DNA of 62,377 nucleotides, the filler included, from Chrysochromulina tobinii (lineage: Eukaryota): assembly GCA_001275005.1 (NCBI GenBank). It is 7 parts of 7 records of this genome, joined end to end, with 100 filler letters (N's around TTAATTAATTAA, not from the genome) between each part and the next. Parts side by side here need not be neighbours in the genome. Positions count along the whole stretch, not along the records: positions 39,609 to 55,989 come from JWZX01001107.1; 6 more parts are not named here. One strand, 5' to 3'. A program made the position numbers and the translations under genes. Below, in pieces: positions 1 to 62,377 of this stretch (position 1 is the stretch's first letter; the number at the start of each line of letters is the position of its first letter). The notes under the pieces are model-generated. The model was not told where the DNA came from. It ran no database searches and worked only from the letters and a program-made list of their open reading frames with translations.

Positions 1-2
1 TC

Positions 3-101
3 GGGGACGGCTGGCACGGAGGCTACGTGAGAATCAACAATGTCAACTACGGCACGACCTTCACAAGTGGAGCCTCCATGACGTTCACTTTCAACGTCTA
101 A
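3..101 (+). CDS. 3' end of a CDS running in from the left edge (GDGWHGGYVRINNVNYGTTFTSGASMTFTFNV*)
   Basis: Frame 3 is open from the window start to TAA at 99-101, with a GDGWxG motif and a beta-rich pattern. Too short to assign. Confidence 0.35.
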   Translation, partial: GDGWHGGYVRINNVNYGTTFTSGASMTFTFNV

Positions 102-924
102 GTGCAAGTGCAGCCGATAGCGTAAGCGTACCTGCTGCAGGACGCGTAGCTGTGATGACTCTTGCATGCATGCGGCGCGCATGCACATTCATGCCCCGTG
201 TCCGTTCAGGGGTTGCGCGGGAGCCTGTCAGACGGAAAGACAAAGGAGATGTATCAACCTCTATACGAGGTGTGCCTTGCGTGCGGTGTGCCAGCCATGC
301 AGCCGATGTGGCGATGTGCAAAAGGCGGAGTAGGGGGTATCGCCCGGCGCGGGGGTGACGCGCGTGGGACGCCGGGGGAGCCGTGGCAACTGGCGAGTCC
401 CGCGCGCGAGGACGTGGAGACGTCCCTCGAGATGATGCTCGATCGTGTGCGGCGATGATGCCGCGATGTAGCCGCGATGCGGCATGTGCGCACCGGTCTC
501 GCGACCGGGGGACGGGGGTGGCGGGCGGTCATCACGGTGCACGGCGTGCACCGCACCCTCGAGCTCGACCGACGGGCGCCGGACGGGACGTGACACAAGG
601 TCAAGGACGTGACGGTGATACATTCGGTGTGGGGTGTGTCCTGTGCGAAAGTCGTCATGGAAAGTGTGTAACGACAACGGACAACGCGCGCGTTGTCGCG
701 GTGATCATGTTGCACTCCGGTGACGAGCGCTAAGTGAGACTATACGCGTCAGGGTCGATCGCGTGAAACGCGCCAAACGCGAATTTCTCAGTCAGACAGA
801 GCCTCACGTCTCACTTCAACCGACGTATTTATGTACCTCGAGTGTGGCCCGTCGCGTTCCGCGGGCTCGACGGAAAACCGCCATGCGCAGTCGGCACATC
901 GAGCGTACGTGAGCGTGTCTCTGC

Positions 925-1010
925 TCAAACCCCATCTCTCGTTTCTCCATCGGAGTTCTCTGCAGCCTCTGGGGACTCAACTGGCGGCTGCAGTGGAGTG
1001 GGCGGCCCCG

Positions 1011-1075
<65 letters not shown>

Positions 1076-4000
1076 ACCGTGAGCTGCACCGTGTGCCCGA
1101 GCTGCACGCTCAGGGCCGCCCTCACATCGCTCCCTGCGAGCAACGCCTCGGCTGCGGAGAGCTCGTGGAACGCGCTCGGGGGCGGCGGGCTGCCGCTGGC
1201 TGCAGCCACCGTCAGGGCAGCACGCTGCCGCTGCAGCTCGGCCTTTGCATTGGCCACCCACTCGGCGGGTATCTGGCACTGAATGCCGCCTCCATCGGCC
1301 CCGGTTTCCTCGGTAGGTCGGTGGGTCGGGCACACGCCCGAGACGTCGACGAGCGAGAGGAGGCTTTGCAGCGACTGCACGTAGTTGACATCAGAGAGCG
1401 CCTCACGATGGATGAGCAACGACACGGTGAAGAGGTCGGTGCCCTCAAGCATCGCCTCCGGCCGCGCGTCGGCGGCGCCCGCGCGCGCCCGCAGCTCTTC
1501 GACGAGCTCCGCGAGCACGGCCCGCAGCGCCGTGGCGGCCGGGTGCGGCGGGTGCTCGGGGCGCCGCTCGAGGTGAAGCGAGGCCGCCTGCTTGAGCAGC
1601 TTGAGCGGCTTGTGCACGCTGCTTGGGAGCACCGCAGCCTCGGTGCAGATGTTGAGCGCGAGCCGGAGCGAGCCATGCACGATGCCAGCGTGCCCGAGGT
1701 GGCCGGTGAGCGCATTGAAGAGCAAGTTCGAGACGAACCCGTAGTAGCGCGCTATGTTGGGCGCCATGGGCGAGTGGGCGAGCATGCGCCGCCGCTCCGC
1801 ACGCACGCCCGCGAGCGAGCGGCTGCTGGCGAGGTCAGCCGTGCCGAGCTCGGCGGTAGGCGGTTGCTCATGGTGCGTGCGCAGCGTGCTCAGCATCAGC
1901 GCGGCGCACTGCATATCCAGGCTGGCGAGCGCAGCCGAGAGCACGTACACGACCGCGAGCATCGTCTCCGGAGGCGGCTCGCGCACGGGCGGCGTCGGCG
2001 GTGTCGGTGGAGGCGGATTTGGCAGCCCCGCTGCAGTCATGTCCGCGCCGCTATTGGCGGCTGCGGCCTCGGCAGCCGTGGGCGGGGCGGCCTGTTGCTG
2101 TGGCACGAGCAGCGTGGCGGCGGCGGCGGTGGGCGTGGGCGTGGGGGGGTGGGCGGTGGGCGTGTGCATGCGCAGTGTGGGCGCAAGCACGGAGAAGCAC
2201 ACGCCAAGGAGCGGCAGAACGCGCCCCGCCTCGGTCTCCATGCCCCACGCGGCCATGCAACGCTGTCGGCACTGCACGCTGTGTGGGTCGCGCTTGTCGA
2301 GTTTCTGGATCCAATCCACCAGCCGAGCAGCGACATCCATCACGATGCGCAGCACACCCCACGTGTTAAACTCGCCCGAGGCCGTGCGCGCATGCACGAG
2401 CTCGATAATGCTCGTGAGCCGCGGCAGCAGTCGCATCTCGCACGCGAGGGACTTGTCGTCGGGCGATTCGATCAACAGGTCGAGGAGCACGAGTACGTTG
2501 CCCGAGTTGAGGTTGGCGCGCTCGTCGAGGGCTTGCTGGAGCACATTGTAGCGGAATTGAGGGTAGAGCGCCGCGGGCTCGAGCATCGTGAGCAGGGTCT
2601 CGGGGAGCGATAGGCCCTCGGGCAGCGGCTTGCGCCCTTCCCCCAGCCTATTGGGCAGCCGCGCGGCGTGCAGCGGCAGGAGGCTCGCGTAGTCGGACGT
2701 CTCTATGAGTATGTAGCGCACGGCCCACTCCCAGTTGCGGTGCGTGTGCAGCACCTGATGGCAATCGTAGCTCGGCGGCTCGACGGTCTCGTACTCGAGC
2801 ACGGCGCGCATCAGCCCATAAAAGGGCGTGAGCAGCTGCTGGTTGTACTGGATGCTACGCTCCTTCGGTCGCAGGCTCACGTGCGAGTCGAGAAGCCGCC
2901 TGAAGGTGTTGGGCTGTGCGGCGAGCATGAGCGCGGACGCGTGCACGGGCCCGCTCGGCTGCGGCGCGAGCGCCGCGTAGTACCAAAAGGTGATGAGATG
3001 CCGCTTGCTCTCGTCGTGTTCGATGTGCTGCACATCCTGCGCGTCGTAGCAGCTCAGCAGTGGCGCGAGTGGCACGCTCGCAACGGCGCCATTCTTGACC
3101 ATCCACGTGAGCACGCGGAAGTACGCAGCCAGCCGCATCGAGGAGTGCTCCTGCAGCAGCGCCTTGTTGCCCGGCACGTCGCGCGGGTCGGGAGCCTCGC
3201 GGATCTGGAGACTAAGCTCCTTCGCAATGTCCGTAGCCCACGGCAGCAGGCTCAGCAGATGATTGTACAAAAGGTCGAGGCAGGCTGAGTGGGTGGGCGG
3301 CGGCGGCTGCGGCGGTTCGAACGGCGTCGTCGCGGGCGTCGTCGCAGCGATGGTGGTGGCGCCCGGGAGCAATGGACCCTCGACCTCGAGGGGCATGCCG
3401 TCGATGTCTTCAGACGGCGCCATGCCGCTGGCCGTCGGACCTCGGGTTGTCGTGTCGGGCGAAGCGGGAGCGTCCCTAGTGAGCAGCGTGATGACGAGCG
3501 TCTCGGCAACAGCGCGTACGCCCTCGCCGTTTGTGCCGAGCAGCCAGTCGGCCAGCCACAGCTGCGTGTTCTCGAGCAGCCACCGACGCGCCCCTGGGTG
3601 CGCCGCGAGCGACACGAGCATGCGCAGGCATGCCATCGTGGCGAGCTTGAAGCGCATGTTTTTGGCGATGACGTTGAGCAGCCTGGCCATAGCGGCGGGG
3701 ATGCGCGATTCGTGCAGGGAGTCGGGCATCGTGACGACGGCCGAGAAGATGTGCAGATACGGCGCGAGGGCGTCTGCGTCCATGGTGTCGATGCCCTGCA
3801 GCACGATGTGGATCACGTGGCCCGTCTGGCCCTTGTCGTCGAAGCATGTGTGCAGCAGCAGCGCCTCGAGCGCCCGCACGTTGAGCCCATCCTTGAGCAT
3901 CTTCGAGACGAAGGGGGTGCACGTCGCCATCTGCAGGTCGTCCGAGGTCATGGTGAGCAGCGGCGTGATCGAGTAGGGCGTTGCCGCGGAGGCAGGCGGC

Positions 4001-7000
4001 TCGCGCGACGACGAGAGCACGAGCGTCGCAATCAGCTCGAGCATATGTTCCAAATTTGGCAGCGTGAACTTGTCGCCCATGCGCGTGCGCTTGGAGCGGT
4101 GATTGGGCCCGTCCGAGTCGGCGAGGGGCGAATCGTCGCCCAGGTAGAAGTCGACAAGCTGCGTGACGACACGCCGGCGGAGCAGAAACTTCTTCTCCTC
4201 GGCACCAAGGCGGGCGAACTCGAGCATCACGAGGAAGAATTGAGGAAAGTGGCGCCAGTGCGATGAGGCCTCGTTGACCATCGAGAGCAGCGCCGAGACC
4301 GTGCGCACCGCCGCGGCCGCCGGCTCGCGCCGCATGGGTGCCATCGCCTCGGCATGCGGAGGCGGCTGGGGCTCGATCGCGGGCGCCGTGGCGGTCGCGG
4401 TCGTGGGGCCGCCACTGATGCGCGGGCGCGTGCGCCGCTCTCCACCCGCTGGATCAGCGCCCATCTCGGCGCCCATCTCGGCGCCCATCTCGACGTCCAT
4501 AGGCTGTTCCGGCGGAGGTGGGGGCGGTGGCAGCTGTGGCGCGTCGGCGCCGTCAATCGCGGGATGCGGGGCGGGCGTGGCCCCGAAAGGTTCTCGGGTT
4601 GATGGAAGATGGCCATTGTTCGAATAGGGTGGTGGTGGCGGGCCATCGCGTCCGCGCGCGATCCTGGGGGCGCTTCCATCGCGCTCCGAGCTGTCGTCTT
4701 CCTCCGACGAGGAGGACGACGAGGAAGACGAGCCACCGCCGATGGCAACGCCCTGCATGGGCTCCTCGATACCATCTGGTGTGTGCCACACGTCGTACAA
4801 CGCGAGCTCTGTGGAGCGCAAGCAGCGCATCGCATGCAGCAGCAGCGACGAGAAGGCGTTGCGCATCTCGCCCACGGTGCACACGAGGAGCATCTGGCGC
4901 AGCCATCCCGCCGCCTCCGCCTCGAGCAGCAGCCAGCGGCACGCAGGCAGGCTGCGCGCAAGCCCATCCTGCAGTAGCGAGAGCCACGCGTTCAGAGACG
5001 ACTTGTCCTTCGCATGCGCCAGGCAGACGACGAGGAAGCGGCAGCCCAGCTGCAGGGCGCGCATGATCTGATCCGACTCAGCGTCCAAGCATGCCAGCGA
5101 TGCGGGGTCCGCCGCGATGCCTGGCGCCATCGTGAGCGTAGCCGTGCCGGCCGCAATTGCGTCGGCCGACGGCATGGACGGCGCAGCTTCAATCGATGGA
5201 GCGGCAGCCGAGGGCAGTAGCTCGGGGAGCTTCGTGATCGCGCCGGTGACCACGCGCCGCACAAAGGCAAAGTGCGCCGAGTCGAAGATGAGTCGATCGC
5301 GCAGGAACTGCAGATTCTCCGACCAGGCGGAGATCGTGATCGACGGAGGCACGCGCACTGGCGGCGCCGCGCGCAGCAGCGTGGCGGTGCCGTGCTCGGC
5401 CCCCACCTCGTTGACAGCCTGGGCCGGGGCTGAGGCGTTGGCGACGGAGGCGGTGCCATCCGCATTCTCCGGCGTGGCGGCAGCATTCGCAAAGGCAGGG
5501 ACTGCGGTACTCGTCGGTCGGTCGGTTTCCGTCGTCGGCGGGGGCATACGCTCGTACAGCAGCATGTAGGCGGAGTGCGGCTTGGGAGCCAGTCGCGGGA
5601 CGTGCTTCTGCAGCTCCGCGTCCCACTGCATCACGGGCTCCATCCCGCCGTAGCAACACCTAGGCAGGTCGCGCTCGGCGAACGGCTCGACGAGCGTGTC
5701 GTTGAAGTGCAACCAGCAGCCCGGGCCGCCCGAGCCGGCACCGCTCGCGACGCTGGCGGTGCGCCGCTCCTTAATGTAGGAATAGTAATGGCCCGAGTCA
5801 GCGGTGCCCGAGTGCACGAGCACGCCGACGAGCTCGTACAGCTGCCCCGCCGCCAACGCGACCGCATGGTCGGTGGCGCTAACGCCAGCCGCGCTGTCGT
5901 GAGCGCCAACGCCTGCCGCGCTGGCGGCCGACGCACGGGCAGCCGCTCCGCTCGGCACCCCGGCTCCGTCGACTTCAGCACCAACGCCTCCGCCGTTGTC
6001 GGAAGACCCGGTGACGGCCGCGTCGGCGGCGGCCGCTTGCGAGGCGGCCGCGGCGGCGATGCCTTCGGCCGTGTACGGCCGCATGTTGATGGTGAACGGG
6101 AACTCGAAGTGGTCGTCCAACTTCACCTTGCGCATCGCCTCGAAGTCGAATTCGAATCGCTTGAGGTGGATGAAGAGCACGGGCGGCAGCTTGCCCACGC
6201 ATGTGCGCTTCAGGGCCTCAACGTACTCGCCGCTCTCGCACTTGAACTTGTTGTCGCCGTCGAGCACCTCGCCCTCGACATACGAGGCGAGCCCGTCCAA
6301 GACCGACTTCTTGCACTTGACGTCGATCGAGAGCGTGTAAAAGATCTCGTGTCGGTCGGAAAGCATGCGCCCGTCCTTACTCACGATCTGGTTGACGAGC
6401 GTGCCGCCGAAGAGGGAGGACAGCAGCTTGGCGGCGGGCGTGTCTTTCAGAGCGCCCTCGAGCTGCTCGATGAGCTGGTTGTAGAACTCGTCCACGTCCA
6501 TCTGGACAGAGGGGTTGATGGGCAGCGCGTCGTAGTCGCGCCACGCGGCGCATAGGTCGCGCGTGTCGAAAAACTTCTTCTCGCTCTCGTGCAGGAAAGC
6601 GTACATGATCTGTAGCTGCGCGAGGAGCGCCTTGTTGGGCGTGCCCTTCTCCTTCGGCGGCTGCGGAGGCTCGTCGGGCATGGGCAGCTCAATGATGCCG
6701 CCGCGGAACTCGGGGATCATGTACAGCTGCTGCACAAGCGCGTTCATGTAGCACGTGGCGCCCAGGTTCTTGAGCCCTACGAAGCCGCAGCGCGCTCGCT
6801 CCATGGCGCTCGGCATGTAGTGCCATAGCGTGCGCGGCGGCGCGCCGCCGGTGCGCGGGTCATGCAGCCGCCGAAGCAGCTCGATGAGCTCGTCGCGCTC
6901 GGCGCCCGCGTGCGCACGCTCCTCGGCCATCTCAACGAGCAGCGCGAGCGCGCACACGCGTGTCTCGGCCGCCTTGCACTTGGGCGGCGCCGTAGGGCCG

Positions 7001-9973
7001 AGCGCTCGCGCCTCGAGGAGGCTTGGAAGCGAGAAGAGGTCCGAGAAGACGTCGTGCAGCAGTTGACGGCGTGCGGGCAGTTGTAGCCGCGAGTGGAGCA
7101 GCCGCAGGCCGTGCAGCAAGCCGAGCAGCACCTGATCGACGACCTCAGGCCGGTCGCGCCGCTCGTACACGCCGTGCGTGCGCAGCATCGTGATCAGCTG
7201 CTCGGCGAGGGCCTGCGCGCGCCCTTCGCCCCCCAGCCAGCTCGGCGAGCCCGCGCAGCTGCTCGCCAGGTCGCCGATGATGAGCGCGTGCATCAGCTCA
7301 AAATACTGGCGCGAGCGCGCGTTGTGCGCCTGCACAGTGGGCAGCAGTCGCAGCAGTGCGGCAAGCAGCACCTGCCGTGTCTGCATCGCGTGGCCGCCGG
7401 CGACAACGGACGAGGCGGCGGCGGCGGCGTGCCCTGCCGCAGACCCCACCGACGTCGCCGCGCGGCTCGCCTCAGCGACGCCGCCCGAGGGCGCAGGAGT
7501 ACTCGGCGCCTGCTGCTCGGGCGCCGCGGAGCCGCCACCGAGCACATGTAGCGCGACGCAGCACTCTAGCCTCGCCTCCACGTTTGGGCACCGGAGCAGC
7601 ATCGAGAATAGCCAGCTGCCGTGCGTGATCTCCCGACAGAGGGCGTCCAGAGGTGCCGCCGCCGAGGCGACGCTTGCGGCAAGCAGCTGGAGTGCCTCGC
7701 GTGTGATCTGCACGTCCACCGCCGCATCCGAGCCCTCGAGCGCGGGATCGTCGACGTGCAGCGCCTCTGTTCGATTTGCGTCGCCATTGCTGCTGGCCGC
7801 GCCGCCCGCTGACGGCTCCACGGCCGATTCGAGGGGAGACGCGGCGTTGGCGGTGCGCTCGAGCAAGCTTATCAGGCGGGCCGCAAACTCGGACGAGCGG
7901 GCCGGCTCGCTCACGTCGCCCTCGGCGAGGCGCGAGAAGCTGCGTCGGCTCCAAATGGGCTGCGCAGCGGGCGGTAGGCTCGTGCCCGCGCCGCTAGCGG
8001 CCCCGGGCAGCTCGGCGACGCTGCTGTCATGCGACACGTTTGCGACGGAGGGAAGCGGCGAGAGCTCCGGCGGCTCCACGGGCGCGATGGGCAGCGGCCC
8101 AGCGGCCGTCGAAGGCGCGGCGAGCACGAATTGGCACACGAGCTTGAGCAGCAGCACCAGGCACGGCTTGCGCTGTGAGCCGCGCGTGTTGTCGAGCAGG
8201 TCGGGCGTGCCCGGCGGTGGCAGTAGCAGCGCCAACAGCTGCTTGACGCCGCCGTGCGCCACAAAAGCCGCTTTCCACCTTAGACCGTCGGGGCTCGCGC
8301 CCGCGTCTGCCTCAGCCGACGAGCCGAACATGAGGCTGTCGACCGTCTGCAGAGCGTAGAAGAGCTTAAAGGAGGAAGGTCCTGTGTGCAGCAGCGCTGG
8401 CCAATCGACGGGGGTGTGAAGTGGCAGCGAGGGCAGTGCGGCGAGGCCCGAGCGCATCGCACGGTTGGTGGGTAGCATCATCAGCAGCTGCCATGACTGC
8501 AGCGCGAGGCGCGAGTCTGAGAGCGAGAGCAACTCGAAGAGCGTCGCAAAGTGCGTGCCCTCATCCGCGAGCATCTGGGCCGGTGATGAGGAGCCTGCAG
8601 CCTCAGGGCCGCCCTCGGCGTCGCCGTCGCTGCTACACGTCGCCTCCATTGGCGTGGGGCCGTCGGTATTTTCGTCGGCATCGGCTGCGCAGCCGCCATG
8701 GCTGCCCGTTTGACGCGCGGCGGCGTCTGGCTCGGGCGCGCCGGCGCCGGCAGAAGTCGCGGTCCCGGTCGCGGACGTCGCGTCTGCCGCATCGGCACCG
8801 GGGGCGCCCTTGTTCGGTGAGGTCGACTGTCGGCGCATGACGTGGATGCAGTATGGCTCGCGCAGCTTCAGCTCGGCGAGCGTGCGATAATCCTCCTTCA
8901 GTTCCTTGCCCTGGGTGATCATGCGGAGCAGTTGCGGCGTCTCCGGCTGCCACTCACCGTGCGCCGAGAGCTCACGCCACACGTGCGCGCGTAGCGCCGC
9001 AACTGTCAGGTGGGCGTCGACGACCACCTCGAGCTTGGGGGTGTTCGAGCCGCCCACCACGGCCACGAGGATCCGCATCGGCGCGCCACGAACCGCGACG
9101 CCGTGCCGACGCGCACGCCCACCTCGCGATTCGTCCGGCGGCAGCTTGACCTCGACTTCCTCGACGAAGAGTCGGAGCAACGTGAGGCAGCGCTCGACGC
9201 GCAGCGAGAGCGTGGCTTCGCGCATCGTGCCTTCCTCGGTGGACAGCGCGTCTGGCAGCTGCTCCGCGTCCGCCGCGGCGGCGCCCGACGAGGGCGTGGT
9301 CGGCCTCAAGGCCGCTGGCGGCGCGCCCTGCAGCGCGCGCAAATCGTCCGCGGCAGTGGCGAGAGAGCGCATGCATTGGTGGACGAAGGCGCGCCGCTGC
9401 TGCGCTTGAGCGCGTGGCTGGTCGGGCGGGAGCGAGCGATGTAGCTGCGTGAGCAGCGCGACTGCATGCTTGCCCACCGTCACATCCGTCGCTCGCAGCG
9501 CCACATCCCAGAGTGTGCGCACGCCGAAAAGCGGCAGCCCGAGCACAGTGAACGCGCCCTGCTCGCGCTGTGCGAAGAGGCCCTCCTTCCAATTGATCCA
9601 CTTGAAGAGAAACTCGATGCATGAAAAGCCTCCCGTCGTGAGCGTTGGAAGCGGCAGCGACGACGCGCGCTCGAAGAGCATCTTCGTCGTCTCCAGATCG
9701 AATGCGCTCTCGCTCTTGAGCCGCACGTTCTCGATCCACTGGTATAGCCTGTCCGCCTCGGAGTCGCAACTCTGCCGCTCGACGCAGCAGCCCCAAAGCA
9801 AGAGCACCTGCCGCTGCGAGAGCTTCAGGAGCGAGTTGGTGACACAGAACGAAAGAAACTCGAGCCGATCCATCATCTCGCTCATGTGCTCGCCACGCGC
9901 ACGGTTGATTGCCGCCGCTGCCGCCGCCGCGTCTGCACCGCCGCCGCCGCCGCGGCTGCCTCTGCCCGCGGCA

Positions 9974-10008
<35 letters not shown>

Positions 10009-11865
10009 CAGAGTCTCGAGACGCTGCGAGGCCATGGCATGGTAGCGCTCAAAGTCTGCAAAGTAGGCATCAAGCAGCTCGTGGGTCTCGTCGAGGCACT
10101 GGAGCACGTCGCTCGCCTGGTGCACATCGGTGGCGCCCTTTTTGCGCGGCTTGTTTGGGAATGCGCCCACGACGCGCTGGCACAGGCGAAGTGCCTGCGC
10201 GACGGACTCGCCCGCGCGCAGCTGCATTACGCACCGCTCGAGGTACACGGTCCGCTGCGCCGCGCACGTGGGCCAGACGAGCATGTCGCCGAGCATCTGC
10301 AGCGCGGTTGCGCGCACCTCGTGCGACGCGTGCGTGCCCTGCTGCATCAGCTGCCAAAAGTCTTCGAGCCCGTACCAACGCCTAGCCTTTTGCGGATTGT
10401 GCGGCGACTGCAGCGCGCTGACCGAGAAGCCGCGCAGAAGGGTAACAGTGTGCTGGGTGTACTCGGCGTGCGAGATCGAGCGGATGCGGCTGTACAGCAC
10501 GTCGAGGAGGTCCAGCGGCAAGCAGGCTGATAGCTCGATGACGACGGAATAGATGGCCTGCTTGACACTCTCGTGCTTGTCGAGTGAGGCGCGCCATACG
10601 ATGTCGAGCAGCCGCTGGTCGAAGGCGTTGCACAGCGCGAGGAAGCGCAGCACCTCCTGGCAGCGGCGTACCACCTGGTCGTGCAGGCCCTCGCCAAAAA
10701 TGAGCTCGACGAGCTGCTCGCGCTGCAGCCACGCTACGATCGTCTCGGGCGTCGACCACGTCGAGGGCGACGGCGGCAGCTGCTGCGGGCCACCGCCGTT
10801 GGTCTCTCGCTCGCGCAAGCTCTCGTGGTACTCGTGCTTGCGCAGCGACGTGTTGACGACCTCCTTGATTTCGCCGAGCCCGTACAGGCGCTTCTCGAGG
10901 TTCTGCGAGCGCATGCACTTGACCGCGAGCGCGAGCGTCCATTCGTCGACAAGCCGGTGTGCGTCGGGCAGCTTGGCCGCATGCAGCATAATCTCGACCG
11001 TATTCTGCAGGTCCTGCATCGTTTTGCGGTCCTCCTGCTTGAGCTGCTCGTCGGTGAGCGAGCTCAAGTGGCCCATCACCGCGCCGAGCGCGGCGCGCGC
11101 AAAGCTCTGCAGCGCGTGCCGGCTGAGCAGGTCCTTGACCTTGATGAGCGGGCGCAGGAGCATCTTGACGCCTAGCAGGCTGACGTGCGGTTCGCGGCCG
11201 ATGCGCGCGATGCACGCGTGGAAGCCGCCGAGCTGGTGGAACTGCTCCACGTTCTGCACGTAGTACGGTGAGAAATCGTCCGTGTTGGCCGAGAGGATTC
11301 CGGCGGGGCCGCCCTCATAGCCCGCGCCACCCTCGCCGTAGAGCGAGCCCTCTGAGCCCGAACCCTCGCCCGAGGAGTTGGACTCTAGCTCATCCACGAG
11401 GGCCGCGCCAGCGGGCGATAGCGCGCCTGCGCCGCCACCGATGGTCGGCCGGCACATGTGGTACACGGAACTGTCGGTGAGCACGCGGGTCGCGCACTCG
11501 ATGAGCTCCCATATCGTGCTCGTGCGTAGCAGCTCGACGGTCGTGCGCAGCACCGCCTGGAAGAAGACGTTGAGCCGGCCCATGTCGGCGTCTGAGCATC
11601 GCAGCTTCAGCAGAATCAGCAAGAGCTTGGGCATCGCGTGCATCAAGACATGCTCTGACTGCTCCGGCATGAGCAGGTTGCGACGCAAGAGGTCGAGTAC
11701 CTCCTCGAGTCGCGTGAGCAGCCGATCGAGGTGGGGCACCTCAGCCATGCGAAGCGAGTCCTCGGCGTCCTCGAGCACGGCCTGCAGCACGGCGTTTGTC
11801 ATGGGACGGACCTCGCCTGGAGCTGATGGCGCCTGCGGCGGCGCTGTGACCATGGTCTCGTCCAT
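925..11865 (-). CDS. Giant ubiquitin-specific protease (peptidase C19), USP9X/USP24/USP34-like, apparently intronless
   Basis: Cys box GFVGLKNLGATCYMNALVQQLY, QMDVDEF, LFIHLKRFEFD, His box YELVGVLVHSGTADSGHYYSYIK, WLHFND; ubiquitin-like segment LRMITQGKELKEDYRTLAELKL; long helical N-terminus. First ATG (MDETM) is at 11865. Confidence 0.93.
1012..1074 (-). repeat. Pure (CAG)21 microsatellite encoding polyQ near the USP C-terminus
   Basis: Uninterrupted ctg run on the + strand, in frame as Q21. Confidence 0.95.
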
Positions 11866-12213
11866 TCTGAGTGCACACACGCAGAGAGACTTGGCACGTC
11901 AGATGGATGCTAGGCTTTACGGGCGGGCGCGATGGCTCAGGCGTTGCGTGCAGACGCGGGCGGTCGGCAAGAATGTCGTACTGCGCGAGAATGCCCGCCC
12001 TTTCACGTTGCGTGAACGTTAACACAAGAGCGTGAGGGCGTGAATGTGGAAACTCTTCAGGACGTACGTGACTTTCGAAGCCATTAGTTAGAAATTCGAA
12101 CCCTTTCACACATTGCAAACACATTCACAGCTTTTGAAAGGAGGCCGAATGAAAATGTCGTCTTGAATTGCGTTCCCGCCGCGACGCGGTGACCCTCTGA
12201 GAGAGAGAGCGCC

Positions 12214-14687
12214 ATGGACGAAAAAGAACAATGGCTCAAGAGAATGGGTCTGCCCGGCGGGCGCCCGAGCGGCGGCAGCACCAGCGGCGGCGGCGGCGGC
12301 GGCCCGATGCCACCAGCACCAAAGCTTGACGCCAGCGGCGCGCAGTCCAACGCGCTCGTGCTGTCTTGGGATTGGCCGGGGGCGCCGGCGGGCGCAAAGT
12401 TCGCATTCTGCTACCGCGGTGCGAGTGGTGCCGGCACGTGGCGCACTGACACGATCGCTGGTGTCTCCGCCTCTGGCCACGTGCTGCGCTCGCTCAGTCC
12501 AAACACAACCTACGCCGTCGCCGTCGAGATGACGCTGGCGCAGGCCGGCACATCACCGGTTCGCGGTGCAGAGCTGATTGCAACGACGGCCCCAGCGGCG
12601 CCGAGCGGCCTGGAGGTCACAGAGGTCACCGACTCGTCCATTGCCCTGAAGTGGAACCGGTCGCCTGGCGCCGACGTGCGGTACGCCGTGTACGGCTCGG
12701 CGGCGCTCGGATTCAACAAGGTGTACACGGGCGCGGAGGCTCACTGTACGATCACCGGGCTAACCAAGGGCAAGGAGTACGGCTTCCGCGTGTGCGCGAT
12801 GAACGGGCAGGGCGGTGCCTCCGACTTTGGGCAGGAGGTCACCGTCAAGTGCGATGCAGCCGGAGCGAAGCGCGGCGGCGGCGGCGGCGGAGGCGGAGGC
12901 GGAGGCGGAGGCGCGGCGCGTGGCATCCAGGCAGAGCTGCTCACGCTCACGCACGACGCGCTCTCGATGCGATGGCCGGCGCCGCCCGGCGGCGCCACCA
13001 GCTACACAGTGGAGCTCGCCGAGGGCGATGGCGGCGTCGTGGCCGAGGGCGAGGAGTGGACGGTGATCTACGAGGGCGCACCTCCCGGTTGCGAGATCAG
13101 CTATTTGGCGCCCGAGACCGAGTACCACATGCGCGTCAACTACAAGGACCACAGCGGGCGCACGCACGACTTCGGCCCGTCGCTCATCGTGACCACGCCA
13201 GAGGAGCCGGCCAAGCCTAAGAAGGCAAGTGCGAAGAAGAAGGCTACCAGCGAGACCAAATCTGCCACGCCAAAGCGCCCACCCAAGCCGCCGCCGCCGC
13301 CGCCGCCGCCGCCCAAGCCGCCGCCGCCGCCAAAACCGCCGCCGATCCCGACGCGCCCGCCGCGCGCGCCCATCACGAAGCAATCTGGCCCGGCGCCCTC
13401 GCCTCGGCCGGCCTCTCCCCGGCCGGCAGCACCGAGCAGCTCGCGCAAGCCGCGCAGGCCTCCGCAGTCGCCTCGGCGTGGCGGTAGGGAAGACGAAGAC
13501 GAGACGGCCGCAAGCGACGAGAGCGAGGACGAGGAGGACGGCGGGCGCTCCTCCCATCGCCATCGCACGAGTGCCGGCTCGTCCTCTGCCTCCGCCATCC
13601 ACGAGCGCTTGTACGGCCTTCACCAAGGCCAGCTCGAACGCCTCAAGGAGCAGAAGAAGCAGTTCCTCGACTCGCTCAGCAGCCAAGCCGGAGCGCCGCT
13701 GCGCGAGAAGGCGGGCATCGCGATGTCGCCGCGCTCGCGTTCGAACGCTGCACCGCTCGGCGGATCCACGCCGCGCCCGGACCTCTGGCTCGGCTCGCAT
13801 GCGGCTGCGGGACCGACGACCGATAAGGCACTGCCTGCCTCGCCACGTGGGTCGGTGGCGGGGCGTACTTCGCAGGCTGGCGCCTCCGAACTCGGCGACG
13901 AGAAGCCCGGCCCGGGCGCGTACAACAGCACCTCCGACTTCAAGCCTGCCGACCGCCTGAGAAAGGACCCATCCAAAGGGTCGGCGAGCTCATTCAAATC
14001 GAAGACGAAACGGCTCTTCGACTTTGACGGCGCCGTGATCGATACGACGCTTCATCCGGGCAAGAAGCTGTCCGATGCCCCCGGCGTGGGCACATACTCG
14101 CCGGCGGACATGGGCTCGATCGAAAAGGTCGCCGAGGCGCTCAAGCGGCGCGCGGCCAAGCTCGCCACCTTGCGGCGCAATAAGGACATCAAGGAGCCTA
14201 ATCGCTTCCAGTCGGGCACTCTGCCGCCCGCGGCGACGCCTGGCCCAGGTGCGTACGACACGGATCGGCTCGCCAAGGCCAAGGAGGAGCGCCAGTACGG
14301 CGCGAAGTTCATGGCGTTCAAGAGCGGCAGCCGGCGCGCGCTGCCGTGGGGCGGGCGTGGCTCCGACGCTCCACAGTCCATCCGTGCCCGCAAGGTGGAC
14401 GACCTTGAGCTCGCCGATCTCGAAGGGCCTGGGCCAGGGGAATACGAAGCCTCCTCCATGTTTGCCAAGCCGGCGCCCTCCGCGCGCCGCCGCGGCACCG
14501 CCTGGTCCAAAGGTGCGATCTCGCTGATTGCCACTGATTGCCACTGAGTGCCACTGATTGCCACTAATTGCCACTAATTGCCACCGCCTGGTCCAAAGGT
14601 GCGCCTCGCTTTGCCCCGGAGCCGTCGATCGAAAAGATTGGGCCCTCCGCCGTGCACTACACGCCCAACTACTCGCAGTGCTCGTAG
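12214..14687 (+). CDS. Fibronectin type III + Pro-rich + SHIPPO (PGPGxY) repeat protein; exons 12214-14512 and 14599-14687
   Basis: FN3 motifs (LSPNTTYAVAV, LTKGKEYGFRVCAMN, LAPETEYHMRV) and repeats KPGPGAYN, APGVGTYS, TPGPGAYD, GPGPGEYE. Removing GT-AG intron 14513-14598 gives a C-terminus GAPRF...GPSAVHYTPNYSQCS*. Confidence 0.8.
14513..14598 (+). mobile_element. Repeat-built intron (module-B type) flanked by a 22-nt direct duplication CACCGCCTGGTCCAAAGGTGCG
   Basis: GT...AG; interior is a 10-mer array (ctgattgcca/ctaattgcca); the 3' end copies the upstream exon end. Confidence 0.75.
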
Positions 14688-15503
14688 GCGCCGTGATGAG
14701 CACTCGCATGCGTAGGAGCATAGCACTCCCAGCTACTCGCAGAGCGCCTTCCAGCGGCGGGGCTCATCTCGTGTGCCATACTCCTGTGTGGCCTAGTGCC
14801 GTGAGAGAGCTGCGGAATCGTGAAAGCTCTGCATATGCATGCAATGCATGCATGCGTGACCTGTGGGCATGTGTTTGGTCGGACTCGGAGCGAGCCGCGT
14901 GTACGTGCGTGCCGTGTGGGCGGGCAGTACGCGCGGGTGCCAGTCAGTCAGTCAGTCAGTTTCGTCGCGGTCCCCCGCGCTCACCACAGCGCGGGTAGCG
15001 CGGGTGCGGCCTGTCCGATCTGCGTTGTGTGAGGCCATGCGTGCGCGAGCGGTCGCGGTCCCTACCGTCCGGTCGTACACGCTCGTACCCCCCCGCGCCC
15101 CCGTGCCCCCGTGCCGTACGAGCACGGGTCCCCGCCGGCGCGGCGCTCGAGAGACACGACACCGCTTTACGGTTGCGATTATAGGCCGCCTCGCAGACCG
15201 CTCACGTGGGTGCAGGATGGTCGCAGGTCTCCGGCGTAGGCCGGCACTCGGCTGGCACAGAAAGTTTGGGTGAACTCGTTGACGGTTTGGTCAATCATTT
15301 GTCAGTTTTGGCGTTTCAGCATATTTCTTATGACAGTCTTCGTCTTTCTTCGTCCGGGGGGATTCGGAAACTGAAATGAAAGCCGCGGGAGGGTACCCAC
15401 CGACTGTGCGCGCGGCAGACTGGCGCGGAGCCGTACCGGTACATGTACCGGTTGGGCGGGCGCGGCGCCGTGGCGTGGGGTGGGAACACGACTGCCACGC
15501 GGC

Positions 15504-16460
15504 TCACATGACAGCGCAGCCAGCGCTGTCCGCCACCGGGCCGGCGATTTCGGCCGGCGGCGGGCCGCAGGCTTGCATCTGTTGCATGAGCGTCGCGACC
15601 CTGTCAGTGTCCTCGGGCGACTCCTCGTACGCCCGCAGGATGTCGCCCACGAGCGCCTCCTGCTTGCGATAGCGCGCGAGCTCCTCGGCTGAGAGGCTCG
15701 ACTGGTTGGCCGCAATGTACCTGGGGAACTCCGCGTGCAGATGGCGCATGGGCTCGAGCATCACATCCTTCGAGAGGAGCTGCCCAACGAGCTTGTCAAG
15801 CATCCCTTCCATCGCCGCATCCGAGTCAGCCTCGCTGCGGGTCGGCGGTCCTGCCACCGCCGGCCCGGCGGCGCTGGAGCCACCTCCGCCCCTCGCCGCC
15901 TCGGCGGGCGGCACCACGGCGCTCAGCTTCTGCAACAGGTCGAGCATGCCATCGTCAGCACCGCCTGCGTCGGCACTGCCACTACCACCCAGGCCTGTAG
16001 CGAGCTGCTGCAGCAGCTTGAGCATGGCCTCCTCCTCCGCAGTGCTTCCCGAGCTACCGGCGCCGTTGGACAGAGCCTCAGCGGACGCGGCGAGGTTACG
16101 CAACGTCCTATCGAGCTGCTCGTCATCATCGATGCTGTTGGCTGCCTCTGGTGATGCTGACTTGTCGCCGCCGCCCACACTCAAGCCATTGAGAAGCATC
16201 TTGGCGAGCTCGTCCGCCTGCGCGTCCAAGTTGGCGGCTTGTGCCACTCCACCGCTCGCGGCAGCAGGCTGCGCATGCGCAGGGCCACCTTGGGTGCGAA
16301 GGGCTGCCAACGGCGCCTCCGGTGCGAGCGGCGGCGGCGCAGGCAGCTGGGCGGCGGCTGGCGCCACCGTGGATGCTGGTGGCGTCGGCTCAGCGTCGAA
16401 GTCGTCGAGCGCCTCGGCGAGTAGCTTGGCCAGCTCGGCTTGGGTCGGCATCGAACTCAT
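15504..16460 (-). CDS. PEX19: Peroxisomal biogenesis factor 19
   Basis: N-terminal ELAKLLAEALDDF, C-domain LLSKDVMLEPM...RYRKQ...LMQQMQACGPPPAEI, and C-terminal CaaX box CAVM. Confidence 0.92.
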   Translation of the reverse strand: MSSMPTQAELAKLLAEALDDFDAEPTPPASTVAPAAAQLPAPPPLAPEAPLAALRTQGGPAHAQPAAASGGVAQAANLDAQADELAKMLLNGLSVGGGDKSASPEAANSIDDDEQLDRTLRNLAASAEALSNGAGSSGSTAEEEAMLKLLQQLATGLGGSGSADAGGADDGMLDLLQKLSAVVPPAEAARGGGGSSAAGPAVAGPPTRSEADSDAAMEGMLDKLVGQLLSKDVMLEPMRHLHAEFPRYIAANQSSLSAEELARYRKQEALVGDILRAYEESPEDTDRVATLMQQMQACGPPPAEIAGPVADSAGCAVM

Positions 16461-16717
16461 AATGCGTATTGGGATCTTCGCAACCCCGAGCCGCGCCCGC
16501 GTCGCGCCAAGTTACGCAGCCAAAGTAACGCAGCCCGGAGAAGCCAAACGCCTGTGCCCCACACCGGAATCATCGCGATGAATATCCATACAAAACGATC
16601 GAAGATGTTCCAAAACCTCGCGTTCGGCCAAAACTATTTTCGGTTGACAAACTTTGCCAAACCCCCGCGCTGTGCCCGCTTCGGCCTTTTGGCCGCGGCG
16701 CCGGCGCCGCGCCGCGA

Positions 16718-19213
16718 ATGCTTACAGACAAGGCCGACAGCGTCTCTCCGAGCGGCTCTCCGACAAAGATCGGTCCGCTCTTGTCCATTGCACCGCCGCC
16801 TGAGAAACCGGTAGTCACCAGGCACGCCGCCGTGCAACCGCCTCCAAACGACCTCTTCGTGCATGCCAAGAAGGGCGACGCAGTTGCTTTGGAAGCCTTG
16901 CTGCAAACGGAGGAGGGCAATGCTCTGGTCAATACTCAAAACTATGAGGGCAACACGCCCGTGCTCATCGCCGCGCATTGGGGCCACGTTGCCTGCGTGA
17001 GGCATCTCGTCGCCGCCGGGGCGAGCTTGTCGATCTTCAACAAGATGGGCAGCACGCCGCTGCTGGTGGCGGCGTACAATGGGCACGCGGAGTGCGTGGC
17101 CGCGATACTTGAGGGTGGCGCAGCGGTGGACTCGGCCGACCGGCACAAGCGCACCCCGTTGCACGCTGCGTGCCACAAGGGGCGATTCGAAGTGGCGCGC
17201 TTGCTCCTCGACGGGGGCGCCGACGCGACCAGGGGGGACGCGGGCGGCTCGCTGGCGCTGCACGCTGCGGCGCACCAGGGGCACACGGAAACCGTTGAGC
17301 TCCTCGTGGACCGTGGCGCACCCCTCGACTTATACGACGGCAAGGGGTCACCCGCGCTGCTCACTGCATGCCTTGCTCGCCGCTCTGGTTGTGTTGCGGC
17401 CCTCCTCAGCCGCATCGACTTTTCGAATGAGGCGTCGTGGCGGCCAGCGCACGTCTGGGCGGTGCATCCGGGCCATGGCGACGCGGGCCACATTGAGTGC
17501 GCCACCATGGTGATGGCGGCGGTGGAAAAAGCGCAGGCGCAACCGAGAGAGGCACCTGCACCCGAGGCGGCGCCTGAGGCGGTATCGGGCGATGCGGCAG
17601 CGGCCGAGGCAGCTGCGGCCGAGGCAGCCGCGGCGGACGCGGCGGACGCGGAGGCAGCTGCAGCCGAGGCGGCAGCGGCGGAGGCGGCTGCAGCTGAGAC
17701 GGAGCGCGAGCAGCGCATGGAATGGCAGCGCGCACAGGTGGAGCAGCTCGCACTGGAGGAGGCTGCGGCTTTGGCAGATGAGACGGCTGGTGCTGAGGCG
17801 GCTGCAGCTGAGGCGGCTGCGGCGGAGGCGGCGGCGGCGGCGGCCGAGGCTGCTGCAGTGGAGGCGGCGGCTGCGGAGGCGGCTGCGGCGGAGGCGGCGG
17901 CGGCCGAGGCTGCTGCGGCGGAGGCGGCGGCTGCGGAGGCGGCGGCGGCCGAGGATGCGGCGGCCGCTGCGGAGGCGTTGGCAGCCGAGGCGGCGGCGGC
18001 TAAGGTAGCTGCGTCCGAAGCGGCGACGGCAGAGGCTGGTTCAGCAGATCCGCTTACGGCGTCTCTTCGGAAACTCTGTGACGCTTCAGCTTCCGACATC
18101 TCAACCCTGTTCGCCGTTCAGGACGTCATCGGCGAGGGCCGCTTTTCGAAGGTCTATGCGGCCGAAAAGAACGGGCAGGTGTTCGCGCTCAAGGAGCTCG
18201 ACATGAGCTCGCTCGAGGAGGACGAAGATGCTCTCGAGATGCTCACAGCAGAGGTTCTTGCGCTGAGACGCGCCGGCCATGCGCCGCACATTGTTCGGCT
18301 GCACGATGTCATCGCTTCCTCCGACGCCATCTGGCTTGCCATGGAGCGCGTGCCCGGCTGTGAACTCTTTCATCTCGTAGAGCAGCGCGGCGCTCTCGAG
18401 AGCAGCTTCGTAAGCCACCTGATGCAGCAGCTGCTCACGGCGCTCACAACGCTCGCCGAGCTCGGCGTGGTGCATCGCGACGTGAAGCCCGAGAACATCA
18501 TGGTGAGCGAGGAGGAGACGGAGCGGCCGCACCTGACGCTCATCGACTTTGGGTACGCGGCGCTGCTGGGCGGTGGCGACGCGCCGACAGAGCTGACGGG
18601 CGTCGCCGGCTCGCCCGAGTATGCGGCGCCCGAGGTGCTCTCGTGGCTCGAGGCGGAGGCAGATGAGACGGGCGAGGTGGAGGGCGAGCCATACGACGCG
18701 GGCTGCGACGTATGGAGCGTGGGTGTGACGGCGCACGTTCTACTGTGCGCCTCGCTGCCCTTCGACGTGCCAGAGGAGTGTACCGAAGAGGCCCTCGTCG
18801 AAGCTGCGCGCAACATCGACCTTTCCTTCCCTCGACTGGAGAGCGAGGCAATGGTGCCAGCGCGCGAGTTTGTGCGCGCGTGCATGACGGTGGCGCGAAA
18901 GGAGCGCCCCTCGGCGCGTCACCTGCTCGAGCACCCGTGGTTTGGCAAGACCACAAACGAGGACGATGAGTCAACTGCTGCTGAGGCAGCGGCGGCTGAG
19001 AAGGCAGCGGAAGAGAGTGCGGCGACCGAGAAGGCGGCGGCGGAGGCGGCGGCGGCTGAGGCGGCGGCGGCGGAGGCGGCCGCTGCCGAGGCGGCCGCGG
19101 CTGAGGTGGCCGCGGCTGAAGCGGCGGCGGCTGAGGCGGCGGCAGCAGCGGCCGAAGCGGCAGCGGCTGAGGCGGCCGCTGCGGAGGCGGCGGCAGCAGA
19201 GGCGGCCGCTGCC
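16718..19213 (+). CDS. Ankyrin-repeat + Ser/Thr protein kinase (CAMK-like) with EAAAA linkers; 3' truncated at contig end
   Basis: About 5 ANK repeats (GNTPVLIAA, GSTPLLVAA, KRTPLHAAC); kinase motifs IGEGRFSKV, FALK, VHRDVKPEN, IDFG, GSPEYAAPE, DVWSVGV. Confidence 0.9.
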
Positions 19214-19313
19214 NNNNNNNNNNNNNNNNNNNNNNNNNNNNNNNNNNNNNNNNNNNNTTAATTAATTAANNNNNNNNNNNNNNNNNNNNNNNNNNNNNNN
19301 NNNNNNNNNNNNN
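19214..19313. other. Artificial contig spacer (N44-TTAATTAATTAA-N44)
   Basis: 100-nt linker with stops in all six frames; same spacer recurs six times. Confidence 0.98.
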
Positions 19314-22300
19314 GATGACCATCGCATGGGGCAGCTGGTCGAACACGGCCGTCATTTGCTCAATGAACGAGCCGCCTGTCGGAGCACTCACGCCCATAAC
19401 CGCCGCCATCTTCGCCACGTCCGCGTTGAGCGCCGTGTTTTTCGCTGCAGACAAAGCGGGTAGCTGAGCTGCTGGCTCTTCGTACGCCGGGAGCACCCGT
19501 GCCTGTGATCGAGCAGGTGCGAGCGCGTGCGCGTTTGCATGCTCACGTGCCTGTGCATGCGCGACTGCTTCAGCTCGCGCATGTGCCTGAGCACGAGCAG
19601 CCGCCTGCACCTGTGCCTGCGCCTGCGCCTGCGCCTGCGCCTGCATTTGAGATTGCGCTTGCATTTGCGCTTGCGCTTGCGCCTGCATTTGAGCCTGAGC
19701 CTGCGCCTGCTGCGCTTGCTGCGCCTGCTGCTGCGCCTGCTGCTGCGCCTGCTGCTGCGCCTGCTGCTGCGCCTGCTGCTGCGCCTGCTGCTGCGCCTGC
19801 TGCTGCGCCTGCTGCTGGGCCTGCTGCTGCGCCTGCTGCTGCGCCTGCTGCTGCGCCTGCTGCTGCGCCTGCATGTGAGCCTGCGCCTGCGCCTGCTGCT
19901 GCGCCTGCTGCTGCGCCTGCTGCTGCGCCTGCTGCTGCGCCTGCTGCTGCGCCTGCTGCTGCGCCTGCTGCTGCGCCTGCATGTGAGCCTGCGCCTGCGC
20001 CTGCTGCTGCATTTGAGATTGCGCCTGTAATTGAGCCTCCATGATTGCTGCCTGGCGAGCTGCAGCTTCTCGCATTGCCTCCTCCCGCAGAACCATTTCC
20101 GGAGGCGCCTGCTGTGGACCAGGGCTGGGAAATGTAGACGGCAAAGAAACGGCCTTGCCTCTAGACTTGAGGTGACGCAGCATCTCGTCACGGTTGTCGT
20201 CAAAGTGCGCCGTCTCGTCCAGACGATGTTCGGTCGCCTGCGCGCCGACCGTTGCGCCCTGGAGCGCGCTCTCGAGCTTCACATCGAGCTCCGTCCGCTG
20301 CTCCGCCTCATTCTCCAACCGCATGTGTGTCGGCTGCGCCGTTGCGCTCGACACCTCGATCGTCGTGGGCAGCAGCTTGATCAGCCGCTCGAGCTTGAGC
20401 AGGCGCGTCTTCAGAGACATGTCGCGTGTGATCTCGAACTGCACACCGATGCATAAGCGGTACACGCCGTTCGAGTCGTGCACCGGGCGCATCGTGAGCA
20501 GGTTCTCAAAGATCTCGCCGCTCTTGCGGTAGTTGGTGATCTTCACATGGCAGTCGACGCCGCGACGCAGCGTGTCCTGGATCACAGCGACCGACTGCGG
20601 CTCCGTCTTGGGGCCCTGCAAGAAGCGGCAGTTGCGGCCCTGCGCCTCATCCTTCGCGTATCCTGTCACGCGCGCGAACTCGCGGTTGACGAAGAACATT
20701 GGGTTGCCGGGAATCGACATGTCCGACAACACGATGCACGCCGGGTACGTCTCGGCCACCTGCACGAACGAGTGCACCCATCCCGCCAAGTCCGGAGGCA
20801 CCTCGTACTCGTCCCAGATCAGCTTCTTCGCGCTGCGCAGGCTGCCCGCCGCCGAGCCCACGAGCGACTCCACCAGCGGCAAGCACGCCTTCGACTGCAC
20901 AAACTTGGGGAACGACGTAGACGCGATCGACGTCAGCGCCGCGCCCGCCTGTGCCGCAAGCTCGGCGAACGCCGCAGCCCCGTCCGTGTGCTGCTTCTGC
21001 AGGTACCGCTCACACAGAGCGATCGCCTGCTGCTGCTGCTGCGCGGGTGGCAGCTTTGACAGCTGCGCGGTGAGCACGAGCAGCTCGAGATGCATCGCGT
21101 CCTCTGGCGCCTTCTCGGTGCACCAGCGCCCAAACATGCTCATAGCCTCCGGCTGCGTGCACAGCGATCTGAGCGCACCCTCCCAGTCGAGCGACCACAC
21201 GAGCCGCGTGAACTTGGCGAGCGAGGCGCGCCACTGCGCCTGCTGCGCGTCGCTGCTCACCGTGGACACCGCCTCGGCGTACTGACGCGAGCGCGGCTGC
21301 TGAGACACGTCGAAGACCGAGGGCAGCGCCGCGCGCAGACGCTGCAGCGCCGGACCCTCGCTCGCCTCGTTCGAAGCGTCCGAGAGCACGCCGACCTGGT
21401 AACGATACGTGCCCTCCGAGTCCACGATCGGGTGCAGCGTCAAGATGTTGCTGAACGCGCTCCCGTCCTTGCGGTAGTTGGTCACTCGCAGCGTGCTCTG
21501 CGCGCGGTCGCGGATGCACCGTACCATCTGGCGTACAGCCGCCGCCTCGGTCCGCTGGCCCTGCAAGAAGCGGCAGTTGCGGCCGAGCTGCTCCGCCTTC
21601 GGGTAGCCGGTCAACCTCTCGTCCGCCGCATTCACATACATTTGGCGAACGCCCGGCAGCTCCATGTCCACGATGACCATCGCATGGGGCAGCTGGTCGA
21701 ACACGGCCGTCATTTGCTCAATGAACGAGCCGCCTGTCGGAGCACTCACGCCCATAACCTCCGCCATCTTCGCCACGTCCACGTTCAATTTCAGCGCCGC
21801 CCGAGCAGGCACAGGTGCTGCCGCTGGCATCGGTGGTGACGGCGGCCTTGCGGGCAGAGGGGTTGCCGCTGGCATCGGTGGTGAAGGCGGCCTAACGGGC
21901 AGGGGCGCTGCCAGTGGTGAATCCGTCTCAGCGGGTGCGGGGAGCGGCGGCCGAACCGGGAGTGGGCTCGACTGCGATGGTGAGATGACCATGTCTTGAG
22001 CCGGGGTTGGGAACATGGCCGCACCGATGGCCGTCACTTCCGGGTTGCTGCCGAGATGCATCAGCATACCTTCCCGATTGTTCCCTTCCCGATTGTTGGC
22101 ATAGTGGTCGGATGCGGAGGCGAAGATTGGCGGGCTCGGTGCGCCGACCGTTGCGCCCTGGAGCGCGCTCTCGAGCTTCACACTGAGCTCCGTCCGCTGC
22201 TCCGCCTCACTCTCCTTGATAAAATGCATATCACCGACCGCCGCGCCCAACACCTCGACCGTCTTGGGCAGAAGCTTTAGCAGCCGCTCGAGCTTGAGCA

Positions 22301-22368
22301 GGCGCGTCTTCAGAGACATGTCGCGTGTGATCTCGAACTGCACACCGATGCATAAGCGGTACACGCCG
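19314..22368 (-). CDS. Multi-LOV blue-light sensor with an RGS-like domain (helmchrome-like); partial at both ends
   Basis: Two complete LOV domains with GRNCRFLQG and TNYRK; helical RGS-like segment between them ending TSFPKFVQS; further LOV fragments at both contig edges; (QQAQ)n linker. Confidence 0.85.
19610..20010 (-). repeat. 12-bp coding tandem repeat (CAGCAGGCGCAG)n giving a Q/A-rich linker
   Basis: Seen directly as ctgctgcgcctg repeats on the + strand. Confidence 0.9.
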
Positions 22369-22468
22369 NNNNNNNNNNNNNNNNNNNNNNNNNNNNNNNN
22401 NNNNNNNNNNNNTTAATTAATTAANNNNNNNNNNNNNNNNNNNNNNNNNNNNNNNNNNNNNNNNNNNN
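22369..22468. other. Artificial contig spacer
   Basis: N44-TTAATTAATTAA-N44. Confidence 0.98.
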
Positions 22469-22469
<1 letters not shown>

Positions 22470-22509
<40 letters not shown>

Positions 22510-23276
22510 AACATGCCATCAGTCTTCTGAACAGAAGCGAAAGGTATGAAGAAAGGAAGAAGCGTGCTAAGGTTGCCGAGTCGGAGTTGCCGCAACAGAC
22601 ATTCAAGGCTCGTTCTGTAAGAACACCAATGATGATCTCACCGGATTACCGTCCCGAGTTGGCGGAGAATCTCGAGAAGGAGAAGTCGCTCAAGGTCATC
22701 CCCGTCAAAGCCGACGACAACTGCATGTTCCGGGCGCTAGCTCATCTCCTGTTCAAGGGTGATGAAGAGTGCCACGCCAACGTTCGAGCTGTGGTGTGCG
22801 ACGAATTGGAGGCTGATCCCGAAGGAGTGTATTCTAAGCGCTTCACGCCTCGGATCGGCGACTACAGAAAGGATCGCTGCTTTGCAGAGTATGTCACACG
22901 AATGAGGCAACTGAAGGAATGGGGTGGTGACCCTGAACTCGCTGCTGCGGCGAAAATTTTCGGCTTCAAGATCCATGTTCACCATCCTTTCTTTCCCAAT
23001 GGTGTTCAAGTGATTCAGGTACCTGAGGCGAAAGAAGTGGATGTGCATTTGGTATATTATGGAGACCACTATGATGTGGCCTATCACGAGTCGAGGCCCT
23101 TCATCCCCGGAGTCGAGGAAGAGGAGGCATCAGTGCACGATGATGGTGATGGTGGTTTTGGCGAGGGCGAAACACGTGCGTACTGCCAACGAGGGCATTC
23201 CAAGACGGGGAGGCGGCTCAGTTCCATTCGTTTGCCAGGAATGGGGCTCTCGAAATCCTCGAAATCCTCAATATAG
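22470..23276 (+). CDS. OTU-family deubiquitinase domain; 5' truncated, probably spliced to the downstream ORF
   Basis: ADDNCMFRALA, WGGDPEL, VYYGDHYD (Cys/His catalytic motifs). Frame is open from the contig edge (PAPAPA...). Confidence 0.8.
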
Positions 23277-24392
23277 GAAACAGCCAGTGACTTCGATGAG
23301 GTAGAGCGTCGGAGCCACTGGCTTCAGTTCGCCAAGGTCGATGGCGAGATTATCAACCGGCTGCGTGACTTTGCAGCGGCGGTGGTCCTATCTAAGCTCC
23401 ACGATCATGTAGAGGACATCAACATTTGTGCCCCAATGGGGAACCCCCCAGTGCCTGAGCTCATGTACAACACGAAGCTCAGCGTGCAATACTCGAGGCA
23501 GCCCATTTGTACGAGCACAGCACTACTTCATGAACTTTGTGCTCGTTGCGCGGAACGTGACCTACCTGATGACACGCCAGTCGGTGGTTGTTTCCACTGC
23601 CCCACTTGCGACGTGACGTTCACACGGAAATACGCCTATGAAGTTGGGAGTGGGAAGTCATCTATCGGTCGGAATCCGGCACAATTGAAGATCTTTGATT
23701 TCACGCCGGAGATGGAAGAATTGGTTACTAGCTACGAGAAGGACAGCTATGGATCAGAGACCTACACGCACGTGACGCTTGTAGTCTATCTGGGCAGTCG
23801 ATTTTGTGTGAACTGTGTGCTGGCTAGAGAAGGGCTGCGGCCGCACGGATCCAAGGAGTGTCACACCATCTTGAAGGCACACCGTGATATCGGAGGAGGC
23901 GTGAATTCGCAAGTGGAGCGGTCAATCACAAGGACGCTTAGTGTGGGGGGGACTCGCATCTTGGGATTGGAGATGAGAGCACGTGACACCACAAACGATC
24001 TGGCGTGGGTTACAGTGCCGGACACGGAGGTCGACTTTCCTCTATATGATGGTTCAATGTTTGTGCTGGACACAGATGACGAGGAGCGAAGGCTCCGTGC
24101 ATGTCCGGATGGGAGGGACGTGGAAGGAGCATGGTTCCATGGCATGATGCAAGCCGTAGCGAGTGACGAAATTTCGTGCGGCTTCATAGCGCGGAAGGTG
24201 CGCAGTGTGCGTGATGTGTGCTGCAGGACAGATGTGGTCTTGGAGAGACAACGTGAGACAGCCAAGTATAATGAGGTTGCACGGATGTGGAGGGAGATAT
24301 GGGCCCCTTTGTACAAACGGTCCACAGGTGCACTCGTGAAGTCCGCCATTAGGAAATGGAACAAGCGTGAAAGCCAACGTCGGCGTCATTAG
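23277..24392 (+). CDS. AlkB-like 2OG-Fe(II) dioxygenase-type domain with Cys-rich segment
   Basis: HRD (HxD), RTLSVGGTR, PLYDGSMFVL, WFHG and ISCGFIARK follow the AlkB motif order. Same frame as the OTU ORF and open from 23277. Confidence 0.5.
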   Translation, partial: ETASDFDEVERRSHWLQFAKVDGEIINRLRDFAAAVVLSKLHDHVEDINICAPMGNPPVPELMYNTKLSVQYSRQPICTSTALLHELCARCAERDLPDDTPVGGCFHCPTCDVTFTRKYAYEVGSGKSSIGRNPAQLKIFDFTPEMEELVTSYEKDSYGSETYTHVTLVVYLGSRFCVNCVLAREGLRPHGSKECHTILKAHRDIGGGVNSQVERSITRTLSVGGTRILGLEMRARDTTNDLAWVTVPDTEVDFPLYDGSMFVLDTDDEERRLRACPDGRDVEGAWFHGMMQAVASDEISCGFIARKVRSVRDVCCRTDVVLERQRETAKYNEVARMWREIWAPLYKRSTGALVKSAIRKWNKRESQRRRH

Positions 24393-24612
24393 CATGTGCA
24401 GGTTGAGTGTGGGGTAAGGGCTGTGACGCTGTGTAGTTTACAATCCTTTTGAACAGGATACACTTGACGTTCATGAATCGGACACTTTTCGTCACACACG
24501 AAACTGGACACGGCAGGTCACTGTCACACGCGAGGGAGGGAAGGGCTGCCGGCAACAAGGGAGGCGGCGGCCTGGGTGGTAGCTAAGGTGCAGGCAGCGA
24601 GACGTCGTCGCG

Positions 24613-25163
24613 TTACCACGCCACGAATCTTTCGAGGAAGTCGATAGCTGCCTCCGGTGACCAAAGCTCGTCATCTAGAGTAAGGATGTCGAACTCGAAT
24701 ATACCTTGATCAACCAAGACTTGAGGAATTGCTCTCGCCACAATGAGTGCTGCTGTCCCACCCGGTACATCGGTGCGGTACGCCATGGGCGTGATGGCGT
24801 TCCCATCAGAATCGAATGTTGTAGAAGAGTTATTCCTCTCCTTCAGTAAGAATCCGGTATTATCCCAGTCGTCGGTAATCATGTCAGTCAAGATACGCGT
24901 ACGAATGCACGTGCCAATCCTTTTGGTGACGAGGATTCGCGCAGTTATTCTTGCAGCATAGGTAGACCGATGGAAATGACTGATCAGATAATTCATCGCC
25001 CATGGCGGCCGGTCGTTTTGAGTCCACAGCCGACAACCAAGAAATCCGTCTATGGGATCCGCACCTTCCAGTTTTGTTTGGAAAGGGCCTGTCCATGACC
25101 AGAATGGCGTGTCGCCGATGAAGAACTCGATGGTGAACACAAAGTTGCGCAAGCGCTCGTCCA
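24613..25163 (-). CDS. Hypothetical protein, 5' truncated
   Basis: About 180 open codons of non-repetitive composition; no recognised motif. Confidence 0.4.
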
Positions 25164-25263
25164 NNNNNNNNNNNNNNNNNNNNNNNNNNNNNNNNNNNNN
25201 NNNNNNNTTAATTAATTAANNNNNNNNNNNNNNNNNNNNNNNNNNNNNNNNNNNNNNNNNNNN
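25164..25263. other. Artificial contig spacer
   Basis: N44-TTAATTAATTAA-N44. Confidence 0.98.
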
Positions 25264-26068
25264 TCGGCGCATCGGGCCGTGTTCATGAGGCTTCTGGCAA
25301 GCTGTGACAGGTGCTCCAGGCACTGGACGACCATTGAGTTGATGGACGCTCCAATTGTTGAGTGGCAAAGGCCGGACGAAACATGCAGCCGAGCTCGCCC
25401 GTGGCTGCGCAAGCATCTGAGCCACGCACGTCTAGCTGTGCGGTTCCAGTAGCAAACCGTGAGTATAACTGTGGTACTGTGCGGGACCTACCGTCCTAGT
25501 AACGTTCTCCCGCAGTACCGTTAGTGCAGTTAGAGTAGATAGCTCTTCTTACTTGTGAACACGCCCGTCGTCACACTGAAAACCAATCACCCCCTGAATA
25601 CTCATCGGGTCAACACAAGTACTGAGCAGCCACTCGCTCGCTCGGGTTTCTCATCAATTTCGCTCCTGAAATCGGTCTCTCTCAATTGCGGAATTGGTAC
25701 ATATCTCTGAATCTCTCCCGGAGCACTTTCGGAGCACTTTTTCCTAAGGTCAGCTGCCAGTACGCAAATCGACACAGTACAATGAACAGCCTCAAAGTCT
25801 CGAATTTCTTAAACTCGGTGGGGGGATCTGGGGGATGAGGAGCGGCCGCCCCTTGGCGAGCCTTCGCGTCCGAGTTGCAGTTGGCGACGCTTGGAGCGTT
25901 GGAGGCCCTGGCCGCGTTGTTCAGGCCGCACGCGGGCGTGCGCCACCTGGGGCAGGTGTGTGAAATATGCTCCTATTGGTATGCTCCATAGTTATGTAGG
26001 AATTCCTATGCTCCAAAGTTATGAACTTATATGCTCATCGTGCTGTGGCCCTCACTCGGCAGCATGCA

Positions 26069-26977
26069 TCATGCCTCAGCAGGACGAGCATCTAAAATGC
26101 GCGTCAGCTCTAGCACCTCGATACAGTCACTGCCCTGCATGGTCCGTGCAGCAGCAATCGAACGCGTCAGCCATCCTCTGGCTGACATCATGTCGCCCAA
26201 GACCACGCACCGCGAGAAGCCATACATCATATCGATCTGCCCCCAAGAGTTAGGCAGGCCTTCCGCTTCCATGAGTCTGAGCTTCTCGTTGACGAGGTCG
26301 AGGAGCTGTGGCTCATGGGCTTTCCGAGGGAAGGCTGCAATCTGCGCGTCGATCTCCATGAACCGCTGCTGACGTAGATTGCTCATCTCTCGCTCTGCTT
26401 CCGAGAGGGAGCACAGCGTACAGCTGCATACGAACCCGAACTTGCGCCTGAGAATCGACTGTCGTTCAGCATATGGAAGCCCGTACTCCAAGTACGTGCT
26501 CAGGAGCTCTTCCCCCGCCGAGATTGGCCGTAGCGCATGCACTGTCATCTGCTCGAGCCGCGGATTCCACGCCACGTGTACGTTGGGCGAGCACGAATGA
26601 TTGATGCGGCAGATCGTTGGAGAGATCGCTGACTCTGTACGCCCATCGCCAAAGTCTTTCATGGGGTAGGCGTTCAGGCAGAAGATGCCGACGGCAGTGG
26701 GCACCTCGCCCCAGACTTCTTTGCTGTGAGCCAGGGCCCAAAAGGACGCCTGCTCCTCAGCGCCAAGAGCTGCCACGTCCTTCGACACCTCCTCTGCACT
26801 GATTCTTTGCGCAATCGAGACGTGTCTGAGCAGTGGACGCTCCTTGATGATTCGCTCGCTGCATGGTATTTGTTGGGTCGCCACTAACCCTATCTCTCGG
26901 CCTTGTATGTATTCGACACGGTAAGCCCTCTCACGCTGGACGAGGGTCGACACCACCCTCGACCCAGGGCCAGGCAT
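26069..26977 (-). CDS. SET-domain lysine methyltransferase (SMYD/SET5-like)
   Basis: GLVATQQIP, RINHSCSPN, GEELLSTY and post-SET FVCSCTLC. Start assigned to ATG 26977 (uncertain). Confidence 0.85.
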   Translation of the reverse strand: MPGPGSRVVSTLVQRERAYRVEYIQGREIGLVATQQIPCSERIIKERPLLRHVSIAQRISAEEVSKDVAALGAEEQASFWALAHSKEVWGEVPTAVGIFCLNAYPMKDFGDGRTESAISPTICRINHSCSPNVHVAWNPRLEQMTVHALRPISAGEELLSTYLEYGLPYAERQSILRRKFGFVCSCTLCSLSEAEREMSNLRQQRFMEIDAQIAAFPRKAHEPQLLDLVNEKLRLMEAEGLPNSWGQIDMMYGFSRCVVLGDMMSARGWLTRSIAAARTMQGSDCIEVLELTRILDARPAEA

Positions 26978-27382
26978 TGAATCCTCGATGACCTCGATGA
27001 GATGTTTTCGGCAATGACGGATTCCCAAATAGGAAATTGGATGGAGACTGCCAGATCCTTTCACACTTAACAGTCACTTAACTGACTTAACCTCACTTTA
27101 CTCTACACTTCAATTTACTCTACACGTCTGCTAGATATTTAGCAATTCCGCCTTTTATACCTATTTTAGCAATTGCCTTTTTGAGCTTAAAGTAGATATC
27201 GGAGTGTTTTATCAGAAGATTTCCGGGAATGATGAATAACACAGGAAAATGCTGTCACTGGAACTAACTGCTCGACAGTCTGGACTCTTCAGAGTCTGTG
27301 GTTGCTAGGAACTCCGCATCGTGTATTTATTGTTTTGGTGCCTCGAAGTTGTTCTCAAGGGCGAAGGGGTGGTGTATCCGCA

Positions 27383-28081
27383 TCACTCGTCGTGCTCACC
27401 GGCGGCCGCTGCTGGTGAATCTTCAGTCTCAGCGCCCTCCGAATCGTCGCCGTCAACGGCGGAGGCAGGCGGCTTAATCTCCGGGTCCGGCTCGACGTCG
27501 TCATTAGCGGGCACGAGAGGCTCGTCAGCCGCCAGGGGCTTCTGGGCAGCGTCAGGCGAGTCTGGTTCCTGCTCTTTCTTCGCCATTTCCTTTGCTTCTA
27601 CGCCTGGCTTTGCTGCCGACTCTGCGCCAATCGGCCTTATGCTCACCAGTCGCTGCACGTAGTTGGCGCAGTGGTAGAGAGCATATGCGACTACAAGCAC
27701 GAGACAAATCTGTTTGAGCAGCTCCCGAAATGCCAGCTCACGCTGCTGCTGTCGCTCCACCTCGTCCCAATCTTCGGCCGCATCGCCACCCAGGCCAGAC
27801 AGCTGTACCATGGTCTCGCGCTCATAAAGCTCACGCTCCAGCCGCTCCTGCACCTCCTGTTCGGACTCCTGGGGTGGCGGCGGCGGAGGCTTCGGCCTCG
27901 GCTTCGGCACTGCCGCTACTCGTGCAGCGCGCTGCACGGGATCGTCGTAGCCCGGAGGGATGGAGCAGCCACCCTGCGGCGCCTCGTACAGGGCGGAGAC
28001 AACGGAGGCGAAGACGAGCACCGCGATTCGCCCGCACGCCATACCGTTCACACAAATCCTGCAGCGGGAATTACAAAACAT
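27383..28081 (-). CDS. Hypothetical membrane protein (signal-like N-terminus, one TM segment, acidic tail)
   Basis: Hydrophobic IAVLVFASVVSA and ICLVLVVAYALY; GC3-biased ORF. Confidence 0.5.
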   Translation of the reverse strand: MFCNSRCRICVNGMACGRIAVLVFASVVSALYEAPQGGCSIPPGYDDPVQRAARVAAVPKPRPKPPPPPPQESEQEVQERLERELYERETMVQLSGLGGDAAEDWDEVERQQQRELAFRELLKQICLVLVVAYALYHCANYVQRLVSIRPIGAESAAKPGVEAKEMAKKEQEPDSPDAAQKPLAADEPLVPANDDVEPDPEIKPPASAVDGDDSEGAETEDSPAAAAGEHDE

Positions 28082-28195
28082 GTGAGTTGCAGATCATGTT
28101 CAACACCCGGCGATCCTCGGCCCTTCATGGTCCGTAGATGAGTGAAATTCGTCAAGCTACTTATAACGGCAGTCCGCCCGCGGGCGGGAAGCACA

Positions 28196-29011
28196 ATGCC
28201 GCCGCTTGGAGACGCCAAGGTCCTCGACCGCAAGACGCCACAAAATCCCAAGTTCGCAAACATCGGCCCCACGCTCGACACCGGGATGAACATGCGCAAG
28301 ATCCTAGAGAAGTACGAGGGCACAAGCGGGCCCAACGCACATCGGAGGAAGCTCGACGAGTTCTATGTGCGCCTGAAGCCAGCGACGCTCGGGCGCTTGC
28401 TCGAGCCGGTCGTCTCATCGACCGAAAGCGTATATGGCCTCGGCAAGGAAGACGCTCGCTCGGTCGTCTCGTCGGTGATGCCCGGTGCCGACACAGGTGG
28501 CCCGAGCGAGAACAACATCCTGATCCTGGATGTTCGCTCCTTTGAGGACTTCCAACAGTGCCACTGCTACAGCGCACAATACTACGACGTGACCAACCTG
28601 AACAAGGCGAGCAACAACTTCCCGCGGGAGCTCTACTTTTATCGTGGGCCGGTCGAGTGCGACAAGATGATCGTCATCTACGACGAGGACGGCAAGAGCG
28701 CGCCCGCGATCGGCAACTCCTTTGTCGAGAAGGGCATCGAGAACACGTATGTGGTGAGCGGCGGGTTCCTCGGCCTGTGCGCCGCGTGCCCGTCTGTGCT
28801 CGAGGGTGACATGCCCGACGAGCGCACGCTCGCCGACAAGATCGCGCGCGCGGGCCTCAAGCTCGGAAGCACGAGCGGCTCAACGACGGCGGGGAGCGTG
28901 CGCGGCTCGACGGCGGGATCAGTGGCTGGATCGGTGGCGGGATCGGTGCGCTCGCGGCTGAGCGTAGCGGGCGGGGCGGGCCCACGCCCGCCTCCCTTTG
29001 CTCGGCGGTGA
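28196..29011 (+). CDS. CEP41: Centrosomal protein 41 (rhodanese-like ciliary protein)
   Basis: PQNPKF...LDTG N-terminal motif, DEFYVRLK, ILDVRSFEDFQQCH, IVIYDED, EKGIENTYVVSGG. Confidence 0.8.
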   Translation: MPPLGDAKVLDRKTPQNPKFANIGPTLDTGMNMRKILEKYEGTSGPNAHRRKLDEFYVRLKPATLGRLLEPVVSSTESVYGLGKEDARSVVSSVMPGADTGGPSENNILILDVRSFEDFQQCHCYSAQYYDVTNLNKASNNFPRELYFYRGPVECDKMIVIYDEDGKSAPAIGNSFVEKGIENTYVVSGGFLGLCAACPSVLEGDMPDERTLADKIARAGLKLGSTSGSTTAGSVRGSTAGSVAGSVAGSVRSRLSVAGGAGPRPPPFARR

Positions 29012-29574
29012 GGCGCGGCGTACCAGGCGCGGGTCGAAATCGCGGGCGGCTGAGGACATGCGAGCCCTCGGCGGCAAGGCACACGGCGACGATTGACAGG
29101 TGGAGCCCATGATGCACAAATTTTTATCTTTCAGAGCACACTTACTAGCTGAATGAGGTGTTACACATGTGTCAGAGGACTAGAGTGCGAATCGAATATC
29201 ATTTTTACAAGAATCAAAACACGAACGTGTCAGACCGCTCCGCCGGGAGCGGGGAGGGCGGTGCGAGCCGTGGACCGATCGTACCGCGCCCGCACGCCGT
29301 TCCGGACGCTCCGACCGCTCTCGCGAGCGTTATACAGCGTTTAGTAGATGAGTGAGCCCCGCGACCCTGCAGTGTATAGTATATTTGAGAGCTCCTGCCT
29401 CTCAAGTGGAGAGGGGCAGCAGGACCGTGAGTCGCGCGTCGCGCGGCTGTGTGCGAAACAATGCGGCCGCCGGCGTCCCCGCCCTCAGACAGGGACCGCG
29501 GCGCGGCAGGGTCGCACGAGAGACGAAAGCGGCGTTTGTCAATCGGCCCGACGTGGGGCCGTCAATATGCACGC

Positions 29575-30340
29575 TTACTCTTGGGCTCGGCCCAGGTACT
29601 TGCCGGTCTCGGTGTCAATGCGGATCTCATCGCCCTCATTGACGAACATCGGAACCATGACGATGGCACCCGTCTCGACCTTCACAGGCCGCTCGACTCG
29701 GCCGCCCGCGGTATTGCCCTTGGCGCCGGGCTCGGCCTCGGTCACCTTGAGCGTCATGGTGCCCGGGATCTGCACGTCGATCGCCTTACCCTTGAACTTG
29801 AGAACACCAAAGGTCATTTCTTCCTTGATCCAGTTCTTCTTCTCGCCGATAAAGTCGGCCGGGATGCGCTCCTCCTCGAAAGTATCCATGTTCATGAATA
29901 CGTACTGATCGTCATCGATGTATGAAAATTTCATCTCCTCCTTCTCGACCGTCGCGTCGGGGAACGACTCGCCAGCCTTCCACGTCTTCTCGAGCACCGC
30001 GCCTGTCTCGATGTTCTTCAACTTGCTGCGCACAAACGCGGGGCCCTTGCCGGGCTTGACGTGCAGGAATTCCAGCAGCTTCCACGCGTAACCGTCCATT
30101 TCGAGCGTGAGCCCGACCTTGAAGTCCTTGGTCGAACCCTGTGGCATTTGGCACAGTATCCGCACAGAGTACGTCAGCACAATAGAGCTGCTGGTCTGGT
30201 TGCTCCTCCATCAGTCGGAAAGGGCAGCGCACCATCTCGATGGCGCATTCACGGGTGCGCGCCCGAGTGGTATGCAGCGGCGATGCGAGGAATGCGGCGC
30301 TCGCGCTCGCGGCGAGGCACGCCATCAATGTGGTTCGCAT
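29575..30340 (-). CDS. efp: Plastid-targeted translation elongation factor P; exons 30340-30233 and 30138-29575
   Basis: HVKPGKGPAFVR, VETGAIVMVPMFVNEGDEIRIDT..GKYLGR; signal peptide ending ASAAF; ordinary GT-AG intron 30139-30232. Confidence 0.92.
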
Positions 30341-30565
30341 GTGATGACACGAGCGGCGAAAAGGACTAGGAAAAAGTGAGCTCCCAACATCTCGCAAGTC
30401 GCGCCGTCTTGCCCCCCTATCCAGTACAATCCGCGCCGAAACATGTATTGCGCCGAATGTGTGCCGTGTGGGAGCCACACGAGACTTCACACGAGACTCC
30501 ACATGTGACGGCCGTTGGAGGAGCAAGCCGTAGACTCAAGAGCCGGCAGGGTTCGCCACGACCGG

Positions 30566-31132
30566 ATGGCAACGACACGAGAGGATCAGCGACGCGAGCA
30601 CAACGAAGCCAAGGAGCTCGAGTCGCTCCGGCGCGTCTTCGAGCAGGTCGACAAGAACAAGGACGGCAAGATCGACTTCAAGGAGCTCGACGAGCAGCTG
30701 GTCAAGCTCGACTATCGCGCGAAGCGCGTGGAAGTCGAGGACATGATCTGGGAAGTGGACGAGGACTGCGACCACATGGTCAGCTGGGAGGAGTTTAAGC
30801 TCATGTTCCACCGGTGCCGATCAGACAAAACGGGGCTTGAGCCACGGAAGCTTTTTAACGTGGTCGAGTTCATGATGCACGACAAGGACTCGTCGGGCAC
30901 GATTGACATGGACGAGTGCATGGAGATCCTCTTCCGCCGCTTTGGCAAGGATCAGCTTGAGGAGCGCACCAACGAGTTTTTCAAGCACGACACCGACGGT
31001 GACAACGCCATCTCTTTTGCAGAGTTCCAGCGCCAGATGATGGCGATCCGGCCGCGGAAGCGCGACAAGGCGGGCGGAAAGGGTACGGGGCAGTCGTCCG
31101 TCACCTCGCTCTCGTCAGGCAAGGGTCGATAG
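30566..31132 (+). CDS. EF-hand Ca2+-binding protein (calmodulin-like)
   Basis: Four loops: DKNKDGKIDFKE, DEDCDHMVSWEE, DKDSSGTIDMDE, DTDGDNAISFAE. Confidence 0.9.
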   Translation: MATTREDQRREHNEAKELESLRRVFEQVDKNKDGKIDFKELDEQLVKLDYRAKRVEVEDMIWEVDEDCDHMVSWEEFKLMFHRCRSDKTGLEPRKLFNVVEFMMHDKDSSGTIDMDECMEILFRRFGKDQLEERTNEFFKHDTDGDNAISFAEFQRQMMAIRPRKRDKAGGKGTGQSSVTSLSSGKGR

Positions 31133-31413
31133 GTGTAGGAGCGGCGGCCGTGGAGGCTGTACTGATGATTCTGTGCGTACGCGCCGTGTGTGCTCATGAT
31201 GTTGGCTCTCTGCCACTTACTGCAATTCATGTGGAGTACTCGCGGGATCGCCGTCGGTAGCACTCTCGAGCACGCTTAGCTGCTGATGTAGGGGCTCGCT
31301 CGTGGTCCGCCTGCGCATGTCGTTTGAATTCTTGGTCCACATTATACGACGTGTTCGCACCGACTTCAACCATCAACGTTAGTTTGGTAGTTATTTCACC
31401 GCACGGCCGCGGA

Positions 31414-34400
31414 TCACCGCCGCACACGCTTCACAGCCCGCGCAGCCACGTCTCCGCTGTGCGACGCCTCGGTACCCTCGGCATCCTCGACAATCTCCGC
31501 AATCTCCGCACTTTCCGCCTCCTCGGCAATCTCCGCAATCTCGGCCTCCTCGGCGATCTCGGCAATCTCGGCCTCCACGCCAACCTCCGAGATCTCGGCG
31601 AGCGCCGTGTCGGTGACGGCTGCCTCGGCGGCGCCTCGGCGGCGCTCCTCAACGGCTGCCGCCACCGCCGCGACGGCCTCCGCCACCGCCGCGACGGCCT
31701 CCGACACCGCCTCCTCCGCCGCTACCACTGCCGACTCCACCCTTGACTCCACCCTCGGTTCCTCGTGCGATGCGGGCAGCTGCAGCCAGCCCTCCCGCAG
31801 CTGCCCCTCCCCTGCCGGCAGCAATGGCGGCGACGACGGCTCCCGCTGCTGCGCTGCCCACATCGGCGTCGGCGTCGTCGTGAGCGGACGCGCAGCAGCG
31901 GCGGTTGGGGGGAACGGTAGCGTGGACGAGAGTTGGTGCTGAGCTTCGAGGAAGCGTTCGAGGAGCCCGGCGGCTTCGGTCTCATATTCCGAGATCGCCT
32001 TGCGCAGCGCGATGTTTGGGAAGAGCTCGTGGCGCAGCCGCTCCCTCGTGAGCGGCGAGAGGCCTGATGAACGATACAGAACGTGCGAGATGGCCTCGCG
32101 CTCATACGAGTGGCCGTCGCTCGCGACCACCGGGTCCACCATCCGCTCCTGCGTGATCGGGCAAAGGAACTCGAGAGGGACGCGCATGGCCTCATCTGGC
32201 AGTCCGAGGGTCCGTAGGCGCGCGCGTGCAGCCTCGCTGCGGCATGCGTCCATCGCGATGGCCTCGCAACGGCGGCGCTGCGTGTGTGCGTGCTCCTCCT
32301 CCAGCTTGACGAGGCGGAGCACGGCGGGCTCGAGTACCTCCGCGGGCACCGCGAGCGAGCGAGCGCGCTCGAGCGCCTGGCTAAGCTCGACCACGTCCTG
32401 GCTAAGCTCGACCACGTCGAGGACCGCCTGCAGACGGCGTGCCCTGGCCGCCGCGTACAGCGAGAACGAGCCTGCTGCGTCCGCGGCCCCCGCGCGCAAG
32501 CGTGCCTCGGCCGCCGCGACCAGCTCACGAAACCGCCGCTGCCTCGCGAGGTTCTCCTCCTCGAGCTGCGTCAGCGTGTGCGCTCCGACGACTGGAATTG
32601 CCAAATTTGGAATTGCCAAGCCCTCGCCGCCCGCCCCTTCGCCGTCTCGAAGCGCGAGGCCAAGGAAATGCTGAGGCTGCACAGGCACTCCGCCGCCCGC
32701 AGCATTGTTACGCATCTCAGCTCGGATCTCCGCGATCTCCGCGGCGGCCTGGCTCGCGGCGGCCTGGCCCGCGGCGCCGCCTCCAGCGCCCGCACCGGCG
32801 CCGCTCACCTGGGAAGCGAGTAAGGCGAGCAGCTGCGGCGTGATCGACCCCTCTGGCGGCTGCTGCGGCAGTCCCATCCACGCCATCATCGCGGAGGGGG
32901 AGGGAGAGAGCACGTTGTGGAGCGCCACGCGCGCATGCTGCGCAGTCTCAGTACCCTGAGGCTGGAGGAGTGCGCAGAGCGGCGCGATGCCGCCGGCGGC
33001 GCGCACCGCCTCCTTGTTGGCCGGATTGCCCGCGGAGAGGTTGGCGAGGGCAGCGGCGCTCTCTTGAGCAGCGATCGAGTGAGGGCCGGCGTGAAGCAGC
33101 GTCACCAGCCGCGGAAGCCCCCCATCGACTCTGATCTGGTCCTGGTTGGGAACGTTATTCGCGGCGAGGTTGCGCAGCGCGCCTGCGGCCTTTTGGGCGC
33201 ACAGGGAGTCGGGCCCCGCGTTCAGCAGCGCCACCAGAGGCGCGATGCCGCCCGCCTCGCGGACCGCCTCCTTATTCTCGGAGTTATTCGCGGCGAGATT
33301 ACGGAGCGCGCCCGCCGCCTGCTGCGTCGCCTCGGACGCCTCACCAGCATAGAGCAAGGCGACCAGCTGTGGCACGGCGCCCGCTTGGCGGATGGCCTCC
33401 TGGTTGAGATAGCCGGCCGCGAGGTTGGCGAGCGCGCCTGCGGCTTTTTGGGCGGTGGACGATGCGACGCCGTGCTGCAGCAGTGCGACGAGCGGCGGGA
33501 TGCCGCCCGCCTCGCGGATGGCATCCTGATTGGTCGTGTTGTTGGCGGCGAGATTCCATAGCGTGCCGGCCGCTTGCTGCGCCGCGTCGCCGCCATTGGC
33601 GAGGTTGCCGCGTCCGGCCGTGGCTATGCGATGACGCCCCTCCAATGGGCGGCCTCTGATTGCATGCTGATTGCCTCCCTCATCAGGTCCAGCTGCGGCC
33701 GAGCCGCCACCGCTGCCGCTGCTGCTGCCGCTGCCGCTGCCGCTGCCGCTGCCGCGACCTTCGGCGCTACCAGCGGCACTGTCGGCGCTACCTGCCGCCT
33801 CAGCGGCCACGTCGCGGGGACGGAGGAGCGCGATCAGCGGCTCGATGCCGCCTGCCTCACGCACCGCATGCTGGTTCGCCGTGTTGTTGGCGGCGAGGTT
33901 GGCAAGGGCGCCCGCAACCTGCAGCGTCGCCACATGGGTTGCGCCTGAGGCCGGTGGGTGCAGCAGCGCCACGAGTGCCTCAATGCCCCCGGCCGCACGG
34001 ATCGCATCCTTATTGATGGCATTGGACGCGAGGTTGGCGAGCACGGCCGCCGCGTGCTGCGCCGCCTCGACGGGTCCCACGCGTGCTCCGATGCGCAGCA
34101 GCTCGACCAGCGGTGGGATCCCGTGTTCGGTGCGAATCGCGTCCTTGTTGGCCAGATTGCTCGCGAGGTTGGCGAGGGCGCCTGCGGCCTTTTGGGTGGC
34201 GAGGCTCTCAGGGCCGTGATGCAGCAGCGCCACGAGCAGCGGGATGCCGCCCGCCTCGCGGATGGCATCCTGGTTCATGGAATTGTTGGCGGCGAGAGAC
34301 CAAATCGCTCCAGCCACCTGCTGCGACGGCTCCACGCTCACACCGCTCCGCAGCATCTCGACCAACGCAACGATGCCGCCGTGCGTGCGGATCGCGTTCT

Positions 34401-34766
34401 TGTTGGCCGCGTGGTTCGCGGCGAGGTTGCGCAGCGCTCCCGCCGCCTGCTGCGCCGCCTCGACCGGTGTGCCCGGGCGTAGCAGCGCGACGAGCAGCGG
34501 GATGCCGCCCGCCTCGCGGATGGCATCCTGATTGGTCGTGTTGGAGGCGAGGTTGCGCAGCGCGCCCGCCGCCTTTTGCGCCGCGATCGAGCTATACCCC
34601 CCCGCAAGCAGCCGCACGAGGGCCTCGATGCCTCCCGCGGCGCGGATACGCTGCTGGTTATGCGTGTTGCTGGACGCGAGGTTGCGCAGCGCGGCGGCCG
34701 CCTGCAGTGCTGCCAGCGAGGCTGGACCATGCTCGAGCACATCCACGAGGAGCGCGATGCCGCCCG
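31414..34766 (-). CDS. Armadillo-repeat protein with C-terminal U-box (E3 ligase); 5' truncated
   Basis: More than 10 ARM repeats (NQDAIREAGGIPPLVALL...AAGALRNLA); U-box EFLCPITQERMVDPVVASDGHSYER...SPLTR...PNIALRKAI. Confidence 0.9.
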
Positions 34767-34866
34767 NNNNNNNNNNNNNNNNNNNNNNNNNNNNNNNNNN
34801 NNNNNNNNNNTTAATTAATTAANNNNNNNNNNNNNNNNNNNNNNNNNNNNNNNNNNNNNNNNNNNN
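34767..34866. other. Artificial contig spacer
   Basis: N44-TTAATTAATTAA-N44. Confidence 0.98.
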
Positions 34867-37800
34867 ACCTCTGATGACCGCTGAGGGCCTCTCATCCACG
34901 CGGCAAGGGGGGAGGGGCGGCGTACCTCGGTCGTCGCCTTGGCGGCCTCCGGGTACGCCGCGAGGAGCGCCTGCACCACCGCCACCGATGAGCTCCACGC
35001 AGCGGCGCAGTGAAGGGACGTCCACCCTCCCTGTGCGTGGAACACAGCAGCAAGGAGAGGAGGTTGGTGAGCGATGAGGTGGGTGGAGCAGGTGTGAGGG
35101 ACAGGGTGCTTGGACGCTACGCAGAGCCAGGGGCGGTGAAGACCGCGTGCCGAGGGCCCTCTGCGTGCCTCTGAGTGCCGCTGAATGCCTCTGAGTGCCT
35201 CTGAGTGCATCTGAGTGGTCGCTGATGACCTCTGAGTGCCTCTGAGTACCTCTGATGAGCCACTGAGTACCTCTGATGGCCTCTGAGGGGCCCGCTGATG
35301 GCCTCTGAGGGGCCCACCGAGTGGCCACCGAGTGGCTCTGAGTGGCGCTGAGTGTCCTCTGAGTGCCGCTGAGTGCCCTCTGATTGCGAATGATGATCCC
35401 TGATTGCACATGATTACATATGATGACCTCTGATGACCGCTCAGGGCCTCTCATCCACGCGGCAAGGGGGGAGGGGCGGCGTACATTGGTGGTCGTCGCC
35501 ATGGCGGCCTCCGGGTACGCCGCGAGGAGCGCCTGCACCACCGCCACCGATGAGCTGTTACGAGCGGCCCAGTGAAGGGGCGTGGCCCCTTCCTGTGCGT
35601 GAAACACAGCAGCAAGGAGAGGAGGTGGATGAGCGATGAGGTGGGTGGGGCGGATGTGAGGGACAGGGTGCTTGCGGGGGGCGCGCGAGCGATGGCGAAT
35701 GTGCGGAGTCGTACGGCCGCGCCGCCGCCTCCCCCTGCGGCCCTTCCCCTGCCCCCGCCCCGTCGATCGCTTCGCCACCGATCGGTGCTGTCCCGAGCGT
35801 CGTGTACGAAATGCGGCGCACCGAATCCGTCGCTCTGGCTGCTGCTGGCGTGATCAGCGGGAGGACCTCGGCGTCGGGCCGTTCGTACGTGCTACCATCC
35901 ATCAGGAGGCTCATCCTCGCGAAGAAGGCCTTGACCTCGGCGTTGTCATTGGACTTGGCAATTTCGGCCGGCGTGTCGCCACCCTGCGGCGCGGGCACGC
36001 GGAGAACGAGGGCGGCGGAGCGAGGGTCGTCAGGGGCGAAAGGGACGGGGAGGTGCGCACGACGATGGCGCAGCAAACGGGCACGCGCGCGCGCGCGCGC
36101 CGCCGCGCCACCAATGATGGCGCTGGCAATCTCGGGTCCCGGTGCCCTCTGAGTGCCCTCTGAGTGCTGCTGAGTGCCCTCTGATTGCGTCTGATTGCGT
36201 CTGATTGCGCCTGATTGCATCTGTTTGTGCCTGAGTGCCTCTGATTGCGTCTGATTGCGTCTGAGTGCCTCTGAGTGCCTCTGAGTGCCTCTGAGTGCCT
36301 CTGATGACCTCTGAGTGGCCTCTGCGTGACTCTGAGTGCTACCGATTGCCCTCCGATTGCTCATGATGACCCCTGATTGCCCTTGATTACCTCTGACTGC
36401 CCTCTGACTGGCCTCTGATGACCTCCGATTGCTTACGATCACCTCTGAGAGCCTCTGAGGGCCCGCTGAGGGCCGCTGAGGGCCACCGAGAGGCCTCTGA
36501 TCGTCCTCTGAGTGCCGCTGATTGCCCTCTGAATGCAAATGGTGACCCCTGATTGCCCTTGATCACCTCTGAATGCCCTCTGATGACCGCTCAGGCCCTC
36601 TCATCCACGCGGCAAGGGGGGAGGGGCGGCGTACCACGTCCGTCGCCATGGCGGCCTCCGGGTACGCCGCGAGGAGCGCCTGCACCACCGCCACCGAGGA
36701 GTTGTGAAAAGCGGCGCAGTGAAGGGACGTCCACCCTTCCTGTGCGTGGAACACAGCAGCAAGGAGAGGAGGTTGGTGAGCGATGAGGTGGGTGGAGCGG
36801 ATGTAAGGGACAGGGTGCTTAGACGCTACGCAGGGCGAGGGGCGGTGAAGACCGCGTGCCGAGGGCCCTCTGCGTGCCTCTGAGTGCCGCTGAATGCCTC
36901 TGAGTGCCTCTGAGTGCCTCTGAGTGGTCGCTGATGACCTCTGAGTGCCTCTGAGTACCTCTGATCACCTCTGATGAGCCACTGAGTACCTCTGATGGCC
37001 TCTGAGGGGCCCGCTGATGGCCTCTGAGGGGCCCACCGAGTGGCCACCGAGTGGCTCTGAGTGGCGCTGAGTGCCCCCTGAGTGCCGCTGATTGCCATCT
37101 GATTGCGAATGATGACCACTGATTGCCCTTGATTACATATGATGACCTCTGATGACCGCTCAGGGCCTCTCATCCACGCGGCAAGGGGGGGAGGGGCAGC
37201 GTACCGTGTTCGTCGCCATGGCGGCCTCCGGGTACGCCGCGAGGAGCGCCTGCACCACCGCCACCGATGAGCTGCACGCAGCGGCCCAGTGAAGGGGCGT
37301 GTACCCGTCCTGTGCGTGGAACACAGCAGCAAGGAGAGAAGGTGGTGAGTGACGACGTGGGCGGGGCGGATGAGAGGGACAGGGTGCTTAGACGCGCTAC
37401 GCAGGGCGAGGGGCGGTGAAGACCGCGTGCCGAGGGCCCTCTGAGCGCCTCTGAGTGCCGCTGAATGCCACTGAGTGCCTCTGAGTGGCTCTGAGTGGTC
37501 TCTGATGACCTCTGAGGGCCTCTGAGTACCTCTGATCACCTCTGATGAGCCACTGAGTACCTCTGATGGCCTCTGAGGGGCCCGCTGATGGCCTCTGAGG
37601 GGCCCACCGAGTGGCCACCGAGTGGCTCTGAGTGCCGCTGAGTGCCCGCTGAGTGCCCTATGATTGCGAATGATGACCACTGATTGCCCTTGATTACATA
37701 TGATGACCTCTGATGACCGCTCAGGGCCTCTCATCCACGCGGCAAGGGGGGAGGGGCGGCGTACCTTGTCCGTCGCCTTGGCGGCCTCCGGGTACGCCGC

Positions 37801-37912
37801 GAGGAGCGCCTGCACCACCGCCACCGATGAGCTGTTATAAGCGGCCACGTGAAGGGGCGTGTTCCCGTCCTGTGCGTGGAACACAGCAGCAATCAGAGGT
37901 GGATGAGTAATG
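34867..37912. repeat. Tandem exon+intron units (~560 bp) with internal 10-bp CTGAGTGCCT/CTGATGACCT arrays
   Basis: Near-identical intron blocks recur at ~35031-35484, 36740-37204 and 37310-37764. Confidence 0.9.
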
Positions 37913-38187
37913 ACGTGGGTGGAGCGGATGTGAGGGACAGGGTGCTTGCGGGGGGCGCGCGAGCGATGGCGAATGTGCGGAGTCGTACGGCCGCGCCGCC
38001 GCCTCCCCCTGCGGCCCTTCCCCTGCCCCCGCCCCGTCGATCGCTTCGCCACCGGGCGGCGCTGTCCCGAGCGTGTCGCGTGCGAAATGCGGCGCACCTC
38101 AGTCGTCGCTCTGGCTGCTGCTGGCGTGATCAGCGGGAGGACCTCGGCGTCGGGCCGTCTGTACGTGTCAGGAAGCAGGAGGCTCAT
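34926..38187 (-). CDS. Ankyrin-repeat gene, one repeat per exon; exons 38187-38098, 37869-37765, 37309-37205, 36739-36635, 35983-35822, 35592-35485, 35030-34926; continues past contig end
   Basis: Five 105-108 nt phase-0 exons xGxT[PS]LHxAAxxxSSVAVVQALLAAYPEAA, each flanked by cacgcacag| and |gtacgc. Confidence 0.8.
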
Positions 38188-39063
38188 CCGCTCGCCTGGT
38201 CGATTGCGTGCGTAGGGCTGCGGGTGGGACGGACGCGGCGTGGTCAGCACGGTCCGTGGCAGCGCGCGGCACGGCGGAGGGCAAGGAGCTGCAGCTCGAA
38301 GGCACCGCGAGCAGCAGCAGCTGTCCACGTGGTGCACGGGACTTGGTGGAGAGGCTGCTGGGGGCGAGCGAGCGGCGGGCCGGCGGCGGAGGACATCGGC
38401 GCGCGACCCAAGCACAAGGGCCGCCTAGCACGCGCCATCGGATCGGTTGCCTCGCGTGCGTACCTCCTCCGCCGTCAGCAGGGTGGCAGTCCGACCAGAA
38501 TGGACGTCGAAGTTTGCGTCGTGCCCCTCATATATAAGCGCACTCTCGATCCGTACTGTGGATCTCGGGGAAATAATGTCCCATGGAGGAATAGAGATAT
38601 GTGACTTCGATTCAAGTCAAGTCACGTCAAGTCATAACTGCTCGCTCGCTCGCTCGGCAACCTGGCGCGCGGCGTCTTCCCGCTCGAAATGATCCCGCTT
38701 TGTCCTCCCGCCTCCGCGGTCCCATGGCGAAAGCTAGACCAGCACCAGGGTCCTGTTGGTGTTGCGGGATCGGATCAAATCGTCCGACGGGCCGCCGTAG
38801 GTTTCAGGGAATCCTGGAATCCAAAACTTGAATGGAAACGGCCCCCACCCCCCCACATCACCTCAGACCTCAGTGGGTGCGAAGACTGAAGACACTGTGA
38901 TCTGTGTCCGGAGTGTGAGAGGTACGTTCAACGTTGCGCGTGCGCGGTGCTGCGGCCCGCGCCCAGCTCTGTGTGTGCTGGGCCTCGTGTGAGTGCTAGT
39001 TTCGGAGTGTGCACACAGCCCGCCATTGATAAAACCGTCCGGGTCCCGGCAGATAGCGATACA

Positions 39064-39120
39064 CTGAGTGGGGCGCCGTGGTGAGCACTTGCATGCTCGG
39101 TCCGGCCGATAGCGAGACAC
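39064..39120 (-). mobile_element. Module-A insert with ~22-nt exon-like duplication; host gene not resolved
   Basis: GCATGCAAGTGCTCACCACGGCGC on the - strand between CAGTGTCTCGCTATCGGCCGG and CAGTGTATCGCTATCTGCCGG. Confidence 0.6.
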
Positions 39121-39508
39121 TGTAGTTGTCCATGTCGCCCGCCCCGCCGCCGGCACCGCCGCCAAAACTCGACCGTCCCCCGCACAGCCCCACACGAGAA
39201 CGCAAGCATGCAGAATGGTCCCCAACACACCCCTCGGCCGGCCTGCGATGCCACGTCATCGTCGATCGTGAGCTCACAGGCACACGCACTCGTCTCACGT
39301 CAGCACGCGCACTCGCGCGCCGTCATGGGCACCTCGAACGCGGCGCTCCTTCCGGCGCTCACGACGGCGCTCCTTCCGGCGCTCACGACGGCGCTCACTC
39401 CTTGGCGGCCGCTTCCTTATTTGTCGCCGCCTTGGCCGCCGCCGCCGCCACCGCCTTGGCGGCCGCGGCCGCAACGGCTCTGGCCATGGCGTCAGCTGAC
39501 AAGAGGCC

Positions 39509-39608
39509 NNNNNNNNNNNNNNNNNNNNNNNNNNNNNNNNNNNNNNNNNNNNTTAATTAATTAANNNNNNNNNNNNNNNNNNNNNNNNNNNNNNNNNNNN
39601 NNNNNNNN
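39509..39608. other. Artificial contig spacer
   Basis: N44-TTAATTAATTAA-N44. Confidence 0.98.
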
Positions 39609-42600
39609 CGGGTGCACGGGCGTCGTAGTGAGCGTCGACGGCGGGTGCACGGGCGAGCAAGAGGCAGGCGTGCTTGGCGTGATTGCACCGCCGGCACCAC
39701 CGCCGGCACCGCCCACCACGGCGCCGCCCACCACGGCGCCGCCGCGGCCGCCCATCTCGCTCGCGAGATCATTCGCCCGTTGGATTGGGGGCTTCAGACG
39801 CCCCGCTGACGATGCCCGTGCCGCAGGGTTCAAACGAGAGCGCACCTGTGGGGAGAGGAGGGCGCCGTGGTGAGCACTCGCCTGCCGAGCCGTGGTGCCG
39901 CAGGGTTCAGCCACGAGAGCGCACCGCCGCCGCCGCCATCAGACGGCTCTCGCGCTTCGCTGGCTCCTCGGACGGCTTCGGACGCAGCACACGCGGCGGC
40001 GCGAGTCGAGAGCGCCGTGGTGAGCACTTGCATGCAGGGCGGGTCCTCCGCGCTGTGGTAAGCACTTGCATGCAGGGCGGGTCCTCCGCGCTGTGGTGAG
40101 AGCACTTGCATGCAAGGCGGGTCCTCCGCATGCAATCGACGCACCTTCGGGCGCAGCACCCGCGGCGGCGCGAGGAGGAGCTCGGCCGTTACGTCCTCCC
40201 ACGCGCCGAGATTCGCGCCGAGATTCGTGCCGAGATAGCCGGCCGAGTAAGAGCAGCGGCCCGTCCCAGCGCTCAGCTTCTCTGGTCGGGACGCGACCGC
40301 GGGGCCTCCGTGCACGGGGCGGCTGGGGTGGTACGCGTGGGCGGGGTAGGGAGCGATTGCAGGGGGGGCCAATGGGGGGGCGATCATCTGGTCCTCGGGC
40401 ATCTGCACCTGATGAGGGAGGCACTCAGCACGCACTCGGCATGCAATTACGGGGGCAATCACGAGGGCGATCATCGGGGGGCGATCGTCGGGGGGCGATC
40501 TCAGGTGCAATCTCGGGTGCGATCTCGGGGGCGATCTCAGGTGCGATCTCGGGCATCTGCACCTGTGGAAATGTCGACTCGAAAGAATGAGTCAACGCAG
40601 CGGCGGCGGCGGCGGCGGCGGCGACGGGGTTGGCGGCGACAGCGGCGGCGACGGCGGCTGCAGCGGCGGCGGCTTCGGCGGCTTCGGCGGCGGCGGCGGT
40701 GGCAGCGGCGGCGGCGGCAGCAGCGTCGTACGCCGCGGCGGCAGCGGCGGCTTGGGCGGCGGTGATGGCGGTGGGGGCTGCGGTGGTTATGGGGGCATGG
40801 GCGCCGTGATGGGCATGGGCGCCGTGTTGGGCATGAGGAGCCGGCGGCGCGGCGCAGGACGAGCAGGTCGTGTTGGAGCGCCGTCTTGGGCAGCCCGTGT
40901 CACGCGGCGGCGACGTAGCCTCAATCGCGGCCCAGTCGACTTCAGACGCTCCTCCCTCAGGCATCGCCCCGTTGCGCCCATCTAAGCGCGACTCCTCCCG
41001 CGGACTAAGAGAGTGTTCGGAGGTGCGAGGGCTGTAGTGCGGCGTCTTGGGCGGCAGGCGCTCGACGCCCATCTCGGCGCCCATCTCGGCGCCCATCTCG
41101 GCGCCCTCGACGCTCGCCGCACCCGCCAGCACCCGCGCCACCGCATAGCCTCCCATCGCGTGGACCCGAGCCACCAGCCTCGACGCTAGCGACGCCGGAT
41201 CGGCAACGCCCACCTCGGCGCCCCGGGCGCCCGTCTCGGCGCTCTCTCGCGAGGGACGACGGAGGCCCGCGCTCACCGAGCGCCGTCCTGAGCGCCCATC
41301 GGCGCCGTCCTGAGCGCCCACGGCGGCGTAGCCCGTGCCGAGGGCCCTGGCTGCAATGGCCTGGTGGTACGGCTCGACGGAGGCCGAGGGCAGGGAGATC
41401 GAGAGCCTCGCGGGAGATCGCGGCAGATCGAGAGCGTCGCGGGAGATTGAGAGCCTCGCGGGAGATCGCGGCAGATCGAGAGCCTCGCGGGAGATTGAGA
41501 GCCTCGCGGGAGATCGCGGCAGATCGGCCACGGACGAGCCCGGCGACGAGTCGCGCAGCGTCGTACCGGGCGCCTTCGTGGGGGACACGAACTGGTCCAT
41601 GAGAGCGCTCAGCGAACTCCGATGGCTGCCCGCACTGCTCGAGCGCCGTGTTGGGCTCCCGTTGGTACCGGCACCGGCGTCACCGGCCGCGCCGAGCGCC
41701 GTATTGAGCGATCGGCGAAGGCTGCTCGTGCGAGATCCCAAATTAGGGCTGCTCGTGCGAGAGCCCAAATTAGGACGCTCCAGGACCGAGAGCGCATCCG
41801 CCACGGAACGTGGCTTGAGGCCCGCCGCACGGTCGGCCTTCTGGGCGGCGCGTACCTGTGGGGAGAGGAGGGCGTGGCGCCGTGGTGAGCACTTGCATGC
41901 CGAGGCCCGCCGCACGGTCGGCCTTATGGGCGGCGCGTACGATCACGTCCTTGCGCGTAATCAATGTTAATCAATGTTAATCTATGTAAATCAATGGTAA
42001 TCAATGGTAATCAATGGTAATCAATGGTAATCAAGGGCAGCGGTGCGTACGATCACGTCCTTGCGCAGCTCCTCGTGCCAGAGAGAGAGCACCATCGGGT
42101 AGCTCTCGTTCACGTCGAACTCGATCATCGCGTTCTCGAGCATACCTGTGGCGAAACGGGCGGGCGCCGTGGTGAGCACTTGCATGCTGGAGGGCGCTCG
42201 AGCTCGATCCTCGGGCGCCGTGGTGAGCACTTGCATGCTGGAGGGCGCTCGAGCTCGATCCGCGGGCGGGGCGTACTCTCATGCTCTGCCTGGCCCGCGC
42301 TCCGTCGCATCTTGAAGTGGCCGGCGATCACCTGTGGGGAGAGGAGGGCGCCGTGGTGAGCACTTGCATGCCGCGCTGGCGCGCGCTCCGTCGCCTCTGC
42401 AACACGGGCCCGGCTTCTCACCTGGTTGTCGGAGGCCCAGTCGATGCCCCAGGATTCCTTACGAGTGACGATCTGCATCGTGCCTATCAAGAAGTCAACG
42501 TACGCCTTCGGATCGAGCGAGTCGAGAGCGCCGTGGTGAGCACTTGCATGCACGGCAGGTCCTCCGCGCCGTGGTGAGCACTTGCATGCACGGCAGGTCC

Positions 42601-43247
42601 TCCGCATGCAATCGACGTACCTTCGGATCGAGCGAGTCGGTCCACAGGTCCGCCAGCTCGAACCAGCACCAGTAGAACCGCTCCTTATCCATGAAGCGCT
42701 TGCCGTCGGCGTCTTTGACCCAGTCCTCCGCGGCCGCCTCGAAGGCGGTCTTGGGCGGCGTGGTCGGGTCGAGGGCGAGGACGAGCTTTCGATGCATCAC
42801 GAGGTACTCCTCCCTGTCGATCGCCCCGCTCCGGTCCGTATCCGTCGCCTTCCAGATCGTCTCGAGCGCGCGCACGACCTTTGGGTGCGAGAGCAGCAAG
42901 ACACGCCGGCGCAGGCCCTCCTCCGTGTAGTACTGCGCGAGCAGCCGCTTCTCGCGGCGTGAGGTCGCATGCAGCTTGGCCTTCTCTCCGAGCTCGCGCA
43001 TGCGCTCGATCTTCACTTGGATCTCGGGCCGCGCCCAATACTCCTCGTCGCGCAGCGGATCGGAGGAAGCTGGGGCCGCCGCCGCCGGCACCATCCACGC
43101 TGGCGGCGGAGCAGCGTCGTCATCGTCGGATCCTGGCGACGGCAGATCAGCGTCCAGGGACGGCAGACCAGCGTCCAGGGACGGCTCGCCGTCGCCGGCC
43201 GCCTCGAAGGCGTTCTTGGGCGGCCAGCCAGTCGCCACGTCGTCCAT
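39609..43247 (-). CDS. EF-hand protein with long low-complexity C-terminus; 7 introns (42620-42506, 42421-42332, 42276-42146, 42050-41856, 40562-40409, 40144-39976, 39924-39846); 3' truncated
   Basis: DTDRSGAIDREE loop and WFELADLWT. Removing the seven GT-AG introns gives one continuous frame to the contig edge. Confidence 0.78.
39846..39924 (-). mobile_element. Module-A intron, acceptor-supplying type
   Basis: Starts with a copy of the downstream exon (GTGCGCTCTCGT..TGAACCCTGCGGCAC) and ends GTGCTCACCACGGCGCCCTCCTCTCCCCACAG. Confidence 0.8.
39976..40144 (-). mobile_element. Module-A intron, donor-supplying type, three tandem cores
   Basis: Starts GTGCGTCGATTGCATGCGGAGGACC and ends with a 30-nt copy (2 mismatches) of the upstream exon end ...CCGAAG. 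Confidence 0.8.
40409..40562 (-). mobile_element. Module-B intron, acceptor-supplying type
   Basis: Starts with a copy of the downstream exon GTGCAGATGCCCGAG and ends CTGAGTGCCTCCCTCATCAG. Confidence 0.8.
41856..42050 (-). mobile_element. Compound (nested) intron: TTGATTACCA array plus module A, with two duplications
   Basis: 22-nt duplication GCGCAAGGACGTGATCGTACGC and a 39-nt copy (1 mismatch) of the downstream exon; ends CTCTCCCCACAG. Confidence 0.8.
42506..42620 (-). mobile_element. Module-A intron, donor-supplying type, two tandem cores
   Basis: Starts GTACGTCGATTGCATGCGGAGGACC and ends with a 19-nt copy CGACTCGCTCGATCCGAAG of the upstream exon. Confidence 0.82.
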
Positions 43248-43671
43248 TTTCGACGCGCGTCGGGACGGACTCGCTGAGCAGACCGAGGAAAGGCTCGGAA
43301 GGGAAACGCCTCATACGGCGCCCTTTTGCGTGAAGTAGGTTATACTTCCAAACGCAGCACTCCACCGCGCGTGCAGCGCCTATACACCTGTACATGGTAC
43401 ATGTACATGTACCATACAGCACAGATCAGAAAACAGGGAGCATGCCCCATGCTCTGCCGTCGCGCAGAGTAGAGCTCACCACACGAGACCGTCGAGTACA
43501 TCCCGACCTTAGCCATGCTGCGACTGCCCAACCCCCGTGTGTCATGCACTTCGCTGCTGTACGAATGGCTGCTGCTGCCGCTGCTATTGCTGCTATTGCT
43601 TCGATGTCTGTGCCTGCCGCTGCTGCGAGAGAGCGCGCGCCGTGCCGGATCTTGGGCAGCTCCTTCCCCTA

Positions 43672-44208
43672 TTAGGCAGACTTCGTTACCGTCTTCTTGG
43701 CGAAAAAGTTGATGAACATGCCGAAGAAGGATGGCTTCTTCGTCGCCGCCTTCTCCGCCATCGGTTGTGCCAGCTCCGCCATCGGTTGTGCCTGCTCCGC
43801 CAACACTGAGCCCGCCTCCTCACGCTCATTCATCTCCGCAAGCACTGCAAACGGGTTCTCGCTCGCATGCTTCGTGACGTTGAACGGCGAGGTGATCTCC
43901 GGCAGCACCTCCTGTGGCGCGTCGTTCTCATTCTTCATGAGGCCGGCCGAGCGCACCGGCCGCTTCTTTGCGATCTTCTTGATCGGGCTGCTTGGCTTGT
44001 CAGCCTTGGGAGCCGGCGCCTTCTTGACGGAGGCGGACGTGCTGGTGGCGGCGGCAGCGCGGCGAGTGGTAACCGAGGGCTTCTTGCTAAAGGTGATTGT
44101 CTGCAGATCCTCGGGCTCCAGATCATTCAAAGAAGACCTGGTCACAGGATTGCGGTTCGGTCGGTGATGCGGGCAAGACAGTGCCGAGCATGGAGATCCA
44201 ACACTCAA
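43672..44208 (-). CDS. Hypothetical Lys/Ala-rich protein; 5' structure uncertain
   Basis: Codon-biased open frame; no recognisable domain. Confidence 0.4.
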   Translation of the reverse strand: MSVGSPCSALSCPHHRPNRNPVTRSSLNDLEPEDLQTITFSKKPSVTTRRAAAATSTSASVKKAPAPKADKPSSPIKKIAKKRPVRSAGLMKNENDAPQEVLPEITSPFNVTKHASENPFAVLAEMNEREEAGSVLAEQAQPMAELAQPMAEKAATKKPSFFGMFINFFAKKTVTKSA

Positions 44209-44535
44209 CGGCAGGTGTCTGTAGTGGCCGGCAATGAGTTGGTAGGAGGAGGGGTATGGGGACCGAAGGCCCCCACGCGGCGGCGCACCATTCTCCCTTG
44301 CTGGCCGGCATCGTCGTCGGCGATTTCAAATCGAAGGCCCGCGACGAAGTTCCACAGGAAGAGAAATAGTTGACGATATCCGGGCGACCTGCATCGTCAG
44401 AATTGATCTTTCAACGCAGAAGATTTCAGGAAATTGACGTTACTCACCGCTTGCGGACTTCAATACGAAACACTGTTAGGAACCTACGAAACACGATCTC
44501 GCTGGTTGCCGCTGCAAGGCCTCGGCCCTGGTAAA

Positions 44536-45770
44536 ATGCCGATCACCCATCTCTTTCACGTGCCGAATCTTGACTATCCAGGCGTGCGGCATTTGCATCG
44601 CGATCCAGACATAATTGCCATCGATCACTTTGCCAGCGACGACGAGTGCGACGGCCTGGCGCAGCTCTACGCGCGCTCGCACGGCCGAGCGCGCCCATCG
44701 GCGACTGCTCCTGGTCAGGAGGCGCTGCGTACGTCGACGACCGTGTTTCCGGACGAGCTAGAGGTGCGATGGCTGCGCGAGCGCATCGCTCAGGCTACCA
44801 ACATCGCATCGCTCGAGCAGCTGGAACCGACCAAGCTGACCCGCTATGCTGCGGGCGAGTACTTTCGGAAGCACATCGACGCCTCCTTCCTCAACGAGAA
44901 GATGTGGGCTTACGCCGCGCGCCTCGCCGGCGTCGACGAGGACGGCGTGCAGGCGCCGTGCAGCTGGCCGAGCCGCTTCGTCACCCTCTTCCTCTACCTC
45001 AATGACGTGGACCGAGGCGGACGTACGCGCTTCCGTTGGCTCCACAGCTCGGCATGCGGAGGGCGGCATGCGAGGGCGGCATGCGAGGGCGGCATGCGAG
45101 GGCGGCATGCGAGGGCTCACCACGGCGCCATCCTCTCCCCACAGGTACGCGCTTCCGGTGGCTCGACGGCTCCGGATCCATGCCTGGCGGCGCTGTCTTC
45201 ACGCAGTCGATCGAGGCACTCGCTGCGGCCGCGGCCGCCGCCGATGCTTCTTCCGTGCCCATCACGGCGCTTCCTCACGAATTCCGTGCCCATCACGGCG
45301 CCGATGCTTCTTCCGTACCAGGGACAGCCGAGCCGCCTGCGACCGCGCCCATCACGGCGCCTGACGAACCACAGGGTTCGACCAGCGTGAACGAGCTGCC
45401 TGCGACCGCGCCGGCCTTTCGAGAGCCCGCGTCGGAGTTGAACATCAAGGAGCTCAACATCAAGCCGATCAAGGGGACGGCGATCTTGCACTTTCCGAGC
45501 ACACGCCAAGAGTTCGGATGCGTACCAGATCCGCGCACGATGCACGAGAGCGAGCCAGCTCTGGACGAGAAGCTCATCGTGCAGCAGTTCATCTGGCCCG
45601 TGCCGCTGCGAGCGCCGAGTGCGGCAGACGGCCATGGCTTCGCCAGCGAGGCTCAGGGGCAGGCGCAGGGGCAGGCCGAGGGCATCATGTGGGGCGCCCA
45701 GCACGGCGCCCAACATGAAGACGTGCGGGCCGAGTGGGCGGCCATCCTGGCCGCCGCTGGCAGCGGCTGA
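44536..45770 (+). CDS. Prolyl 4-hydroxylase-like 2OG-Fe(II) dioxygenase; exons 44536-45022 and 45145-45770
   Basis: RTSTT, YFRKHID, RFVTLFLYLNDVDRGGRTRF, KPIKGTAILHF, DPRTMHESEP, EKLIVQQFI. Confidence 0.88.
45023..45144 (+). mobile_element. Module-A intron, acceptor-supplying type
   Basis: First 28 nt copy the downstream exon (3 mismatches); GGCATGCGAGGGC repeats; ends CTCACCACGGCGCCATCCTCTCCCCACAG; removal restores the conserved GGRTRF motif. Confidence 0.85.
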
Positions 45771-45951
45771 GTGGTGCCGTTGAACAGCAACAGCACCAGG
45801 CAGGCAGACGTGTAAAAGTTATGATCTCCAAAGTCATCATCGTTTTCACAACCGTTTCGCTTCCTGGCTTCGGGAGCTCTGCGTTCGCCCCGTCTGTCGC
45901 CCACTTGGCGACTCGCGACGGCCCTCAGTTCGACTTGGACAAAGCTGCTCG

Positions 45952-48900
45952 ATGCAGGCAGAGCTGCTCGCGAGCAGCACGCCCGCGTCGGCGGCTCTCG
46001 CGGCGGCGTTGGGAGCGAACCCGGCAGAGCTCAAGCACGATTGGCATCTCGTGGGGCCGGAGCTGACGCGCGTGGAGTTTGCATACCTCGTCTCGCGCCA
46101 TCTGGGTCAGCACGCGGAGCTCTCGCAGCGGTCGCAGAACGAGCTTCTCACCGGCACGGCGGAGCTCTATGAGGAGGCGACGGTCCTGCAAGGCGACAAG
46201 ACGCGCATCTCGTGGACTGCGTTCTCGCAGGCGCTGGTCGCGGCGACGCTCGCCGCCGGTCCGCCGCCGCGCCTCGCCTCGGACGCACGCCTGGTACGCT
46301 CGCGCGTCATCGTCGACGGCAGCAACTTAATCTCGAAAGCCAAGCCCAAGGCCGCCATGTTCAGCAAGAAGCGCCCCGCGGAGGGTGGACTCGTGATCTC
46401 GCCTGATCTCGCGATCCATTTCCTGCCGAAGCCGGTCTCGCGATTCCTCGTGTGTGAGGAGAACGCCGACAGCCCCGACTACCGGCTCTCGCTCTGGACG
46501 ATGAGCGGCGGCGCCGGCGAGCAGACGAGCACCCGCCTACTTAGCTGTCTGAACGTGCTGCAAGAGCGTGGTCCACTACCGTCGAGCGTTGCGCTCGTGC
46601 CGACGCTACGCTACCCGACTCGTGAGACCTCTGTCGGGGCCATCACCACGGGTGATTGCACCGCTGATTGCACCGCTGATTGCACCGCTGATTGCATGCT
46701 GATTGCATGCTGATTGCATGCTGATTGCCATGGATTGTGATTGCTGACCACCAATTACCTCCGTCATCGTCCACTGATGGCCTCCCTCATCAGGCCTGAC
46801 GATTGTCATCGGCTCGTCCACACGCGCCCTCACCCTCGTGGTCCTCTCTGCGCCGCCCGGCGGCGGACGCAACACCAAGTTCTCCGCGGATGAGGTCGTC
46901 CAACTCGGCACACCCGCGCCCATCACGGCGCTCTTGGCCTCCCGGCGTGCCGGTGGTACCCCTTTGTTGTGGGGCGGCGCGGCCGACGGCCACGTGTACA
47001 CATGGGCTCTGAGCAGCTGGCCTTGGCCCCTCATACAAACGTTCCAGGCGCACTCGGCCGGCGTCACCGGTCTCGTGTCGCTCCCTAATTTGGAATGGGT
47101 CTGCTCCTCGTCCTCGGACGGCACGTGCCGCTTGTGGCTCCTTGACTCAGGGCTCACCTCGTCAGGTACGTTGATTGCCACCGATGACCTGCCTTGCATG
47201 CAAGTGCTCACCACAGCGCGGCTCCTTGACTCAGGGCTCACCTCGTCAGCCGCCGATGCGCCCAACACGGCGCTCAAGGGTGACAAGAGCTCACCTTCGA
47301 AGGCCTCCCCCTTTGGGAACAAGGCGTTGCAGGGCGCCTGGCTGGGCGAGAAGGAGAAGGGCGCTCGGCGAATCTCGGCGCTCGCGTATTGTGCGGAGCG
47401 CTCTGATTGCGAGCGCAATCATGTGCTGATGGCCGCCGATTCTGATGGCATCTCTGATGGCATCTCTGATGGCATCTCTGATGGCCTCCCTCATCAGGTG
47501 ACGAGCGCAATCATGTGCTGATGGCCGTTGGCCGCCGAGTCACGGTGTATAACCCCTTGCTGTGCGAGAGGGTGGCGACCCTCGCGGAAGCTACTGATCC
47601 AATCCAGGTGCGCTGATTGCCGCTGATTGCCGCTGATTGCCGATGATTGCCCATGATGACCGCTGATGACCGCTGACGACCGCTGATGACCCTCTGATCC
47701 AATCCAGGGCATCTGTGCCACGATGCCCGGCCTCTTGGTCACCTCTGACACAGGGGGGCATGTACGGGTCTTTGACTCGACTTGCCACGAGCTCCTACAG
47801 ACTCTCCAGCTGGTACCTTCAGGCATGCTCCCTCGCGCCCCGCGCTGCCCTAATAACCCTAATGAGCGCCCTAATGAGCGCCCTAATGACCATTTACCTG
47901 GTACCTTCAGGCATGCTCCCTCGCGCCCCGCGCTGCCCTAATAACCCTAATGAGCGCCCTAATGAGCGCCCTAATGACCATTTACCTGGTACCTTCAGGC
48001 ATGCTCCCTCGCGCCGCGCCACCCTTATTACCCAAATGAGCGCCTTAATGAGCGCCCTGATGACCCTCTACCCGGTACTTTCAGGCATCCTTCCTCGCGG
48101 CGTGTCGCCCACGTTGCATCACACGCTCCTCGTCGACGGCTCGCTGCTCTGTGCGGCCGCGGGTGTGTGCTTGCATCTGAGTGCCTCTGAGTACCTCTGA
48201 TTGCCTCTGATGGTGTCTGAGTGCATCGGATTACCCTCTGATGGGATGACTCTGATGGACTCTGATGGACTCTAATGGACTCTGATGGACTCTGATGGAC
48301 TCTGATGGACTCTCTCTGAGAGGCCTCTGATTGCGGTCTGACCGCCTCCAATTGCCCCTGAGCGATTCCAATTGCCACCTTCATTAGCCTCCAATTGCCC
48401 CTAAGCGATTCCAATTGCCACCTTCATTAGCCTCCAATTGCCCCTAAGCGATTCCAATTGCCACCTTCATTAGGCTCGCTCTCCCTCCTCAAGTTTCGTC
48501 AGCCGTCCCTAGAAGAGCTTCGAGAGCGTGCGCTCGGGACGGCGCTTGGCCTTGCTGATGGCGCCAAGGTCGGCGGCGACGGCGCGGAAGGCGGCGCCGC
48601 CGATGCGGACGCACCGAAGCCACTCGACGCACAGTCGTCGCGCTCGGCTGTAGCTGTAGCCATTTGCAGGCGCATGGGACGGCTTGTCACCATTAGTGGT
48701 CGCGACGTGAACACCTTCGACGCCATCAGCGGCGCCCCCCTCGCGGGCGCGATGGATGTGTGCCCTGCCGCTCTCTCGGTGCGTGCGCTTCCTGATTGCA
48801 TCTCTGATGGCCTCCCTCATCAGGTGCTCGCGCTCGATCGGACGGATTGCATGCTGATGGCCTCCCTCATTGCATGCTGATGGCCTCCCTCCATCAGGTG

Positions 48901-51900
48901 CTCGCGCTCGATCGGACGGATTGCATGCTGATGGCCTCCCTCATTGCATGCTGATGGCCTCCCTCATCAGGTGCTCGCGCTCGATCGGACGGAGCGGACG
49001 GCGTTCGTCGGTTCGCTTGGCGGCGAGATCGTGCAGCTCATCTTGTCAGAGTCGTCCGTGCAGGTGCTGCGCAAGCTTGGGCTCTGTCACAGCACCGAGC
49101 TCGTCGCTATGAGCATGCTCACGAGCTGGGGTACGGGGCCATCCTCACAATTGACGAACTCCTCACAATGGACGGAACTCGAAAGGATCCGGATCTCTGA
49201 GTGCATGCTGATTGCCTCCCTCATCAGGTACGGGGGCCATCCTCACCTCTGACGGAACTCGAAAGGATCCGGATCTCTGAGTGCATGCTGATTGCCTCCC
49301 TCATCAGGTACGGGGGCCATCCTCACCTCTGACGGAACTCGAAAGGATCCGGACCTCCATCGCCATGGCACGCTCGTGCTCTCGCTCTCCTCGGATGGCA
49401 ATCTCAACGTCATCTCCGCGCACGAAGGCAAGAACCTCGCGACCCTGCGGCACCGCGCCATTGGGGAGAGCGTCTGTGTGGCCTCATGCTCCATCTCATC
49501 GCTGATCGCCGTCGCCGGCGTCACCGAGGGCGAGGGCGTGCTGGCGGTGCATCGCATGTTTGACTCCTCGACGGTGCGTCTCCAGTGATTGCATGCTGAT
49601 GGCCTCCCTCATCATCGCATGTTTGACTCCTCGACGGTGAGTGCATGCTGAGTGCATGCTGATTGGATCCCTCATCGGGTGACGTACCCTGAGTGCCTCC
49701 CTGAGTGCATGCTGATTGCATCCCTCATTAGGTGCTGGACGCTCCCGCTGAGTGCCTCCCTGAGTGCATGCTGAGTGCCTCCCTCATCAGGTACGCATCC
49801 ACTGCCCCGCGACCAAGATCAAGATGGCGGAGGTGACCGCGCTCGCTTTCCTCTCCAGTCCGCCCGCGACGGCGCCCGCGACGGCGCCCGCGATGGGAAC
49901 GTCCCCCATCGCCACCAAGCCGCCGCCCAGCACGGCGCCTGACGAACCGCAGGGCTCGTCCAGCGGCGCGAACTTGCACCTGAGTGAGCAGTACAGCCTG
50001 GCGTCACGTCGACGACTCCTACTCGTCGCTGACGCGACCTCGACGCTTATCCTCTTCGACGTGTCCGCATCGGGACGGCCGCCGCACCCGTTGCAGCGCT
50101 TCACGCACCCGCGCCCGCGTGCCACGTGGCTCTCGTCCAGGTGCGCTGATTGCCGCTGATCGCCCCGCTGATGACCCTCTGCCACGTGGCTCTCGTCCAG
50201 GTGCGCTGATTGCCGCTGATTGCCGCTGATTGCTCCTGATGACCGCTGATGACCCTCTGCCACGTGGCTCTCGTCCAGTCGAGCCGCGAGCTTGAGTCGT
50301 CAGCACGATGCGCAGAAGGTCAAGGCGCTGAGGGGCACTGTGGAGCGTTCGGTGCGCGAGCTGTCGAGAGATTTGAGGACCTCTGATGACCTCTTGATTG
50401 CCTCCTTCATCAGGTGCGCGAGCTGTCGAGAGATCTGATGGCACCGCTGATGGCGCCGCTCATTGCGCCGCTGATGGCGCCGCTCATTCCCTCCATCCTC
50501 AGGTGCGTGACAATGAGCTCACAGCGTACGCTTCGCTCCATAACATTGAACGCGAACACAAGCTCCGCACCGAACTGGACGCTCGGGGCGCTCACCGCGG
50601 CGCTACTCGGGCAGCAGCAGCAGCAGCTGCTGCTGCTGCCCGAGACGGCGCGTCCCCTGGACCGCCCACCGCCCGAGACGGCGCGTCCCCTGGACCGCCC
50701 ACCGCCCGAGACGGCGCGTCCCCTGGACCGCCCACCGCCTACCGTTCACGTTCACGCTCTCTCGATTCGGCACCGCTCACACCTCTCATGGCGTCAGCCT
50801 CCACCCCCGCGCTCCTGATGCCCAACTCGGCGCTCAAGACGCCCAACTCGGCGCTCGGTACGCCCAACTCGGCGCTCACGCGCGCCACCACGTCGTCGGC
50901 CGAGGGCCTCTTGACACCGCACAATCCTAATATGGCCATTGGAACCCCGACGCCCTTTGCCAAATTAGGCAACGCCCCGATGCCTCATTTGGCCGCGGGC
51001 GCGTCGCTGCGCCCACCGCCGCTCATGGTGGTGGAGGAGGAGGCCAAGGCCTACGCAGGCGGCGCCGGCGCGCCGGTGGTGCCCACGACGGCGCTCCGAG
51101 GCGCATTCCGATCGACCGAGCCACACTCGATCGCACGGCCGCCGCAGTCCGTGCGTCTCGAGCCGACGTTGCCTAATTTGGCAGACGCAGTCTCTTTTGA
51201 CGTGGCGAGCCGCCGGGCCTTTCCGATGGGCGCCGGGGCGAGCGGTCTGCACCCTCTCCAGGTGCCCCAGACGCCGGTAGGCTTACCGGTAGGCATCGGT
51301 GCAGGCAGCAGCTGCACCCCCCACACCCCACACACACCCCACACCCCCCACACCCCCTACAACCCCCACACCCCCAGCAGCGTCGGGCTCGGCCGTCACG
51401 GTCTCCCAACGTGCGTGCAGCCGCTGCCGACGAGCGGCGGCGCTCACGGCGGCGCCCTCCTCGCTCTGCCCACGTGTGGGAAGCCGGTCTGTTCACAGCC
51501 CAACTTCACAGCCTTGCCGGCCGGCTTGCCCTCTGTGCTCCCGTCCTCGCTGCCCACCGCGCACCATGCGAACGCCATGCCCTTATTTGGGCACTCAGAG
51601 CTCGGCGCGGGAGATCGGAGCTCGGGAGATCCGAGCTCGGGAGATCCGAGCTCGCTCGCCTTTCCGACGGAGAGTCAGTGCGTCACCGCGATCGCCGTCG
51701 AGCCCGCCTCGTCCATTTCGTCAGTTTCGTCAGTTTCGTCAGTTTCGTCCACCGGGCTGCCGGCGCCGCTGCGCTTCGTCACCACCGACGACGCGGGCGG
51801 CATGTGCGCCTGGCGCCTCTCGTGCGTCGCGGGCAAAGCGGGCGGCGCCGGCGTCCCCCCAACGGCTCCCACGTACAAGGTTCGTTGATTGCCACTGATG

Positions 51901-53003
51901 ACCTGCCTGGCATGCAAGTGCTCACCACGGCGCTCTCGCTCTCGTGTACAAGGTGGAGCTGCTCAAGCGTTGGCGTGGCACAGCGGAGGAGGATAAGGTC
52001 TTGGGCATCGGGGGCAACAACGGCATCACAGGCGTCGTCGTGATCGCTGCGCGGCGCGGCGCCAGAGGAGGGGCACCCTTATTAGGAGCACCCTTAGTAG
52101 GGGCACCCTTATTAGGAGCACCCTTAGTAGAGGATGCCGACGAGGTGGCTCTGGGCACGTCCGTGCCGCTCGTCGTCGTCGCGGCATGCGCGAACGGCAC
52201 TCTGAGCGCGTTCGGCGTGAACTCGGGGCAGCGATTGGGCCTGATGACGACCAGCGGCCTCACCAAAAGCACGGGCCTCTCCAGGCCGAACACACCCGAC
52301 AGTGCGCCCTCCGGCATGCATGTGCTCACCACGGCGCCCCGCTCACTTCCCCACAGGTACGGGCCTCTCCAGGCCGAACACACCTGCGTCAGTGACCAGC
52401 ACGGCGCTCCTCGCCGGCGCGCCGGGTACGTGGCACGACTATCATTGGCAACTGCCGCTGCATGCCCGGGAGGACGCGACGCTCGCGGAGACTGTGAACG
52501 ATCTCGCCGACGAGCTGCGCACGCATGTGCCCAGCTCGGCGCTCCCCCTCTTCCCGCGTGCGACGGTCGCCGGGGTGGGCGGCGCGGACGAGGAAGAGGA
52601 CTTGCCTAATAAGGAAGAGGACTCGCCTAAGAAGGGCAAGCTCATGGAGAAGGCGCTCGCGACGCTCGCGCAGGTGACGGCGGAGGCAGAGGCCGCCAGG
52701 GATACGACTCACCTCGAACTGGCCGCCGATCTGAGCGATGGGAACCCCACAGTGCGACGACGTGCGGCACAGGAGCTGCGAAAGCACCAGCTGCTCTTTT
52801 CGTACCTGGACAAGTCGGTGCCGCCGCGACAGCGCGCCGAGGCCGAGAAGAGCAGAGCCGGCGCGCGCAGGCCGAGTCACGAGGAGGGGTCGGATGCGGG
52901 GGCTCCCAGATGTCGCAGCCCCGAAGCCCTTGCATTCGCGAGCAGAATCAAGGAGGCGCGCGAGGCGATGCTTAGCGCCTCTCCGAAAGGGGCAAACACT
53001 TGA
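45952..53003 (+). CDS. Large WD40/beta-propeller-like protein with 13 predicted introns (46652-46793, 47166-47249, 47391-47497, 47608-47707, 47823-48084, 48163-48473, 48779-48970, 49131-49307, 49574-49790, 50141-50278, 50352-50502, 51880-51952, 52269-52356)
   Basis: WD-like segments (QTFQAHSAGVTGL...SSSSDGTCRLW; VTSDTGGHVRVFD). The listed introns join the ORF fragments into one frame. Two need GC donors and the last donor is ambiguous. Confidence 0.7.
47166..47249 (+). mobile_element. Module-A intron, donor-supplying type, perfect 30-nt duplication
   Basis: GTACGTTGATTGCCACCGATGACCTGCCTTGCATGCAAGTGCTCACCACAGCGC followed by a copy of 47136-47165. Confidence 0.85.
47391..47497 (+). mobile_element. 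Module-B intron containing a 26-nt copy of the downstream exon
   Basis: CGAGCGCAATCATGTGCTGATGGCCG is duplicated; ends CTGATGGCCTCCCTCATCAG. Confidence 0.8.
47608..47707 (+). mobile_element. Module-B intron, donor-supplying type
   Basis: GTGCGCTGATTGCC repeats followed by a 14-nt copy CTGATCCAATCCAG of the upstream exon. Confidence 0.8.
48779..48970 (+). mobile_element. Triple-stacked module-B intron with internal AG|GT junctions at 48823/4 and 48897/8
   Basis: Each CATCAG is followed by GTGCTCGCGCTCGATCGGACGG, the head of the downstream exon. Confidence 0.8.
49131..49307 (+). mobile_element. Double-stacked module-B intron with a 46-nt exon-head duplication
   Basis: 49228-49273 is identical to 49308-49353; internal AG|GT at 49227/8. 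Confidence 0.82.
50141..50278 (+). mobile_element. Double-stacked donor-supplying module-B intron
   Basis: The 21-mer TGCCACGTGGCTCTCGTCCAG occurs three times; internal AG|GT at 50200/1. Confidence 0.8.
51880..51952 (+). mobile_element. Module-A intron, donor-supplying type, short duplication
   Basis: GTTCGTTGATTGCCACTGATGACCTGCCTGGCATGCAAGTGCTCACCACGGCGCTCTC, ending with a GTACAAG copy of the upstream exon. Confidence 0.8.
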
Positions 53004-53163
53004 ACTTGAACTTGAACTTGAAAAAGTCAGATTTAGATCTCCGAAAGTTGCAGTGGGTGCACCAGAACGGCGCTCGACCCGCTGCGCTGTACATCGTGAT
53101 TTTTGGGGGCGCTTGGACCGGAGGCGCGTGTGAGGCGTGACACTGTCGTCCGCACTGCGTCCC

Positions 53164-55408
53164 ATGCCCACCAAGACCGAGCGCATCCAGCGCGCATTCG
53201 AGATCTTCGATACCGACGGCAACGGCAGCTTGTCGATCGCTGAGCTCAAGGCGGTGTTGACAAGGCCCGGAGGTGGCCATGCATTGACGGACAAGGAGGT
53301 GGCGGCGATCATCGCCGAGTTCGATGCCAATGGCGACGGCGAGCTGCAGATCGATGAGTTTGCGCTCATGTGGGGGCCTCTAGTCGAGCAGCAGCTGCAG
53401 GAGGAGGAGGACGACGACGACGAGGAGGAGGAGGACGACGACGAGGACACGCCATTGGCGACGCCATCGACGAGCTTCATCCGTCGGTTGGTCAAGGGCG
53501 CCACCAAGGACAAGGGAAAGGGGAAGGCGAAGAGCAAGAGATCGTCCAGGGCGAAGAGCAAGCTTACGGCCAAGCCGTCGAAGGCGAAAAGCGCCAGAGC
53601 GGCCTCGCTCGCCGACCCTTCCGTCGATGAGAAAGCGGCGTCGAAGGGGTCTCTGCAGTCGTCGGCGGAGCTCGAGGCGCTCGTGGAGGAGGAGACGCGC
53701 GCGCTGGGCGAACTCGAGGCGCGGCTCGCGGCGGGCGGGCTCGACACTTTTGAACGCCGGCTGGGCGCGGCGCTGCTGGAGGAGGCTACTGTGAAGCAGG
53801 CGCTCGCGGGCAAGAGGAGCGCGCTGTTGGAACTGGTGCGCGCCTGATGTGCATGCTGATTGCGTCCCTCATTAGCGCTGTTGGAACTGGTGCGCCTGAT
53901 GGCATCTCGGAGTGCATGATGATTGCGTCCCTCATTAGGTTGAGGAGTGCGCCTGATGGAATCTCGGATCGTCTACGTCTGAATGTGTCGAGTGCATCTC
54001 GGACTGCATCTCTCATTGCACCTGTGATTGGCTCCATCATCAGGTTCGCTCGTGGGATCGTAACGGCGACGGCATGATCAACAAGGTGGAGCTGCGCCAG
54101 GTGGTGCGTAATAAACTCAAGGTGCACGCGACCAACGACGAGATCGACGACCTCTTCGACATCTTCGATGCCGACCACTCGAGTGCGCTCTGATGACCGT
54201 TGATGCGCTCTGATGACCGTTGATGACTTCTGAGGACCGTTGATGACCTCTGATGACCTGATGACCACTCGAGTGCGCTCCTGCTGCAAACGGCCGACCA
54301 CTGATGACCTCGGATGACCGTTGATTGCGTGCCTCATCAGATGCACTCGACCTCGACGAGCTCGGGCTCTGCCTACGCGCGCTGCAGGAGGCGGCCTCCG
54401 CCGCGCGCGCGGAGCTCGCCGAGATCTCGAGCCTGATTGACGAAGCACGCGCTCGGCTCGGGCAGCTGAGGGACGCGGTAGCGCTCATGAAACGGTTGGA
54501 GCAGGAGCAGGTGCGTGATCTGGAGGCGGAGATGCTGACAGTTGATTGATTGCCATGGATGGGCCCTGATGACACTGGATTGCAATTGAGCGCCGCAGGC
54601 TCGCTAATTGCCACCGATTGCCTCCCTAATTGCCACCGATTGCCTCCCTAATTGCCACCGATTGCCTCCCTAATTGCCACCGACTGCCTCCCTAATTGCC
54701 ACCGATTGCCTCCCTAATTGAGCGCCGCAGGCTCGCCATCTGGACAAGGGGCGGCCCTCCTCCAACGTGCCCTTGCGGATTCGCGCCGGGCGCCACTTGA
54801 CGAAGCTCAACCTCAAGATCCCGTTCGTGGTCAAGGGCTTTCCAAATCAGGCGCCCGAGGGCTTCGCTGGTCGCGAGGCGTTCGCGGCGGGCATCCGAGC
54901 GCTCCGAATGGCGGGCGGCGCGCTCGAGGACGCCGAGCTGGACAAGTGGTTTGATGCGGCGCTCCTTGAATGCATCGACGCGGGCGTCTCGATCCCGAAC
55001 GGCGGAGTGAAGCTGCAGCTCGTGCTGAGCGATGCGGTGGCTGAGGCGGCCAAGTTTGCGCAGGAGGCCGAGGAGAAGGCGGACGCAACCGAGCTTGTCA
55101 AGCTCAGGCGCACGGCACGCGATCAGCAGCAGGCGATCCGTGCGGCGCGCGCGGAGCAGCAGGCTCGCCGTGCCGAGCGCGAGGCGGCGATGCGTGCGGC
55201 GGCCGAGGCGAAGCAGAAGGCGGAGGAGGAAGCGCGCCAAGCCAAGATCCGCTCGTTCAAGCGACGCAAGAGCGTCAAGGAAGGGCATGACGCGAGCTTC
55301 GCTGCGCGTGTGGCCAGCAGGCGCGAGGTGCGCGGAGATCTCGCCGACCCCTTTTCGAGAACACCGTTCCTCGACGCGCTCAAGGCGGCTTCGAAGCCGC
55401 TCTGGTGA
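53164..55408 (+). CDS. Multi-EF-hand protein with coiled-coil C-terminus; introns 53836-54043, 54183-54340, 54511-54730
   Basis: Loops DTDGNGSLSIAE, DANGDGELQIDE, DRNGDGMINKVE and DADHSNALDLDE (the last spans a junction). Intron removal joins the ORFs in frame. Confidence 0.8.
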
Positions 55409-55989
55409 GCGCTCACCACGACGCGCTCACCACGACGCGCTCAAGGCGGCTTCGAAGCCGCTCTGGTGAGCGCCGTGGTGAGCGCGCGTGCCGGCTTCGA
55501 GGCCACTCTGGTGAGCGCCGTGGTGAGCGCGCATGCGCCGCCGCCCTACCAAGAGCCTACCACATTTCACACCACATCAGTCATCGCCAGACGCCACAGA
55601 TGAGGCATCTTGACCACGTTGCAGGCACGCCGATGTAAGGGTGGCAAAGGTGTACACTAGGATTACGCGCCACGAAGGGCAGCGCGGGGCGATGTCGTTG
55701 CTCGTTCCCTGCGCTGTGCGGGGCACTGTTCGGTTATAGGCAGTGGGGCAGTGCTAAGCGGTAGTGCATGAAGAGTGCTAGTGCGTCATGGGCCGAGAGG
55801 CACGTCTGCCATGACTCCCGTCGCCCCGGTAAGGTGTCCTCCCTGTGAAACCGTGCGGGAAACGTCTGGGATCGGCGGGTCGTGCCTTAAGCCGGGAGGG
55901 GGTGCCTTAAGCCGCGCCGGTACTTAAGTCGGGTCACCGCGACTTAAGATGAAATCTCCCTTAAGTCACGCGTGCTCCGACTTAAGTCG

Positions 55990-56089
55990 NNNNNNNNNNN
56001 NNNNNNNNNNNNNNNNNNNNNNNNNNNNNNNNNTTAATTAATTAANNNNNNNNNNNNNNNNNNNNNNNNNNNNNNNNNNNNNNNNNNNN
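55990..56089. other. Artificial contig spacer
   Basis: N44-TTAATTAATTAA-N44. Confidence 0.98.
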
Positions 56090-57711
56090 GCCCGGAGACG
56101 ACGTAGAGCGAGCCGAGGGGCACGGGCTCCTTGTGCGGGAAGACTTGCGCGCGCAGCTCGAGGCACAGCATGATGTGGAGCTCACGGTCCTGCTCCACAT
56201 CAATGCCCTTGAGCCACCACACGTTCTTGAGCCAGCGCTCGTTCATCCTGAGTGCGAAGTCGCCGGCCAGCCCGGGCGAGAGCAGCTGTAGCAGCCGGAC
56301 GCGCGTCGCGCCCTGGCGCAGATGCACCGTCATGTGCATGTATTCACGCAGCCGGTACTGCATTTCGGGAGGGATGTTCTCAGCCGCCATGTGGAAGTTG
56401 AGGTCGGACAGGTCGATGCGGAACTGTGCCTTGTCGGGCGCGAGATTCGTGGCGACCCCGCAAAACGAGCCCACGATGTACGCGAAGCAGACGGCGCCGA
56501 TGTACATGATCGCTGTGCACACCAGGTTCTCGGTCGCGTTGAGCTTTGTAGCCATCACGTCGCCGTACCCTGTCGAGGTGACGGTGGTCACGGCCCAGTA
56601 GAGGGAGCGGATGTACAGCACGTCCGCCTGCAAGCAGCTGTACCCGTCGTCGTTGCATCTCTGACCATCTGGGCAGGGCGTGGTCGGGTCCCACTCGACG
56701 CAGTACCCTTGCTGTTGCGGGCCGAGCCAGCTATTCAGCGGGTCGAAGGAGGCCTGCAACCCCCACACGCATGCGAACAAATGGCACAGGAAGATGAGCC
56801 CGAGGAGGATCACCGAGATGGAGAGCACGGCGTAGTTGATGGAGGCTTTCAGCTCCCAGCGCTTGAAGATGCGGCTCGCATTGACCAGGCGTATGAGCTT
56901 AATGAGCCGCAGCGCGCGAATGGCGCGAAAGCCCTTGAAGCGCGCGAGTGGGCCGCTGGTGGGCGCCAAGATGTCGAAGAGGGAGACGCCGATAGAGAGG
57001 ACGTCCACCACGAACCAGACGCCTGTCACGTAGCGCCACGCAATCTTGCGCCGATCCATCACCCAGTGCTCGCCTTCTGGGCTCTTGATATCCGTTTCCG
57101 GGTACCTGCGTGCCGCACCGATCAGCAGGTGCGCTCAGCCGGGGGTGGGCGGGCAGCTCGCGCAGCAGCAGCAGCGGCCGCGGCCCCACGGCGCGGCGAC
57201 AGCAGGGCGATGCGCACATGATGAAGAACTGCATCAACACGTCGAGGATGAAGATGATGTCGACGCAGCGGTTGGTGATGAAGAGGCCGTCAGCCCATCG
57301 GTCAGCGGGGATGTCCATGAAGCCCACCTCCACGGGCGTCATGATGGCTGTGAAGATGAGCGCAATCGAGGTGACGACGTCCCAATTGGGCATCAGCTTA
57401 CTGGTGCGAGGATCGAGGAGATACTTCGATCTCTTTAGTTCCCTAGCCCTCTTGCGCGTCTTCGCCTCGTGGTCGGCGAAGATCTTTTGGGACCCGGTGC
57501 TGGTCAGCGTCGAAGCTCTCCGATATAGTGGGGGCGCGTTGCGGGCTGGCTGAGGCTCGGCCGCCTTGATGTCCGCCATATCCACCCCATTCGCTCTTCC
57601 GTCTGCATCTTCTTCAACGTAGCGTAATTTGTCGGCGGAGGAGGTGGTCCCCCGCCTCTTCAGGCCCAACTCGCCCATGTCCGCTATGTCCTCCGCCGTG
57701 TGCACCGCCAT
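56090..57711 (-). CDS. Voltage-gated K+ channel of the cyclic-nucleotide-binding-domain (KCNH/HCN/Shaker-like) class; intron 57217-57106; 3' truncated
   Basis: S4 RAIRALRLIKLIRL, pore SLYWAVTTVTSTGYGD, C-linker and start of a CNBD (GSLYVVSG). Start codon is uncertain (57711 or 57768). Confidence 0.9.
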
Positions 57712-58125
57712 TTCGATGGCCAGCGTGTGGGCGGGACCGGCATCTCGATGGGTAACGAGGTTGTGCATTCACTCGTGCAGCCGCCGTGTTACCCGACTCT
57801 GCAACCCGCCACTGCGTCCGAGACCAATCTGCACAAAAAAGGCAGTTCGGGACGACGCTCCTCACAGGAGGGCCGCAACGGCGCCGTGAACGGGTCCATA
57901 TGAGGATCGATGTTGACCCCCCACTTTTTTCGAGTCCCAATGGTCCCGACGGGTAGTCCGGTGGATGCTGTACGTTTTTTTCGTGTCCGGCTTGCATGCA
58001 AAACATGCAATCCGTTGACGGTGCGATTTGCATCATCGCGCATCCGCTTGCTCCACCATCGCGCCTCGCGCGAACTGCCCACACGTCGCCGCACGCGTGG
58101 CTAGAGCATCTTTGAGCGTGCACAC

Positions 58126-61100
58126 ATGCCAAGCACGAAGTGTTACTGCTGTGGATTGTACATCCGCCAAGAAACTTCGAGTGAGCGCCGTGGCATTTTG
58201 TTTGGTGGAGACAGCCCGCCGCCCGCCGCTGACTTTGAGCGCATCACTGGCAAGGCTCCCATGGCACCGGACTCGCCGTGGGCGCACGTGAAGCCTTCGT
58301 GTGGCGATTGCTATAAGCAGTGCCTGGCGGTCGTCGCCAAATTGAGGGCTGAGGAACGAGATCGATTGGAGCGTGCGGCCACAATGCGCCAAACACGTAA
58401 TGCGGCTGCTCATGCCGCGCCGAGCCCGATCCCGTCGTCGTTCTTGCAGCAGCCTCCTCGCGAACAAGGTGCTCGGCCGACAGCAGCTGCGCGTGCTGCT
58501 GCACTGGCCGAAGAGGCCATGCTGTTCTCGGGCCCATGCCTGAGCGAGATGCGCATCAAAGGCTCAAGCGTCTTGCTCGTCAACATGGAGGTGCACGGCG
58601 ACCTCCAGCGCTCGCAGCAACGCTTGGCCGAGGAGGAGCTGCGTCGCGAGCAGCTCTCCATTGAGCTCGAGCTGTCGACTGCAGATGTCGCCGAAGTGGA
58701 GAGCATGCTTTACAGTGTCTTGCAGTCCGTGGAGAAGTCTGCTCGTGCGGAGGCTGCAGCGGAGCAGCAGAAGATGAAGCAGACAAAGCCACCACCTCCC
58801 TTGAAAGCCACGTTTGCAAAAATGAAGAGGGTAGACTTGCTCAAGGCGGCACGCGCACGTGCCGATGAAATCCACGCGCTGAAGACCACACTCGTCAAGC
58901 TGAGCACGCGGCTCGACGCGATGCACCTCGAGCAGAAGGATGAGGAGGTCTTCACGACGATGAATGAGCTCGTTGCTCGCTACGAGCAGGAGCTCGAGCT
59001 CATGAGGGAGCGTCTGATCACGTTCGATGAGTGCGCGGAGCGCTGCGCAGAGGGTGGGCTCGCCGACCTTCCATCTGTCTTGGCCGAGAGCATTGTGGGT
59101 GGCCACATCGGCACGGGCAGCTTCTACGCACGCGCCACCGACGACCAGCTGCGCAACGTGCAGTGCAAATCGGCCAAGTCGCATCGCTTCAAGGAGGACG
59201 TGAAGGACGTGATGGCATATGCGTGGGCGCGTCAGAGCCCGGCGCGCGCCATGGCGACGCTCGGTGGTAGTTCAGACCGCCCCGAGCAGATGGGCTTCCT
59301 CTTCCCGTCGACGGCAACGCTCAGGAATCACGTGCAAAAGGGTTGTTCTATGGGCCATGCTGGCAAGGGCGGTGGCTTTGGCGGCATCGTCAACGAGAAC
59401 GTGGACGCCTTCCTCAAGTTTCAGACGCTCAGGAGGACCGAGATCAAGGATTGCTATACGAGCTACGTGTCCGATGATGGTTCAACTGGACTTGTCGAGG
59501 AGCTTGCAAAACTGTTGCTTTGTGCAATCAGCTTCGATGAGTCTGATATTGATGATGCTCTGGAGACGAGCACCGACGGCGCATACCACTGGTATGGCGA
59601 CGTGGACCTGTCGTTCATCGGCGGACACGACCCGCGGACCCTGGAGCAGGAGCACCGCGACCTCATGAAGGGCCTCGATGCCGTTTTAACCGGCGGTGAC
59701 GATAAGGGAGCAATCGAGGAGGCCTTGATAGTGATCGCCACTGCCCTTCCCGAACTTTGGGCGGCAGTGGTCGAGGCTAGTGCAGCATTCAGTGCACGCG
59801 CCGAAAAGTACCGGAAGCGCAACGCGCCAAAGCCGGTGGGGGCGAAGCGACGTGCCAAGAAGAAGGAGCCTGCTCCCGCCGCCCTCGCCGCCGCCGCACT
59901 CGCCGCCGCCGCCCTCACCGCTCCCGCGGTTGCCACTTCTGCCACCCCTGCTGCCGCCGCTACCAAGAAGCGTGCCCATGCCCAAGATGAAGCCCATGCC
60001 CAAGATGAAGTTGAGGGCGGGCCAACGGAGGATGGGATGGACGCAGCACTGCATGCACTGAACGATAAGAGCCGCCTCGCAGCCGACTCGAGCGATCGCA
60101 CTGGGGCGTCGAAGCGATATGACGGGCGGCTCGCAAGCAGAGTCTTTGACGGCGATAATGAGCCTACAGTTGGGGTGGTCAAGTTGATGGGAGGAGGACG
60201 TTGAACACTATCCTGGCGAACTTTGGTTCGAGGTCAAGTGGGTAGGTACAATCGACGTGAATGGCGATGCGGCTTGCGACCAGATGGACCTCGGCGCCCT
60301 GCATCAGATCTTGGTACCGTTTGCGTACATGACCCTCGCGCAGCTATCGGCAAGATCGCTCCACAAGGACGCTCTCCTTCACGAGGCGCGTGCTCGCAGC
60401 CTCAAGAATTGTGCCAAGCTGACCAAGCAGGCACTCGCGGACTTGCTCTATGAGGTGTTAGAGGCAGCAAAGCGACGACTAGAAGCTGAAGAGGCGGTAG
60501 CAATTGGCGAGATCCAACGAGGTGACGCTGCTGATGTGACAGCCGAGGCTGCTCAGGCAGAAGCGGACGCGATGGCTGAGGCTGTGGAGAAGGCTGGTGC
60601 GGATGTGGTGGTGGCTCCAGCAGAGACGGCTGCCGATGCGGATGTGGCTCCAGCAGAGACGGCTGCCGATGCGAATGGTCTGACTCAAGAAGAGCAGGCT
60701 CTCTCTGACTTCAAGGCGAAGCAGCAGACGGAGCTCGCGGCATTGGCGGCCAACGTTCAAACGGCGAAGCGCCGAGTGCGTGCAGTCGTTGGCGCACTGC
60801 AAGAGGCGGCTGGCATGGGCTACGCAATACCCTCGATAGCGCTAAGCATGCACGGCACTGCAACAGTCGCAGATATCCAAGGAGCCATGTGCGCAGAGGC
60901 CGCCGTAGCAGCTGCGATAGCAGCTGTTGATGGCAGCAGCATCATGAAGCTTGAGTTTGAAGAGCTGGCGGCTCTCGCTGCTCAGCTTCGAATCCAAATC
61001 TCGGAAATATTTGAGGGGCGCCGTATAGCGGCCAACAAGATCCTGGTGGTGATGCTCAAGGACTTTACACATACGTACTCCATCCCGGTTGCCCACTTTG

Positions 61101-62377
61101 CGGTGACCGGCGCTCTCAAGTCGCATGAGCTGGACGCCCTGATCGAGTACACCTTGTCCAACATCAAGCAGAGAGTCGGCGTCGTTATCGTCGAGGAATC
61201 TGCTTGCTCCGTGTTCAAGCTCATGCCCGTTGCAGAGACGGGAGACGGCGCCATCACGAACTTGGTGCGCGACGAGCGCTCCACCAAGCGCAAGACGGCT
61301 GGTGTGGCCTCGTCAGTCAGTCACCTGCCAGGGTCACTGCGAGAAGTTGCCATGGAAACCAATCAGGCTGTCAAGCAGTGGAAGGAGGCGATCGAGCCTC
61401 TCGTGCTGCGAGCACTCAAGCTAGAGGGCAGGGAACAGAGATCAATCGACACAGAAGCTTCCAAATGCGCGGTGAAGGCTCAGATCCTCGCTGCGTGGCG
61501 GAGCGTGGCCTTGCCGATTGCTCCGACACACTCTCCTCACATGTACGGCTGGGTTGCGATGAAGACGCCGAAAGTTGATACTGCTGGGTTGCGAATATAC
61601 ACCGGCAAATATGTCGAACCGGATGAGGATGATGAGAAGGAGAACATCAAAAGAGCTCGCACCGAGTACGACAATTATTTCTTCGACCTGGCTCTGGATG
61701 CTGCGGAAGCTGAGTTCGAGGCAGTGGCAGAAGCGGCAAGTGGCCCAGCGCTCGACTTCATCAACAGCGGCGCCAGCTGGGACAATTCCGATACTTCGAC
61801 ACGCTATCACAGACTGACCGATGCCCAGAGGCCGAATCCCGGATTCAAAGTGCCTCGCCGAACGGATTCTGATGCGGTGGTTGCAAGCGTTTTGGGGAAG
61901 CTCGTGGCAGACGTAGAGCTCAAGGCGCGGGCGGTCTCAGGAGGCAACGCAGAGCCGATGACAGGATTCCAAACGAGGGTGGAACGGCTCTCTGGAGCGG
62001 CACATCCAGAGCGTGCTGCGCTCCAAGGTTCCTCCATGTACGCTCATCAGATCCGCGATCCAACCTTCTCGACGCTGTGCTCGAAGTTGCTCGAGCTCCG
62101 GCCGCGACGCTCGCCACGGCCTCTCGAGGTCAAGATGACAAACACATCAACCGTCTTTCATGAGAGGGTCCCCTCGGAGACGAAGCTTCGGATGCCATCA
62201 TCCGAAACAGTAGTGGATAAGGCAAAGGGCCTCGGAGGTTCGCTCTTGCCGCCACCAACTGAGCTGTGGACACCAACGATGTCTATGGCACCCTCGGTCA
62301 AGCTCAAGTTTTCCCGCGGCGGCAGCGGCGGGGGCGGCGGTGGCGGCGGCGGCGGCGGTGGCGGCGGCGGCGGCGGC
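58126..62377 (+). mobile_element. P-element-superfamily-like transposase gene; frameshift near 60190; second frame open from 60188 to the window end
   Basis: N-terminal CxxC...CxxC and coiled coil, FPSTATLR, CAISFDESDI..L..YGDVDL; then in the +1 frame ANKILVVMLK...IPVAHF and TGDGAITN, matching P-type RNase H strand order. Confidence 0.55.

What the first reader, a model, noticed from the sequence alone, without database searches (positions are those of the whole stretch)
39846..54730. Apparent intron-generating system: partial shared intron module plus a copy of the neighbouring exon that supplies the missing splice site
Seen in sequence: about 20 introns in four unrelated genes of this contig (EF-hand, P4H, WD40-like, second EF-hand), plus 14513-14598 and 39064-39120 on other contigs, share one design with two modes. 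In mode 1 the insert brings the GT donor and the intron ends in a direct copy of the upstream exon tail, whose AG is the acceptor (47166, 47608, 50141, 51880, 42620, 40144, 14513). In mode 2 the intron starts with a copy of the downstream exon head, whose GT is the donor, and the insert brings the acceptor (45023, 49131, 39924, 40562, 42050, 48779). Duplications are 7-46 nt and often perfect, and predicted splicing restores the protein without a scar (e.g. P4H GGRTRF). Established: introner transposons co-opt splice sites from target-site duplications, but those are usually short and fixed in length, often with terminal inverted repeats. Here the duplications are long and variable and I see no TIRs. 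Inference: recent intron gain by a different route, such as templated insertion during staggered-break repair or reverse-transcribed intron fragments.
Basis: partly seen in the sequence, partly recalled or inferred. Interest (0 to 1): 0.92.

Follow-up and report, generated by a model that had tools for sequence, protein, structure and literature searches.

The report
New introns copied from neighbouring introns
In a Chrysochromulina-type alga, many short introns consist of half of an intron plus a 10-45 base copy of the adjacent exon that supplies the other splice site; some are present in one sample and absent in another, and the half is likely copied from an existing, often nearby, intron during DNA break repair, which would be a transposon-free way of making new introns.

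Summary
Removing 24 predicted introns restores four reading frames, and 17 of the 24 begin or end with a copy of the neighbouring exon. In related metagenome contigs the design is general: exon-head copy at 116 of 184 acceptor modules (control 9/1000), median 27 nt, no fixed length; exon-tail copy at 22 of 40 donor modules (14/1000). The P4H intron is spliced in an RNA contig and in the Chrysochromulina parva gene model, and distant homologues run through its position uninterrupted. New here: two presence/absence pairs with clean empty sites; daughters carry pieces of a parent intron's own exon copy, joined by 2-7 nt microhomology; such relatives are enriched within the same locus (p=0.0005); and one intron carries another gene's exon-intron junction, so the template was DNA or pre-mRNA, not an excised intron. 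Best reading (0.5): template-switch repair of staggered breaks copying existing introns, filtered by selection for scarless splicing. Rivals: Replitron-like or retrotransposon-driven mobilisation. No enzyme was found. The 2025 introner catalogue lists C. tobinii with zero families. This scan noted the same footprint earlier on another piece of this genome (e1-2577349).

The parts
45023..45144 (+). P4H intron, mode 2: 28-nt exon-head copy gives the GT, degenerate X core plus acceptor
   Evidence: Spliced RNA contig laid with exactly the 3 predicted mismatches; spliced length 370 aa equals C. parva model P0001; no insertion in 10 distant homologues
44536..45772 (+). Prolyl-4-hydroxylase-like (2OG-FeII) host gene
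42506..42620 (-). Mode 1 intron, donor module with doubled X core plus 19-nt exon-tail copy; likely parent of the 40144 intron
   Evidence: three RNA runs stop at 42620, the DNA run goes on (weak hint); orthologue P0061 contiguous here
42332..42421 (-). Intron with X acceptor; exon copy internal, not anchored
42146..42276 (-). Intron with two X cores, no anchored copy
41856..42050 (-). Nested intron: mode 2 X intron plus a second donor-side insert with a 16-nt exon-tail copy
40409..40562 (-). Mode 2 intron, Y acceptor, 15-nt head copy
39976..40144 (-). Mode 1 intron, three X cores, 30-nt tail copy; shares locus-private module variants with 42620 and switches to its own exon at a 5-nt microhomology
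39846..39924 (-). Mode 2 intron, X acceptor, 12-nt anchored head copy
39620..43247 (-). EF/EH-domain host gene (7 introns, open to the contig end)
45952..53003 (+). WD40 host gene, 13 introns, 1669 aa after splicing
   Evidence: collinear with P0065 at the 11 junctions inside the alignment
46652..46793 (+). Y-type intron of 10-nt repeats, no anchored copy
   Evidence: RNA contigs stop or split here
47166..47249 (+). Mode 1 intron: 54-nt donor module ending at the X core plus a perfect 30-nt exon-tail copy
   Evidence: an X15 RNA contig leaves the genomic path at 47161 with 453 more letters (splice inferred)
47391..47497 (+). Y-acceptor intron, 11-nt head copy
47608..47707 (+). Mode 1 intron, 10-nt-repeat donor module, 14-nt tail copy
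47823..48084 (+). GC-AG intron with both splice sites from the duplicated AG|GC exon piece (third mode)
48163..48473 (+). Repeat-rich intron, no anchored copy
48779..48970 (+). Y-acceptor intron with stacked (exon head + module) units
49131..49307 (+). Mode 2 Y intron, unit doubled
49574..49790 (+). Y intron, internal exon copies, none anchored
50141..50278 (+). Mode 1 intron, 21-nt tail copy, unit doubled; donor variant shared only with 47608
50352..50502 (+). Y intron, internal exon copy
51880..51952 (+). Mode 1 intron, X core, 7-nt tail copy
52269..52356 (+). Mode 2 GC-AG intron, X acceptor, 28-nt head copy
53836..54043 (+). Second EF-hand gene intron 1 (Y modules, internal exon-tail copy)
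   Evidence: an X15 RNA contig leaves the genomic path at 53834
54183..54340 (+). Second EF-hand gene intron 2 (Y)
54511..54730 (+). Second EF-hand gene intron 3
14513..14598 (+). Intron in the fn3/SHIPPO gene, 17-nt tail copy plus 5-nt head copy
39064..39120 (-). X core between duplicated flanks; not shown to be an intron

Best explanation
These are recently gained spliceosomal introns made of one half of an existing intron plus a 9-50 nt direct duplication of the target exon, and they likely arise when a staggered DNA break is repaired by a polymerase that briefly copies the end of another intron, often one a few kb away, and then switches back. Shown: the geometry, open frames after splicing, splicing of the P4H intron, empty sites in related samples, carry-over of the parent's own exon copy into the daughter, 2-7 nt microhomology at the switch-back point, and local enrichment of related modules. 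Inferred: the break with 3' overhangs that makes the duplication; a DNA or unspliced pre-mRNA template; a Pol-theta-like or SDSA-like host enzyme; and selection keeping, in exons, mainly events whose duplication begins with GT/GC (mode 2), ends with AG (mode 1) or spans AG|GT (third mode), because these splice without a scar. The 24-nt X core holds a branch-point-like CTCAC and is kept by both modes, probably because the new intron needs it. Unequal exchange between the long duplications would then stack or delete units.
For: Duplication lengths are continuous, median 27 nt, no peak. Two empty-site pairs: L072 has an 81-nt insert absent from L011/L037 at 98% flanking identity; L045 has 3 x 86 nt absent from L066, whose single copy carries a pair of variants that no single crossover of the L045 allele gives, which favours gain. 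In both, the new module matches the intron 340-520 nt away. Five parent-daughter pairs switch at 5, 2, 7, 5 and 5 nt of microhomology. Shared derived module characters (>=6): 7 pairs in 5 loci against 0.25 expected, p=0.0005. L055's intron holds about 40 nt of L099's coding exon followed by L099's donor module, so a template crossed an exon-intron junction. Short core fragments also lie outside splice modules and are flanked by duplications at 19 of 57 sites against 59 of 400 random positions. Breaks with 3' overhangs give small tandem duplications in mammalian cells (PMC8355091, passages).
Against: No enzyme is identified. 19 of the 26 strongly related module pairs lie in different loci, and a stricter test finds only 2 loci, so copying is not only local. 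Sharing an acceptor tract does not go with a longer shared exon head (8.5% against 7.0%), so priming by microhomology at the fixed end has no general support. The junction-crossing template is a single case. The sharp left edge of the core at GCATGC (63% falling to 31%) looks like a cis-signal of a mobile element and is not explained by generic repair. The signature (fixed end, fuzzy end from the parent's flank, variable duplication, RG target) is the one described for Replitron-1. Direct RNA evidence covers one intron. Empty sites could in principle be loss or collapse between long repeats.
Confidence: 0.5

Rival explanations
1. The modules are tiny non-autonomous elements moved by a Replitron-like HUH transposase: a fixed end joined at an RG target, a fuzzy end taken from the parent's flank, and a variable duplication.
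For: PMC10288648 (parts 3-4 read) describes exactly these signatures for Replitron-1/N1 and reports a Replitron protein at one locus of the C. tobinii genome. Mode 1 modules follow AG at 26 of 40 sites, and the core has a sharp edge.
Against: No terminal direct repeat in either module (read from the listings). Mode 2 would need the opposite strand and an AC target. Two unrelated acceptor families (X, Y) behave alike. No significant fold. No Rep or RT domain in the 68 longest of 170 ORFs from the loci. One insert overruns the 'fixed' end into the parent's exon.
Confidence: 0.2
2. A non-LTR or Penelope reverse transcriptase copies pre-mRNA or intron RNA at its own staggered nicks (target-primed), giving variable duplications and truncated inserts.
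For: Variable duplications flank non-LTR insertions (PMC9977147 passages), and non-LTR introners exist (5% of classified cases, PMC12130899 passage). Mode 2 has an exact 3' end at the AG and a ragged 5' end. Nascent RNA could explain the local bias. A pre-mRNA template is compatible.
Against: No poly-A or repeat tail at the fixed end. Mode 1 has its fixed end at the 5' side and its ragged end at the 3' side, the reverse of TPRT. Long inserts do not stop at a parent's 5' GT (4 of 42). No RT nearby.
Confidence: 0.2
3. The spliceosome reverse-splices one end of an excised intron into R-loop DNA, and repair makes the other end.
For: Proposed for TIR-less introners (PMC10996645 passages). Fixed ends coincide with splice sites, and several units are added at existing junctions. 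Targets look like proto-splice sites (NG before the copy at 77 of 103, AG at 37).
Against: An excised intron cannot supply the 40-nt exon piece in L055. Inserts pass the branch point. Full or partial cores occur on the strand opposite to nearby acceptors (26 of 98 acceptor-less cores, mostly short fragments).
Confidence: 0.06
4. Old introns secondarily invaded by repeats, or assembly artefacts.
For: Introns are unstable: stacked units differ in number between samples. 7 of 24 introns lack an anchored copy and may be older.
Against: Distant homologues on long contigs run through the P4H and EF-gene positions. Empty sites exist in near-identical samples. DNA contigs of run X6 cross several introns with no differences. 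Read-through proteins from other assemblies carry the same P4H intron.
Confidence: 0.04

Closest known systems
Introners that co-opt one splice site from a TSD (Chrysochromulina MAG family 5 in Gozashti 2022, PMC9860276 Fig. 2C; Polarella classes, bioRxiv 10.1101/2020.10.14.339549)
   Same: Repeated intron sequence at unrelated positions; one splice site carried, the other taken from the duplication; scarless; no TIR in the Chrysochromulina family.
   Different: Published TSDs are 3-9 nt and fixed per family (4 nt in that Chrysochromulina family); here 9-50 nt and variable. Only half of each intron is shared. Daughters inherit the parent's flank. Parents are often local.
Replitron-1 / Replitron-N1 of Chlamydomonas reinhardtii (PMC10288648)
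   Same: One fixed end, one fuzzy end derived from the parent's flank, variable TSD including an RG target (matches mode 1).
   Different: Those are 0.9-3.6 kb elements with terminal direct repeats, under-represented in exons and introns and not reported to make introns. Here the inserts are 30-60 nt, have no terminal repeat, occur in mirror-image modes and have no transposase found.
Daphnia pulex new introns from staggered double-strand breaks (PMC4202315)
   Same: Polymorphic new introns with a direct repeat of the adjacent exon end, and repeated rounds of internal duplication.
   Different: There the exon repeats are 4-12 bp and the source of the insert is mostly unknown. Here the repeats are longer and the source is an identifiable existing intron.
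Intron gain by tandem genomic duplication of AGGT (PMC3265369, abstract start seen only)
   Same: The duplication supplies splice sites; 47823-48084 and possibly 14513 take both from it.
   Different: Most cases here add a foreign half-intron that brings the branch point and one splice site.

Membership tests
Introner (broad: repeated element that creates introns) | Related sequence at many unrelated, recently gained intron positions | tested here: met
   133 distinct core sites; gain shown
Introner (broad) | Copies alike from end to end, descended from one element | tested here: not met
   One half is the host's own exon copy; none of the 18 sites with a long donor half is a stand-alone two-ended element by my reading
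TIR/MITE introner | Short TSD of fixed length | tested here: not met
   9-50 nt, continuous
TIR/MITE introner | Terminal inverted repeats | tested here: not met
   Ends read from the listings; folds no better than shuffles
Replitron non-autonomous element | Fixed end at RG, fuzzy end from parent flank, variable TSD | tested here: met
   Mode 1; mode 2 is the mirror image and does not have an RG target on the copied strand
Replitron non-autonomous element | Short direct repeats at both termini | tested here: not met
   None visible in the 54-nt donor module or the acceptor modules
Replitron non-autonomous element | Autonomous Rep HUH partner with the same termini | not testable with these tools
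   No genome held; none in 68 ORFs near the modules
SINE / non-LTR retroposon | Variable TSD and truncation at one end | tested here: met
SINE / non-LTR retroposon | Poly-A or tail repeat at a fixed 3' end; structured RNA origin | tested here: not met
   Fixed end is the AG or the GT; no Rfam match in the window
SINE / non-LTR retroposon | Partner reverse transcriptase | not testable with these tools
   No genome held
Templated insertion by end-joining (TMEJ-like) | Insert copied from nearby or ectopic sequence with microhomology at the switch | tested here: met
   2-7 nt in 5 of 5 hand-picked pairs; local enrichment
Templated insertion by end-joining (TMEJ-like) | Microhomology priming at the entry end | tested here: inconclusive
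   6 nt in the window pair, but no general trend
Templated insertion by end-joining (TMEJ-like) | Dependence on polymerase theta | not testable with these tools
   Needs genetics

The most novel reading that the evidence does not exclude
Introns in this alga reproduce without any transposon: a host repair process copies half of an existing intron, usually in cis, into a staggered break, and the long target duplication supplies the missing splice site. Each new intron can then be the parent of the next, giving traceable intron pedigrees within a gene, which end-to-end similarity searches for introners miss.
Probability: 0.45. Interest if true: 0.92.

Novelty: new variant of a known kind. Interest (0 to 1): 0.8.

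Why it matters
Where new spliceosomal introns come from is a long-standing question. Outside transposon introners the source of the inserted sequence is rarely found, as the Daphnia study states. Here the source can be named case by case, because daughters carry a piece of the parent's own exon copy, and the process is still polymorphic, so it can be watched in a culturable alga. It also suggests that introner catalogues undercount intron-generating systems: C. tobinii, a congener of the C. parva-like organism here, is listed with 0 families in the 2025 survey; I did not test the C. tobinii genome itself. If a Replitron turns out to be the driver instead, this would be a Replitron-made intron family, which a search for Replitron plus intron (7 papers) did not show in titles or abstracts.

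Tried and rejected
No whole genome is held, so no genome-wide census or search for an autonomous partner was possible. The joints table showed 15 rows, all cross-matches between repeat modules and none a predicted splice joint (223 rows not shown); contig stops at 42620, 46652 and 53837 fall on the last base shared by the spliced and unspliced forms but are only weak hints. RNA evidence rests on that one laying. RNA folds of four module stretches were no better than shuffles (z 1.23 to -0.83). Rfam found nothing in the window. Pfam found no RT, transposase or HUH domain in 24 window and homologue proteins or in 68 of 170 long ORFs of the loci. The viral collection gave one hit, at the end of a phage-like contig, probably chimeric. 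Copying to the 5' end of an excised intron was tested and not seen. Extra microhomology at the fixed end was tested and not seen. No C. parva gene model came back for the EF and WD40 genes. My first EF-gene and WD40 splice models had wrong coordinates and were corrected. A first search for foreign pieces was swamped by module hits and was redone with masking. Loci dropped before counts: 17-19 duplicates or orthologous re-samples, listed in each script. Counts include tandem units separately, and the loci were chosen for holding the X core. Ten literature searches found no description of this system. Hovde's genome papers on C. parva did not appear in the listings, and supplements were partly unseen (PMC9860276 file cut; 2 of 14 files of PMC12130899 not searched).
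Full report
Setting. The window is a string of contigs joined by N linkers; the finding lies on the contig 39609-55989. Exon 1 of the P4H gene is 100% identical to a protein labelled as a Chrysochromulina parva gene model, so the organism is C. parva or a very close relative. No genome is held, so wider evidence comes from 132 metagenome loci that hold the 24-nt core (about 1800 stretches estimated in the collection), one laying of three RNA runs and one DNA run, and three protein searches.

Observation. I modelled all four genes. Removing 7, 1, 13 and 3 introns gives open frames of 898 aa (to the contig end), 370, 1669 and 552 aa. 17 of these 24 introns have an anchored copy of 7 nt or more, and 7 do not. 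One (47823-48084, GC-AG) takes both sites from the duplication. The element at 39064-39120 has the core and a duplication, but no scarless GT..AG that I can find.

Anatomy. There is a donor module of about 54 nt that begins GT, runs through 10-nt TGATTGCC-like units and ends at the X core; an X acceptor (core, pyrimidine tract, CAG); and a Y acceptor ending CCTCCCTCATCAG. The core holds a branch-point-like CTCAC (motif recalled) and is common to both modes. In the loci plus window, 184 of 357 cores are followed by an acceptor; the next exon starts GT or GC in 168 of 184; and its head is copied upstream in 116 of 184, against 9 of 1000 shuffled pairs. Copy lengths run from 9 to 50 nt (two longer ones are probably tandem units), median 27. 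Donor modules: 22 of 40 have an exon-tail copy (20 of the 26 that follow AG), against 14 of 1000. Y acceptors: 60 of 119 against 43 of 600. These counts include tandem units and come from loci chosen for the core. There are no terminal inverted or direct repeats, no poly-A, no fold better than shuffles and no Rfam match.

Splicing. One X13 RNA contig covers 44520-45050 with three differences and two spare letters. The spliced message laid on the intron's own exon copy predicts exactly three differences there, at 45036, 45043 and 45046, and a break after 45050. The C. parva model has the same 370 aa and no insertion. Two X15 contigs leave the genomic path at 47161 and 53834 with over 400 letters left, and RNA contigs stop at 42620, 46652 and 53837 where DNA goes on; these are weaker hints. 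The joints shown were all repeat cross-matches. So splicing is shown for one intron and inferred for the rest from frames and homology.

Age. Close relatives (92-99% identity) read through a 93-nt form of the P4H intron, one with the canonical core. Ten more distant homologues have no insertion, five of them recorded on contigs of 7.6-88.9 kb. An orthologue of the EF gene on a 12-kb contig is contiguous across the first four intron positions. Two sites are polymorphic. L072 has an 81-nt mode 2 insert where L011 and L037 have one clean copy. L045 has three 86-nt units where L066 has one copy; that copy matches L045's exon at one diagnostic position and L045's intron copies at the other, a combination that no single crossover of the filled allele gives. 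This favours gain over loss or collapse, though loss before those mutations is not excluded. Unit numbers also vary between samples.

Source of the insert. The spacer between the exon copy and the core is often a remnant of another intron's exon copy, which names the parent. In five pairs (L043, L072, L066 to L045, L061, and window 42620 to 40144) the daughter passes between its own exon copy and the parent's flank across 5, 2, 7, 5 and 5 shared bases (pairs hand-picked). Both polymorphic inserts match the intron 340-520 nt away. Among 206 module clusters in 111 loci, pairs sharing six or more derived characters fall within one locus 7 times (5 loci) against 0.25 by permutation, p=0.0005; the other 19 such pairs are between loci. 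A stricter test finds 4 pairs in 2 loci against 0.12. Six variants chosen after the fact are each confined to one locus or its orthologue. An intron in L055 holds about 40 nt of L099's coding exon followed by L099's donor module: the template crossed an exon-intron junction, which an excised intron cannot do. Against parts of the model: there is no general extra identity at the fixed end, and the core's left edge is sharp.

Mechanism. The simplest account is a staggered break whose overhangs become the duplication, with one end extended briefly on an existing intron (DNA or pre-mRNA) and returned by microhomology. In exons, selection would keep events that splice without a scar, which gives the two modes and the third; inside introns anything can stay. 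The break, the enzyme and the selection step are inferred. I give this 0.5.

Known systems. Introners co-opt splice sites from TSDs of 3-9 nt, 4 nt in a Chrysochromulina MAG family (PMC9860276, passages and a cut supplement; bioRxiv 2020.10.14.339549, parts 1-2 of 4; review PMC11282704, passages). C. parva and C. tobinii appear in the 2022 genome list but not among the introner-bearing rows that I could see, and C. tobinii has 0 families in the 2025 data (PMC12130899, passages and 12 of 14 supplements). Replitron-1 leaves the closest signature: RG target, fixed end, fuzzy end from the parent's flank, variable TSD; a Replitron protein is reported from C. tobinii (PMC10288648, parts 1-5 of 7; PMC9977147, passages). 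It differs in size, in terminal repeats and in lacking a mirror mode. Daphnia neointrons have 4-12 bp exon repeats and mostly unknown sources (PMC4202315, passages). Reverse splicing into R-loops is proposed in PMC10996645 (passages). This works like an introner but fails the membership tests for TIR introners, SINEs and Replitrons that I could run.

Verdict. Real, recent and ongoing intron gain by a route that differs from catalogued introners; a new variant of a known kind, interest 0.8. I did not inspect that locus, but my loci show the same family independently. The pedigrees, empty sites, local bias and junction-crossing template are not in that note's summary.

Noticed in passing
window 45250-45730: P4H exon 2 holds in-frame duplications with short fragments of the core between them; they differ among close homologues in alignment A1, so the same process appears to add low-complexity coding sequence.
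   Followed up: partly
window 14680-14760: A full X core in antisense to the fn3/SHIPPO gene lies between duplicated flanks just where the frame stops; it may have truncated the gene or form an intron with a 9-nt scar.
   Followed up: no
window 33650-33690: A Y acceptor module sits in antisense inside the uninterrupted 1110-aa ARM/U-box reading frame.
   Followed up: no
window 55400-55530: Short core fragments in both orientations, with duplications, around the stop codon of the second EF-hand gene.
   Followed up: no
window 34867-38200: An ankyrin-like gene on the minus strand built of repeated exon-plus-intron units, with introns made of the same 10-nt repeats.
   Followed up: no
window 58126-62300: Long intron-free reading frames; 58126-60201 has no Pfam match, and the rest was not scanned.
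   Followed up: partly
window 46524-46578: DNA run X6 differs from the window and from the three RNA runs at four positions: another allele or strain.
   Followed up: no
L001 2990-3060: The only viral-collection hit is an X intron end joined to a phage-like primase contig; probably chimeric.
   Followed up: partly
L070 18-41: A full antisense X core inserted at a donor junction, with a duplication that spans CAG|GTGAG.
   Followed up: no

Follow-up and report, generated by a model that had tools for sequence, protein, structure and literature searches.

Module introns and cores in the window

The window, i.e., the whole stretch of 62,377 nucleotides of the Chrysochromulina tobinii genome that was analysed, contains 15 matches to a 24-nt core at two mismatches or fewer (4 on the + strand and 11 on the - strand), in line with the roughly 15 copies originally predicted, whereas none is expected by chance (100 shuffles of the window). 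A 16th copy, carrying a 2-nt insertion, is located inside the intron at 40144. The module is made up of this core with or without a 33-nt donor arm and with or without a pyrimidine-AG tail (CCCCACAG). Ten introns of the window harbor the core, in every case on the sense strand of the host, as had been claimed for intronic copies. The features are as follows.

14688..14711, - strand: core without splice arms, antisense to a + strand gene, at the end of the reading frame of that gene
39073..39096, - strand: core without splice arms, with a 21-nt imperfect duplication on its flanks
39610..43247, - strand: host gene with an EF-hand-like domain (weak Pfam EF-hand/EH matches)
39846..39924, - strand: predicted acceptor-type intron, 79 nt; duplicated start of the downstream exon (gives GT), core, and CCCCACAG tail
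39976..40144, - strand: predicted donor-type intron, 169 nt; a GT arm is followed by three core units and a copy of the upstream exon end
41856..42050, - strand: compound intron, 195 nt; RNA joint
42146..42276, - strand: acceptor-type intron, 131 nt, with two cores and a diverged exon copy; RNA joint
42332..42421, - strand: acceptor-type intron, 90 nt; RNA joint
42506..42620, - strand: donor-type intron, 115 nt, with two cores; copy of the upstream exon end, 19/19 nt
45023..45144, + strand: predicted acceptor-type intron, 122 nt; 13-nt tandem repeats of the 5' end of the core
47166..47249, + strand: predicted donor-type intron, 84 nt (a multiple of three, no in-frame stop); exon copy 30/30 nt
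51880..51952, + strand: predicted donor-type intron, 73 nt; exon copy of only 7 nt
52269..52356, + strand: predicted acceptor-type intron, 88 nt; GC donor out of a 28-nt exon copy (1 mismatch)

All four donor-type starts (47166, 51880, 42620, and 40144) and all five acceptor-type ends (39846, 41856, 42332, 45144, and 52356) of the original prediction are found exactly at these positions, and its nine module introns are all present, although a tenth, at 42146-42276, had been missed. The host gene at 39610..43247 comprises six module introns and one intron of another repeat family (40409-40562), and removal of all seven yields a 901-aa open frame that reaches an assembly gap. In the intron at 39846, the excision of which leaves the host frame open, the exon copy is about 30 nt long and gapped; it measures 30 nt with 2 mismatches and gives AG in the intron at 40144, and is a diverged 23-nt match in that at 42332. 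The 3' 85 nt of the compound intron (41856-41940) constitute an acceptor-type unit with an exon copy of 39 nt and 1 mismatch, and its 5' part consists of a 10-nt repeat tract. For the intron ending at 45144, the exon copy is 28 nt long with 3 mismatches, and excision of 45023..45144 leads to a single frame from the ATG at 44536 to the stop at 45770. The core at 14688..14711 possesses a 19-nt imperfect duplication on its flanks.

RNA contigs display splicing in four of the four introns that were mapped closely, three via joints and one via 10-base overhangs only, which bears out the claim that partial copies make introns. For 41856..42050, a joint over 195 nt (CT..AC) occurs in one of four runs, its short side covering 24 nt. 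Joints over 131 nt at 42146..42276 and over 90 nt at 42332..42421 are each present in three of four runs, the latter intron being kept in one contig of the fourth run. At 42506..42620 no full joint was obtained, and 10-letter overhangs fit the spliced junction in three of four RNA runs; one DNA contig continues unspliced across the donor at 42620, and homologous proteins read straight through this site. An initial contig mapping across 41700-53000, the table of which was dominated by repeats, gave no splice joint among the joints listed.

The module family, its target duplications and its ends

The family extends over 60 distinct sites in 18 regions, with sequence-similar introns at unrelated gene positions. 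For the counts of tails, strands, duplications, and junctions, groups 37 and 48 were excluded as being the same sites as groups 6 and 29, the tail test was additionally performed without groups 8 and 44 (doubtful tails), and group 54 was counted as two separate window sites. At the core, DNA depth adds up to 20,840 and 40,432, as compared to 30-55 for unique pieces; while not itself a copy number, this suggests hundreds of copies or more. Viral contigs contain no exact core match, the module folds no better than shuffled sequences (z 0.0 to 2.0), and no Rfam family was found for it, just two weak microRNA matches, both on a CAG/CTG repeat. The module ends in CCCCACAG or has no tail at all, a poly(A) or simple-repeat tail not being seen, and its ends are not complementary, i.e., there are no terminal inverted repeats.

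When aligned, donor-type and acceptor-type halves merge over the core into a single GT-AG unit, and a complete GT..core..CCCCACAG form is present beyond the window, at L038 and L045, where only 5-6 bases are common to both ends. The predicted master intron of about 68 nt is therefore real as a complete GT-AG form, but its length is 67 nt. Judged by sequence, the adenosine of CTCAC, 22 nt upstream of the end of this form, is a candidate branch point. The core is almost invariant and accompanies 20 of 23 donor-arm matches and 38 of 43 tail matches, whereas the spacer that separates it from CCCCACAG differs greatly among copies. The core is nearly always retained beside the arms, as had been proposed, but antisense and in-frame exonic copies, where splicing is unneeded, preserve it just as well, so that a need for a branch point alone does not explain its retention. 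In one array (L045), donor-arm copies end short of the CTCAC motif.

The general layout at unrelated sites is a host copy, a module piece, and again a host copy. Of 3000 random sites, 9.9% show a flanking duplication with a local score of at least 12, as compared to 28 of the 43 unselected sites and 36 of all 60 (p 7e-18). The exon copy, formerly considered incidental, is the target duplication of an insertion. It is 12-41 nt long over the 36 sites and 5-7 nt at some others, and hence not of fixed length. The duplicate begins directly after the module piece at 19 tail-ended and 4 core-ended sites. A short exonic motif, CC[AC]ANN[AT]CGGCGC, was dismissed as a mark of module insertions, 3 of 57 sites being followed by a 10-nt duplicate as compared with 4.8% of 2359 controls (p 0.75). 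The region is also abundant in ordinary tandem duplications.

At the 5' end, module pieces retain 0-16 arm bases in a ladder-like series, and 27-33 in donor types and in tail-bearing copies picked by the search pattern. Two 3' ends occur, namely AG in tail-ended and the core end in core-ended pieces. The whole arm from GT together with a tail occurs in only 3 of 61 groups, all three chosen by the search pattern. Overlap of the junction with the target is 0-1 nt at 12 of 19 tail-ended sites, which leaves little for a DNA template switch, and 2-6 nt at 3 of 4 core-ended sites. The sole antisense copy that bears a tail has its end at the 3' splice site as well and overlaps the target by 1 nt; since selection can explain exact GT/AG ends in sense introns, the unselected evidence consists of this one copy. 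Tail spacers from one region differ by 4.2 edits and those from different regions by 5.6 (permutation p 0.002, or 0.008 when the window is left out), the CACAGCGC tail variant has a long 5' arm in 11 of 12 cases and the CACGGCGC variant in 8 of 43, and core variants group in one gene (L002). Tails that differ widely while neighbors are alike point to many templates, and the idea of a single template intron finds no support in its original form. Inspection by eye revealed no copy carrying the downstream exon of a template.

Equal frequency of the core on both strands, which would have spoken against the original reading, is not seen: of the 43 unselected sites, 24 are sense, 4 antisense, and 15 unclear. 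The direction in which the other family of intron repeats lies served as a proxy for strand, which leaves 18 of 60 sites unclear and calls one pattern-selected intron antisense from a weak cue. The core is also found antisense and in frame within exons. Insertions vary between strains that are about 98-99% identical: two 85-nt units of an acceptor intron in L005 are absent from L029, a related strain, and a 60-nt antisense insertion of L005, adding 20 codons in frame, is absent from L042. At empty sites, both the module and the duplicate are absent, and some copies of the L005/L042/L029 series lengthen introns that are already present. The strain empty sites could be precise losses, and the case with the 41-nt repeat could be an assembly collapse.

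Possible routes of module insertion

We are highly confident that a mobile module with variable target duplication makes introns, and its pieces are likely a still-active route to new ones. For the manner of writing, the leading mechanism is reverse transcription of intron RNA into staggered nicks, the chances of which we regard as evenly balanced. Two offset nicks would set the duplication, a free DNA end would prime on the 3' end of the RNA (AG) or, internally, on the GC-rich core end, and copying would halt at variable points, mainly close to the TGCATGCA palindrome. A precise intron would arise where a piece ending in AG meets a duplicate starting with GT, or a piece starting with GT meets a duplicate ending in AG. 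The remaining insertions would persist only in frame or outside coding DNA, from which the sense bias would follow, and the direct repeats would afterwards likely permit arrays and precise loss. The duplication statistics, the empty sites, the 5' ladder, the AG or core-end 3' ends, and the antisense AG-ended copy speak for this route; variable duplications and 5' truncation are traits of LINE and Penelope-like insertion (PMC9977147, PMC8557442). Against it stand the lack of a poly(A) or simple-repeat tail, the donor-arm copies of L045 that stop before CTCAC, and the regional likeness of copies, for which DNA templates close by would account just as well. A scan of 14 window frames gave neither a reverse transcriptase nor an autonomous partner, just one weak transposase-like match.

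A tentative extension of the RNA route is that a plain spliceosomal intron has turned into a retroelement, its excised RNA being reverse-transcribed into chromosome nicks without reverse splicing. The RNA would end at the 3' splice site or be trimmed about 9 nt beyond the branch point, and each new intron would be usable as template. If this is true, introns multiply and the short peptides HASAHHGA, CMQVLTTA, and GAVVSTCM enter proteins.

The regional likeness of tail spacers and the grouping of core variants in L002 are also what would be expected from DNA-templated break repair, in which a polymerase filling a staggered break switches briefly to a genomic module copy, often nearby, and then back, splicing selection sharpening the ends afterwards. 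The abundance of tandem duplications and the overlap of up to 6 nt at core-ended junctions accord with this possible but rather doubtful explanation, as do new Daphnia introns, which bear 4-12 bp repeats from staggered-break repair (PMC4202315). However, it explains neither the capture of the identical 24 nt at so many sites nor the 0-1 nt overlap at most tail-ended junctions nor the stop of the antisense copy at AG, and no copy seen by eye includes the downstream exon of a template.

It is improbable that gene conversion has spread the core among older introns as a protein-binding or splicing signal, with exon duplications as separate events. Although the near-invariant core beside a variable spacer, the copies that lengthen present introns, and the frequency of short look-alike motifs in exons without duplications would suit such a signal, the duplicate adjoins the module and is jointly absent with it at empty sites, homologous proteins read through the 42620 site, and antisense exonic copies are present. 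An ordinary MITE-like introner, i.e., a DNA transposon whose target duplication furnishes one splice site, would account for the combination of a carried and a recruited splice site, a known introner pattern, and the known 'Chrysochromulina sp.' family has 4-bp duplications and no inverted repeats; the unfixed duplications and the variable, non-complementary ends of the module make this very unlikely. Classical intron transposition, in which a complete intron is reverse-spliced into mRNA and the cDNA then recombines, can accommodate the complete 67-nt form of L038 and L045 with its 5-6 common end bases, but is hardly credible because it predicts whole introns in sense only and without long duplication, whereas the majority of copies are incomplete and flanked by duplications and some lie antisense. 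The in-frame antisense insertion of L005, with its empty allele in L042, contradicts it as a general route.

Comparison with known producers of introns

Where the sequence of new spliceosomal introns comes from is an old open question, and the known mass producers of introns are mostly transposons with fixed ends. The module makes introns by halves, the host giving the other splice site through a long variable duplicate. Introners combine one carried and one recruited splice site, and haptophyte families have been listed (Gozashti et al. 2022, 10.1101/2022.06.06.494994 / PMC9860276; Roy et al., 10.1101/2020.10.14.339549). Like them, the module is a short repeated sequence that gives precise introns at unrelated sites with one splice site from a target duplication, and it qualifies as an introner in the broad sense, with similar introns at unrelated sites that are spliced out and have empty sites in relatives. 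It functions like an introner but without terminal inverted repeats or a fixed duplication length: whereas introner classes have fixed 3-8 nt duplications and insert as whole elements, module duplications are about 5-41 nt long and its pieces are cut at either end. Also unlike introners, one family yields donor-carrying and acceptor-carrying forms, and splice-less pieces remain in exons. The 2022 screen demanded similarity at both intron ends (PMC9860276), which only 3 of 61 groups possess, so that half-module introns would probably be missed and such families would probably be undercounted by screens of this kind. Two module motifs gave no match in the part of the Gozashti 2022 table that was covered, none of 30 inspected rows among its 155 haptophyte rows holding a sequence, and the 'Chrysochromulina sp.' family was compared by its described features.

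Variable duplication, apparent 5' truncation, very short insertions, head-to-tail partial tandems, and occurrence in either orientation are shared with Chlamys-N4, MRC1, and Dualen (PMC9977147, PMC8557442), and non-LTR introners make up about 5% of classified introners (PMC12130899). Unlike non-LTR and Penelope-like elements, the module has two 3' ends, its ends are spliceosomal splice sites, and neither a poly(A)/repeat tail nor an Rfam family nor a partner in the window frames was found; among non-LTR/SINE-like traits it displays the variable-length duplication and neither a poly(A)/simple-repeat tail nor a structural-RNA head. An exon direct repeat supplies the splice site also in Daphnia staggered-break gain (PMC4202315) and in tandem genomic duplication (PMC3443670). 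In those gains, the filler is absent or mostly of unknown source and repeats are 4-12 bp, whereas the module provides one common filler at dozens of sites. Replitron-1 resembles the module in copy-and-paste insertion, variable target duplications, and fuzzy ends, and one Replitron protein is reported in a haptophyte genome, but it has a terminal direct repeat and a Rep gene, neither of which is seen for the module, and the passages available give no intron link (PMC10288648). A full-text literature search found no paper describing the anatomy of the module. As insertions differ between strains and the organism grows in mixed cultures, RNA and DNA templating can be tested against each other. 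Gene callers read through module introns, and protein P0001 holds a CMQVLTAA read-through.

Module introns in the window and their splicing

Fifteen matches to the 24-nt core shared by the module pieces exist in the window at ≤2 mismatches, as opposed to none in 100 shuffles, in agreement with the about 15 copies of the original prediction, and each of the nine intron starts or ends that it had named is confirmed in the sequence. In donor-type introns, a GT-bearing arm precedes the core, after which the end of the upstream exon is repeated (30, 19, 30, and 7 nt). Acceptor-type introns open with the duplicated start of the downstream exon (39, 28, 28, and ~30 nt, plus one diverged case), followed by the core and a pyrimidine tail closing with CCCCACAG. 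Three further features belong to this set:

42146-42276: tenth module intron
14688: core without splice arms, imperfect duplications on the flanks
39073: core without splice arms, imperfect duplications on the flanks

At 41856-41940 (-), the lone mismatch of the 39-nt exon copy changes an internal CAG to CAT and thereby eliminates a possible competing acceptor within the intron. The stop-free frame of 3657 codons at 925-11898 (-), a USP9/USP24-like ubiquitin hydrolase, contains no module copies.

Seven of nine single units tested have a length not divisible by 3, a minus-strand EF-hand-like gene becomes an open frame of 901 residues once its module introns are taken out, and removal of a module intron leaves a single frame from 44536 to 45770. 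When contigs of four RNA runs were aligned to 41760-42800, joints skipping 90 nt and 131 nt were each present in three runs and one skipping 195 nt in a single run, all with CT..AC ends at predicted positions and two or three of them together on individual RNA contigs. For the intron at 42620, RNA support consists only of 10-letter loose ends fitting the spliced junction (three of four runs), and its donor is crossed unspliced by a DNA contig. RNA evidence covers 4 of the 10 window introns, all within 41760-42800. Homologous proteins on other contigs (P0002, P0005, P0008, and P0014 among 14 matches) read straight through the 42620 site, a sequence comparison which suggests that this intron was gained in this lineage.

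Complete forms, target duplications, and strain-variable copies

Scanning metagenome contigs for the 33-nt arm, core, and tail in that order identified 45 loci in 26 distinct contexts, many of them donor types with a tail-like exon end or acceptor types preceded by repeats. The complete master intron, previously proposed by merging donor- and acceptor-type halves, is real: L038 is a complete GT-AG unit of 67 nt, as is the final unit of L045, and both have only 5-6 bases in common with the next exon. A tail together with at least 27 of the 33 bases of the arm occurs in 6 of 61 groups, which were picked by pattern and provide no measure of frequency. Loci and window together comprise 183 cores in 134 arrays; these represent 60 distinct sites spread over 18 regions, and 43 of the sites had not been selected by the search pattern.

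Flanking duplications of 12-41 nt (score ≥12) accompany 28 of the 43 unselected sites, whereas among 3000 random sites the proportion is 9.9% (p 7e-18), giving a footprint of host copy, module piece, and host copy. The 5′ ends of the pieces are variable, mostly 2-11 bases from the core's start near the TGCATGCA palindrome, and on the 3′ side a piece stops either with the AG or where the core ends. In 19 tail-ended cases the AG is followed directly by the duplicate, GT opens 17 of these duplicates, and the target overlap is 0-1 nt in 12. It is highly probable that the module is mobile, with a variable target duplication, and creates introns. The spacer preceding CCCCACAG varies between sites, copies of one region being more similar to each other (p 0.002, or 0.008 when the window is left out), and the two core variants are associated with arm length (p 6e-6); many templates or subfamilies are therefore indicated instead of the single one postulated.

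Comparison of 16 locus pairs from related strains, 97-100% identical, revealed empty sites and varying unit counts in arrays. The two 85-nt acceptor units that L005 carries are missing from L029, and the spliced L005 protein equals that of L029 except for one substitution in the stretch compared. A 60-nt antisense insertion in L005, absent from L042, adds 20 codons and ends with the module's AG; its 17-nt duplicate is too short for assembly collapse at usual word lengths, and a case with a 41-nt duplicate is less safe in this respect. One intron, at 7443-7640 (-) of L005, exists in three alleles among L005, L042, and L029 (donor unit; donor plus acceptor unit; two donor units plus acceptor unit), which suggests that a new unit joins the intron at a splice site already present and takes its place.

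An independent strand cue classed 24 of the 43 unselected sites as sense and 4 as antisense, leaving 15 unclear. Part of the sense bias, if not all of it, is probably a survival filter. Exons with an open frame contain splice-less cores in either orientation. Copies that have no need of a branch point thus retain the core as well, and a role as branch point does not by itself account for its retention. Cores of opposite orientation lie within ~100 nt of each other at L022:890-1000 and in L004 (- strand, ~1290-1400); the L022 pair, sense and antisense, is in frame within one exon near a DKTGTLT motif, which we take to be that of a P-type ATPase.

Possible origin and relation to known introners

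LINE and Penelope-like insertions display duplications of variable length, truncated 5′ ends, and partial tandems (PMC9977147, PMC8557442). As the module leaves such traces, has the ends of an excised intron even in the one antisense tail-bearing copy, and overlaps little with its target at most tail junctions, we favor a mechanism in which intron RNA would be reverse-transcribed into staggered nicks, and give it about half of our confidence. Against this mechanism, no reverse transcriptase was found among 14 window frames scanned, a poly(A) tail is absent, sense junctions can be explained by selection, and the local likeness of copies suits DNA templates. This likeness fits DNA-templated repair, a tentative second choice for which a parallel exists (PMC4202315); further parallels are tandem duplication (PMC3443670) and the Replitron (PMC10288648). 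A signal spread by conversion among old introns seems unlikely, and reverse splicing or a MITE-like introner, whose features the module lacks, are both very improbable.

Like introners with one carried and one recruited splice site (Gozashti, 2022, bioRxiv 10.1101/2022.06.06.494994/PMC9860276; Roy et al., bioRxiv 10.1101/2020.10.14.339549; for introner comparison see also PMC12130899 and the review PMC11282704), the module combines its own site with one from the exon copy, and it differs from introners defined by similarity at both intron ends. Among haptophyte introner families, one is described with a 4-bp duplication, no inverted repeats, and its own 5′ site (Gozashti, 2022, bioRxiv 10.1101/2022.06.06.494994); the donor type may overlap this family, compared by description only. 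The available text of one haptophyte genome paper names introns once and holds nothing of this module, and full-text searches, with subscription papers mostly outside them, yielded no description of its anatomy. Overall, the original observation stands, and the interpretation given with it is supported in part.

Other repeats and neighboring elements

A second, commoner intron family of irregular 10-nt repeats (46651-50501, 53847-54731, 14513-14598, and 40409-40562) has GTGCGCTGATTGC on the donor side, an acceptor side ending in CCTCCCTCATCAG, and the exon-duplication layout of the module, to whose arm its donor start is similar. One 85-nt acceptor-type unit of this family in L033 is missing in L007. 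In the whole window, the CArG-box-like CC[AT]6GG occurs 26 times (1.2 expected), often in predicted exons, and CCCANN[AT]CGGCGC, akin to the core's 3′ half, 25 times (0.3 expected), the latter with no tie to duplications. Two long intronless frames at 58105-62377 (+) are possibly a DNA transposon; the transposase-like RNase H match in the second is weak (PF21787, E 0.002, below cut-off). At 34867-37900 (-), a short exon resembling an ankyrin repeat is present in tandem copies, and every copy is accompanied by a long 10-nt-repeat intron.
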